A DNA stretch of 39,834 bases, taken from contig JBBSPX010000003.1 of NCBI GenBank assembly GCA_038258395.1, positions 1 through 39,834 of the forward strand, read 5' to 3'. The notes below the pieces were generated by a model. That model saw nothing but the letters and a program-made list of their open reading frames with translations. It was not told the DNA's origin and searched no databases. A program made the position numbers and the translations under genes. This document shows positions 1 to 39,834 of the stretch, one piece after another. The stretch is from Gemmatimonadales bacterium. Its GTDB lineage: Bacteria > Gemmatimonadota > Gemmatimonadetes > Gemmatimonadales > GWC2-71-9. The stretch's first letter is position 1. The number at the start of each line of letters is the position of its first letter.

Positions 1-1296
1 CCACCACCGCCACCGCCACCCTCACAGGTCACTGCACGGGTCACCGTCGACACGCTGACGAAGTATCAGGTCATGTCAGGCTGGGAGGCTGTGACACAAT
101 CGGGTCAGGACAGCCCCGGATTTTTCGGATGGCAGCAGGAGCTCATGGATCTCGCCGCCAACGACTTGGGACTCAATCGTGTCCGACTCGAGGTCCGGTC
201 GGGGGCGGAGAATCCGGTGGACAACGACGCCGCGTTGTTTGCGGGCACCATCACCGAGGCCGAATGGAGGACCAGTCGGTATACCGTCGTGAACGACAAT
301 GCCGATCCGAATGTGATCAATCCGGCGGGGTTCCATTTCACCGCACTCGACCGATCCATCAACCGGGTCGTCCTACCGCTCCGGCAGCGCCTCGCCGCGC
401 GCGGCGAGCACCTCTATGTGAACCTGAACTATGTCGCGTTCAGCTCCAGCACGAGTTCGCCGCACCTGAACGGCGTGGAGTATGCGGAGTTCATGCTCGC
501 AGTCTTCCAGCACATGCAGAGCAGCTTCGGCTTCGTCCCCGATGCCGTGGAAATCATCCTTGAGCCGGACAACAAGACTCCCTGGCGCGGAACGCTGATC
601 GGACAGGCGATCGCCGCAACGGGCTGGCGCCTCGCCGCTGCGGGATTCACGCCAGAGTTCATCGCACCATCCACCACCAACATGGCGAACACGATTCCGT
701 ACCTCGATCAAGTCGTCGCCGTGCCCTTCGCACTGACCTACCTCAAGGAAGTCGCGTACCACCGCTATGCCGGTGTGTCGGACGCCAACCTTGCGGCGAT
801 TCAGACGCGCGCCACTCAGCTCGGCCTGCGGACCGCCATGCTCGAACATGTCGGCAGCGGGGTGGAAGACCTCTACAAGGATTTGACGATAGCCAACGTC
901 TCGGCATGGCAGCAGTTCACTTTGGCGTTTCCCACCTCGGACAATGGGGCGCAATACTACACCATCACGAACGGCCAGCCCGTCATGGGAAGCCGGACAC
1001 CGGCGCTACGCCAGTACTTTCGTTATGTCCGCCAAGGGGCCCGTCGCACCAAGGCGTTCAGCAACAGTCTCGGAGTCCGTGCCGTGGGGTTCATCAACCC
1101 GGGCGGCGGACCCGTCGTGGTGCTTCATGCGGATGCCGCCGAGACCTTCGCGATTCGCGGCCTCCGACCAGGCCGGTACCTCGTCACCAGCGCGAACCCA
1201 TCTGCGGTCCTTCCAACCGATGCGATCGCGGGCGCGGACGGTGAGCTGCGATTCACTGCGATCAACGGAATCATCACGGTGGCCTATATCCCATGA
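1..1296 (+). CDS. Clan-A/GH30-like glycoside hydrolase, 5'-truncated, preceded by a poly-Pro linker
   Basis: Frame 1 is open from base 1: PPPPPPPSQVTARVTVDTLTKYQVMSGWE, resembling the GH30 N-terminal strand VD...YQ.I.GFG. It has LEP (NEP-like acid/base), YHRY, MLEH (nucleophile-like) and a C-terminal YFRYVRQGARR...NPGG beta-domain. Confidence 0.6.
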   Translation, partial: PPPPPPPSQVTARVTVDTLTKYQVMSGWEAVTQSGQDSPGFFGWQQELMDLAANDLGLNRVRLEVRSGAENPVDNDAALFAGTITEAEWRTSRYTVVNDNADPNVINPAGFHFTALDRSINRVVLPLRQRLAARGEHLYVNLNYVAFSSSTSSPHLNGVEYAEFMLAVFQHMQSSFGFVPDAVEIILEPDNKTPWRGTLIGQAIAATGWRLAAAGFTPEFIAPSTTNMANTIPYLDQVVAVPFALTYLKEVAYHRYAGVSDANLAAIQTRATQLGLRTAMLEHVGSGVEDLYKDLTIANVSAWQQFTLAFPTSDNGAQYYTITNGQPVMGSRTPALRQYFRYVRQGARRTKAFSNSLGVRAVGFINPGGGPVVVLHADAAETFAIRGLRPGRYLVTSANPSAVLPTDAIAGADGELRFTAINGIITVAYIP

Positions 1297-1357
1297 GCAT
1301 CCGGTACCTTGCTGTCCGGCTGCCTGCTGCACAATCCCCGTCCTTTCAGATTCCAGA

Positions 1358-3379
1358 ATGACGACTGCGACTCCCAGCCGGGTGGTTCGCCTTGGTCTCA
1401 TGCTCATGGCGGCCTCCCTGCCTGCGCTTTGCCTAGCACAATTTGTTGGCCGAGCGAATGCGTTGTGGATGATGGCCGAAGGAGCGCACCCGTATTGGAT
1501 TCCGACCGAGGCCGTGCTGCTGTACGCCCTGGTGCCGCTGGTCATCCTGAGTGCCATCGTGCTCTTCCTGGCGCCAGGCATGCTGCTCGCGATCGCGGCC
1601 GGCCGGGGGACGACCGTCCCGGTTTGGCTGTTGTCCGCCGTACCGTTCTCGCTCGGCTCGGCGATGCTTCTGGTCGAACTCACCCGGGTGCTCCTCACCC
1701 CAGCCACGATGGGAGTGGTTCCGGGACTCTGCATGCTTGGCTGGATCGGTGTCACGACGGCGATTGCCTCGGTCGTTTCCCGTCGGAGAGCAGTTCCTTG
1801 GCCCGTGAGTCGACGAAACGACTGGTTCCCGTTGGTTGCTGCCGCCATCGGCGTGATCGTGATCTACTTGGGACTGACTCCAAAGTTTCTCTGGGAGAGT
1901 TTCAACGGCGACGGTGCGCACGCGTTTGAGATCTCCCGCATTCTGCTCCATCAGCCCTGGCCCTTCTTCCCGGCGAGTGCGGGTCCGGTGTCCGTGTTCC
2001 CAGGCACCACGTCCATGCTCTTCGCCTTCCCCAATGCGTGGTTCATCCGGCTCCTTGGTCCGATCGAGCCGGCCGTTCGGGTGCCGTGGCTGGTGTACCT
2101 CCCCCTCACCGTCCTCGGCCTCCAGGCGCTAGCCGAAGCAGGAGTTCGTCGTCTTGAGCGCCGCACGCAGGCCGCCCTCTGGGTCGGGCTCATGCCGTTT
2201 GTTTTCGCCATGGCCTTTAGTGCGACGTACAGTCCGTATCACGCTGACATTGCACTCCCAGCTGTTCAGGACACTCTTCTCGTCGTGTGCTTCCTCGGCT
2301 TTCTCCACGCCATGGTCCGGAGAGAGTGGTCCTGGGTGGCAGCCTTCGGGTTGCTCACGTATATCAGTCTTCCTAACGGCTTCCTGCTGATGGGATTCTG
2401 GTTGCTTGCCGAACTCCTTGTCATGCGTCCCCGTCCCTGGGGCGTCGCGACACGCGGCGCGCTCCTGATGGGCGCGTTCCTTCTGGTGGCGGCGGGCTTC
2501 GTCGCGGTGCTTCGTTGGAGTGGGCAGACGTTGCCGGGCGGGGAATATGGATTTGCCCGGACGATTCCTGACCTGCTCCGCATTGACATCACGCAGTGGC
2601 GTCGTGGCATCTATTTGCTGGTCGGTGGCGCGATCTTTCCCGTGGCGACGTTGGTCCTGTGGCGAGCCCAGGACCACCTTGCCCGGCGTGTGACCCTCGT
2701 GGTGCTCGGGTACTTCCTCCTCTTCTCCGTGCAAGCGCGCTTCAGTCTCCACCACCTCGTTCCAGCGATGCTGCTGCCACTCGTCGTGGCCGCCCGCCTT
2801 CCCCCGAACAAACAGCCTGCTGCCAACCAATATCACTTTGCCTGGCTGGTGGCGGCGCTGGTGGCCGTCGTGCTGTCACTCCCGAGTTCGTTCGCTGTAG
2901 TGACTGCAGCCCGACAGGTCGGCATGCGCATTACCCAGGACGTCGGTTCCTACGATGCAAGTGATCCGGCTGTCTTCGCCGCATCGAAACTCCTCGGGAA
3001 GGCCTTGCCATATGAATGGGATCCGCAAGTTCCGACACGCGCCTACGGTGGCTCCGCGTTGGCGTGGTTGCACTACGCCCGAGCTGGTCGTCCGGATGGG
3101 CGCACCACGTACCACCTGACGCGACGCGATGCGATGGCTGGCAGCCCGGCGGCACCTTTCACGGCCGACTCGCTGTTTCGGCTCGATGTGCTCGATGCAC
3201 GCACGTATGCCGACCATCTTGCGTTGCGCCCACCGACCAACACCCACGCGCCGATCTACCAGGTTCCGCGCGCCTCGCTGTACGGGATCAATGGACCGAA
3301 CACCATCAACCTGACAAGCTTGCTGACTCGTGTCGGCCGTCGCATCGGCCTCGGACGACCGGAGAAGGAGTCCCCGTGA
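1358..3379 (+). CDS. Polytopic membrane protein, putative GT-C-fold glycosyltransferase
   Basis: Many hydrophobic helices with an early periplasmic loop (WESFNGDGAH). Start moved to ATG 1358 because the upstream part of the track ORF overlaps the previous gene. Glycosylation context. Confidence 0.5.
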   Translation: MTTATPSRVVRLGLMLMAASLPALCLAQFVGRANALWMMAEGAHPYWIPTEAVLLYALVPLVILSAIVLFLAPGMLLAIAAGRGTTVPVWLLSAVPFSLGSAMLLVELTRVLLTPATMGVVPGLCMLGWIGVTTAIASVVSRRRAVPWPVSRRNDWFPLVAAAIGVIVIYLGLTPKFLWESFNGDGAHAFEISRILLHQPWPFFPASAGPVSVFPGTTSMLFAFPNAWFIRLLGPIEPAVRVPWLVYLPLTVLGLQALAEAGVRRLERRTQAALWVGLMPFVFAMAFSATYSPYHADIALPAVQDTLLVVCFLGFLHAMVRREWSWVAAFGLLTYISLPNGFLLMGFWLLAELLVMRPRPWGVATRGALLMGAFLLVAAGFVAVLRWSGQTLPGGEYGFARTIPDLLRIDITQWRRGIYLLVGGAIFPVATLVLWRAQDHLARRVTLVVLGYFLLFSVQARFSLHHLVPAMLLPLVVAARLPPNKQPAANQYHFAWLVAALVAVVLSLPSSFAVVTAARQVGMRITQDVGSYDASDPAVFAASKLLGKALPYEWDPQVPTRAYGGSALAWLHYARAGRPDGRTTYHLTRRDAMAGSPAAPFTADSLFRLDVLDARTYADHLALRPPTNTHAPIYQVPRASLYGINGPNTINLTSLLTRVGRRIGLGRPEKESP

Positions 3380-4989
3380 CGACCCGCCAGCTCTGGCAAT
3401 GGAGTCGCTACGTCGTGCCGCGTGCCGCGGCACTCGCGATCGCTGCGGCATGGGTACTCTGGTCCGGGAGTGCCGAACTGTGGGCGACGATGCGAAGAGT
3501 GAACCTGCTCCGCGCGCTCCCGTTGCTCGGTGCGACCGCGGCGTGGTTCAGCTTGCGGTTCATTCGCTGGCAATTTCTCCTGCGCCACGCGGGTGTTCGC
3601 GTGCCAATCCGTCCGGCGCTCGCCACCTACCTCGCCGCGCTGCCGGGGACCGCGACGCCGGCGTATCTGGGAGAGTCCATTCGTGCCGTCTTTCTCCACC
3701 GGCGGTTCCGCACTCCGATCCGCCTTTCACTTCTGGCGATCCTGATCGAGCGGATCCACGACATCGCGGCACTTGCACTGCTCGCGCTGCTGCTTGCCCC
3801 GGCGGAGCATGCACTACTCGGCGGCCTTTTCCTCGGAGCGGCGGTGGCCGGCTGGTGGCTGCTCGGCCGCAGCCTTCGCAACACCTCGCTCTCGGCTGCC
3901 AGCGCGCGACTACTTCGCACCCCCTCAGTCATCATCCCCGCCCTACTGTTGTCACTCCTGGCCTGGATCGCTGCCGGTTTGCTGTATGCGATCGCAGGCT
4001 TCGCCCTTGGACTGCCGATGGGTGCGCTCGAGGGAGTCGCGATTTTTGCGCAGTCCACACTGTGGGGCGCGGCGACCTTGTTGCCCGCAGGGCTCGGCGC
4101 GACGGGGAGCGCGGCGATCCTCGACTTGCGACACGTCCTCCCGTCGACCGACGCCATCGCGCTGGTCACGTTGGTCCGACTGGGAAGCACTGGCGTTGCG
4201 CTGACGGTGGGCACCGTATTCCTGCTTCGAGAGCTGAGAGGTAAACCGACGGAGCCCGAGGGCGTGGCACATTTCGACGCCATTGCGGCCGATTACTCGG
4301 CACAGTGGTCCCCCCATGTCTGGGATCTCCTGCTCCAGCGCAAGGTGCAGATGCTATGCGACGCCCTGGGCGATCCTTGCTCTGCCGGCGTCGGCCTCGA
4401 TCTGGGGTGTGGACTGGGCCTGCAGACTGCCGAAATTCGTCGCCGCGGGTACCACGTGATTGGCGTCGAACCGTCAGTGGGTCTGTTGCGGCAGCGCCCG
4501 GACCGCATCGGCTCGGTGGTAGCCGGCGATGCGCTTCGACTTCCCTTCTCGGATCAGCGTCTCGACTTCGTCTATGTCGTCGGAGTGCTCCATCATCTTC
4601 CGAATCGCAGCGCCCAGCGCGTCGCACTGGCCGAAATTGCGCGTGTGCTTCGCCCCGGCGGCTTGCTCATGGTGCATGAGAGCAATCCCCGCAATCCGCT
4701 CTTTCGGTTCTATATGACCTATCTCTTCCCGATTCTGAAGAGCATCGATGAGGGGACGGAGTGGTGGATCCATCCCGAACGCTGGGAATCGGTCCCACGC
4801 ATGACGCTGGTCGACATCCGATACTTCACATTCCTTCCCGATTTCATCCCGCACGCGCTCATGACCCCGGCGCTCGGCGTCGAACGTCTTCTGGAAGGTG
4901 GGCCGACGTACCAGTATTCCGCCCACTATTTCGCAGTCCTTCGCCGTGCGCACAACGACGTACTCGCGGGTGCGGCCTTGCCAGACTGA
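3376..4989 (+). CDS. YbhN/lysylphosphatidylglycerol-synthase-TM (flippase-like) domain fused to a class I SAM methyltransferase
   Basis: GTG overlaps the upstream stop (GTGA) and follows an AGGAG RBS. N-half has R..RW..LL, TPAYLGE, ERIHD and LPAGLG. C-half has LDLGCGLG, GDALRLPF, VLHH and RVLRPGG. Confidence 0.8.
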   Translation: MTTRQLWQWSRYVVPRAAALAIAAAWVLWSGSAELWATMRRVNLLRALPLLGATAAWFSLRFIRWQFLLRHAGVRVPIRPALATYLAALPGTATPAYLGESIRAVFLHRRFRTPIRLSLLAILIERIHDIAALALLALLLAPAEHALLGGLFLGAAVAGWWLLGRSLRNTSLSAASARLLRTPSVIIPALLLSLLAWIAAGLLYAIAGFALGLPMGALEGVAIFAQSTLWGAATLLPAGLGATGSAAILDLRHVLPSTDAIALVTLVRLGSTGVALTVGTVFLLRELRGKPTEPEGVAHFDAIAADYSAQWSPHVWDLLLQRKVQMLCDALGDPCSAGVGLDLGCGLGLQTAEIRRRGYHVIGVEPSVGLLRQRPDRIGSVVAGDALRLPFSDQRLDFVYVVGVLHHLPNRSAQRVALAEIARVLRPGGLLMVHESNPRNPLFRFYMTYLFPILKSIDEGTEWWIHPERWESVPRMTLVDIRYFTFLPDFIPHALMTPALGVERLLEGGPTYQYSAHYFAVLRRAHNDVLAGAALPD

Positions 4990-5007
4990 CGCACACCGCA
5001 CTGGCGC

Positions 5008-7038
5008 CTATTGAGGCGCGTGGGGTGCGTCGGGCCGCGCGACGAGCTCTGCCCCCCGAAGCGGTCCGGCCACGATCCGGTACCCGTCGCCGGTCACCGT
5101 CGGGCCGTCTACCAGCCAAAAACTCCGCTCGGGATACGCCTCGACCAGTGCTCGGCGAGTCGCCGCATCGATGTCCCGGACGAATACCGGTGCGGGCGAA
5201 TCAAGGTCCAACGCGTTGTACACGACAGCCGACGCGAAGTCCGGATGACGATTGCCCCGGATGAGCAGCATGCCGTTCCGAAATGCGGGATCGTCGGCCA
5301 GATCCCGGACACCGGGGCGCATGCCGCGGTAGTGGAAATATTTGTCGGTGGCGCGCCACGGCACGAACACCACCAAGGAGACAAGCGTCAACGCCAGCGC
5401 TCCGGCGATGACGCGTGTGGGAGCGCTACGCGAGGAGCCACTCGCCGCCTGCCACCCGAGAGATTCGAGACCACGAGCCGAAAGCGCGAGACAGGGAACG
5501 ATGATCAGGTACCAGTACCTCGCCCCGAAATCCGGACCACCGCTGAAGTAGTAGAAACTGTGGATCCCCACGATCGTCGCCACAGCTGCCACCATGGTCC
5601 AATCCGCCCGGCGCAGCTTTCCCCAAGCAAGCAGCATCGCAATCAACAGCAGCGAACCGGTGGCCCATCCCAGCAGCTCCGTGTTGGTCTGGAAAAAGTT
5701 GAAGTTGGCATTGATGAGCACATCCAATGGGCCGTGACCCGGCAGGGGGTCCAGTCCACGCCATCCTGAGCCCCGATTCGCCCCGAAACCGAGATCGTTG
5801 GATCCCGGGCCGAAGGTGGCATTCATGTATTCCATGACCGGGAATCGATCCGCGTGCCCGGTCAGCACACGATTGTAGGGCAGCGTCAACGCGCTGGTGG
5901 CCATCGTCGTGACGGTCAGCACCACGGAGGGCCACAGCCGAACACGACGTCCGCGGGCGCCCAGAGACCAGAATCCCAAGAGCAACGCCAGTGCGACCCC
6001 CTCAAGCGGACGAATCAAGCCCACCACGCCAATCGCGACCCCGGCCATCACGGCCCACCGGCCGCGTGGATCACGGCGTAGACGCGCTACGGCAGCGGCC
6101 GCGATGAGTGCCGCGACAAGACTGGCCGTGTGACTCATCAGATTCATTGCCATCAGGAGTGCCCACGGGGAGGCCGCCAACAGCAGGGTTGCGAGCCGTG
6201 CCGTTCGCCGCGGGTAGATCTCACGTAGAAAGACGTAAGCCAGCACCACGGCGATGCCACCCAGCAGCGGATTCACGAGCCAGGGGAGACCGACCGCCGC
6301 CCCTACCGCGAGCAGCATCGGCCAGCCGGGCGGGAAGGGGGAAAACCACCGTGTCGACTGGTAGGTCATCAGGTCGACATTGAATGCGAGCGGCACCTTG
6401 GGAAGCGGCATCGTCAGCTGTCCCGCCGCGAAGTAGCGCGCTTGCAGAAGATACGAGACTTCGTCGGGAACATGCGGATGCCGCTGATACACGAAGATCG
6501 CGAGGAGTGCCGCCGTCACGGCAACGCATGCCGCCAACACCCACACGAAACGATCCGAACCACCTGGTTCGGCCTCATCTGTCTGCGGCGCTGGACCGAG
6601 GACCCTCTCGATCCAGAATGCTACGCGCGACACTGCATCTTCGCTCAACGACACGGCGAAGAGGAAGACTGCGCCAAGGTGGACCAATTGGACAGTTGCG
6701 GCGAACAGCAGTTCCGAAAGATAGCGCGGCACGGAGAGTGAGAGTGTTGCGCTTGTCATCACGAAGAGTGCGGCCACGACCGCTGTGCGCCACACTCCGC
6801 GCTCGCGGATGAAGCTGCGAATCGTTGACAGGTGCGCCGTGAGGCCCAGTCCGACCAGGAGCACCTCGACCGCGAACGCCGCAATGGCCCAGATCGGAAC
6901 CTCGGCAAACAATTCCCAAGGCGCCACGAAATGCTGGTACCCGACCCCAGGACCGGCGCGGACCATCGTCAAGGTCGCGATCTGGCCAATCGCGAGGAGG
7001 AGTACCCAGCCGGACGACCGCGACCAAAACCGACTCAT
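5008..7038 (-). CDS. ArnT/PMT-like (GT-C) membrane glycosyltransferase
   Basis: PDEVSYLLQARYFAAG loop motif, FPPGWP, IRPLE, GARYWY and many TM helices. Confidence 0.75.
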   Translation of the reverse strand: MSRFWSRSSGWVLLLAIGQIATLTMVRAGPGVGYQHFVAPWELFAEVPIWAIAAFAVEVLLVGLGLTAHLSTIRSFIRERGVWRTAVVAALFVMTSATLSLSVPRYLSELLFAATVQLVHLGAVFLFAVSLSEDAVSRVAFWIERVLGPAPQTDEAEPGGSDRFVWVLAACVAVTAALLAIFVYQRHPHVPDEVSYLLQARYFAAGQLTMPLPKVPLAFNVDLMTYQSTRWFSPFPPGWPMLLAVGAAVGLPWLVNPLLGGIAVVLAYVFLREIYPRRTARLATLLLAASPWALLMAMNLMSHTASLVAALIAAAAVARLRRDPRGRWAVMAGVAIGVVGLIRPLEGVALALLLGFWSLGARGRRVRLWPSVVLTVTTMATSALTLPYNRVLTGHADRFPVMEYMNATFGPGSNDLGFGANRGSGWRGLDPLPGHGPLDVLINANFNFFQTNTELLGWATGSLLLIAMLLAWGKLRRADWTMVAAVATIVGIHSFYYFSGGPDFGARYWYLIIVPCLALSARGLESLGWQAASGSSRSAPTRVIAGALALTLVSLVVFVPWRATDKYFHYRGMRPGVRDLADDPAFRNGMLLIRGNRHPDFASAVVYNALDLDSPAPVFVRDIDAATRRALVEAYPERSFWLVDGPTVTGDGYRIVAGPLRGAELVARPDAPHAPQ

Positions 7039-7081
7039 CGCCGTGTGCCGCGGTCGGAACGTCGGGCGTGCACCGCGCCTC

Positions 7082-8056
7082 CTAGCGCTGCGCCGGATTG
7101 GCGCGTTGCTCAGTCAGCACGTCCTCGATGATCTTGGACAACGGGGTCTCCGGACGGAAGTCGATCATCGCCTTCAGGCGACTGAGATCCGGTATCCGGC
7201 GATGCATGTCCTCGAACCCCTCCGCGTACGCCTCTGAGTAGGGTACGAGCACAATCGGTGACTTGCTCCCCACGGCATCACGCACCATCTCGGCCAACTC
7301 CATCATCGAGACTTCCTCATCCGACCCGATGTTGAATACCCCGCCGATCGCCTTCGGGTTGCCGAGCAGCCGGAGCAGTGCCTCCACCGCATCTTGAACG
7401 TGACCGAAGCAGCGCTGTTGATCACCGGTGCCATACACCGTGATCGGTTCGCCGGCGAGCGCCTGGCGAACAAAATTTGGCAGCACCATGCCGTAGCGGC
7501 CGGTCTGCCGCGGGCCCACCGTGTTGAAGAATCGCACGATGATGACGGGGACTCCCTTTTCCCGCATGTAGGCCAGCCCGAGCCACTCATCGAGCGCCTT
7601 TGAGCAGGCATATGCCCAACGAGAATGTGTGGTCGGACCGAGTTGGAGATCGCCATCTTCTCGGAACGGGAGGCTGGCACTCTTGCCGTAGACTTCGGAG
7701 GTGGAGGCAATGAGCACCAGTTTCTGCTTCTTCGCGGCCGCGGCGAGGACGACTTCGCTGGCCTTGACGTTGGTCTCGATCGTGTGGACTGGACGCTCGA
7801 CAATCAACCGCACGCCGACCGCCGCCGCGAGGTGAATGGTCACGTCGCAGCGATCCACGCACTCGGAAACCAGCGGGACATCGAGGGCCGAACCAATGCG
7901 ATAGGTGAACCCGGGCCGATCGACGAGGTGGGCGATGTTGTCCATGCTACCAGTCGAGAGATCATCGAGCACCAGGACCTCGTCCCCCCGGTCGATCAAC
8001 CGCGTGGCGAGATGTGAGCCGATGAATCCTGCGCCGCCGGTGATGAGGTACCGCAT
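7082..8056 (-). CDS. NAD-dependent NDP-sugar epimerase/dehydratase (extended SDR)
   Basis: TGGAGFIGSH, HLAAAVGV, STSEVYG, YACSK and RFFNTVGPRQ. Confidence 0.92.
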   Translation of the reverse strand: MRYLITGGAGFIGSHLATRLIDRGDEVLVLDDLSTGSMDNIAHLVDRPGFTYRIGSALDVPLVSECVDRCDVTIHLAAAVGVRLIVERPVHTIETNVKASEVVLAAAAKKQKLVLIASTSEVYGKSASLPFREDGDLQLGPTTHSRWAYACSKALDEWLGLAYMREKGVPVIIVRFFNTVGPRQTGRYGMVLPNFVRQALAGEPITVYGTGDQQRCFGHVQDAVEALLRLLGNPKAIGGVFNIGSDEEVSMMELAEMVRDAVGSKSPIVLVPYSEAYAEGFEDMHRRIPDLSRLKAMIDFRPETPLSKIIEDVLTEQRANPAQR

Positions 8057-8064
8057 GTCCGTCC

Positions 8065-9315
8065 TCAGGAGAGGGTTGTGTGTACTCGCGAGGCCTGCCG
8101 AGTGGCCGCAGCCGCCCGCACGATCTCAAGATATCTCGGGACCACGGTCCGCTCCGACCAGAGGGACTCCAGGGCCCGTCGACCGGCCTGCGCCAGGCGG
8201 GTCCGATACGGCTGGTCATGCAGGAGCCGCGCCATCGACGCCTCCAGCTCCGTTCGGTCACGGAAGCTCTCACCACCCCCCGAGGCCTCGAGCAACTCGG
8301 GCAGGGGCCCGAGGTGACGGGCGATCACCGGGGTCGACTGCCGGAACGCCTCCAGGAGGATGATCCCGAACGTCTCATAGCACAGCGACGGTACCAAGAG
8401 GGCCACGGCCCCGCGGTACCATCTCGCCAATTCGGCACTGGGAACGCGGCCGAGGAAGCGGACGCGCGGATTGCCTCCTGCCTGTGCGCGCAACGTCGCG
8501 CCGTATTCACCATCGCCCGCCACGACGAGATCGGTCGGCCCCTCACCCTCGAAGGAGGGCAGGACATCCTGGAGTCCCTTGATCAACTCCAACCGACCAA
8601 CAAAGAGGAAGTAGGGGCGCGCTTGCGCCACCCCTTCCTCGACGTACGGTGCTTCCGCCTCCGTCTCAGGCAGGAAGTACGGCAGCACGTCCATCTCCCG
8701 GGGGAAGCCGAACTCCCGGTGCTTGTCGCGGCTGAACTCGCTCATCGCGATGAATCGGTCGATGTGACGCAGGTTGCGCTCGAGGAGCCCGGTCCAACGC
8801 CACCACTGGGGCGGACGGCGGTAGTGCAATTGACAACTCAGGCACTGGCGCCCCGTGCACACTTCCCGTCCCTTGCGCCAGAGGACGTGGGTCGGGCAGA
8901 CCAGCCAGTGTTCGTGCGCCATGTACAACTTGACCGCGTCGCCGTACGCGAAGAGCCCGGGACCGCCGATCAGCGAGACATTGTGAAAATTGATGACGTC
9001 GAATTGCCGCTCGTCGAGCAGGCGCCTGATCCGCCGACCGTTGATGATCGGTCGACCGGTCTGTTGCGTGAGCAGCGGCGAGAGCGCGCCGAGGCCGCTG
9101 CGCAATGAGATGACCTCAAGTCCCGCTGGCTCAGGCTCGCCCACCGGAGGCGGGCCATTCGCGAGTGCTTCATACGCGTCAAGGTCATGGATGACCGTCA
9201 CCTGATGTCCGGCGTGGACCAGCCCTCGCGCAAGGCGCTGGATCCCGATGCCGTCACCGCCAAAGTTGTAGGGCGGATAGAAGGTGGTGAGGAACCCGAA
9301 ACGAAGTCCGCTCAT
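8065..9315 (-). CDS. Glycosyltransferase family 4
   Basis: FYPPYNFGG, VGRL...KG and ETFGIILLEA (EX7E motif). Confidence 0.9.
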   Translation of the reverse strand: MSGLRFGFLTTFYPPYNFGGDGIGIQRLARGLVHAGHQVTVIHDLDAYEALANGPPPVGEPEPAGLEVISLRSGLGALSPLLTQQTGRPIINGRRIRRLLDERQFDVINFHNVSLIGGPGLFAYGDAVKLYMAHEHWLVCPTHVLWRKGREVCTGRQCLSCQLHYRRPPQWWRWTGLLERNLRHIDRFIAMSEFSRDKHREFGFPREMDVLPYFLPETEAEAPYVEEGVAQARPYFLFVGRLELIKGLQDVLPSFEGEGPTDLVVAGDGEYGATLRAQAGGNPRVRFLGRVPSAELARWYRGAVALLVPSLCYETFGIILLEAFRQSTPVIARHLGPLPELLEASGGGESFRDRTELEASMARLLHDQPYRTRLAQAGRRALESLWSERTVVPRYLEIVRAAAATRQASRVHTTLS

Positions 9316-10505
9316 CCGGCCGCCTCGCGCAGCGCGGCAAGCGCGTTGCGCGCGCTGTCGTCCCAGGTAAGCGCGTGCGCCCGCTCGCGGGCGCGGCGAC
9401 CCATGCTGCGCCGTGCGATCTCATCCGTCATCATCCGCTCGAGCGCGTCGGCCAGCGCGCGCTCATCGCCCGGTGCCACGAAGATCCCGCCGCCCTCGAG
9501 CAGCTGGGGCAGTGGACTGGCGGTCGTCGCAACCACCGGGGTCCCCGTCGCAGCTCCCTCGACAGGCGGAAGGCCGAAACCCTCGGACGCGGAGGGAAGC
9601 ACGACCGCGAGGGCCCCCGCGAGCAAGTCGCGGACGTCCTCGTCCGGCAGGAATCCCGTCCAGTGCACCAGCTCGGCGGTGCCGCACACTTCGATGGCAT
9701 TCGCGATCGTGGCCTGATCGCCATGGAAGGCGTCCCCGGCACGCGCACCGATCAGGAGGAGGTGGACTGGCGCGTCACTCGCGTGTGCCGTGCTCGCGTG
9801 CGCCCGCACCAGAATGTCGACGTGTTTGTGGGGACCGAAGCCTCCGACATAGGCAAACCACCGGGCACCGTCGGGCAGGCCGGCCGCGCGCGCCGCACGA
9901 CGGACTGCCTCGGCCGGCGGCGCGGTGCGATACAACTCCGCTGGTGCCAGCGGAGCCACCCGGATTCGGGCAGCCGACAACCGGTGCACGTCGGCGATCT
10001 CCTGCGCCGCATAGTCGGAGATCGTCAACACGAGGCGCGCCTGCCGAAGCGCGAGGGCCACCTTGGCCCGCCAGAAAAGCCGGGCCCGCCACGAGGGAAT
10101 GGTCAGCTCAGGGAATCGCTCGACGATCGCGTCCATCACCGTCACGACCGCGGGAAGCCCTAGCGGCAGCGGGAAGTAGGTGTAGACCGTCGGCGAAAAG
10201 AAGACATCCGGCCGGTGCCGCGCGACGGCCTGGGTGAAGCGAAGCATATCGAATGGGGAACGCGAGGAATCGGCGGCGGCGGCCGTCGTGGGCGAGACGC
10301 GCTGCGGCACCAGGATTGTCCGGACGTTGGGCGCATCGAGTGAGAAAACGGCCGCCGCACGCGCGTCAAGAAAGCAGACGAATTCGTCATCAGGTGCCTC
10401 GCGCACCATGGCTGACACCAACTCGCGTGTGAAGCGGCCGTACCCGCGAGCATTGGCCCAGCAGGTCGCGTCGATGCCGATACGAAGACTCACGTCGCGA
10501 GCCAC
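9312..10505 (-). CDS. Glycosyltransferase family 4
   Basis: RIGIDA...GYGRFT and PSASEGFGLPPVEG (EX7E motif). 4-bp overlap with the downstream GT4. Confidence 0.9.
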   Translation of the reverse strand: MARDVSLRIGIDATCWANARGYGRFTRELVSAMVREAPDDEFVCFLDARAAAVFSLDAPNVRTILVPQRVSPTTAAAADSSRSPFDMLRFTQAVARHRPDVFFSPTVYTYFPLPLGLPAVVTVMDAIVERFPELTIPSWRARLFWRAKVALALRQARLVLTISDYAAQEIADVHRLSAARIRVAPLAPAELYRTAPPAEAVRRAARAAGLPDGARWFAYVGGFGPHKHVDILVRAHASTAHASDAPVHLLLIGARAGDAFHGDQATIANAIEVCGTAELVHWTGFLPDEDVRDLLAGALAVVLPSASEGFGLPPVEGAATGTPVVATTASPLPQLLEGGGIFVAPGDERALADALERMMTDEIARRSMGRRARERAHALTWDDSARNALAALREAAG

Positions 10506-10651
10506 CCCGAAAGCCCGACGGGTTGCCAGGGACCGGGCCCAGCCACGTGCAACGGGTGACTCAAGTGTGGTATTCCTGCGACAGTCATGTGGTTCCTGGT
10601 GTGGTAGCGCAACAGGGGCCGAGAAGAGGCCTCAGGCTCCGGGCAGAGTCG

Positions 10652-10667
10652 AGCATCTTCCGTGCCC
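10652..10667 (-). promoter_or_regulatory. Putative sigma54 -24/-12 promoter for the GT4-GT4-epimerase-ArnT operon
   Basis: Minus strand GGGCACGGAAGATGCT = GG-N10-GC with GGCACG, but ATGC instead of TTGC. Confidence 0.4.
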
Positions 10668-10687
10668 TCCCCACACGATGCGCGACG

Positions 10688-10703
10688 AGGCACTCGGATT
10701 GCA
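10688..10703 (+). promoter_or_regulatory. Putative sigma54 promoter for the FkbM gene
   Basis: AGGCACTCGGATTGCA matches GGCAC-N5-TTGCA, about 110 bp before ATG 10812. Confidence 0.55.
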
Positions 10704-10811
10704 GGAAGTGTATCCTTCAAACTTCACTTGTCCTCATGCGCCCCCTTCCGATGCCGGCCCGACCGCATTCGCTGTCCCGGGCCAAACCCGATCCCTCCGG
10801 TGCCCCTCTTG

Positions 10812-11609
10812 ATGAAACGCCTCCATCGGCTCATGGAATTGGGCTTTCTGGCCCGACATCACGCCTCCGGCCCTGCGGGTGTGGCCGCATTGCTGTCCTG
10901 CTACGCCAAGACGTTCGGCGACCCGATGAGCACGGCCGAGGTCATCCTGCCTCTCCGGGCGGGTGACGCGCGACGCCACGTGGTGATGCGCGCCTGCGAT
11001 ATCTACACGATTGCGGAGGTGTTCCACGAACGGCAATACCAGCTGTCTCGCCGGCTGGGACCGGCACCCGTGATCGTGGACGCGGGAGCGAATATCGGAG
11101 TTGCTTCCACCTGGTTTCTGATGGCGCACCCGGATGCCACCCTGCTGGCCGTCGAACCGGTGTCCGAGAATTTCGGATGGCTCTCCCGAAACCTCAGCGG
11201 AGATCCCCGGGCCACAGTGGTCCAGGCCGCGCTCGGGGCGGAGGAAGCCACTGTCCTGATGGCGCTCTCACTGCACGGTGCCGAGCATGCGGTGGGAACC
11301 GCACCCGGGGTCGCGGGGAGCGAGCCGGTCGAATGCCGGCGGCTCGACCGCCTCCTTGCGGAGCACGCCATCACGCACATCGATCTCCTGAAGCTTGATG
11401 TCGAGGGGAGCGAGCTCGCCGCACTCGCCGGGCTCGGGAGCCGAATCGACCAAGTCGGCGCCATCGTCGCCGAGGTCCATGAGCGGCAAATCGACGTCGA
11501 GGCCTTCTACGCAATGCTGGCAGACCACCACTTCACGGTCGTCCGTCGAAAGTATTATCGTGAGGGAGAGGCGAGCGGGGTCCACACGGTCGAGGCGTGG
11601 CAGGAGTAG
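10812..11609 (+). CDS. FkbM family methyltransferase
   Basis: IVDAGANIG, AVEP and IDLLKLDVEGSE. Start trimmed to ATG 10812. Confidence 0.88.
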   Translation: MKRLHRLMELGFLARHHASGPAGVAALLSCYAKTFGDPMSTAEVILPLRAGDARRHVVMRACDIYTIAEVFHERQYQLSRRLGPAPVIVDAGANIGVASTWFLMAHPDATLLAVEPVSENFGWLSRNLSGDPRATVVQAALGAEEATVLMALSLHGAEHAVGTAPGVAGSEPVECRRLDRLLAEHAITHIDLLKLDVEGSELAALAGLGSRIDQVGAIVAEVHERQIDVEAFYAMLADHHFTVVRRKYYREGEASGVHTVEAWQE

Positions 11610-11629
11610 CCACACCATCGAAAATGCAG

Positions 11630-11645
11630 TGGCATGGGCGTTGCG
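11630..11645 (+). promoter_or_regulatory. Putative sigma54 promoter for the DsrE-like/beta-propeller operon
   Basis: TGGCATGGGCGTTGCG = TGGCAY-N5-TTGC, followed by an AGGAG RBS at 11691-11695. Confidence 0.6.
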
Positions 11646-11701
11646 GCGCTCGCTTGGCATACGCAACCATTGTCCCTTGGCCAAATACAGAGGAGTAGAT
11701 C

Positions 11702-12337
11702 ATGATGGAACGCCGTCGCGTGTTGGGAATGGCCCTCGCTGGGCTGGCTGGCGCCAGCCTCCCTCGTCCGCTGCACGCCGCCGCGTCTGGTCCCCTCGGA
11801 GCAGACGACTGGCTCGAATTTATCGCAGGGAAGGACTACCGCGCTTTCCTCGACATCCGCAGCTTTGCCCCGGATGGAACGCCCTTCCGGAAGGCCGCGA
11901 ACCTGTTGCGCGCCCTCGTCGAGGCGTTCGGCGCCAAGCCGGATCAGGTGGGTATCGCCTTCGGGGCAGGCTCCTCCTCGATCGCCCACGTGTTGGGCCC
12001 GAAGGTCTGGGCTGAGTACGGCGTCGGCCGCATGGTAGCGGGTCTCGCACGCACTCCAGCCGAGGCAACCTCACTGCGGGATGAACCGGCGAAGTGGGCC
12101 GCCACGGGAGGCGAGGCCGTCGCCACGATGCGCTCGGCGGGGATGCGCGTCCTTGCCTGCCGAAACTCCATCGGCCACTGGGCTCAGGCATTCGCCGCTG
12201 AATCCGGAGAGACACCCGAGGCCGTCAACGCCAAGCTTATCGCCGGGCTTCACGCCGGCGTCGAGCCGGTCCCCGCGATGATCGCGGCGGCCGTGCTCGC
12301 ACAGCGACGCGATCTGTCGTACGTCGCGATCGGGTGA
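11702..12337 (+). CDS. Tat-exported DsrE-like (sulfur-relay fold) protein
   Basis: ERRRVL plus hydrophobic stretch plus LHA cleavage site. Single Cys in LACRNS and C-terminal VPAM...LAQ...SYV typical of DsrE/COG1416-like proteins. Confidence 0.65.
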   Translation: MMERRRVLGMALAGLAGASLPRPLHAAASGPLGADDWLEFIAGKDYRAFLDIRSFAPDGTPFRKAANLLRALVEAFGAKPDQVGIAFGAGSSSIAHVLGPKVWAEYGVGRMVAGLARTPAEATSLRDEPAKWAATGGEAVATMRSAGMRVLACRNSIGHWAQAFAAESGETPEAVNAKLIAGLHAGVEPVPAMIAAAVLAQRRDLSYVAIG

Positions 12338-14313
12338 GAGTGGAGCCTGGGTCAGAGCTGACGCCGTCACCTGTGCAGCCTGAATCCAGGTCCGCCATGA
12401 CACGTGCGGTGGACCGGATTGCGCTCGGACTGACGATCGTGGCCGCGGTATTCATGGCGTTCCGCCAACCACCGCCCGACTTCCAGGACATGCTGCCGGT
12501 TGGCCCCGCGGTCTCAGTGTTCTTTCTGCTTCTCGGCGGAGTCCTCTGGATCGCTTTCCTGCAGCTGGGGAAAGCCGGTCCGGGCCGGTCGCACCCATGG
12601 TTGCCGCGACTCATGTTGTATGGGGCTGCAGCGGTGCTGGCCGGGATGCTCGGAACCCGCGTGGCGATTCAGGTGCACCAGCGATGGGACCCGGAGGTAT
12701 GGCCGCCGGGCTTCTCGCAGGCGCGGTCAGTTACCGTCAATGACCTGACCGCAGTCGAACGGGCCACGTGGGCGATATGGTTGGCGCTGCATGCCGCCGG
12801 CGACTCCGTCCGCGCAGACGAGATCCCCGCTATCCCGGCCGACTGGCCATTTCCGGACGACGTACGGCTTGCGATCCGCGGCGGCGAGACCAAAGCACCC
12901 GAATTGGTGGCGGTAACCGGTCGTGGAAACGCAGTGTGCCATGCGATCCTGAGCGCGGATCCCGGGGATTCGATTGAGGCCGTTCGCCTCGAGCCAATCT
13001 GCGACGAGCAGCCAGATGCGGCGTCAGTCCTTGACGCCAAGACCCCGGTTCGATCACACCTCGTGACTGCCGTCGCGGCGCCGACAGGACGCCATGGATC
13101 GTGGTCCCAACATCGGAAGGACGCGGCCCGGTCCGCCGAAGCCGATTCGTCCGGTACCGCGGTCGAGGGATGGCGGGTGCGGGTGCCCACTCCCATCCGG
13201 GCCAGCCTTTCGGTGGTGGACGACCTCGTGCTGGTTGGTGGCCACCTCACGGGATTGGTTGCGGCCCTCGACCGAGACACCGGTGCCGCACGCTGGTTCG
13301 CACGGGCACCGAACTGGATTCACCACGAACCGGTCTCGGACGGGCGGATCGTGGTCGTCGGGTTCGGCGACAAGGACGGGTCGTTTCTCGGGAGAGCGCC
13401 GTCGGGTGTTGCAGCGTTCGAGCTCGCCACGGGAAGGCGACTGTGGACCGCTTTTGACGAGAGCTCGGTGATGACCTCTCCTGTCATCCAGAACGGGATG
13501 GTGCTGTACGTCAGTGCGGCCGGAATGCTGAGGAAACGGGACGCCTCGACCGGCGCACTGATCAAGGAACTCCGCCTTCCTGGTGGGGTCATCATGGGAC
13601 CTCCGACCCTGTCCGCTGGCACACTGGTCATCAACTTGGATCCGGGAACCGTCTGCGCGGTGGAGATCGCGACCTTCGAGGAGCGCTGGTGCAGCACCTT
13701 TCCAGGACTCCGGCGCATGGGGCATGGCAGCCCCGCTATTGCCGGGCAGATGGTCGTCGTCAGCGCGGTCACGTCGATGTTTCCGCCCGGCCCCGCCGAG
13801 TTCGTGAAGTTGCCATTCATGGTCCAGGCGGCGCTTCTCCGGGCAGTGATCTTCCCCAAGTACTGGAGCGCGTCCTATTCGGGGCAGGTGTTCATGGGGC
13901 TTGACCTGGCCACCGGACGGCAACAGTGGATCAGCCGTTTTTTCGGCGTGGAACGAACGACCAAGGGGCACATGGCTGGCACTGCGACGGTCCGGAACGG
14001 TCGAGCGGCAATTGTGCTTCCCCTCGCCGACTCGATCATCGCGTTCGATCCGAATTCTGGTGCGATCGCCTGGAGCAACCCGGCGCATAGCGCCCGTGGC
14101 GCCCCGTTACTCTTCGATGACGTGGTGTTGCTTGCCGGACGGGATGGGATCATTCAGGTTCGGCGGATGACAGACGGCACTGTCACGTGCAGCCTGAAGC
14201 GGGCGGTCGGATGGGATCGCGCCGGTCCGGTGTTGGCCGGTGGCCTCGTGGTCTTCGCTGACCTCACCGGGGGTATCGAGGCGATTCCGACAGGCGAATT
14301 GCTTGGCTGTTGA
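12334..14313 (+). CDS. Membrane-anchored PQQ-like beta-propeller, tetrathionate hydrolase (TetH)-like, copy 1
   Basis: GTGA overlap with the DsrE-like stop. About 3 N-terminal TM helices, then repeated A.D..TG...W blades; blade-by-blade resemblance to TetH recalled from memory. Confidence 0.65.
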   Translation: MRVEPGSELTPSPVQPESRSAMTRAVDRIALGLTIVAAVFMAFRQPPPDFQDMLPVGPAVSVFFLLLGGVLWIAFLQLGKAGPGRSHPWLPRLMLYGAAAVLAGMLGTRVAIQVHQRWDPEVWPPGFSQARSVTVNDLTAVERATWAIWLALHAAGDSVRADEIPAIPADWPFPDDVRLAIRGGETKAPELVAVTGRGNAVCHAILSADPGDSIEAVRLEPICDEQPDAASVLDAKTPVRSHLVTAVAAPTGRHGSWSQHRKDAARSAEADSSGTAVEGWRVRVPTPIRASLSVVDDLVLVGGHLTGLVAALDRDTGAARWFARAPNWIHHEPVSDGRIVVVGFGDKDGSFLGRAPSGVAAFELATGRRLWTAFDESSVMTSPVIQNGMVLYVSAAGMLRKRDASTGALIKELRLPGGVIMGPPTLSAGTLVINLDPGTVCAVEIATFEERWCSTFPGLRRMGHGSPAIAGQMVVVSAVTSMFPPGPAEFVKLPFMVQAALLRAVIFPKYWSASYSGQVFMGLDLATGRQQWISRFFGVERTTKGHMAGTATVRNGRAAIVLPLADSIIAFDPNSGAIAWSNPAHSARGAPLLFDDVVLLAGRDGIIQVRRMTDGTVTCSLKRAVGWDRAGPVLAGGLVVFADLTGGIEAIPTGELLGC

Positions 14314-14373
14314 GCCGTCGGGTTAGAGGCTGGCCCAAGCGGAGACTAGGGTCCGCCCTGTCGCGCAGACGGG

Positions 14374-14444
14374 TACAGAGGAGTAGAGCATGATGGAACG
14401 CCGTCCCACCCTCGCCGGACTCGACGCCGGCGTCGAGCCCGTCC
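14374..14444 (+). pseudogene. Collapsed remnant of the DsrE-like gene forming the RBS and N-terminus of beta-propeller copy 2
   Basis: 14374-14405 matches 11686-11717 (31/32 nt). 14412-14444 matches 12240-12272 (29/33 nt). Confidence 0.75.
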
Positions 14445-16393
14445 AATCGACGAGATGGCCGGGGAGACTGGCGGCTATCTGGCTTGTGGGGCTGGCGCTC
14501 TTCTTCGCCTTCCGCGAGCCGGCCTGGGGCAAGTACGACCCGCTCCCCACCGGGATCATTCCCGGCGCCTGGTACCTCCTGATCGCGGCACTCCTGCTCG
14601 CCACGCTGCGCCATGCCGCGCGAACGACCCTCGTCACGCGGTGGCTACTTCGCACGACCGTCTTGATGGTGACGCTCCTGTTGACGGCGATGGGTTGGAC
14701 ACGGATCCGCCTCGCCCGTGAGGTGAACGCGTCAACCAACGAGTGGCCACCGCGTCCGGAGCGGATCGGTTCCGTCGATATCGACACGCTCACACCGTGG
14801 CAACGTGCGGAATGGGGCGCGAGGATCGGGGGGCATGTGGCGGTGGACCGTGGTCGCCTCGCGTTGCCAATAAGCATTCCGCCAGAGTGGCCACTTCCGA
14901 AGGACGTCGAATTTGCGGTTCGCGAACGGGGCCCTCAGGAATTTGAGATCTGGTCGCGGGTGAGCGATGGCACCGCGGTCTGCCAATCCATCCTGCTCGG
15001 CGCGAACATCGTGGTCGACAGTATTTCGCGGAATCAACGGTGCCGTGACGCCCGCCGTGCACCGCCGGAACTGCATTTCAATGCACCTCAGCGGATCTCC
15101 GAGGCGCGCACAGTCGCTCCGAGCGACGAGCCCCGACCAGCTTGGACTCAATACCGGGCCGACGCTGCCAGGACCGCAAGCCGGGACGGTACGGTTGGCG
15201 GTCCGCCTGCCAGCGGTTGGCGCACGGTGCTCGATGGGCGCATCCGGGCCAGCGCCAGTGTCGCAGGCGACTTGGTTCTGGTGGGTGGGCACGGCACGGG
15301 GAGCCTGACCGCACTCGATCGATCCTCTGGAGCGGTCCGGTGGATCGCCCGCGTCCCAAACTGGGTTCATCAGGACCCCGTCACCGACGGTCGCGTCGTG
15401 GTGGTCGGCTTTGGGGACAATGAGGGATCATTCTCCAGTTGGGCGCCCTCGGGGGTCGCCGCGTACGACCTCGCCACCGGATCGAGACTGTGGACGGGTT
15501 TCGACGAGGGCTCCGTCATGACCAGCCCGATCATTCACGATTCGGTGATCGTCTATGGCAGCGGTGCAGGTCAACTTCGACAGCGATCGCTCGCGAGCGG
15601 GACGCTCCTGATCGACAGGATGCTGCCGGGTCCTGTGACGATGGCACCACCGGTGGCCATCGGCGACACGGTCGTATTCAGCCTCGATTACGGGATGGCA
15701 TGCGCCCTCCTGATCGAGACGCTCCAACCACTCTGGTGCCAAGAAATTTCCGACCTCCGGAAACTCGGGCATTCGTCCCCGACAGTTGCTGGTGACAGGG
15801 TGTTTCTGAGCGGAGTCGCGACGGTCCGGTCGCCATCCCTTGGAGAGTTCCGTCATCTCGGGCGTGGTCTGCAGTGGCGACTGGTCAAGTCCGCGCTCTT
15901 TCCCGGCAAGTACGAGGTGTATGCCGGGCAAGTCTTCCTTGCGCTCGACCTGCACGACGGGCACCAAGTCTGGCGAAGCAAGCTCTTCGCGCTCTCACGC
16001 GATATCGCCGGGCACACGTCCGGCACCGCGACGGTCGAGGACTCCATCGGCGTGGTGGTCCTTCCGGTCGCAGACACCATGGTAGCCTTCTCGACCCACT
16101 CCGGAGTCACGCGCTGGACTGCCAGCGGCCACGCGGCACGCGGCCCCCCATTGATCCTGAACCATCGTCTGGTGATCGCCGGGCGCGACGGCGTCATCGA
16201 GGTGCGGGACCTGGACGATGGCGCACTGCGGTGCACCATACGGCGACCGGTTGGGTGGGACCGGGCCGGACCAATCGTGGCCGGCGGCCTCGTGATCTTC
16301 GCTAACCTGGACGGGGAAATCGAGGCGATCCCGACAGGAGACTTGCTTGGCTGTCGAGCCACCGCGTCAGAGGTCGGCCCGGGCGGAGACTAG
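14390..16393 (+). CDS. Membrane-anchored PQQ-like beta-propeller, TetH-like, copy 2
   Basis: Clear paralog of copy 1 (NW.H..PV.DGR.VVVGFGD, SVMTSP, VGWDRAGP, IEAIPTG). AGGAG RBS. Confidence 0.65.
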   Translation: MMERRPTLAGLDAGVEPVQSTRWPGRLAAIWLVGLALFFAFREPAWGKYDPLPTGIIPGAWYLLIAALLLATLRHAARTTLVTRWLLRTTVLMVTLLLTAMGWTRIRLAREVNASTNEWPPRPERIGSVDIDTLTPWQRAEWGARIGGHVAVDRGRLALPISIPPEWPLPKDVEFAVRERGPQEFEIWSRVSDGTAVCQSILLGANIVVDSISRNQRCRDARRAPPELHFNAPQRISEARTVAPSDEPRPAWTQYRADAARTASRDGTVGGPPASGWRTVLDGRIRASASVAGDLVLVGGHGTGSLTALDRSSGAVRWIARVPNWVHQDPVTDGRVVVVGFGDNEGSFSSWAPSGVAAYDLATGSRLWTGFDEGSVMTSPIIHDSVIVYGSGAGQLRQRSLASGTLLIDRMLPGPVTMAPPVAIGDTVVFSLDYGMACALLIETLQPLWCQEISDLRKLGHSSPTVAGDRVFLSGVATVRSPSLGEFRHLGRGLQWRLVKSALFPGKYEVYAGQVFLALDLHDGHQVWRSKLFALSRDIAGHTSGTATVEDSIGVVVLPVADTMVAFSTHSGVTRWTASGHAARGPPLILNHRLVIAGRDGVIEVRDLDDGALRCTIRRPVGWDRAGPIVAGGLVIFANLDGEIEAIPTGDLLGCRATASEVGPGGD

Positions 16394-16402
16394 TCTCCGC
16401 CC
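16381..16402. repeat. Perfect 22-bp palindrome carrying both convergent stop codons
   Basis: GGGCGGAGACTAGTCTCCGCCC is its own reverse complement. The central CTAG holds the TAG of both genes. Confidence 0.85.
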
Positions 16403-17328
16403 TGTCGTGCTGGCTGGGGCGGCGGGACGACCGCCCGCTCGGGTGCGGTCCTTGGAAGCAGGACACGCGCTTCAGCAGGTTCGTGACCCGCTGTGGCATA
16501 CGGCACGCCATCGGGGGCACCGCCGTTGGGCCAATCCTGTGCCTTCCCCGGCAGGTCCGGCCGAGGTTGCCGATCGAGGTAGGCAGCCACGTCCCAGGCC
16601 TGCTGGTCGGTCAGGGAACCCGGCAGAGAGAGTGGCATGTTGCGCCGGACAAACGCGGCAGCCACTGCGATGCGGGCCATCGAGGCCCCGATGCTGAAGG
16701 ATCGAGGACCCCAGAGCGCCGGGGCCCTTGGGAAGGCCCCGCCTTCACCCTGCGCCCCGTGGCACACCGCACATGTCGAGGCATACACCTCGCGTCCACG
16801 CGTGCTGTCTCCCTCGAGCGTCGGGATGGCAGGGATACCCAAACTGTCTGGGGCAGCACCGCCGACCGGCACGCCCTTCGAGAGGAAGGTGAGATAGGCC
16901 ACAATGTCCTGCATCTCACGACTGTGCGACGGCAGGCTCAGCCCAGCAAGACTCCGGGTCATGCAGTAGTTGATCCGGTCCTCGACGGGGATCACCGCCC
17001 CGACACGACCCAGATATTTCGGGAAGCGTGCCACCACGCCCAACAGTGGAGCCGCGCCGATCTGCCGCCCATCCGCCAGATGACAGCTGGTGCAATTCAG
17101 CGAGCTGAGCGCAAAGTCCGGCAACGAATCGGGCGTGTTCCGCATGATCGCCTGACCACGCCGGATGGCCGCTCCAAGTTGGTCGTTCGGGATCAGCGAG
17201 TCCGCAGGCGGGGACCAGGCCAACGGGACGGCCTCGCCCGGTGTTCGTGCGCACCCTGTCAAACAGATCAGGACGAGGAGGGGCAGGAGGCGCCCCTGGG
17301 TCGAGTGTCGCAATCGGTCGACTGCCAT
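16390..17328 (-). CDS. tsdA: Thiosulfate dehydrogenase/tetrathionate reductase, diheme cytochrome c, lipoprotein
   Basis: Two CxxCH motifs (CTSCH, CAVCH), RINYCMTRS containing the catalytic Cys, PALWGPRSFSIGASMAR, NMP heme-2 ligand motif and lipobox LTGC. Confidence 0.85.
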   Translation of the reverse strand: MAVDRLRHSTQGRLLPLLVLICLTGCARTPGEAVPLAWSPPADSLIPNDQLGAAIRRGQAIMRNTPDSLPDFALSSLNCTSCHLADGRQIGAAPLLGVVARFPKYLGRVGAVIPVEDRINYCMTRSLAGLSLPSHSREMQDIVAYLTFLSKGVPVGGAAPDSLGIPAIPTLEGDSTRGREVYASTCAVCHGAQGEGGAFPRAPALWGPRSFSIGASMARIAVAAAFVRRNMPLSLPGSLTDQQAWDVAAYLDRQPRPDLPGKAQDWPNGGAPDGVPYATAGHEPAEARVLLPRTAPERAVVPPPQPARQGGD

Positions 17329-17364
17329 ACGAATAGCCCCTGTTCAGGTACAGTGGAACAGCAT

Positions 17365-17380
17365 TGCAAGCACCATGCCC
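17365..17380 (-). promoter_or_regulatory. Putative sigma54 promoter for tsdA
   Basis: Minus strand GGGCATGGTGCTTGCA = GGCAY-N5-TTGCA, about 37 bp before the ATG. Confidence 0.55.
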
Positions 17381-17417
17381 CTCTGGGTGCCCCGGCCGTC
17401 CTTGCGCCCGTGCAGGT

Positions 17418-18845
17418 TCAATCCTCCACGACATGCGTTTCGAAGTGCCGGCGATGTTCCTGCCACAACGAGGTATTGAACCCTGCCGGTTCGAGACACT
17501 CCGCCGCTGCGTACGCCATCGCCAGGGCGTGATGCGTGTTGTCGTGTGCGAACAACCCCTGCCGGCCATAGCTCAACAGCCGTGGCAGTGACTCCGCCCA
17601 CGCATCGAGCTCGGCAAACGGTCCTTCATAGCCGGTGGCGTAGATCGGATACGCCTGCTTCAGGCGGCGCACATGGATCCCGTCCGGTGCGACCGGCAAC
17701 GGAACGCCCGCCCGCGCAAGATCCTCCGCCACGAGTGCGCCAAGCGCCGCGTCGTCGAGCTTCCACCACGGGTCGTCCGGCCCGGCAGGCAACTCGGCGC
17801 AGAGCACGGTATGCCCCGGTGTTGCGCGCAGGTCGCCATAGTTCTTCGGTTCCGACAGCCGGGTGATCCGGAGGTCGGCACTGGGGAAGTAATGCGCGTC
17901 GAACTCGGTGAACTGATCGATCGGGAGCGAGAGGTACACCAACAACATGCCGCGGTACTCCATCGCGCCTGCTGCCCGCTTCACCGCGTCGGGGACATCG
18001 TCGCCGATCAGTCGTGCGAGCAGGGTGATCGGAATCGTAGACCAGAGCTGATCGGCTTCGACACGCTCGACCGCCCCGTCGTGCTCCGCCTCGATGATCC
18101 ACGGGTCACTTGCGCCGGCCGGCGGAACCAGTCTGGTCACCCGGCGGCCGTACCGGAATTCCGCGCCCAGCGCGGTGGCCGCGTCGGCATATGCCTCGCT
18201 GATCTGGCCATAACCGTGACGCGGATAGAAGAACCTCCCGGCACCGGGCGGTTTGAGGCCGGGTACGGCGTTCAGGACCTTGCGCGCCAGCTTGAGGAAC
18301 GATCCAGCCGACACGCGACGGCGGGCCTGGATGCCGGAGAGCTCCGAGGGATCACGGCCCCAGATCTTGCGCGCGTATGGAAAGTAGAAGGAATCGCAAA
18401 TCGTCGGACCGAGATTTGCCCACAGCACATCGGCAAAGGAGTCGCCTGTCGGCGGCCGACGAAACGGTTTCACCACCATGTCACGGAAGGTGCCCAGCGC
18501 GAAGCCGGGATCGAGTCGGATCAGCAGGTCCTGCGGCTTGAGCGGAAAATGAATCCAGCGACCGCGCAACCCGATGCGGCCATGACGCGGGCGGTCGAGC
18601 AGGTCGTCACCGAGGAGGTCTACGATTTCCGCCATGATCCCGGGATCGGTCGCGGGATGGAGCCGGTGACTGCCGTAGTCCACCCGCATCCCCGCGAATT
18701 CGAAGGAGCCGGCGTTGCCCCCGGGGACGGCCTGCTGCTCGAGCACAGTAACCCGCGCCCGGTCAAGCTGTCGCAATTTGAACGCGCCGCCGACGCCGGC
18801 AGGGCCGGCACCGAGAATGACGACGCGTGGCGGAGACGTACTCAT
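17418..18845 (-). CDS. FAD-dependent oxidoreductase (COG1232, NDP-sugar mutase-like)
   Basis: GAGPAG dinucleotide motif, DYGSHRLH, YARKIWG, FFYPRHGYGQI, AYPIY and GRQGLF. Confidence 0.75.
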   Translation of the reverse strand: MSTSPPRVVILGAGPAGVGGAFKLRQLDRARVTVLEQQAVPGGNAGSFEFAGMRVDYGSHRLHPATDPGIMAEIVDLLGDDLLDRPRHGRIGLRGRWIHFPLKPQDLLIRLDPGFALGTFRDMVVKPFRRPPTGDSFADVLWANLGPTICDSFYFPYARKIWGRDPSELSGIQARRRVSAGSFLKLARKVLNAVPGLKPPGAGRFFYPRHGYGQISEAYADAATALGAEFRYGRRVTRLVPPAGASDPWIIEAEHDGAVERVEADQLWSTIPITLLARLIGDDVPDAVKRAAGAMEYRGMLLVYLSLPIDQFTEFDAHYFPSADLRITRLSEPKNYGDLRATPGHTVLCAELPAGPDDPWWKLDDAALGALVAEDLARAGVPLPVAPDGIHVRRLKQAYPIYATGYEGPFAELDAWAESLPRLLSYGRQGLFAHDNTHHALAMAYAAAECLEPAGFNTSLWQEHRRHFETHVVED

Positions 18846-19810
18846 CGATCACCCACCTGAGTCGAAGCTGTGCGGGCCGGGGCAGAGCGGAAGGAGAAGG
18901 CGCGGTCGCGGCCGAGCAGCAACCACGCCGCCCCACCGAGGAGTCCCCCGGCGATCATGACGGTCTGCCACAACAGGGAACAAACGACACTGACGGCGGC
19001 CGGCACCCCGAAGGGGAGGAGGAGCGCCGCGAGACTCCCTTCCCGGACGGCAATCCCGCCGAGCGAAATCGGAACCAGCGCCGCAATCTTCGCGAGCGGC
19101 CAGACCAGGAACCAGGTCGCGTAACCAACCTCGATGCCGACACTGCGTCCGAGCCAGCTGTTGAGAAATACGAAGCCCGACTGGATCGTCAGTGACATCA
19201 GCAGTCCGAGTACTGCGATCCCCGGTCGGCGCCAGAGCGACCGCAATCCCACCAGGCCACGGCCCACAGGGCGGCGGATGCGGCGAGGCCAACGGGCGAG
19301 TGGTCGTCGGAGCAGGAAGGGAAACCCCATCGCCATCACGCCGAGTCCCACGACGATCGCGACCGTGAGCGCTTGGCCGAGCCATCCGTCCAACTGGCTC
19401 CGCGCGAGGGTCCCACCGATCACCACAAGAATGGTGAGCGCGAGCATGTCGGTGAGCCGATCCATGATGCTGCCCGAGAGGGCCGCCTCCGGTCGACGGG
19501 TGACCCGGCCCGCCATCGCCACCCGGAGCACATCGCCTCCCACGATTGTCGGGAGACAGAGATTGGCAAACAATCCCGCGCTGTAGCAGGTGATGGCATC
19601 GCGCGCTCGGAGTCCGCCCCGGGCCGCGTTGACGAAGAGTCGCCACTTGGCGACGCCCAGCAAATGCCCACCGACAAACCCCGCGAACACGCCGAGCCAC
19701 ACGCGAGGCGAGAGTCGCCCCAGTGCGTCACGCACGCCACCCCATGGCAAGATCAGAAAGAGCACAATCAGCAGTGCGACGCTGATTGTCGCCTTGAGCC
19801 AGGGTTTCAT
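18842..19810 (-). CDS. YbhN/LPG-synthase-TM family membrane protein (flippase-like)
   Basis: NLCLPTIVGGDVLR, DRLTD and PISLGGIAVRE. Confidence 0.85.
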   Translation of the reverse strand: MKPWLKATISVALLIVLFLILPWGGVRDALGRLSPRVWLGVFAGFVGGHLLGVAKWRLFVNAARGGLRARDAITCYSAGLFANLCLPTIVGGDVLRVAMAGRVTRRPEAALSGSIMDRLTDMLALTILVVIGGTLARSQLDGWLGQALTVAIVVGLGVMAMGFPFLLRRPLARWPRRIRRPVGRGLVGLRSLWRRPGIAVLGLLMSLTIQSGFVFLNSWLGRSVGIEVGYATWFLVWPLAKIAALVPISLGGIAVREGSLAALLLPFGVPAAVSVVCSLLWQTVMIAGGLLGGAAWLLLGRDRAFSFRSAPARTASTQVGDR

Positions 19811-20700
19811 CGGCGTCCGGCAATGCGAACATTCTGGTCCGCAAGGAGGCCAACGGACCAGACCACCAAGGCGCCGATGATCCCCAGGACCGCGCTCTCG
19901 GAGAGGTTGTCCCGCGTAATGTCAAAGATGAATTTCCCGACACCTGCGACAAAGAGCACCGCACCGAGCGGGAGAAAGACCTTGAGGGGATTGAAGAACA
20001 CAATGGTACGCACGATCAGAATGGTGAAGTCGTAGGCGTGCCGCGCCCGAATGCTGGATTGGCCGAGTCGCGCATGGTAATCGATCGGAACATAGACGAA
20101 CGCGTGCCCATTGCACGCCGCCGACATCGTGATGGTCGTCGTGAACGAGAAGCCGTCCGGCAACAGGAATTCGTAGCGCTGGATCAGACTCCGCCGCATC
20201 AGGCGCAGTCCACTATTGATGTCCGGCAGTCGCTGCCCGGCGAGATAGCCGGCCAGGCGATTGAGAAACCATTTGGCGGGCCGCCGGATCAGCGGAATTG
20301 CCACGTTCGCGCCGAGGCGGCCACCGATCACCATCTCATTCCGATCGGCCTCCGCGAGCAGCGACGGGATCGCTTCGACGGGATAGGTCCCGTCGGCATC
20401 CGTGATCAAGATCCAATCATACTGTGCTCGCGAGATCCCGAGCTTCAGTGCGGCTCCGTAGCCCCGGTTCTGCGGTCGGCGCAGGACCACGGCGCCCGTA
20501 AGGTCCGCCTCGGTCGCGGTGGCATCGGATGATCCATCGTCCACCACAATGACCTCGTAGGCCCAATCGGTCGCGGCAAGGGTGCGTTGCACGGCACGCA
20601 CCTGCTCCGCGACGTGATCACCCTCGTTGTAAGCGGGGATCACGACCGTCACGGCGCGCTCCAGACGCAGGGGGTCGTTCCCAGCGATCTCCTCGATCAC
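19807..20700 (-). CDS. GT2 polyprenol-phosphate glycosyltransferase (DPM1/ArnC-like)
   Basis: VVIPAYNE, VVDDGSSD, NRGYGAALK, DADGTY and two C-terminal TM helices. GTG 20700 follows GGAGG; ATG 20724 is an alternative start. Confidence 0.88.
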   Translation of the reverse strand: MIEEIAGNDPLRLERAVTVVIPAYNEGDHVAEQVRAVQRTLAATDWAYEVIVVDDGSSDATATEADLTGAVVLRRPQNRGYGAALKLGISRAQYDWILITDADGTYPVEAIPSLLAEADRNEMVIGGRLGANVAIPLIRRPAKWFLNRLAGYLAGQRLPDINSGLRLMRRSLIQRYEFLLPDGFSFTTTITMSAACNGHAFVYVPIDYHARLGQSSIRARHAYDFTILIVRTIVFFNPLKVFLPLGAVLFVAGVGKFIFDITRDNLSESAVLGIIGALVVWSVGLLADQNVRIAGRR

Positions 20701-20746
20701 GCGTTCCTCCGGGATGTTGATCATGAACCAGGTGATGGGAACTGGC

Positions 20747-20762
20747 TGCAAGGGCAATGCCG
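20747..20762 (-). promoter_or_regulatory. Putative sigma54 promoter for the GT2-YbhN-oxidoreductase operon
   Basis: Minus strand CGGCATTGCCCTTGCA = GGCAY-N5-TTGCA. Confidence 0.55.
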
Positions 20763-21038
20763 CGGCGTCCACCAAGCTAGTCTGCGGCCGGGGGCCGTGC
20801 GAGGTGGGCAGCTCACCCCGACGGGCACCGGCCTTGGGATCCCACCAGTTTCGCCTATCGGACTCCATCACTGTACCGGACCACCCGGCCGGCACGATCC
20901 ACCCCCCCGCAGGAGGCCTATCTGCCACGAGGATCCCGACGCGACCGTCCGAGTCGGCGCCAGCCAGCATGGGAGCACCCCGCGTGATCGCCGCCTTCGG
21001 GTACCTTACAGATTCCGCGCCTTGCCTCTGGAGAACGC

Positions 21039-22583
21039 ATGCCAACCCGCCCGAGCCTTGTTGCCGCCGCCACGCTCCTGCTGCTCACCGCCGCCGCCCC
21101 GATCGGTCCCGACCCGGTCGACTGGATGATGGTCGCCCGAATCCGTGAGGAAGGGCTGCAACATTCCCAGGTGATGAACTTCGAGAGTTTCATCACCGAT
21201 GTACTCGGCGCTCGGTTCACCATGTCGACCGATATGGTTCGCGCCCAGGGCTGGCTCCAGGCCGAGTTGACCCGACTCGGGCTCGTGAACGTCACCGCCG
21301 AGCCTTTCATGGAGTTCGGGGCCAGCTGGGACAACGACTTCGCATCGATGCACATGATCCAGCCCGACTATTCGCCCATGGTTGCCTACCCCGTCGCCGA
21401 AACACCCGGTACTGACGGTCCCCAGTTGGTCGAGGCAGTGATTGTCGACGTACAAACCCGCGAAGATATGGTGCGCCTGCACGGCACTCTCACCGGCAAG
21501 GCGGTACTCGTGTCGCCCCCATTGCCGATCGATGTCGCCAAGCTCGCGCGCGGTATGCCACGTCTCACCGATAGTGCGCTCGCGGCGCTCGAACACACGG
21601 TCATCCGACCGGCCCAATCGGTGAGCGCACGACGGATCCCCAACCCCGACCTGGTGAGCACCGAGGAGAAGCTCGCCTTCTACAAGGCGGAGGGCGTCGC
21701 CGCCGTGGTGCAGTGCGACGGCGGTTGGCTCGGCGCGGTGACCGGGTACGCCCGTCCCGGTGCCGCGCGCGACGGCTGGTCTCGCGCGGGCATCCTCGCC
21801 TCGCCGCCCATCGTGGTCGTGACACCTGAACACTACAATCGGATGTACCGGATCCTGCAGCGGAAGATCCCGGTCACGGTGTCGATCGATATCCGGACCC
21901 GCATTGGCACCGAACCACTCCAGGCGAAAAACATCACGGCCGAAATCCCGGGCAGCGATCTCAAGGATCAGGTCGTGATGCTTGGTGCGCACTTCGATAG
22001 TTGGCACGGCAGCCCCAACGCCAGCGACAACGCCTCGGGTGTCGCCGTCGCCCTCGAAGCGATGCGCATCCTCAAGGCGGTGGGCGCCAAGCCGCGGCGG
22101 ACGATCCGCGTGGTGCTCTGGAGCGGCGAGGAGGAGGGGCTGCTCGGGTCGCGCGCCTATGTCCGCAAGCACTTTGGTGATCCGCGTGACCCGGGGATCG
22201 GAACGACAGCCGAATATCAGAAGTTGTCGGTCTACTTCAACCAGGACTACGGCGCGGGGCAGTACCGCGGCGTCTACCTGCAGGGGAACGAGGCCGCTCG
22301 CGGCATGCTCACCGCCTGGATGGCGCCATTCCGCGATCTCGGCATGACCACCGTGTCGAATCAGAGTGTGGGGCAAACCGATCACGTCCCGTTCGACGAC
22401 ATCGGCCTGCCAGGGATCCAGTTCCTGCAGGATCACCTGCCGGCCGAGGGCGGCCATACTAACCTCGACTTCTACGACACCATTCAGGCCGACGACCTGA
22501 TGAAGAATGCCGTCATCATGGCCTCCTACGTCTGGCACGCAGCGATTGCGGATGACCTGGTGCCGCGCAAGACCCTGAGGTAG
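21039..22583 (+). CDS. Secreted M28 family metallopeptidase
   Basis: Signal peptide, GAHFDSW, DNASG, GEEEGLLGS and TDHVPF. Confidence 0.88.
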   Translation: MPTRPSLVAAATLLLLTAAAPIGPDPVDWMMVARIREEGLQHSQVMNFESFITDVLGARFTMSTDMVRAQGWLQAELTRLGLVNVTAEPFMEFGASWDNDFASMHMIQPDYSPMVAYPVAETPGTDGPQLVEAVIVDVQTREDMVRLHGTLTGKAVLVSPPLPIDVAKLARGMPRLTDSALAALEHTVIRPAQSVSARRIPNPDLVSTEEKLAFYKAEGVAAVVQCDGGWLGAVTGYARPGAARDGWSRAGILASPPIVVVTPEHYNRMYRILQRKIPVTVSIDIRTRIGTEPLQAKNITAEIPGSDLKDQVVMLGAHFDSWHGSPNASDNASGVAVALEAMRILKAVGAKPRRTIRVVLWSGEEEGLLGSRAYVRKHFGDPRDPGIGTTAEYQKLSVYFNQDYGAGQYRGVYLQGNEAARGMLTAWMAPFRDLGMTTVSNQSVGQTDHVPFDDIGLPGIQFLQDHLPAEGGHTNLDFYDTIQADDLMKNAVIMASYVWHAAIADDLVPRKTLR

Positions 22584-22627
22584 CAGTATCCTTCGTCGAA
22601 CTCCCCACACAAAAATCGAGACTGCCC

Positions 22628-23338
22628 GTGCGCATCAGTGACATGAACTGGATGCAGGTCGCCGACTACCTCTCCCGCGACGACCGTGCCGTCCTGCCCC
22701 TCGGCAGCACCGAGCAGCACAGCTTTCTCCGGCTCACCGTGGACTGCATCCTGCCGGAACGGGTCGCCGCCGAAGCGGCCGAACCGCTCGGCGTGCCCGT
22801 CTTCCCCGTGCTCGCGTACGGCGTCACCCCGTACTTCCGCGAGTTCCCTGGCTCCATCTCGCTCCGAGTGCAGACCCACCTCGCCGTGGTGAGCGATATC
22901 CTCGATAGCATGGCCCACAGCGGTTTTCGCCGCATCATGATCTGCAACGGCCACGGCGGCAACGGCGCGGTGCAGCAGTTCGCGACCGAGTGGGCCGCCG
23001 ACCATCCCGGCTGTCAGGTCCTCTTTCACAACTGGTGGAATGCTCCCCGTACATGGGCCAAGGTGCAGGAGCTCGACCCAGTCGCCTCGCACGGCTCGTG
23101 GATGGAGAACTTCCCCTGGACCAGGCTGCCCGGCGTCGACATGCCGACGACGACCAAGGGCCCGGTTCCCTCGATCGACCGGATCCGCGCGCTAGACCCC
23201 GTAGCACTCCGCAACTTTCTCGGCGACGGCAACTTCGGCGGGCTCTACCAGCGGCCCGACACCGAGTTGCTCGCCCTCTGGCAGGTCGCCGTCGAGGAGA
23301 CGCGCGCCCTGCTCGATGGCTCGTGGGGTGCGCCCTAG
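22628..23338 (+). CDS. Creatininase family amidohydrolase
   Basis: LPLGSTEQH, FPGSISL and NGHGGN. Confidence 0.9.
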   Translation: MRISDMNWMQVADYLSRDDRAVLPLGSTEQHSFLRLTVDCILPERVAAEAAEPLGVPVFPVLAYGVTPYFREFPGSISLRVQTHLAVVSDILDSMAHSGFRRIMICNGHGGNGAVQQFATEWAADHPGCQVLFHNWWNAPRTWAKVQELDPVASHGSWMENFPWTRLPGVDMPTTTKGPVPSIDRIRALDPVALRNFLGDGNFGGLYQRPDTELLALWQVAVEETRALLDGSWGAP

Positions 23339-24381
23339 TGGCCGCAGACGCCCCACGCGTGCTCTTCTGGGGCGCCGGTGCGATCGGTGGCACGATCGCG
23401 GCCTACCTCGCCCGCGCCGGACACGACGTGACCGCCGTGGACACGGTCCGTGAGCATGTCGACGCCATCAATCACTCCGGGCTCTCGATCACCGGTCCGA
23501 TCGCCTCCTTCACCGCACGGCTCCCAGCGTTCACGCCGGACACCATCGCGGGTGAGTGGGACACCATCGTCCTCGCGACCAAGGCGCATCACACCGAAGC
23601 CGCCGTCCGCGCGCTCCTGCCGCATCTCACGGACAATGGCTGCGTGATCTCCGCGCAGAACGGACTCAACGAACTCGCGATCGCCGAAGTCATTGGCGAA
23701 GCCCGGACGGTGGGCGCGTTCGTCAATTTCGGCGCTGATTACCTCGAGGCCGGTGTGTTGCTCTACGGCGGCCGCGGTACCGTCATGATCGGTGAAGCGT
23801 TCGGTCCCGAGGAGGCACGCATCTCGCCGCGCGTCCTCACGACTCGTGACGCGTGGCGGGAGTTCGACGAACTGGCCACGGCGACACCGAACATCTGGGG
23901 CAACCTCTGGGCCAAGGAGGCCTACGGCGCGATGCTGTTCGCCACCGCCCTGACCAACGAGTCGATCGCCGACGCCCTCGCGATGCCCTACTACCGCCCG
24001 CTCTACATCGGCCTCGCTCGTGAGATGCTTGGCGTCGCGGCAGCCCGCGGCGTACGCCCCGAGGCCTTCGACGGCTTCGATCCGGCGGCGTATATCCCCA
24101 GCGCGGCCCCCGGCGCCGCCACGGACTCACTCGACCATCTCGTCGCCCACAATCGCAAATCGGCCAAGACGCATAGCGGCATCTGGCGCGACCTGGCGGT
24201 GCGGAAGCGCCCGACCGAGGTCGACGCCCAGCTCGGCGTCGTAGTAACTCTCGGCGCCCAAGCAGGCGTGCCCACGCCACTCACCGCGCGGTTGGTGGAA
24301 CTGATCCACGAGATCGAGCGTGGCGAGCAAGAGCAGTCGTTGGACACCCTCGATCTGCTCGCCAGAGTGCTGACGTCGTGA
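23338..24381 (+). CDS. Ketopantoate reductase (ApbA/PanE) family oxidoreductase
   Basis: GTG overlaps the upstream TAG. GAGAIGG, LATK, AQNGL and SGIWRDL...RPTEVD. Confidence 0.85.
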   Translation: MAADAPRVLFWGAGAIGGTIAAYLARAGHDVTAVDTVREHVDAINHSGLSITGPIASFTARLPAFTPDTIAGEWDTIVLATKAHHTEAAVRALLPHLTDNGCVISAQNGLNELAIAEVIGEARTVGAFVNFGADYLEAGVLLYGGRGTVMIGEAFGPEEARISPRVLTTRDAWREFDELATATPNIWGNLWAKEAYGAMLFATALTNESIADALAMPYYRPLYIGLAREMLGVAAARGVRPEAFDGFDPAAYIPSAAPGAATDSLDHLVAHNRKSAKTHSGIWRDLAVRKRPTEVDAQLGVVVTLGAQAGVPTPLTARLVELIHEIERGEQEQSLDTLDLLARVLTS

Positions 24382-25136
24382 AACTGGAATTCCATGGCAA
24401 GACCGTGATCGTCACCGGGGCCGCACATGGCTTCGGGCGCGCAATCGCGCTGGCGTTCGCCGAACGCGGTGCGACAGTCTGGGCGTGCGACGTGATCGCG
24501 GATGAGCTGCAGGAGACCGCGCGACTCGGAGGAGAGCAATGTCACGCTCGTCGACTCGACGTCCGCGACAAGGACAGGGTCGCTGCGTTCGTATCTGAGG
24601 CCGCATCGGCCAGCGGTCACGTCGACATCCTCGTGAACAACGCCGGCGGCGTGCTCGGCCAGGTGGGCCGTCCGCTCGAAGAGGTAATCCCCGAGGACTG
24701 GCAGGCGATCTTCGATGTCAATGTGAGCGGGGCCTTCTATTGCTCGCAGGCGGTGGCGGCTGGCATGAAGGCGGCGCGCTTCGGCCGCATCATCAACATC
24801 TCGAGCGGTGCCGGCCTCGGCATCTCACTCACCGGCATCCAGGCGTACGCCTCGGCCAAGGCGGCGCAGATCGGCCTGACACGCCAGCTGGCCCACGAGC
24901 TGGGTCCATGGGGTATCACGGTCAACAACGTCGCTCCAGGCTTCGTGCGCTCCAACGCGGCGACCGAGGCGCAATGGGAATCCTACGGTGCGGCGGGGCA
25001 GCAGGCGCTCGTCGATCGGATCGCACTCAAGCGGCTCGGCTCCGTGGACGACATCGCCGCGGGGGTGCTCTTCTTCGCGTCGGAATTCGCGGGGTGGATC
25101 ACCGGCCAGGTCCTCTCGATCGACGGCGGCAAGTGA
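24378..25136 (+). CDS. Short-chain dehydrogenase/reductase
   Basis: TGAAHGFG, NNAG, YASAK and ITGQVLSIDGG. Confidence 0.92.
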   Translation: MKLEFHGKTVIVTGAAHGFGRAIALAFAERGATVWACDVIADELQETARLGGEQCHARRLDVRDKDRVAAFVSEAASASGHVDILVNNAGGVLGQVGRPLEEVIPEDWQAIFDVNVSGAFYCSQAVAAGMKAARFGRIINISSGAGLGISLTGIQAYASAKAAQIGLTRQLAHELGPWGITVNNVAPGFVRSNAATEAQWESYGAAGQQALVDRIALKRLGSVDDIAAGVLFFASEFAGWITGQVLSIDGGK

Positions 25137-26518
25137 TGGCTCTCGATCAGGTGCTCACGCTGCTCGCCTCTCGCCATGATGTCATCCTCGATGAGCTGAT
25201 CGAGTTCGCGTCGATCCCGAGCGTGAGCACCGATCCGGCCCACGCGCCTGACGTGCAACGTGCGGCCGAGTTTGTTGCAGCAAGCCTCGCCGCAGCGGGA
25301 CCACTTACGGTGCGCACGCTGCCCTCGCCGGGCAATCCTGTCGTCTACGCCGAATGGCTCGGCGCGCCCGGCGCGCTCACGGTGCTCATCTATGGTCACT
25401 ACGACGTGCAGCCTCCAGATCCGCTCGACAAGTGGCTAAGCCCACCGTTCACGCCGACGCTGCGTGACGGACGTCTCTATGCTCGAGGCGTGTCGGATGA
25501 CAAGGGACCGATGTTGATTCCGATCAAGGTGGCCGAGGCGTTCTTCGAGGTCGAGTCGCGCCTGCCGATCAATGTCAAGTTCATGATCGAAGGCGAAGAG
25601 GAGATCGGCAGCCCCAACGTTGAATCGTGTATCATGGCGCACCGCGACCTGCTCGCCGCCGACGTCGTGATTTCAGCGGATGGCGCGATGTGGCGCATCG
25701 ACGAGCCATCACTGACCGTGGCCAATCGTGGGCTGGCGGGATTGGAGCTCACAGTCACGGCCGCGGGGAAAGATCTGCATTCCGGGCGGCACGGCGGTAG
25801 CGTCGCCAACCCGCTGCACGCGATGGCACAACTCATTGCGTCATTGCATCAGCCCGACGGGGGCGTGGCCGTGGAGGGTTTCTACGATCGCGTCCGTGAG
25901 GTGAGTGCCGCGGAGCGGGCCGACATCGCCGCACTTCCGTTCGATGAGCAAGCGTACCTCGCCCAGGTCGGCGCACCCACAGCGGTGGGCGAAGCGGGCT
26001 ACACCACGCTCGAGCGCCAATGGACTCGGCCGACCGTCGAGCTCAACGGCATGTGGGGCGGCTATCAAGGCCCGGGATCCAAGACCGTGATCCCATGCGA
26101 GGCCCACGCCAAGATCACATGTCGTTTGGTCCCTGACCAGACTCCGGACGAGATCGTAGGATTGCTGACCACACACCTCGAATCCCACCTGCCACTCGGC
26201 GCGCGCCTCATGGTCCGTCCGGGTGATCACGGAACTCCCGCGGCGCAAATCAACCCGAATCACTTCGCGTTGAAGGCGGCGGGCCGCGCGTTGCACGCCG
26301 TCTATGGCGTGGACCCACTGATCGTCCGGATGGGGGGCACCGTGCCCGTGGCAGAACTCTTCCAGCGTCTGATGGGACTCGACACCGTGTACTTCTCCTT
26401 TTCGACGGCCGACGAAGACTATCACGCACCCAACGAGTTCTTTCGCATGCACCGTTTGCACGAAGGCCTCGAGGCGTGGGCGCGATACTGGGACATCCTC
26501 GGAGAGACCCCCACATGA
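25136..26518 (+). CDS. M20 (ArgE/DapE-like) dipeptidase
   Basis: TGATG coupling. GHYDVQP, ARGVSDDKG, EGEEEIGS, DLHSG and HAPNE. Confidence 0.92.
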   Translation: MALDQVLTLLASRHDVILDELIEFASIPSVSTDPAHAPDVQRAAEFVAASLAAAGPLTVRTLPSPGNPVVYAEWLGAPGALTVLIYGHYDVQPPDPLDKWLSPPFTPTLRDGRLYARGVSDDKGPMLIPIKVAEAFFEVESRLPINVKFMIEGEEEIGSPNVESCIMAHRDLLAADVVISADGAMWRIDEPSLTVANRGLAGLELTVTAAGKDLHSGRHGGSVANPLHAMAQLIASLHQPDGGVAVEGFYDRVREVSAAERADIAALPFDEQAYLAQVGAPTAVGEAGYTTLERQWTRPTVELNGMWGGYQGPGSKTVIPCEAHAKITCRLVPDQTPDEIVGLLTTHLESHLPLGARLMVRPGDHGTPAAQINPNHFALKAAGRALHAVYGVDPLIVRMGGTVPVAELFQRLMGLDTVYFSFSTADEDYHAPNEFFRMHRLHEGLEAWARYWDILGETPT

Positions 26519-27951
26519 CCGAGAACAGCGAGCTTGCCCGGGCGGAGGCGCAGGTCGAGGCGCATAGCGCGTCGCTCAAGAAGGAACTCGGAGTTCGGGA
26601 TCTGGCGCTCACCCAGATCCTCTTCATCATCGGCCTCACCTGGATCGGGGTCGCCGGCACCCTCGGGTCCGCGCATGTCGTGATGTGGCTCCTGGCGATG
26701 GTGTTCTTCTACCTGCCGATGGCCGCGGTGGTGATCTACCTCAACAAGCTGATGCCGCTCGAGGGCGGCCTCTACCAGTGGGCCAAACTGGGATTCAATC
26801 CCACGGTCGGCTTCCTGCTCGCGTGGAATCTCTGGCTCTACGTGATCGTCTTCACGTCGGAGATCGGCCTGCAGTGTGCCACGTACCTGTCCTACGCACT
26901 CGGACCGAGCGCGGCGTGGATGACGTCAACCAGCTGGTTCGTGGCGCTTTCGTCCGCTGTCATCCTGACCCTGATGGCGGGAGCGGCCATCATCGGGCTG
27001 TCGGTGGGCAAATGGGTGCACAACACCGGCGGTATCTTCATGCTCATCATCTTCGGCATCCTCATCGTCCTGCCGTTCATTGGGCTGGCCACCCACACGC
27101 TGGCCGAGTACCATCCGTTCCGGACCACCATGCCGAAGTGGTCGCTGCTCAACCTCAACCTGCTCGGCAAGATGGGCTTCGGCGCACTGGGTGGGTTCGA
27201 GTACGTGGCGATCCTGGCTGGTGAGACCCGTGCGCCAGCGCGCGCCGTCCGGAAGTCTGTTCTTATCGCGGCACCACTCATCGCGATCATGTTTATCCTG
27301 GGCACCTCCACGATGGTGGCCTACGTCCCGGTCAATGAGATGGACCTCATCGGGCCGATGCCCCAGGTGCTCCGTGCCGGCTTCGGACCATTCGGGATCG
27401 CAGGTCCCCTGGTCACCATCGCCATCCTGATGACGCTGGCGATGCGCATCGCCCAGGTCAGCGTGAGCTTCACTGCCGTCACGCGCCTGCCGATGGTGGC
27501 CGGCTGGGACCGCATGCTCCCTGCGTGGTTCTCCCGCTTGCACGAGCGCTACCGGACGCCGGTCAATTCGGTCATCCTGGTGGCGGTCTGCTCCTTTGGT
27601 CTCTCGCTGGTGAGTCTGATCGGTGTCGGACGCGCCGAGGCATTTCAGTTGCTCTTCAATGCCGGTGGGATCTTCTATGCGTTGGCGTATCTCGTGATGT
27701 TTTCCATCCCGATCATTGGTCTGCGTGGCGTGACGCCACGGCCCCCACGGTGGTTGCAGGTCGCCTCATGGTCGGGACTGGTGATGACATTGTTGTACGT
27801 GGTGCTGTCGGTGTTCCCGATCATCAAGGTGGTGAGTGTCACCACTTTCGCCCTCAAGGTCGGATCGATGATCGTGGTGATGAACCTGGTTGGTGTCGGT
27901 ATCCTGATCGCCGCGCGTCGGCGATCCTTAACTGTCGCGGAGGGGGAGTAG
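26515..27951 (+). CDS. APC family amino acid permease
   Basis: ATGA overlap, about 12 TM helices, PLEGGLYQW and GGFE....LAGE. Confidence 0.9.
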   Translation: MTENSELARAEAQVEAHSASLKKELGVRDLALTQILFIIGLTWIGVAGTLGSAHVVMWLLAMVFFYLPMAAVVIYLNKLMPLEGGLYQWAKLGFNPTVGFLLAWNLWLYVIVFTSEIGLQCATYLSYALGPSAAWMTSTSWFVALSSAVILTLMAGAAIIGLSVGKWVHNTGGIFMLIIFGILIVLPFIGLATHTLAEYHPFRTTMPKWSLLNLNLLGKMGFGALGGFEYVAILAGETRAPARAVRKSVLIAAPLIAIMFILGTSTMVAYVPVNEMDLIGPMPQVLRAGFGPFGIAGPLVTIAILMTLAMRIAQVSVSFTAVTRLPMVAGWDRMLPAWFSRLHERYRTPVNSVILVAVCSFGLSLVSLIGVGRAEAFQLLFNAGGIFYALAYLVMFSIPIIGLRGVTPRPPRWLQVASWSGLVMTLLYVVLSVFPIIKVVSVTTFALKVGSMIVVMNLVGVGILIAARRRSLTVAEGE

Positions 27952-27952
27952 C

Positions 27953-30070
27953 ATGTCGCATGAAATGAGATGGTTCCTGGGGCATCGCCGTTCGCTCACG
28001 ATGGCCCTGGCGCTGGTCGCGAGCCTGAGTGGCTACACGGCAGTCCACCGGCCGGTCGCACCGACGCTCACCGGCGACTGGGACGTCTATATCGCGCTCA
28101 GCGCCGAGCCGAAGTTCGGCTTCGAGGGGTGGCGCCGGATGGGATACGCGCACTTCGCGGGTGCCGACTCCGGCCATGTCGGCTTCCTGCGCCGGCGCAC
28201 CGGTCAGCCGATGCTCACCGTCACCAAGGTCACCTCAATCGGCGATTCCGTTGTCCTCACGCAGGATGACCGAGTGGAGATGCGCGCGGCCTGGCACGGT
28301 GACACGCTGGCCGGGCTCCAATACAGCAATGGCACGGTGCAGAATCGACGCTATCGATTCGTGCGACGTGGCACGCCCGGCGCGCCCGAGCCGACCCATC
28401 AGGTCTGGAAGATGCCGGCGTCCGACTCGCAGTATGCTACCGTGCTCGACAGCACGAAGCTCATGCCCACACGCGATGGCGCGATGCTCGAGACCTATAT
28501 CGTTCGACCCGTGGGCACCGGACCGTTCGGCGTGGTGATGCAACGTTCGCCCTATAGTGCGACCAATGCCCGCGCCGGACGCTGGTGGGCCGAACGCGGA
28601 TACATCTACATCGGCCAGCTGGTGCGGGGCCGCGGCAAGTCGAGCGGCGATGTGGCCGACTTCGGCGACTACAGCACGGACATTCAGGACGGCTACGACG
28701 CGGTCGAGTGGGCCGCCAAACTGCCCGGGAGCAACGGCAAGGTCGGCATGATCGGACATTCAGACGAAGGCCGATTGGTGTGGTTCGCAGCCGTCGGTGC
28801 ACCACCGCATCTGGCGGCGATCGCACCATCCGCTGCCACCAGCGATCCGTGGCGCATCGTACCGTATGCCGCGATGGTGTTCGGTCCGATCAACGTCGAC
28901 TGGACCTGTCTCATGAAGGACCGCAACATGGCCAACAACACCGCCGAGCTCGACATCGGCGAGGCGCTCACCCACCTGCCGTTGTCGAGTCTCCCCGAAC
29001 GGCTCGGCTGCGGCCATCTGCCGCTCTGGGAGCGTTGGATCTCGCACAACACGCTGGACGAGTACTGGCGCGAACACGCCGCCACCACCTTCATCGACAA
29101 GGTCAAGGCCCCGGCACTGGCGCTGGCCGGCTGGCACGACGACGCGCGCGGCCCGCTCGACTACACCGATGCGCTGCTCAAGGTCAAGAATCACCCGGCA
29201 TGGCACCTGGTGATGGGTGTCCATGCCCACAAGGGCGTCGACTACGTGGCAGGCGACTTCGGGCCAGAGGCGCGGTATGACTATCGCGACCTTCAGTTGC
29301 GCTGGTTCGACCATTACCTGCTCGGTCGCGACAACGGCGTCGACCGCCTGCCGCCGGTCGACATCTTCGTGCAGGGCGACAATACCTGGCGCCAGGAGAA
29401 TGAATGGCCGCTCGCCCGGGCCCACGACACCAAGTGGTATCTCTCGTCTGGTGGGAACGCTCGGACCAGCTCCGGTGACGGCGTGCTCGATACCCTCCCA
29501 CCGAAGGGAGCGGCGGCGGATACGTACACCTATGACCCGGGCAATCCCACACCCTACCTGATCGACTCGCGCGAGCTGGAGGAGTCGCTCAACGAGGACT
29601 ACACGGTGCTCAACGCCACGCGTCAGGATGCGCTGGTCTTCACCTCCGCGCCGCTCACGCGACCGATCGAGGTGACCGGCGAGATGTCGGCAACGGTGTG
29701 GGCAGCGAGTGACGCGAAGGACACCGATTGGGCCGTCATGCTGCTCGACGTCTTTCCCGATGGGCACGCCGAGCGGGTGCAAGATGGCATTGCGCGGGCG
29801 CGCTTCCGGAACGGAATGGACAAGGTGGTGCCGCTGGTCCCGGGACAGATCGAGCGCTACGACATCGACCTCTGGTTCACGTCCAAGGTCTTCGCGCCCG
29901 GCCACCGGCTCCGGGTCAGCATCACCTCGGCACTCTTCCCGAAGTACGACCGCAACCTGAACACCGGTGGCAACAACGAGCGCGATTCGACCTTCGTGGT
30001 GGCGCACCAGCGATTGATGCACGATGCGGCGCATCCCACCCACATCACGTTGCCGATCGTGCCGCGGTAA
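27953..30070 (+). CDS. Secreted CocE/NonD (S15) serine hydrolase with an extra N-terminal domain
   Basis: RSPY, RGRGKS, DGYDAVEW, GHS nucleophile, GWHD and a C-terminal jelly-roll (YTYDP, GHRLRV, FPKYDRNLNTG). Confidence 0.88.
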   Translation: MSHEMRWFLGHRRSLTMALALVASLSGYTAVHRPVAPTLTGDWDVYIALSAEPKFGFEGWRRMGYAHFAGADSGHVGFLRRRTGQPMLTVTKVTSIGDSVVLTQDDRVEMRAAWHGDTLAGLQYSNGTVQNRRYRFVRRGTPGAPEPTHQVWKMPASDSQYATVLDSTKLMPTRDGAMLETYIVRPVGTGPFGVVMQRSPYSATNARAGRWWAERGYIYIGQLVRGRGKSSGDVADFGDYSTDIQDGYDAVEWAAKLPGSNGKVGMIGHSDEGRLVWFAAVGAPPHLAAIAPSAATSDPWRIVPYAAMVFGPINVDWTCLMKDRNMANNTAELDIGEALTHLPLSSLPERLGCGHLPLWERWISHNTLDEYWREHAATTFIDKVKAPALALAGWHDDARGPLDYTDALLKVKNHPAWHLVMGVHAHKGVDYVAGDFGPEARYDYRDLQLRWFDHYLLGRDNGVDRLPPVDIFVQGDNTWRQENEWPLARAHDTKWYLSSGGNARTSSGDGVLDTLPPKGAAADTYTYDPGNPTPYLIDSRELEESLNEDYTVLNATRQDALVFTSAPLTRPIEVTGEMSATVWAASDAKDTDWAVMLLDVFPDGHAERVQDGIARARFRNGMDKVVPLVPGQIERYDIDLWFTSKVFAPGHRLRVSITSALFPKYDRNLNTGGNNERDSTFVVAHQRLMHDAAHPTHITLPIVPR

Positions 30071-30074
30071 CGCG

Positions 30075-32495
30075 ATGTTCCTCCTCCTCGCCCTGCTCCA
30101 GGTCGCGGCGCCCCAGTCGGCCCAACCCGACCTCCGCCTGTGGTACCGCCAACCGGCAACCACCTGGAACGAGGCACTGCCGGTCGGCAACGGCCGACTC
30201 GGCGCCATGGTGTTCGGCGGCCGCGCCCACGAGACCATCCAACTCAACGAGGAGACACTTTGGTCGGGTGGGCCATACGATCCGGTGGTCCCCGGCGCCT
30301 ACCGGGCGCTCCCCGAAATCCGCCGGTTGCTGTTCGCCGGCGACATCCCAGCGGCACACGATCTCTTCGGCCGTACGATGATGGGCCACCCGTACGAACA
30401 GATGAAGTACCAGCCGCTCGGCGATCTCCAACTGGCGTTCCCAGGTCACGACGACGCCACCGACTACCAGCGCGAGCTCGATCTCGACAACGCGGTGGCC
30501 CGTGTCAGCTACACGGTGGCCGGCACCCACTTCGTCCGTGAAGTCTTCTCGAGCGCGCCTGATCAAGTGATCGTCGTACGATTGACCGCCGACCACCCCG
30601 GCGCGATCTCGTTCACCGCCGAGTTGCATGGGGTGCGCAATCAGGATCACTCGAACTACGGCACCGATTATTTCTGGATGGACGGCGTGCCGCCCAACCG
30701 ACTCCGGCTCACCGGCAAGAGTTCCGACTACCTCGGCATCGAGGGGAAGGTGCGGTATCAGGCCGATCTGGTCGCCCTGGCCGATGGCGGTACTGTCCAC
30801 ACCGATCGACGCCGCCTGATAGTCACCAATGCGAACACGGTGACGCTCGTCATTGCCGCTGCGACCAACTTCGTCAACTACCACGACGTGAGTGCCGACC
30901 CGGCCGCACGCGTGGCAGCTGTGCTCGATCGGGCGCTCACACTCAGCTATTCGGAGCTCCTTGCGTCACACGAAACGGAACACGGCGGCTGGATGCGGCG
31001 CGTCTCGCTCAAACTGGGGGGGGGGCTACCAGCCGCCGACACGCTCCCCACCGACCTGCGGATTGCGCGCTATGCCACGCAGCCTGACCCGGGGCTCGCG
31101 GCACTCGACTACCAGTTCGGTCGCTACCTCCTGATCGCGAGCTCACGGCCCGGCACCGAGCCGGCCAACCTCCAGGGCATCTGGAACGACAAGTCCGATC
31201 CGCCATGGGACTCGAAGTACACCGTCAACATCAACCTGCCGATGAACTACTGGCCGGCCGAGACGGGGAACCTGGCTGAGCTCGTCGGGCCGCTCGAGAA
31301 GCTGGTGACGGAAGTTGCCGAGGCGGGAACGGAGACGGCCCGCGAACATTGGGGTGCGCGCGGGTGGGTCCTGCACCAGAACACCGACCTCTGGCGCTCG
31401 ACCACACCGATGGATGGGCCCTCGTGGGGCGCATGGCCGGTGGGTGGCGCATGGTTGATGAGCAACCTATTCGAGCGTTACCGCTTCTCGGGTGATCAGG
31501 CCGATCTCGAGCGTATCTACCCGCTGCTCCGGGATCAGACGCGGTTCATTCTCGACATTCTGGTTCCGGAGCCGACCCATGACTGGCTGGTTACGGCTCC
31601 GTCGAATTCGCCGGAGAATTTCCCGGGTTGGCCCGGCAACGGCGCGTTCTTCGACGAGGTGACGGGCAGCAGGCTTTCCGCCCGGACGATGACGGCGGGC
31701 CCGACAATGGACATGCAACTGATCCGCGACCTCTTCGCCAACTTTGACGAAGCGGCGACGCGTCTCCAAGTGGATCCGGCACTGCTCGCCGAAGTGCGCG
31801 CCGCAGCGCCTCGACTCGCCCCCAACCAGATCGGCAAGCACGGCCAGGTGCAGGAATGGCTCGACGATTGGGATGAGCTCGAGCCGCACCACCGGCATCT
31901 CTCCCCGCTCTGGGGACTTTACCCGGGACATGAAATCACGCCGGAAGCGACGCCGAAGTTGGCCGCCGCAGCCGCGGTGACGCTGGATCGTCGGGGCACC
32001 GGTGGATGTGGTTGGTCCTACGGCTGGAAGATGGGCCTCCGCGCGCGACTCTACGATGGACAGGGTGCGCTCGATCAGCTGCGGGCGCTGCTCACCAAAT
32101 CGTCACTGCCCAATCTCTTCTCACTCTGCGGCAAGGAACTCCAGATCGACGCCAACCTCGGCGCCGCCGGCTCGATCGCCGAGATGCTGTTGCAGTCGCA
32201 TCAGGGGTTCATCAGTCTGCTGCCGGCGCTGCCGGCGGAATGGAACACGGGCCATGTCACTGGTTTGCGCGCGCGCGGCGGGGTCACGGTCGATATGACG
32301 TGGGATGCAGGTCGAGTGACCGAGGCGACTTTCGAATCGACGCAGCAGGAACGTCTCGTCGTTCGGGCCCGCGGGAAGCCGACGGCGGCGGCGAACGGCC
32401 GGGCGATTCGGCTCGAAGTGATCGGGCCCGATCGCTTCGCGTTCGCGGTAGAGCCGGGGGTGCGGTATCAGTTGCATTTTAGAAGTGAGAAGTGA
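30075..32495 (+). CDS. Glycoside hydrolase family 95 (alpha-L-fucosidase-like)
   Basis: WNEALPVGNGRLGAM, QFGRYLLI.SSRPG, ANLQGIWN, NINLPMNYW, HHRHLSPL and EMLLQSH. Short signal peptide from ATG 30075. Confidence 0.93.
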   Translation: MFLLLALLQVAAPQSAQPDLRLWYRQPATTWNEALPVGNGRLGAMVFGGRAHETIQLNEETLWSGGPYDPVVPGAYRALPEIRRLLFAGDIPAAHDLFGRTMMGHPYEQMKYQPLGDLQLAFPGHDDATDYQRELDLDNAVARVSYTVAGTHFVREVFSSAPDQVIVVRLTADHPGAISFTAELHGVRNQDHSNYGTDYFWMDGVPPNRLRLTGKSSDYLGIEGKVRYQADLVALADGGTVHTDRRRLIVTNANTVTLVIAAATNFVNYHDVSADPAARVAAVLDRALTLSYSELLASHETEHGGWMRRVSLKLGGGLPAADTLPTDLRIARYATQPDPGLAALDYQFGRYLLIASSRPGTEPANLQGIWNDKSDPPWDSKYTVNINLPMNYWPAETGNLAELVGPLEKLVTEVAEAGTETAREHWGARGWVLHQNTDLWRSTTPMDGPSWGAWPVGGAWLMSNLFERYRFSGDQADLERIYPLLRDQTRFILDILVPEPTHDWLVTAPSNSPENFPGWPGNGAFFDEVTGSRLSARTMTAGPTMDMQLIRDLFANFDEAATRLQVDPALLAEVRAAAPRLAPNQIGKHGQVQEWLDDWDELEPHHRHLSPLWGLYPGHEITPEATPKLAAAAAVTLDRRGTGGCGWSYGWKMGLRARLYDGQGALDQLRALLTKSSLPNLFSLCGKELQIDANLGAAGSIAEMLLQSHQGFISLLPALPAEWNTGHVTGLRARGGVTVDMTWDAGRVTEATFESTQQERLVVRARGKPTAAANGRAIRLEVIGPDRFAFAVEPGVRYQLHFRSEK

Positions 32496-32508
32496 GAAGT
32501 CAGAAGTG
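32481..32508 (+). repeat. Heptamer tandem repeat (AGAAGTG) x4 over the GH95 stop
   Basis: AGAAGTG AGAAGTG AGAAGTC AGAAGTG. Confidence 0.85.
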
Positions 32509-32553
32509 CGGGGATGAGCACGACCGAGCAGTGAACACTCAGCGGAGGTGAAG

Positions 32554-33117
32554 ATGAACCATCTAATCAGGACAGCAATGCTCCTTGCCGGCGTGTTCGC
32601 CACGGTGACCACGGCGGCGACCGGGCAAGTCCCCGTCACGAAGCGACCACCGGTCGTGCGATCCCTGACCATCCACCGACCGGTGCCGGTCCGCCTGAAC
32701 GCCGCCGACCAGTGCACCCTGAACGCGATGGTCATCGGTCACCTGCGGATGAAGGCGGCGCTGCCCAAGGAGCATCAGGTGCAACTCGACAGGCTGACCG
32801 AGGTCGTGAAGCAGCGGCTGTGGGATTCGTTGCCGCCTGACCTCATGGCATCGTCCACCCAGAGCATTCAAACGACGATCCCCGCACTCACGTCCACCGA
32901 AGCCTCCGCGGTCGCGGCCTATGTGTTGGGCGAAATTGCAATGCGTGGCGCGGTCGCTGACTCGAGTGCGGAATCCGACACGCAGGCGGATTTCGACATG
33001 CAGTATTTGAAACTCCAGATGCAGTCGGATCGCAGATCACAAGCGTCTGCGCTGCTCAGCAATGTCATGACAAAACATCACGACATGATGATGAGCATCA
33101 TCGGCAACATCAAGTGA
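32554..33117 (+). CDS. Secreted hypothetical protein with T3SS needle/filament-like C-terminal helix
   Basis: GGAGG RBS before ATG 32554, Sec-type signal peptide, C-terminus LKLQ...LSNVMTKHHDMMMSIIGNIK. Confidence 0.6.
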   Translation: MNHLIRTAMLLAGVFATVTTAATGQVPVTKRPPVVRSLTIHRPVPVRLNAADQCTLNAMVIGHLRMKAALPKEHQVQLDRLTEVVKQRLWDSLPPDLMASSTQSIQTTIPALTSTEASAVAAYVLGEIAMRGAVADSSAESDTQADFDMQYLKLQMQSDRRSQASALLSNVMTKHHDMMMSIIGNIK

Positions 33118-33174
33118 CGGAATGTTCACGGCAGATCCAAGTGTGCGGCATCGACGAACATTCACGCGCTGAGA

Positions 33175-35592
33175 CTATTGCCGAGGGGACGAGCCGACCG
33201 GCAATGCACGGATCGGCTCGACCGGGCCCAGCCCCGTGAACTGCACTTCCAGCCGGGACGGTTCGTCGCCGCCGAACTCCGAGTCCAGCGTGATGGTATG
33301 CGTCGCCGAGGCCACGAGGGGAGGAGGGGAGGCCATCCGGAATGTGGTCTTCGGACGGCCCTCCGCGTCGTAGATCCGGATCGTGGCCGAGCCGTCCGAC
33401 ACCAGACTCTCACCGCCCAATAACTCGACCGGAATCACGATCTCCGTGTAGCGGTCAACTTGCATCCGGAAATTCTTCGCCGTCGCGCCCTTGCCAACCA
33501 GGCTGAGGCGGAACTGCAATCGCTGCTCGGCCCAAGGCTGGGCCACCTCCCACGTTGTCTCTGTCGGCTCCCCGGGCTGCCGCTCGACCGGCGTGCGGAC
33601 GAAGGCTGGAGATGCGAGGGACTGCGCGAGGTTCCACCCCCCGGGCGCGGTCGCCTCCAAATGGAAATCATTCTTCGGATCCTTGAGTCGCACCCGCTGG
33701 GCGCTGTCGAACGCCCCGCTCGTCCGGGCAGCTTCCCACTCACGGATCGCATCGAGCAGGACCGGCGTCAGCGCGTTCGCCCGCAACGCCTGGGGGCTCG
33801 CCACCATCGCAAACCCCGCCCCGTAGCCCGCCGCGCGCGCCAGCATCCATTCCATGTCCGGCAGGGTCGTCTGGTCGGTGAGTAGGTACCAGCCCAGCAT
33901 GTGCGGCATGTAGTTGCGATCAAACAGCGCCTGGTTATCGATGCGATACTGCTGCATGCTCTCCTTGAAGCCACCGTACCACGGCTCGCCCCAGTTGTAG
34001 TACGACCCGATGTGCCAGTAGAACGTCTTGCTGATGCTGGTGCCGTTGATCAGGTCATGCTTGACCTCGCGCAGCACATCGTCGGCGAAGACACCGACGG
34101 CGTAATCCCCCTGCCCCGACGCGAGCGTGCCTTCGTGCCCGTCGAAGTCGATCTGATCGACGCCGGTCTCATTCAGGAAATCGGCGAGATTCCGAGCGAC
34201 CTCGCGCTGCATCGCAAAGTTCGGGAAGAAGACCTTGTAGCTGTGATCGAACAGTTTTCCCACGGACTCGCCCGCAGGGTGCGCTGCAGCAGCCGTGCCG
34301 AAGGCTCCCCGATCTGCATCAAGCAGGCGGTAGGGCGGAGTCGCGGTGACGGCGCGGTACTGGATCAGCTCGTGGCCGATCTTCACGGTGTGGAGGTAGT
34401 TCTCCTTCACCTCGTCGAAGTACTCCGGCGAGGTGACCTCGATCTCGCGCTGCACGGGATCCACCGCCTGCACGAGTTTCGATGACCCCGTGAGACTGAG
34501 CCGGTCGTCGGGCACTGGGGTCACATACGGATCGTTTGTATTGATGAAGTTGGTCAGCGTGTGCACGCCGAGGTGCAGCCCGGCCGCGTGCGCCTTTGCC
34601 ACGGCCACGCGCATCCCGGCCCGACCGTTGGGGAACTGGCTCTCCGACAGGACGAAGTGTCCCCAACTCTTGAAGGGCCCCTCGTGATAGAGCGAAAACA
34701 GTCCCGCACGCTTCGTGTAGGCGATCATCTCGTCCACGTCGGTCTCGCCGAACGACGAAATCAGATAGGACCGCCCGAAAAGCGCTGACTTCGGGAACCA
34801 CACGCCGTCGATGGTCGGATGCGGCAACCCCTCGGCCAGCCCGATCTGCTCCAACAGGTCGAGCGTCTCCGACTCGGCCGTCGTGAACAGGGCGATGCTG
34901 CTCCCGACGACCGTCTCCCCGGGTATCGCCGCGACCGGCATGTTCTTCCTCGTCCCGCCCCAGGCATCCACTCGACGGTCATGGGAACGATTGATCGCGT
35001 AGGCCTGCAGCGCACTGCCCCACGGGTAGGCGACTGCTGCGATCCCCCGCGCCCAGGTGCTCCCCTCGCTGTTCGGCAGGTCTCCGCCGAGTGTCTTCGT
35101 GTTGAGTACCTGCAGTCCGACCGAAACCGACCCGTCGCGTACCACGCCGATCACCTCACCGACCGTCTGGATGATGATGGTCGGATAGGGCCCCCAGATG
35201 ACCGCGTCGACCTTCGTTTCCGGACGCGCGCTGACGATGTCGAGCGCAAGATGGGTGGGCGTCTCCCGGGCGCGGACCACGATGCGGACGCCAGCCGGGG
35301 CGTAGTCGAGGGTGAGCAACCTGCCGGCTCGGTTCTCGGACACCAGGAGCGAAGTCGGCGGGTAGCGGCGGCCACCACTGACCAGCGTCAGGAACGGTGC
35401 CGGCTGCGAAGGATGCAAGTAGTTCGTGCCCGATATCGTGTTGCGGAGCGCGGTGAGCATGCCTTCGCGACTCACGGTGACTGCCAAGGCCCCCGCGGTG
35501 AGGGTGCACTGCGCCGCGAGCTGGGCAGCCACGGCGGTGGACAACAGCACGGCGACCAACGCCGGCAGCGCCCGTATCGTCAATCGAGCCAT
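33175..35592 (-). CDS. Large secreted hypothetical protein, probable TIM-barrel glycoside hydrolase-like
   Basis: Signal peptide, FPNG...AHAAGLHLGVH and GVDQIDFDG (resembles GH27/31/36/101-type barrel motifs). Confidence 0.5.
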   Translation of the reverse strand: MARLTIRALPALVAVLLSTAVAAQLAAQCTLTAGALAVTVSREGMLTALRNTISGTNYLHPSQPAPFLTLVSGGRRYPPTSLLVSENRAGRLLTLDYAPAGVRIVVRARETPTHLALDIVSARPETKVDAVIWGPYPTIIIQTVGEVIGVVRDGSVSVGLQVLNTKTLGGDLPNSEGSTWARGIAAVAYPWGSALQAYAINRSHDRRVDAWGGTRKNMPVAAIPGETVVGSSIALFTTAESETLDLLEQIGLAEGLPHPTIDGVWFPKSALFGRSYLISSFGETDVDEMIAYTKRAGLFSLYHEGPFKSWGHFVLSESQFPNGRAGMRVAVAKAHAAGLHLGVHTLTNFINTNDPYVTPVPDDRLSLTGSSKLVQAVDPVQREIEVTSPEYFDEVKENYLHTVKIGHELIQYRAVTATPPYRLLDADRGAFGTAAAAHPAGESVGKLFDHSYKVFFPNFAMQREVARNLADFLNETGVDQIDFDGHEGTLASGQGDYAVGVFADDVLREVKHDLINGTSISKTFYWHIGSYYNWGEPWYGGFKESMQQYRIDNQALFDRNYMPHMLGWYLLTDQTTLPDMEWMLARAAGYGAGFAMVASPQALRANALTPVLLDAIREWEAARTSGAFDSAQRVRLKDPKNDFHLEATAPGGWNLAQSLASPAFVRTPVERQPGEPTETTWEVAQPWAEQRLQFRLSLVGKGATAKNFRMQVDRYTEIVIPVELLGGESLVSDGSATIRIYDAEGRPKTTFRMASPPPLVASATHTITLDSEFGGDEPSRLEVQFTGLGPVEPIRALPVGSSPRQ

Positions 35593-35715
35593 TTATCCAC
35601 CGAAGAATCGGGAAAGGAAGTTCAACCAGTCCACTAGCGCACCACCACCCCCACTCCTCCGATTCTAGCGGGGCCGCGTATCGGGGGAAACATCACGCCC
35701 GCCCGGAAACGCGAA

Positions 35716-35739
35716 ACGGCACCCCACACAGGATGCCGT
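35716..35739 (-). terminator. Possible intrinsic terminator downstream of hipA
   Basis: Minus-strand hairpin ACGGCATCC-N6-GGGTGCCGT followed by TTCGCGTTT (weak U-tract). Confidence 0.4.
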
Positions 35740-35826
35740 CGGTCCGACCGTTGCCGGAGATTCGGAGGTCGAGTGTGTCCCAGCCACGCTGGAACGACGC
35801 CGGTGCGACGAGGACGCCAAACCACG

Positions 35827-35847
35827 CTTCTCACCTCTCACTTCTCA
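35827..35847 (-). repeat. Heptamer tandem repeat (TGAGAAG) x3 starting at the hipA stop
   Basis: Minus strand TGAGAAG TGAGAGG TGAGAAG. Confidence 0.8.
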
Positions 35848-37146
35848 CGCCATCCGCCGATGCCCCCGACCTACCCGCGCCATCATCGCCGGCTCCACCC
35901 CCGCCTCCTCGGCGAACGCCGGCCACCGCCCGACTGTGTCAATCACCTCATCGACGATCTCGGCGGCTCGGCGCGACTTGAGCGACGCGGTCCGGGCGAC
36001 CGCCATCAGGTCCGCACGCAGGAACCCATCCCGCTTCCCGTTGAGCGACATCTGGTGCGACGACGTCCAGGCACCCTCCGGATTCCAGGCATAGGTGAGG
36101 TCGTAGGCCGGGGCGAGCGACCACTCGCCTTCTTGGTCCATCAGGAAGGCGATGTTCTTGACGTGATCGTCCTGGTTCCGGGCGACCACATTGAAGACCA
36201 TCCGCCGATACAGCTGCTCGAGGGCCTCGATGGCGAGCGCCAGCCGCCGACAGGTGAGGATCGCCTCTTCGTAGGAGTGGCTGGTCGGGGCGTTGAAATC
36301 GAGATGCGCCATCGCGGCCAGCGATTGCAGGTGGATCTTCCCCCCCCCGCCGGTCCGGTCGAAGCGTCGCGTCATGAAGTGCCGCCGCCCGCCCTCCTCG
36401 AGCAACCGACTCGGCGTCATCGTGATCCCAGCCGCCCGGGCCATCACGGCGTAGGCCTGCTCCAGGACACCGAAGCCGGATGGGTCGGTGAGCCCATGAT
36501 CCCCACTGCCCCGCACCCCATCGAACTTGAGCAGCCACTGCTCGAACCCTTCAGGCGCGTCCCCCTGCCCCGATCGCAATTCGTTGGTCTTCGGGTTCCA
36601 GGCGATGACCGCCTTGGCGCGCGCTCCACCGGCCGAGGTGCCAACCCGGAGGATGTCGGTCAGCGTCGCCGTGGCATTGTCCTCGACTAGCCCCCCCCCA
36701 ACCGACGTGCGCTCGGCGAGCACGTGTGATGCGAGCGACACGAGTGCCGCCACATCGACCGGCTCTGCGCGCCGGCCGATTGGCCCGAGCACCGGCTCGA
36801 ACTCGAGTGCTCCCATCGCCCGAGTCCCGACATAGCAGAGTCGCTCCACCGCGTCGAAGCTCTCCGGGGTGCGACCTTGTTCAGCCAACCACTTGTCGAT
36901 CAACGCATGGCCGAATCGATCCGGCAACGCATCCGCCAGCATCCCGGGCAATCCGACGAACGCGGCGGGTGGCAATGCCGGGAAGGCGTAGATCCGCCGA
37001 TCGAGCGGCATCGTGAGCGGCGCCGGCTCGATCCCGCTCACGGCGAACTCGGGGGTGTACTCGAACGCGGCCACCCGCCCCGGTCCGTCGATCGAGACCG
37101 CCCCGATCATTCGCCCCCAGAGCCGGACCGCCGCCGTCGTGGTCAC
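35845..37146 (-). CDS. hipA: HipA family Ser/Thr kinase toxin
   Basis: LADALPDRFG, GTSAGGARAKA, WLLKFD, RRFDR, RNQDDHVKN and LAPAYD. GTG overlaps the antitoxin stop. Confidence 0.92.
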   Translation of the reverse strand: MTTTAAVRLWGRMIGAVSIDGPGRVAAFEYTPEFAVSGIEPAPLTMPLDRRIYAFPALPPAAFVGLPGMLADALPDRFGHALIDKWLAEQGRTPESFDAVERLCYVGTRAMGALEFEPVLGPIGRRAEPVDVAALVSLASHVLAERTSVGGGLVEDNATATLTDILRVGTSAGGARAKAVIAWNPKTNELRSGQGDAPEGFEQWLLKFDGVRGSGDHGLTDPSGFGVLEQAYAVMARAAGITMTPSRLLEEGGRRHFMTRRFDRTGGGGKIHLQSLAAMAHLDFNAPTSHSYEEAILTCRRLALAIEALEQLYRRMVFNVVARNQDDHVKNIAFLMDQEGEWSLAPAYDLTYAWNPEGAWTSSHQMSLNGKRDGFLRADLMAVARTASLKSRRAAEIVDEVIDTVGRWPAFAEEAGVEPAMMARVGRGHRRMA

Positions 37147-37487
37147 GGCTCCCCCCACTCCCACGACGGCGATGCGTCACCGTGACGAGCAGACGACGCC
37201 CGCACCCGTCGCGGCCGGCCACTCTCCCACAGTTCCACCGGACTTGGGCCCTCGTCGGGCACGAGCACATCGAGGCCCTCGACCAAATCGAGCACCCTGA
37301 GCACCCGGACCAGCGAGACGAGGCGGGGCGAGCGACCCGCCTCGATCCCTTCGAGGGTCCGCTTGGAGATCCCCGCCTGCCGAGCCACCGCGTCCTGCGT
37401 CAAGTTCCGACGGACCCGGGCCGCCGCGAGTCGCGTACCCAAGGTGTCCAGGACAGCCTGATCTGTCATCAGCTGAGTGATCTGCAT
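37143..37487 (-). CDS. XRE-family HTH antitoxin (HipB-like)
   Basis: LTQDAVARQAGISKRTLEGIEAG, C-terminal WEWG, AGGAG RBS, coupled to hipA. Confidence 0.88.
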   Translation of the reverse strand: MQITQLMTDQAVLDTLGTRLAAARVRRNLTQDAVARQAGISKRTLEGIEAGRSPRLVSLVRVLRVLDLVEGLDVLVPDEGPSPVELWESGRPRRVRASSARHGDASPSWEWGEP

Positions 37488-37498
37488 ATCGCAACTCC

Positions 37499-37534
37499 TG
37501 ACGAGTACCTATCAGAATCCAGTACTACTCGTCA
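37499..37534. promoter_or_regulatory. Inverted-repeat operator upstream of hipBA
   Basis: TGACGAGTA-N18-TACTCGTCA. The right arm overlaps a TTGACG -35-like hexamer on the minus strand. Confidence 0.6.
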
Positions 37535-37591
37535 ATATATACGACTTCGCCCAGCCATGCATAGATGCTGACGCCGCCCACCCATAAGTGT

Positions 37592-37619
37592 GTAAGGGCG
37601 CAACATGTTGCGCCCCTAC
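37592..37619. repeat. GTAG-type REP-like palindrome
   Basis: Minus strand GTAGGGGCGCAACATGTTGCGCCCTTAC with a perfect 20-bp core, just after a stop codon. Confidence 0.7.
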
Positions 37620-37628
37620 CTCACCGAT

Positions 37629-38303
37629 CTAGTTCACCATGAAATCCGAAATATGCACGTCCAGATTGTGGTTGAGCCGGAGGCCCGCGATCCCCGCCGT
37701 CGAGAAATCAGGGATCTCGCTCGCCGTGAGCGTCTTCACCTCGGTCCCGTTGATCATGAAGTGCAGCATGCCACCAGCGACCCGAATCGCCATCGTGTTG
37801 CTCGCCGCACCGCTGGTCGGGTCTTCCTTGTGGACCGCATCGGTTTCGGTATAAGGCACGAGCGACGTGGGCTTGTCGTCACCGGTCCGATGGTTGATCA
37901 GGAACTTCCCTCCCTGCGGGTGCACCACCATGTAGACGTAGTTCTGATCGGCGCCATGGAGATCATGGCCGCCGACAAACACGCCGTAGGCCTCGTGGCC
38001 GGAGCTCTTGGCCTGACTGATGGTGGCGCTCACGGTGTAATCGCCGGTCGCGTTGTCCAGGGAGCGATAGTAGAGGGCCGCAGGTCCGGAGGTGAGGTGC
38101 CAGCCGGCCCCCATCGCACGAAAATTGACCTCGGTCGGCTTCGGCATCGGGTTGGAGCGGTAGGGCGGATCGAATCGGAGCATCCAGCCGTCCGGCAGGG
38201 CGCCGCCGGTGACCTTGGTGGTGGCGTCGTGATCCTGGGCGGCGAGCACTGGCGGTAAGGCTGCGACGAGGCCGAGCAGCAGGGCAATTCGCGTTGCACG
38301 CAT
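37629..38303 (-). CDS. Secreted beta-sandwich protein (ConA/DUF1080-like)
   Basis: Signal peptide ending LAAQ, beta-rich sequence, F.INGTEV and GIAGLRLNH. Confidence 0.55.
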   Translation of the reverse strand: MRATRIALLLGLVAALPPVLAAQDHDATTKVTGGALPDGWMLRFDPPYRSNPMPKPTEVNFRAMGAGWHLTSGPAALYYRSLDNATGDYTVSATISQAKSSGHEAYGVFVGGHDLHGADQNYVYMVVHPQGGKFLINHRTGDDKPTSLVPYTETDAVHKEDPTSGAASNTMAIRVAGGMLHFMINGTEVKTLTASEIPDFSTAGIAGLRLNHNLDVHISDFMVN

Positions 38304-38432
38304 GAAACACTCCTTCAGATTGTGGATCGAGGGGCCATTGGTACGTCGAAAGATACGCCGCCGGGGAGGTTGTTCCGGCTAAATTTGTCCTGACATCAGG
38401 AGAGACGAGCCATCACCCCTTCTCGAGCACGC

Positions 38433-39104
38433 GTGCGCCCAGAACCGACTGCCCCGATTCGCCTGGTAACCGACGATCTCCTCCCCCCTGCGCCAGCCCC
38501 GCCGACCCTCCCGGCATGGTTCTGGTCCGTGGTGCTCGGCGTTGTGACCCTCGCGTGCGCTGTCGGATGGCTGATCACGCACACGGCCCCGCTCCTCTGG
38601 GGCCTCGTCCCCTATACCATGCTCGGCAACTCGCTGGCGATGATCCCCTACGACTGGTACTTGCCGGCGATCGTGCAGCATCAGCCGGCCCTGCTTGTGG
38701 TGGCGATCGCCACCCTCGCCACGGTGCTGATCGAGTTCTGGAACATGGACGTTATTGCGCGCCTGCTCTCGCGCCAAGGGACGGCGGCGTTCCGGGGCCA
38801 CACCGTCACGACGCGCTTGCTGGGCTGGTACCAAAAGGCGCCGTGGTGGACGCTCGTGGTCGCGGGCTTCGCGCCGGTGATTCCCTTCTATCCCTGCCGG
38901 TTTCTCGCGACGCTGGCACGTTACCCGATGTGGCGATATCAGTCGGCGATCGTGGTCGGGCGATCTGTGCGGTACGCCGTTCTCGCCGGTGCCGGATTGC
39001 TCCTGCCGATTCCCCCGGTCGCCTACTTCGTCGTCGGAGTCGTCCTGCTTGTGGTCTTCGTGACGAAGTACCTGCAGCTCCGCCGCAGCTCCCGGCCAGC
39101 GTGA
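38433..39104 (+). CDS. DedA/VTT (SNARE-associated-like) membrane protein
   Basis: Hydrophobic, with IPYD, PVIPFYPCRFLA and VGRSVRY. The start is uncertain. Confidence 0.7.
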   Translation: MRPEPTAPIRLVTDDLLPPAPAPPTLPAWFWSVVLGVVTLACAVGWLITHTAPLLWGLVPYTMLGNSLAMIPYDWYLPAIVQHQPALLVVAIATLATVLIEFWNMDVIARLLSRQGTAAFRGHTVTTRLLGWYQKAPWWTLVVAGFAPVIPFYPCRFLATLARYPMWRYQSAIVVGRSVRYAVLAGAGLLLPIPPVAYFVVGVVLLVVFVTKYLQLRRSSRPA

Positions 39105-39834
39105 ATCGCGCCCTCCTGCTCCTGATCGATGGCCTCCGGGCCGATGTCGCCGAATCGGAGCTCGCGGCGGGCCGGCTGCCGAATCTGGCTGCACTGACCG
39201 CGCATGGTGCGCGCCGTCGGGCTGCAACGGTGTTTCCGTCGACCACCTCGGTGGCATATTTGCCGTTTCTCACTGGCTGCCTGCCCGGCCGCTGCAACGT
39301 GCCGTCGATTCGCTGGCTCGACCGCGAGCGCTACCGCGGGCGATGGTGGCGCGACCGCGAGGCGGTGCGCAGCTACTGCGGCTACCAGGCCGGCTGTCTC
39401 GACGCCGACATCGCCCCCGACATCGCCACGATCTTCGATCTGGTTCCGGAGAGCGTCGCGATCTTCTCGATGGTGACTCGAGGTCTCGCGGCTGACGCCG
39501 ACCGGATCCAGCGCACGCGCAAGTTCTGGGGGACGGTGTCCCACTACACGGAGAACCACCAGCCGGGCGACGACGCCGTCGCACGGGAACTGCTTCGACT
39601 GACGAGCGCCGACTGGCGATTCTGCTTCGCCCAGTTCCCCGCCGTCGACGGCCACACCCACGCCGAGCATCCGAGCGCGCCACGCGTGCTGGCGTCGCTC
39701 CATCAGGTCGATCGGACCATCGGCGAGGTGATGCGCCGCCTCGATGACGACACACTCCTCATGGTGGTGAGCGACCATGGGGCTGCACCGGTGACCGCGC
39801 ACCTCGACCTGGCGACCTGGTTCAGGGCACGGGG
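39101..39834 (+). CDS. Alkaline-phosphatase-superfamily nucleotide pyrophosphatase/phosphodiesterase, 3'-truncated (absent from the ORF track)
   Basis: GTGA overlap. Translates as MNRALLLLIDGLRAD...TVFPSTT...LTG...PAVDGHTH...VVSDHG. Confidence 0.88.
   Translation, partial: MNRALLLLIDGLRADVAESELAAGRLPNLAALTAHGARRRAATVFPSTTSVAYLPFLTGCLPGRCNVPSIRWLDRERYRGRWWRDREAVRSYCGYQAGCLDADIAPDIATIFDLVPESVAIFSMVTRGLAADADRIQRTRKFWGTVSHYTENHQPGDDAVARELLRLTSADWRFCFAQFPAVDGHTHAEHPSAPRVLASLHQVDRTIGEVMRRLDDDTLLMVVSDHGAAPVTAHLDLATWFRAR

Follow-up and report, generated by a model that had tools for sequence, protein, structure and literature searches.

Described sigma-54 systems offer two kinds of precedent for the locus considered here, one in genes of the cell surface and one in thiosulfate oxidation. 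In the accessible part of Francke et al. 2011 (PMC3162934), the theme is that sigma-54 controls the bacterial exterior, with glycosyltransferase, polysaccharide export, pilus and envelope targets across phyla. For PEP-CTERM genes, the sections available of Haft et al. 2006 (PMC1569441) give a cis layout in which tens of bases separate an upstream activator motif from a sigma-54 motif, and that paper finds its motif in Proteobacteria only. In Acidithiobacillus caldus, according to the portion at hand of a review (PMC6335251), TspS/TspR is a sigma-54-dependent two-component system that drives the sox-II thiosulfate-oxidation cluster, and its upstream activator sequence is printed as TGTCCCAAATGGGACA, of the TGT...ACA type. 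Our literature search found no sigma-54 regulon in Gemmatimonadota, papers on RpoN in Gemmatimonadetes having been judged by title.

The locus lies in the 39,834-nt stretch of DNA that was analysed as a whole (the window), from a MAG of an uncultured soil-type Gemmatimonadales bacterium (2.58-Mb assembly, 82% complete). We know of no cultured or genetic model for this genus. Between 10.6 and 20.8 kb, sequence evidence points with good confidence to a cluster of genuine sigma-54 -24/-12 promoters, each predicted to head its own transcription unit. The locus agrees with the sigma-54/EBP systems of the accessible text of PMC3162934 in its GG-N10-GC core, its flanks and its gene-ward intergenic position, and in having rpoN and GAFTGA activators in the genome, where glycosyltransferase, polysaccharide export, pilus and envelope genes recur as predicted targets. 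It differs from those systems in that the sites are predictions in an uncultured Gemmatimonadales, that five of them fall in about 10 kb and include a divergent pair, and that no activator adjoins the targets. With TspS/TspR, as far as the available text describes it, the locus shares periplasmic thiosulfate metabolism, predicted sigma-54 control and an upstream sequence of the TGT...ACA type; however, the activator genes there are directly upstream and the target is Sox, whereas here the activator is unlinked, the targets are TsdA and a DsrE-like protein, and the dyads are TGT-N12-ACA, unlike the sequence printed for TspS/TspR. Because sigma-54 control of both surface-glycan and thiosulfate genes has precedent, the kind of control is already known, and the cluster is an expected, ordinary use of sigma-54. 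Knowledge of it should be useful mainly in annotation and in the choice of promoters and activators for reporter work.

Five candidate sites and their background

An earlier note on this DNA had listed five GG-N10-GC motifs, said to be intergenic, to point into the next gene from about 35-150 bp away, and to include a back-to-back pair. The 16-mers read from the sequence are where it had placed them, and the rest of the description holds after correction of two start codons (Table 1). Gene calls were made with a crude codon-usage caller, whose GT2 gene at first took in site 5; the GT2 start is GTG 20700, which an alignment of nine loci shows to be kept as GTG or TTG and to be preceded by a conserved GGAGGA, and the FkbM start was corrected to ATG 10812. 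With these two starts moved, all five sites are intergenic and share the strand of the next gene, into which they point, at distances within the range given. A gap of 20 bp separates sites 1 and 2, which stand back to back.

GG-N10-GC is intact in every site, and each has at most two further mismatches to TGGCAC-N5-TTGCW. This string, reportedly from Barrios et al. 1999, is what we take to be the sigma-54 consensus, and the matrix weights used for scoring are likewise our assumption. The bases 3' of TGC in the five sites are T, A, G, A and A; since none is C, the sites are not GGCA-N6-TGCC palindromes. No sigma-70 consensus promoter was found in 10400-21100 (1.2 expected), and no Rfam family matched 10300-21200 at E up to 1. 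The operon of FkbM, the DsrE-like protein and the beta-propellers probably has two promoters, sites 2 and 3, and tsdA would be transcribed from site 4, perhaps with additional read-through from the same-strand operon upstream.

Table 1. Predicted sigma-54 sites, transcription units and candidate enhancer island, in positions of the window
Feature	Position	Strand	Details
Site 1	10652-10667	(-)	GGGCACGGAAGATGCT; 12.8 bits; 147 nt upstream of GTG 10505
Site 2	10688-10703	(+)	AGGCACTCGGATTGCA; 14.6 bits; 1 mismatch to consensus; 109 nt upstream of ATG 10812
Site 3	11630-11645	(+)	TGGCATGGGCGTTGCG; 15.4 bits, top score in window; 57 nt upstream of ATG 11702
Site 4	17365-17380	(-)	GGGCATGGTGCTTGCA; 15.0 bits; 37 nt upstream of ATG 17328
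Site 5	20747-20762	(-)	CGGCATTGCCCTTGCA; 13.5 bits; 47 nt upstream of GTG 20700
Candidate activator-binding island	10566-10614		Two TGT-N12-ACA-like dyads, 31 bp apart
Site-1 operon	5008-10505	(-)	GT4-GT4-epimerase-PMT_2; Pfam and NCBIfam
GT4	9312-10505	(-)	First gene, site-1 operon
GT4	8065-9315	(-)	Second gene, site-1 operon
NAD-dependent epimerase/dehydratase	7082-8056	(-)	Site-1 operon
PMT_2 / GT-C-like transferase	5008-7038	(-)	Site-1 operon
Operon of sites 2 and 3	10812-16393	(+)	FkbM / DsrE-like / two beta-propellers; Pfam
FkbM methyltransferase	10812-11609	(+)	Downstream of site 2
Tat-signal DsrE-like protein	11702-12337	(+)	Site 3 in front, as probable internal promoter
Two PQQ_2 beta-propeller proteins	12397-14313, 14390-16393	(+)	Pfam
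tsdA, TsdA-type dihaem thiosulfate dehydrogenase	16390-17328	(-)	Downstream of site 4
Site-5 operon	17418-20700	(-)	GT2 / flippase-like / FAD-oxidoreductase; Pfam and NCBIfam
GT2 polyprenyl-phosphate-sugar-synthase-like	19807-20700	(-)	Start from alignment
Flippase-like LPG_synthase_TM	18842-19810	(-)	Site-5 operon
FAD amine-oxidase-family oxidoreductase	17418-18845	(-)	Site-5 operon

Whether the motifs exceed background depends on how they are counted. The loose pattern of the earlier note is not enriched over the whole genome (93 occurrences at N5 against 93-163 at other spacers), but in gene-ward intergenic positions it occurs 18 times at N5 against 2-9 at other spacers, with 1 convergent occurrence. 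A genome-wide scan with a matrix fixed in advance, for which off-spacings, orientation and location served as controls, agrees with the latter count. At 12 bits or more, the canonical spacing gave 25 gene-ward intergenic sites, compared with 7-13 at seven off-spacings and 3 convergent sites, whereas within coding DNA it was depleted (81 against 97-156 off-spacing). The plain consensus with at most one mismatch behaved similarly (gene-ward intergenic, 12 against 1-4; coding, 30 against 52-73), and at 14 bits or more 10 sites were observed over a background of 2-5. Of the 25 gene-ward sites scoring at least 12 bits, background should account for about 9, and any single site could therefore be a chance match. 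De novo discovery on all GG-N10-GC intergenic sites first converged on a G+C-rich hairpin family; with the hairpins masked, a sigma-54-like consensus came only from the N10 gene-ward set, its information content (12.4) falling within the range of the controls (11.8-14.5). Elsewhere in the genome, the same matrix finds targets expected of sigma-54, namely pilins with PilM, PilB/T/C, Poly_export with a sugar transferase, and three PEP-CTERM genes (C47, C30 and C84). Together with the glycosylation-plus-TsdA module, these pili, polysaccharide export and PEP-CTERM genes make a testable sketch of a regulon.

The locus holds 5 of the assembly's 29 intergenic sites at 12 bits or more, in 1,055 of its 215,788 intergenic bases (0.49%), where 0.14 would be expected. 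This is the densest cluster in the assembly; its Poisson P of ~4e-7 is post hoc, the region having been picked for holding motifs and the genome containing about 250 regions of such size. That choice of region, and a loose pattern at or below other spacings genome-wide, are what could be said for the five being chance matches in G+C-rich intergenic DNA, a reading that we find scarcely credible given the excess over expectation, the 0-1 sites that off-spacing matrices find in the same intergenic bases, the gene-ward orientation of all five, and the conservation of three of them as islands.

Conservation and possible turnover among relatives

The whole block was found in 6 of 24 genomes of the same genus and in none of 16 from the order's other genera. 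Conservation in orthologous intergenic regions, which had been proposed as a check on the motifs, takes the form of islands at sites 1, 4 and 5 and is only patchy at sites 2 and 3. At site 1, GGCAY-GGAAG-NTGC is kept in all seven loci in which GT4a adjoins the DsrE-like module, ranking 2 of 335 16-nt windows. Site 4 is kept in five of seven same-genus loci (L014 and L025 are without it) and ranks 2 of 184. Site 5, ranked 1 of 184, is clear in six of nine loci, degenerate in two and absent in one, L003, L027 and L010 having no good site. In L017, L019 and L026, tsdA and GT2 lie next to each other and diverge from back-to-back sites that agree in their -24 and -12 blocks and differ in their spacers. 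Relative to these three loci the GT2 operon is inverted in the window, and both promoters have stayed with their own genes. Of the five predicted sigma-54 promoters, we place most confidence in sites 1, 4 and 5.

The spacer of site 1, GGAAG, is invariant and thus more conserved than sigma-54 requires, so that something else may bind there as well. It could even be supposed that, instead of being promoters, the motifs serve as operators for a different DNA-binding protein, such as one that reads GGCA...TGC half-sites. The sigma-54 consensus has some palindromic character, the site-2-like motifs of several relatives (CGGCATGTCGATTGCC) are near-identical on both strands, and the fixed spacer of site 1 would suit an operator. 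We consider this very improbable, because all five window sites are asymmetric and gene-ward, the orientation bias genome-wide is 25 to 3, the back-to-back pairs keep only their -24/-12 blocks, and the same matrix picks out pilin and pilus genes.

A more limited alternative to five working promoters concerns sites 2 and 3. Site 2 shows no positional conservation (rank 169 of 335 windows); a site-2-like GGCAY-NNCGA-TTGC lies upstream of FkbM in L027, L017 and L021, and is weak in L024 and absent from L014. Of 14 other loci, two have a clear site 3 (L023, TGGCACAGCCGTTGCG, and L027); it is weak in L024 and was not seen in the remaining 11. Ahead of FkbM or the DsrE-like gene, nothing in L014 and L026 reaches 8 bits, and about a third of equally scored sites are background. 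On these grounds, only sites 1, 4 and 5 might work, sites 2 and/or 3 being chance matches, newly gained or decaying, with the FkbM / DsrE-like operon transcribed otherwise. We regard this as unlikely, though the least so of the alternatives weighed here. Sites 2 and 3 are, with site 4, the top matches in the window, and belong to the class of at least 14 bits in which observed sites outnumber background; site 2 has a candidate dyad island as far away as an enhancer would be; and in L023, L027, L017, L021 and L022 FkbM or the DsrE-like gene is again preceded by a sigma-54-like site, though not at a fixed position, which looks like turnover rather than absence. From their sequences, then, sites 3 and 2 are probable sigma-54 promoters.

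RpoN, activators and a candidate enhancer

RpoN control presupposes an rpoN gene, and the genome has an intact one, complete with AID, CBD and DBD domains and the RpoN box ARRTVAKYR. The gene was found in 38 of 41 genomes searched and in all 27 high-quality relatives. Seven strong Sigma54_activat genes are also present, six of them with GAFTGA or GSFTGA and Walker A. From established knowledge of sigma-54, RpoN holoenzyme would sit on the sites as a closed complex and would fire only after remodelling by an ATP-driven enhancer-binding protein (EBP) bound ~80-150 bp away. The accessory module would thereby stay silent until activation of at least one sensor whose gene lies elsewhere in the genome.

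The earlier note had placed the activator elsewhere, which agrees with the absence of any Sigma54_activat gene from the window and of any activator near the cluster in relatives (tblastn with the seven AAA+ domains over L002-L033, some flanks reaching 10 kb). It had also proposed that glycosylation and sulfur genes share RpoN control; this stands solely in the sense of a common sigma factor, not of one common activator. A TGTTGC-N6-GCAACA dyad was considered as an element of all five promoters and was rejected, being present only beside site 2. Site 4 is preceded, at 165 bp, by a weak dyad with 3 mismatches, and no candidate-enhancer dyads were found upstream of sites 1, 3 and 5.

The best candidate for an enhancer, judged by position and conservation, is the island at 10566-10614. 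Its dyads precede site 2 by 82 and 113 bp and also fall within the 5' leader of the predicted site-1 transcript. Mean pairwise identity is 0.61 in the island against 0.38 for the rest, and the island has no Rfam match. On C47 and C30, PEP-CTERM genes have similar dyads ~80-110 bp upstream of their sigma-54 sites. The genome thus resembles the PrsK/PrsR/PrsT PEP-CTERM architecture in having three PEP-CTERM genes with sigma-54 sites and, ahead of them, dyads resembling those beside site 2; it differs in that the window's genes do not encode PEP-CTERM proteins and that no activator reaches the TIGR02915 cut-off. The best scores for PrsR identity were 391.7 (C84), 388.8 (C51) and 387.3 (C132) bits against a cut-off of 502.6, and all six EBPs fell below every NCBIfam equivalog cut-off, by which they might have been named. 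Phyletic profiling, which covered C132, C84, C200 and C1 of the six EBPs (the other two being C51 and C102), was no more successful: none of the four tracks the module, as represented by the patchy DsrE-like gene (7 of 41 genomes). The first three are near-universal (32, 39 and 37 of 41 genomes, respectively), and C1 occurs in 1 of 41, this genome only.

Predicted sulfur proteins beside sugar transfer

The label 'sulfur' had been given to part of the block from the outset, and it is borne out by homology for the cytochrome and, more tentatively, by a predicted fold for a second protein. By phmmer, the cytochrome matches PDB entries 4wqc and 4wq7 ('Thiosulfate dehydrogenase') over residues 36-259 (E 4.9e-52). 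Two CxxCH motifs align (CTSCH, CAVCH), as does the Cys of NYCMTRS with that of GDCFERS, and this Cys is conserved within the aligned C(F/M)xRSL stretch. The conserved Cys is presumably the haem-1 ligand. By homology, the cytochrome is a TsdA-type thiosulfate dehydrogenase, with the activity predicted accordingly from sequence.

The 211-aa Tat-signal protein has no match in Pfam or NCBIfam and no sequence match in PDB at E up to 1. Its AlphaFold2 model (mean pLDDT 87) is predicted to have a DsrE-like fold, the top Foldseek matches (2pd2, 3pnx, 1l1s, 1jx7, 3mc3 and 2hy5; E 4e-4 to 7e-2; TM by target 0.48-0.80) being DsrE/DsrF-like folds. Cys153 is invariant across 15 sequences. The locus marks out a conserved neighbourhood in which sugar transfer stands beside putative periplasmic sulfur proteins, under predicted tight gating.

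One could go further and suppose that the block is a single accessory, sigma-54-gated envelope programme, in which periplasmic thiosulfate/sulfane-sulfur chemistry is tied to polyprenol-linked glycosylation and driven by the PEP-CTERM genes' unlinked PrsR-like activator via TGT-N12-ACA dyads. We think this quite doubtful; if true, it would carry the proteobacterial PEP-CTERM cis design over into Gemmatimonadota and couple the sensing of sulfur to remodelling of the surface. The sulfur side of such a programme would consist of TsdA, the Tat-exported DsrE-like carrier and the two beta-propellers, and the glycosylation side of the GT2, the flippase-like protein, the FAD oxidoreductase, the epimerase, the GT-C, the GT4s and the methyltransferase.

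Anatomy and setting of the five sites

Five GG-N10-GC motifs among glycosylation and sulfur genes were read in an earlier note as sigma-54 (RpoN) promoters, and the present analysis supports that reading at the computational level: to judge from sequence, at least three of the five are predicted sigma-54 promoters, and probably all five are. Such use is normal for this sigma factor; what is unusual is how densely the sites are packed, that back-to-back pairs recur, and that glycosylation genes are linked to a periplasmic unit of TsdA and a DsrE-like protein.

The five 16-mers lie exactly where they had been reported. All retain GG-N10-GC and have at most two other mismatches to TGGCAC-N5-TTGCW; this consensus and our matrix weights are reportedly those of Barrios et al. 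1999. As had been claimed, all five are intergenic and aimed at the gene that follows, whose start codon is 37-147 nt away; sites 1 and 2 form a back-to-back pair separated by 20 bp. The placement of site 5 depends on the start of the GT2 gene. It at first seemed to be coding, the longest ORF reaching 21045 and the gene caller picking a GTG at 20772. In an alignment of nine orthologous loci, similarity starts at a conserved GGAGGA followed by GTG or TTG at 20700, upstream of which the DNA is unalignable and variable in length. Because similarity begins at 20700 and the DNA match to relatives ends at about 20712, we place the start at 20700 and site 5 in the intergenic region.

Predicted promoters and genes of the module
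Feature	Coordinates	Strand	Basis
PMT_2 / GT-C-like transferase	5008-7038	minus	Pfam, NCBIfam
NAD-dependent epimerase/dehydratase	7082-8056	minus	Pfam, NCBIfam
GT4	8065-9315	minus	Pfam, NCBIfam
GT4 (GT4a)	9312-10505	minus	Pfam, NCBIfam
Site 1, ahead of GT4a	10652-10667	minus	
Site 2, ahead of FkbM	10688-10703	plus	
FkbM methyltransferase	10812-11609	plus	Pfam, NCBIfam
Site 3, ahead of DsrE-like gene	11630-11645	plus	
211-aa twin-arginine-signal protein (DsrE-like)	11702-12337	plus	
PQQ_2 beta-propeller proteins (two)	12397-14313, 14390-16393	plus	Pfam, NCBIfam
Dihaem cytochrome c (TsdA homologue)	16390-17328	minus	
Site 4, ahead of tsdA	17365-17380	minus	
FAD amine-oxidase-family oxidoreductase	17418-18845	minus	Pfam, NCBIfam
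Flippase-like LPG_synthase_TM protein	18842-19810	minus	Pfam, NCBIfam
GT2	19807-20700	minus	Pfam, NCBIfam; start from alignment
Site 5, ahead of GT2	20747-20762	minus	

The gene map combines Pfam, NCBIfam and a codon-usage caller of our own (2,417 genes, 91.8% coding) over an assembly of 2.58 Mb in 241 contigs (G+C 66%, completeness rated 81.6%), in which the window corresponds to contig C3. Among solved structures, the cytochrome matches chains named 'Thiosulfate dehydrogenase' (4wqc, 4wq7; E 5e-52), with both haem motifs aligned together with one conserved cysteine, presumably the haem-1 ligand. Neither Pfam nor NCBIfam nor PDB sequences gave a match for the 211-aa protein; its predicted fold (mean pLDDT 87) most resembles DsrE/DsrF-like proteins (E 4e-4 to 7e-2), and its Cys153, in the motif ACRN, is invariant. 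Members of this Tat-signal family always adjoin PQQ_2 beta-propeller genes and usually tsdA. The GT2 resembles polyprenyl-phosphate sugar synthases and the epimerase UDP-xylose/ArnA-type enzymes, both below equivalog cut-offs. Elsewhere in the window, a HipA-like kinase gene and an overlapping HTH (HipB-like) gene form a toxin-antitoxin-type pair (35845-37487, minus). A sixth good sigma-54-like match, AGGCATTTCAGTTGCT (27638-27653, plus; 14.2 bits), is located within an amino-acid permease gene, some 300 nt before an S15 peptidase gene at 27953; it may be due to chance, there being 16 coding matches of at least 14 bits genome-wide.

Enrichment over background

The earlier note held that a motif density equal to background would speak against the promoters, and the whole-genome count of the loose pattern GGCAY-N5-WTGC, taken alone, would contradict them: it is not enriched, with 93 matches versus 93-163 for spacers N2-N9. 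When matches are split by location, however, enrichment appears. Intergenic matches at N5 number 18 gene-ward and 1 the wrong way, versus 2-9 and 1-8 for the other spacers. With a matrix fixed in advance, a threshold of at least 12 bits and seven off-spacings as controls, the canonical spacing gives 25 intergenic gene-ward sites (controls 7-13), 3 intergenic convergent (4-11) and 81 coding (97-156). An unweighted consensus with at most one mismatch gives 12 gene-ward intergenic matches versus 1-4, and 30 coding versus 52-73. Enrichment at promoter positions combined with depletion within genes is the expected footprint of a working sigma-54 system.

After the GT2 start correction, the genome has 29 intergenic sites scoring 12 bits or more, and 5 of them fall within C3:10506-21038, the intergenic portion of which is 1,055 of 215,788 bases (0.49%; 0.14 sites expected). 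The Poisson P of 4e-7 is post hoc and becomes about 1e-4 after correction for some 250 regions of equal size. This is the densest cluster of sigma-54-like sites in the assembly, and off-spacing matrices find 0-1 there.

Conservation among relatives

The gene neighbourhood is common to six same-genus genomes (G006, G010, G014, G015, G018, G020) and two MAGs (loci L023, L026); the locus pairs L015/L024, L016/L027 and L018/L025 are duplicates of the same places. Of 24 genomes of the genus, 6 were found to have the DsrE-like gene, as against none of the 16 searched from other genera, so the module is accessory.

Conservation in orthologous intergenic regions holds for sites 1, 4 and 5 but is only patchy for sites 2 and 3; the ranks given are those of the motif among 16-nt windows ordered by conservation. 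Site 1 is present as GGCAY-GGAAG-NTGC in all seven loci where GT4a adjoins the module (rank 2 of 335; identity 0.78 vs 0.38). Where genomes lack the module, four GT4a homologues (L009, L011-L013), which may be paralogues, show no site of at least 8 bits. Site 4 is kept in five of seven same-genus loci, the exceptions being L014 and L025 (rank 2 of 184). Site 5 is clear in six of nine loci, reduced to GG and GC in L027 and L003, and absent from L010 (rank 1 of 184). Look-alikes of site 2 precede FkbM in L027, L017 and L021, with a weak one in L024 and none in L014 (rank 169 of 335); site 3, which is unranked, has clear counterparts in just two of 14 relatives' loci, L023 and L027, and a weak one in L024, and was not detected in the other 11.

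In L017, L019 and L026, tsdA lies next to GT2 and is oriented away from it, with the two promoters back to back; their -24 and -12 blocks match and their spacer bases differ. The GT2 operon is inverted in the window, and each promoter has remained with its own gene. In one relative, G014, the FkbM / DsrE-like / beta-propeller unit occurs three to four times (L017, L021, L022; on its contigs C6, C8, C2), some copies being broken at contig ends.

Activators, upstream dyads and other predicted targets

The genome encodes rpoN on contig C10, with activator-interacting, core-binding and DNA-binding domains and the RpoN box ARRTVAKYR. Across the order, rpoN is found in 38 of 41 genomes (40 relatives and this one) and in all 27 of high quality, tallies that take in G024, flagged as unpublished. 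Sigma54_activat has eleven matches in the genome, seven of them strong; six of the seven have GAFTGA or GSFTGA plus Walker A, and the one on C11 has neither. None is within the window, in agreement with the proposal that the activator is encoded elsewhere, and a search of the relatives' loci L002-L033, in some cases extended by flanks of up to 10 kb, likewise found no activator gene. All six activators fall under every NCBIfam cut-off. Of the four profiled, three occur almost throughout the order and one in this genome alone, so none of them tracks the module; the true activator may be missing, since the assembly is incomplete.

A candidate enhancer is the second conserved island between GT4a and FkbM (10566-10614), with two TGT-N12-ACA-like dyads spaced 31 bp apart. 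Their distances upstream of site 2 are 82 and 113 bp, but they also fall within the predicted site-1 transcript leader. The island follows GT4a and site 1 in relatives without site 2 (L023, L026), so it may serve either promoter. Its base changes are not compensatory and it has no Rfam match, which favours a candidate DNA site over an RNA hairpin. Among canonical gene-ward sites, 9 of 42 have a dyad with at most three mismatches to TGTTGC-N6-GCAACA located 30-220 bp upstream, versus 7 of 112 off-spacing controls, a lead rather than a test because the dyad was defined after being seen; such dyads often lie about 80 and 105 bp from the site, including at PEP-CTERM genes on C47 and C30. A printed precedent for a TGT...ACA-type sequence upstream of a sigma-54 promoter comes from Acidithiobacillus caldus, where TspR, a sigma-54 activator, acts through such a sequence to drive the sox-II cluster (PMC6335251). 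Three PEP-CTERM genes have a sigma-54-like site (C47:6083-6098, minus; C30:11909-11924, plus; C84:1795-1810, plus; loci L045, L050, L044), and TGT-N12-ACA-like dyads precede it by some 80-110 bp. A second precedent is that of Haft et al. 2006 (PMC1569441), who describe an upstream motif, a spacer and then a sigma-54 motif ahead of PEP-CTERM genes, in Proteobacteria only.

Behind the other top sites are pilins, PilM, PilB/PilT/PilC, Poly_export with a sugar transferase, a methyltransferase-GT4 pair, three PEP-CTERM proteins, a STAS-ABC unit, Lon and DoxX. Most predicted targets are cell-surface functions, which fits the sigma-54 theme across phyla set out by Francke et al. 2011 (PMC3162934).

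Sigma-54-like sites also precede lon, dnaK and grpE-dnaJ (C98:6041-6056, C33:18483-18498, C67:3284-3299 and C73:5222-5237, all plus). No site in the genome scores higher than that of lon (16.4 bits), and those on C67 and C73 are identical (CGGCACGGTGGTTGCC); this group of sites may reflect a sigma-54 role in heat-shock genes or another palindromic operator. A 14.0-bit site with TCGC replacing TTGC (C2:7449-7464, plus; L040), in front of a small gene that lies some 2 kb ahead of a Z1-domain ATPase, is probably background. Our first de novo motif search was captured by a family of at least 30 G+C-rich intergenic hairpins of the form GCGGCC-N4-GGCCGCGG (for example C53:1129-1367, C67:5036-5251 and C143:1065-1205), which are probably terminators or REP-like elements.

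Follow-up and report, generated by a model that had tools for sequence, protein, structure and literature searches.

What do two tandem propeller proteins that resemble tetrathionate hydrolase (TetH) do in a member of a non-acidophile phylum known from metagenome-assembled genomes (MAGs), beside a thiosulfate-oxidising enzyme gene and with histidine at the position of the catalytic aspartate? To our knowledge, tetrathionate hydrolase, whose mechanism relies on Asp in the protonated state, is known from acidophiles only, and we know of no enzyme established as the neutral-pH consumer of tetrathionate made by TsdA or DoxD. A survey of marine sediment metagenomes reports TsdA and DoxD genes by the thousand, many of them from Gemmatimonadota, and no TetH (PMC12345210). 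The 39,834-nucleotide stretch of Gemmatimonadales DNA analysed here (the window) contains the following genes, P1 and P2 being the propellers.

11702..12337, + strand: Tat211, 211 aa; its stop overlaps the start of P1
12334..14313, + strand: P1 open reading frame, 659 aa; the start chosen by gene callers is 12397
14390..16393, + strand: P2 open reading frame, 667 aa, with the same architecture as P1
16390..17328, - strand: TsdA-type dihaem cytochrome c, a thiosulfate dehydrogenase paralogue, convergent with P2

P1 and P2 are paralogues (44% identity over 573 residues, E 1e-159, BLASTP), and the range 13090..16393 to which an initial annotation had drawn attention starts at P1 residue 253 and closes where P2 ends. 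The propeller domain has Pfam PQQ_2 matches of 84.5 and 86.2 bits against a cut-off of 27.6, and an AlphaFold2 model of P1 (pLDDT 87.2) contains eight four-stranded blades behind an N-terminal extension.

P1 residues 17-43, 58-80 and 89-118: three transmembrane (TM) helices in the AlphaFold2 model
P1 residues about 120-279: small domain containing C202 and C223
P1 residues 280-659: eight-bladed propeller

Our best reading is that both proteins are inner-membrane-anchored enzymes whose eight-bladed propeller faces the periplasm.

The propellers are homologous to TetH, as the initial annotation had supposed. A family profile built from 40 members found TetH as its best solved protein (6l8a_A, E 1.3e-19; 7cqy_A, 2.1e-19), ahead of BamB (E 1.2e-14), and a Foldseek search of the PDB with the model also ranked TetH 6l8a_A first (E 6.5e-27, TM 0.75 on the target, only 18% identity), with the best BamB behind it (E 7.1e-22). 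Used as a single query, P1 matched BamB at E 5.1e-11 and TetH only at 4.9e-4, and TetH was absent among the 20 matches of P2 at E ≤ 10. We read these results as best explained by a common ancestral stock of P1, P2 and the cofactor-free tetrathionate hydrolase.

Aligning the profile with TetH residue by residue placed the family motif mlGHaaP opposite wild-type GIGDVSP and opposite GIGNVSP of entry 7CQY, the D325N mutant. Because the wild-type D and the mutant N mark the column, the family His falls exactly on Asp325 (His464 in P1, His461 in P2), as an alignment by eye had suggested. Adding 29 to the TetH chain index recovers the numbers used in that earlier alignment (Met238, Met279 and Asp325), with Met172 lying within NNLMGNP. 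The formal alignment also reproduced the pairings of TetH ETMATP with family SVMTSP (Met238 column), DNMSSV with viMapp (Met279 column), GRSAP with aRGp (the Arg being R588) and IMAIP with veaip, the C-terminal strand motif; in this alignment no Arg of Af-Tth stands opposite R629. The pairing of NNLMGNP (Met172) with NWIHHEP, which would put His330 at the Met172 position, is based on blade order and on that blade motif matching out of register; the in-register alignment begins only at profile position 336. Of the three pocket Met of TetH, two (Met238 and Met279) are inherited here, and at both of these sites BamB shows residues of the Leu/Arg type in the P1 single-sequence alignment. In a 2025 paper, Met172, Met238 and Met279 are placed "near the tetrathionate binding pocket", and the catalytic acid across tetrathionate hydrolases is given as Asp, occasionally Glu (PMC11818568).

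The pocket residues are encoded at the positions below, those in P2 being offsets from the P1-P2 BLASTP alignment.

13198..14220, + strand: P1 pocket residues, full span
13198-13200, + strand: P1 R289 codon
13243-13245, + strand: P1 H304 codon
13321-13323, + strand: P1 H330 codon
13471-13473, + strand: P1 M380 codon
13594-13596, + strand: P1 M421 codon
13723-13725, + strand: P1 H464 codon (Asp325 column)
13969-13971, + strand: P1 H546 codon
14095-14097, + strand: P1 R588 codon
14215-14220, + strand: P1 D628-R629 codons
15245..16264, + strand: P2 pocket residues, full span
15245-15247, + strand: P2 R286 codon
15290-15292, + strand: P2 H301 codon
15368-15370, + strand: P2 H327 codon
15518-15520, + strand: P2 M377 codon
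15641-15643, + strand: P2 M418 codon
15770-15772, + strand: P2 H461 codon (Asp325 column)
16013-16015, + strand: P2 H542 codon
16139-16141, + strand: P2 R584 codon
16259-16264, + strand: P2 D624-R625 codons

Both proteins carry the entire set, and the conserved His/Met group noticed at the outset extends through the family. In P1 numbering, H330, M380, M421, R588 and R629 are each present in 108/108 members, D628 in 107, H304 and R289 in 106 each, and H546 in 100, where Asn swaps occur. Position 464 is His in 93 of the 108 and Asp in 7, with S, T, G, V or L in some members; in the family tree His has given way to Asp or Glu there on at least five separate occasions, a pattern that a need for proton transfer at this position would predict. 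The motif H.ARG recorded in the initial annotation stands in both paralogues, although its His (H585) is kept in only 22 of 40 members.

The annotation had also predicted that the His and Met residues sit at equivalent loop positions of successive blades, and the AlphaFold2 model agrees: in blades 1-8, R289, H330, M380, M421, H464, H546, R588 and R629 each precede the innermost strand, A, by 3-6 residues, and H304 is part of a B-C loop. Functional residues shared by at least 95% of members all fall in D-A or B-C loops and none in an A-B or C-D loop, so that in the model the pocket residues all occupy one propeller face. The ring includes three invariant Arg and one Asp besides the His and Met.

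The convergent gene downstream, whose stop codon overlaps that of P2 in CTAG, is by its sequence a genuine TsdA. Its product has a lipobox (LTGC), the haem motifs CTSCH and CAVCH and a haem-ligand Cys122; it matches SoxA-TsdA_cyt-c (PF21342, 48.5 bits against 27) and Cytochrom_C in Pfam, and thiosulfate dehydrogenase entry 4wqc at E 4.9e-52 with the Cys column aligned. A TsdA gene adjoins the propellers in 8 of 22 genome loci, which is 8 of 10 close-group genomes with the rearranged locus L015 included, and a TsdA-type gene was found in 10/10 other propeller-bearing genomes tested against 57/121 of the phylum sample; these counts overstate independence because the compared genomes are close kin. 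In a midpoint-rooted tree the TsdA copies linked to propellers, the window's among them, group in a clade of their own. Within the genus of the window the partners are present or absent jointly with the propellers: three genomes (G000, G047, G117) have propellers, an extra TsdA of the propeller-linked clade and a Tat211 orthologue, and three (G048, G075, G105) have neither propellers, nor that extra TsdA, nor Tat211. Across the phylum sample the propeller family is patchy (6 of 121 genomes).

We tentatively propose that P1 and P2 are neutral-pH, His-catalysed polythionate hydrolases of the TetH type. The two proteins would retain the TetH substrate pocket where the central channel opens (Met238 and Met279 columns, GRSAP Arg), with two extra invariant Arg added and with His464/His461 replacing the general acid Asp325, flanked by H546, H330 and H304. 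The reaction would be a TetH-type hydrolysis of the sulfane-sulfonate bond of tetrathionate or another polythionate, in which the Arg residues hold the sulfonate groups, the Met residues line the sulfur chain and the His, with a near-neutral pKa, protonates the leaving sulfur at periplasmic pH, a job that a protonated Asp does in acid only. No metal would take part. According to PMC10859504, no cofactor is required by TetH, which regains activity on refolding in the absence of one, and Asp325 is its general acid. In this lineage the propellers may work with the lipoprotein TsdA, which would turn thiosulfate into tetrathionate, and with the Tat-exported Cys protein Tat211.

The comparison with Af-Tth (PDB 6L8A; D325N, 7CQY) runs both ways. 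Likenesses are the periplasmic eight-bladed PQQ_2 propeller, the retained Met columns, GRSAP Arg and C-terminal strand motif, and a linked gene for a thiosulfate-oxidising enzyme, here TsdA; in Acidithiobacillus, tetH presumably adjoins doxDA. Differences are the His at Asp325 and, probably, at Met172, the two further invariant Arg and the Asp of the ring, and the three TM helices, extra N-terminal domain and six conserved Cys of P1 and P2. TetH is a soluble secreted homodimer formed through two insertion loops, whereas the P1 model is membrane-anchored, and the wider P1/P2 family occurs in polysaccharide loci with 1-3 tandem paralogues each. Against the hydrolase reading stand the low identity to TetH and the loss of its defining catalytic Asp, the failure of P2 alone to match TetH, the TM anchor and N-terminal domain without TetH counterpart, the polysaccharide loci of the family, and a MAG without a SoxZ or DsrE Pfam match. 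A membrane-seated TetH relative with His at the acid position, gained and lost with an adjacent TsdA, is a concrete candidate for the neutral-pH enzyme, and the His-for-Asp switch would be a natural experiment in the replacement of an acid-only catalytic residue for work at neutral pH.

PQQ-dependent alcohol and methanol dehydrogenases also combine an eight-bladed propeller with a channel-mouth active site and a c-type cytochrome neighbour. This assignment was rejected: PF01011 reached 18.2 bits, in P2 only, against a cut-off of 26.7, and TIGR03075 18.3 against 480. TetH-type relatives are described as active without PQQ in PMC10859504.

The context of the wider family, which the initial annotation had not seen, is the chief reservation about our proposal and raises a serious rival, because most members lie in polysaccharide-biosynthesis loci. 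Polysaccharide genes (sugar-nucleotide, glycosyltransferase, flippase or export) occur in 12 of the 21 Pfam-scanned loci and include epimerases/dehydratases, GT2, GT4, PMT_2, Wzx-type Polysacc_synt, CapD-type Polysacc_synt_2, GNVR, Wza-type Poly_export/SLBB, a deacetylase, a pyruvyl transferase and a NusG/UpxY-like gene; glycosyltransferase genes flank the window's own cluster. The propellers might then act in the periplasm by cleaving or altering an anionic polysaccharide of the envelope, or its lipid-linked precursor, with His as acid/base and Arg holding carboxylate, phosphate, pyruvyl or sulfate groups; the TetH likeness would be fold ancestry only, and TsdA and Tat211 a lineage-specific addition. 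Members in independent contexts (L021, L022, L023 from a Gammaproteobacteria MAG, L035 and L037) keep the full residue set, and distant members and the Gammaproteobacteria one do so with neither TsdA nor Tat211 adjacent; the patchy distribution is one that polysaccharide-locus genes often show. Propeller-fold polysaccharide lyases work with His and Arg residues at the propeller centre. We nevertheless regard a glycan substrate as unlikely: P1 and P2 match no carbohydrate-active family in Pfam or NCBIfam, glycan chemistry offers no explanation for the two invariant Met common to the TetH pocket, the immediate operon partners in the window are the TsdA-linked set, and 9 of the 21 loci are without polysaccharide genes. 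Were it true, the family would represent a new periplasmic glycan-processing fold.

The initial annotation had inferred a different chemistry, perhaps neutral-pH or copper-dependent. Its neutral-pH half is now the better supported; its metal half fares worse, with TetH active without a cofactor and Arg and Asp in the ring. The four His and two Met that the family conserves near the axis, on a single face, could form a metal site, with copper the obvious candidate; the protein would then be a redox enzyme or a metal-dependent sulfur enzyme in electron exchange with the dihaem cytochrome, a conserved neighbour. PMC11818568 refers to Met172, Met238 and Met279 of TetH as "putative metal ligands" and mentions His for Met in some relatives, and the His-to-Asp/Glu and His-to-Asn swaps at 464 and 546 are ligand-compatible too. 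We consider a metal site improbable, given the cofactor-free refolding of TetH, the S, T, G, V or L found at position 464 in some members, the three invariant Arg within the same ring and a cytochrome of the His/Cys TsdA type with its own substrate chemistry. Divalent ions, copper not among them, hardly affected the Metallosphaera enzyme (PMC11818568, Table 2). No copper chaperone genes were found within the window, and residues on opposite blades may not reach one ion because the eight-blade channel is wide.

That the propellers are non-catalytic envelope-assembly scaffolds in the manner of BamB is very improbable: BamB, itself an eight-bladed PQQ_2 propeller, is the best single-sequence PDB match for P1 and P2 and the best NCBIfam match (far under cut-off, 73.3 against 285.2 bits), several members are named BamB by JGI and the loci are envelope-related, but profile and fold both favour TetH, the invariant polar/Met ring in a catalytic-looking central pocket is foreign to BamB, and three TM helices, no lipobox and a patchy distribution are unlike a core-genome BAM lipoprotein.

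Returning to the hydrolase reading, a bolder version, which we think quite improbable, is that TsdA, Tat211 and the propellers together make up a minimal machine for thiosulfate oxidation, Sox-like, tethered to the membrane and not described before. In it, the TsdA paralogue would attach thiosulfate to the one invariant Cys of the carrier Tat211, or else release free tetrathionate, and at neutral pH the His-for-Asp propellers would remove the terminal sulfonate by hydrolysis, taking SoxB's role with an unrelated fold. The likeness to Sox (SoxXA, SoxYZ, SoxB) is one of analogy only and consists of a His/Cys cytochrome of the SoxA/TsdA type, a small exported protein with one invariant Cys and a hydrolase to release sulfate from a sulfane-sulfonate. 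In contrast to Sox, Tat211 is unrelated in sequence to SoxYZ and the propeller to SoxB, and the window's MAG (81.6% complete) yielded no SoxZ, no DsrE Pfam match and DoxD only below threshold. If such a machine exists, many neutral-pH genomes with TsdA but "no TetH" may be misread.

In Tat211 the twin-arginine signal reads ERRRVLG; R4, R5, Cys153 (in VLACRN) and VPAM are invariant in its alignment. It matched nothing in Pfam even at E 10, PF02635 included. Eight of its 98 homologues are named DsrE/DsrF by JGI, and DsrE is the nearest named Atlas cluster (score 0.86, a lead only); hhalign against DsrE ORFs gave a probability of 1.5% and E 0.033, with the Cys motif alone aligned. The nearest propeller-less relatives of the linked TsdA lie in an operon of TsdA, molybdoenzyme, cytochrome c and Sulf_transp, and paralogues of Tat211 adjoin ordinary TsdA genes in 7 of 18 windows.

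The region 13090..16393, singled out by the initial annotation for two TetH-like propellers, covers most of two tandem plus-strand genes, P1 and P2, which encode membrane-anchored paralogues. They lie between genes for Tat211, a Tat-exported Cys protein, and for a dihaem cytochrome of the thiosulfate dehydrogenase (TsdA) type.

11702..12337: Tat211, 211 aa, overlapping the start of P1
12334..14313, plus strand: P1, 659 aa; gene callers start it at the ATG at 12397
14390..16393, plus strand: P2, 667 aa
16390..17328, minus strand: TsdA paralogue, dihaem cytochrome, convergent with P2

P1 and P2 share 44% identity across 573 residues (E 1e-159), and the 2.58-Mb, 81.6%-complete host MAG has no further propeller copy. 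Pfam recognizes nothing in them beyond the generic PQQ_2 propeller (84.5 and 86.2 bits). The NCBIfam match to BamB scored far under its cut-off and BamB membership was rejected, as was membership of the PQQ dehydrogenases; an Atlas search with the propeller, skipping PQQ families, returned no usable match. An AlphaFold2 model of P1, built on an alignment of 40 relatives (pLDDT 87.2, pTM 0.88), has N-terminal helices at residues 17-43, 58-80 and 89-118, a small alpha/beta domain, and from about residue 280 an eight-bladed propeller closed by the N-terminal strand 280-283. Judging by where Arg and Lys fall around the helices, the propeller is probably extracytoplasmic, a placement that fits the six conserved Cys of these proteins.

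HMMER alignment of the family to the tetrathionate hydrolase TetH (Af-Tth, PDB 6l8a) paired SVMTSP with ETMATP, viMapp with DNMSSV, mlGHaaP with GIGDVSP, aRGp with GRSAP and veaip with IMAIP, reproducing the pairings around Met238, Met279, Asp325, GRSAP and IMAIP that had been proposed by eye. The single aligned difference between 6l8a and the D325N mutant entry 7cqy, D against N, falls under the family His, so that His464 of P1 and His461 of P2 stand unambiguously in the Asp325 column, and the proposed His at the catalytic Asp position is confirmed. With 29 added to the chain index, the residues become Met238, Met279 and Asp325, and Met172 falls in NNLMGNP, in agreement with the initial annotation. 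The proposed match of NNLMGNP to NWIHHEP is suggested by blade order and by the same blade motif matching out of register, not by direct alignment, because the in-register match begins at profile position 336. Opposite H546 and R629, TetH has Phe and Ile.

We measured conservation across 108 full-length members, taken as 50% and 90% cluster representatives of 560-720 aa.

Conservation of P1 residues among 108 family members
H330, M380, M421, R588, R629: kept in 108
D628: kept in 107
H304, R289: kept in 106
H546: kept in 100; N in 6
H464: kept in 93; D in 7; S, T, G and others in single sequences

The His/Met set is thus conserved as had been suggested, except for the His of 'H.ARG', kept in just 22 of 40 members. 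In the model, R289, H330, M380, M421, H464, H546, R588 and R629 each lie 3-6 residues ahead of strand A in blades 1-8; H304 is part of the B-C loop in blade 1. When propeller positions kept in at least 95% of members were sorted by topology (leaving out Gly/Pro, structural Trp and Cys), the D-A loops held R289, W328, H330, M380, M421, R588, D628 and R629 and the B-C loop H304; the A-B and C-D loops held no residue at this level. Propeller architecture always puts the D-A and B-C loops on the same face, with strand A alongside the central axis. With the conserved set in these loops, the model has the residues encircle the mouth of the central channel, the arrangement that had been envisaged for His and Met at equivalent loops of successive blades.

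Our best lead is that P1 and P2 work like TetH, although, lacking the defining Asp, they are not to be classed as tetrathionate hydrolases. We tentatively favor His-catalyzed, cofactor-free, TetH-type polythionate hydrolysis at neutral pH, together with TsdA and Tat211. Af-Tth regains activity on refolding 'without PQQ or other cofactors', and its Asp325 is a proposed general acid (PMC10859504). In a midpoint-rooted FastTree phylogeny of the 108 members, an acid is seen at position 464 at least five times (the D464/N546 clade, P0111 with E/N, P0086, P0039, and P0083 with D/S). Exchange of Asp, Glu and His at the TetH acid position is consistent with proton transfer, although it may also reflect a ligand role, and the three invariant Arg in the ring would suit an oxyanion substrate. 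Asp or Glu at 464 often occurs with Asn or Ser at 546 (a four-member D/N clade, P0111 and P0083), and these residues, on neighboring blades, may act as a pair.

The neighboring cytochrome aligns with thiosulfate dehydrogenase TsdA at E 4.9e-52, haem-ligand Cys included. Structurally characterized TsdA is soluble; this paralogue carries a lipobox (LTGC) behind its signal sequence and would therefore be membrane-tethered, as are the propellers. The stop codons of P2 (plus strand) and TsdA (minus strand) overlap in the palindrome CTAG at 16390..16393, leaving no room for a terminator between the convergent genes; a promoter and terminator scan of 10400..17600 gave nothing above shuffles.

By tblastn, 8 of 22 genome loci have the cytochrome beside propellers. 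These account for 8 of the close (Gemmatimonadales) group's 10 genomes and include L015, where gene order is rearranged. A tree of 29 TsdA-type sequences groups the propeller-linked copies in a single clade with L075, L078 and, at its base, L076, and the ordinary TsdA copies of the same genomes in another. Within the window's genus, three genomes (G000, G047, G117) have propellers, two TsdA genes and a Tat211 orthologue (E 1e-95 to 1e-102); three others (G048, G075, G105) lack the propeller and carry a single TsdA of the ordinary kind and no Tat211 relatives closer than distant paralogues. A TsdA-type gene occurs somewhere in all 10 further propeller-bearing genomes examined, versus 57 of 121 in the phylum sample. 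Because the genomes are kin, no count bearing on the TsdA link is an independent statistic. In G020, the nearest TsdA relative without propellers, TsdA heads an operon (L082, contig C3, 9391..13307) with a sulfite-oxidase-type molybdoenzyme, a cytochrome c and two Sulf_transp genes, a compact thiosulfate/sulfite module in a related family of the phylum. The second TsdA-type gene of G000 (L077, contig C90, 3813..4040, minus strand) belongs to the ordinary clade and sits in an open frame of ~590 aa that could be a fusion or over-long.

Tat211 carries a twin-arginine signal and a single invariant Cys. It matched no Pfam family even at E 10, and a PDB search with its profile gave no meaningful match (best E 0.31). 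Evidence for kinship with DsrE is weak: an Atlas score of 0.86, 8 of 98 homologues named DsrE/DsrF by JGI, and an hhalign match covering the Cys motif alone (E 0.033, probability 1.5%). Complex prediction for mature Tat211 with the P1 propeller (residues 255-659) scored 0.00, uninformative in either direction. Tat211 paralogues directly adjoin ordinary TsdA genes in 7 of 18 windows of 2.7 kb, all in other Gemmatimonadota genomes (L063, L068, L069, L070, L071, L072, L080), and look like an undescribed TsdA-associated protein family; the propellers thus sit within a recurring TsdA/Tat211 pair.

The wider distribution of the propellers points elsewhere. The family is sporadic (6 of 121 genomes in the phylum sample), with 21 of 22 loci in Gemmatimonadota, one in a Gammaproteobacteria MAG and none in other groups. 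We scanned 21 loci with Pfam (the window, L003, L005-L009, L013, L014, L019-L024, L026, L033, L035, L037, L039 and L043), their neighbor lists, from strict ORF picking, being partial gene maps. Twelve contain polysaccharide genes: sugar-nucleotide enzymes, GT2/GT4/PMT_2 transferases, Wzx- or CapD-type proteins, GNVR, Wza-type exporters, a deacetylase, a pyruvyl transferase or a NusG/UpxY-like gene. L014 gains a GT2 from tblastn only. The 12 include pairs from one genome (L003/L005, L008/L013) and loci syntenic with the window. In five loci (L021, L022, L023, L035, L037), which represent independent contexts, neither TsdA nor Tat211 adjoins the propellers, and the full set of residues is retained. 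That the family lies mostly in polysaccharide loci counts against a sulfur role, and the host MAG shows neither SoxZ nor a Pfam match to DsrE, and a DoxD match only below threshold. P1 and P2 could instead be glycan-processing enzymes, a serious though less likely alternative. The other 9 loci place housekeeping or unrelated genes around the propellers. Our literature search on propellers in polysaccharide clusters found nothing relevant.

A metal-dependent enzyme is a still less likely reading. TetH Met172, Met238 and Met279 are described as 'near the tetrathionate binding pocket' and as 'putative metal ligands', and in TetH relatives Met is sometimes replaced by His and Asp occasionally by Glu (PMC11818568). 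Two of the Met for which a possible metal site had been suggested come down from cofactor-free TetH, and the site is unsupported; what stands of the initial interpretation is the conserved ring and the His-for-Asp change. That P1 and P2 form a scaffold seems very improbable.

Returning to the window, one outer flank of the propeller group carries GT4, GT4, epimerase, PMT_2 and FkbM methyltransferase genes, and the opposite flank carries genes for an amine-oxidase-type flavoprotein, LPG_synthase_TM and GT2. The GT2/LPG_synthase_TM/amine-oxidase block (17418..21045, minus strand) is inverted relative to L005, L006 and L011, so that here the TsdA gene follows it on the same strand. Three large ORFs have no Pfam family, the first two inside the glycosyltransferase cluster.

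944..3379, plus strand: 811 aa
21006..22610, minus strand: 534 aa
33175..35592, minus strand: 805 aa

A HipA-like kinase gene (35845..37164, minus strand; HipA_C and Couple_hipA) is likely a toxin-antitoxin module. A GH95-family glycoside hydrolase (30024..32495, plus strand; 493.9 bits) adjoins peptidase genes (S15 X-Pro dipeptidyl peptidase, M20) and an amino-acid permease.
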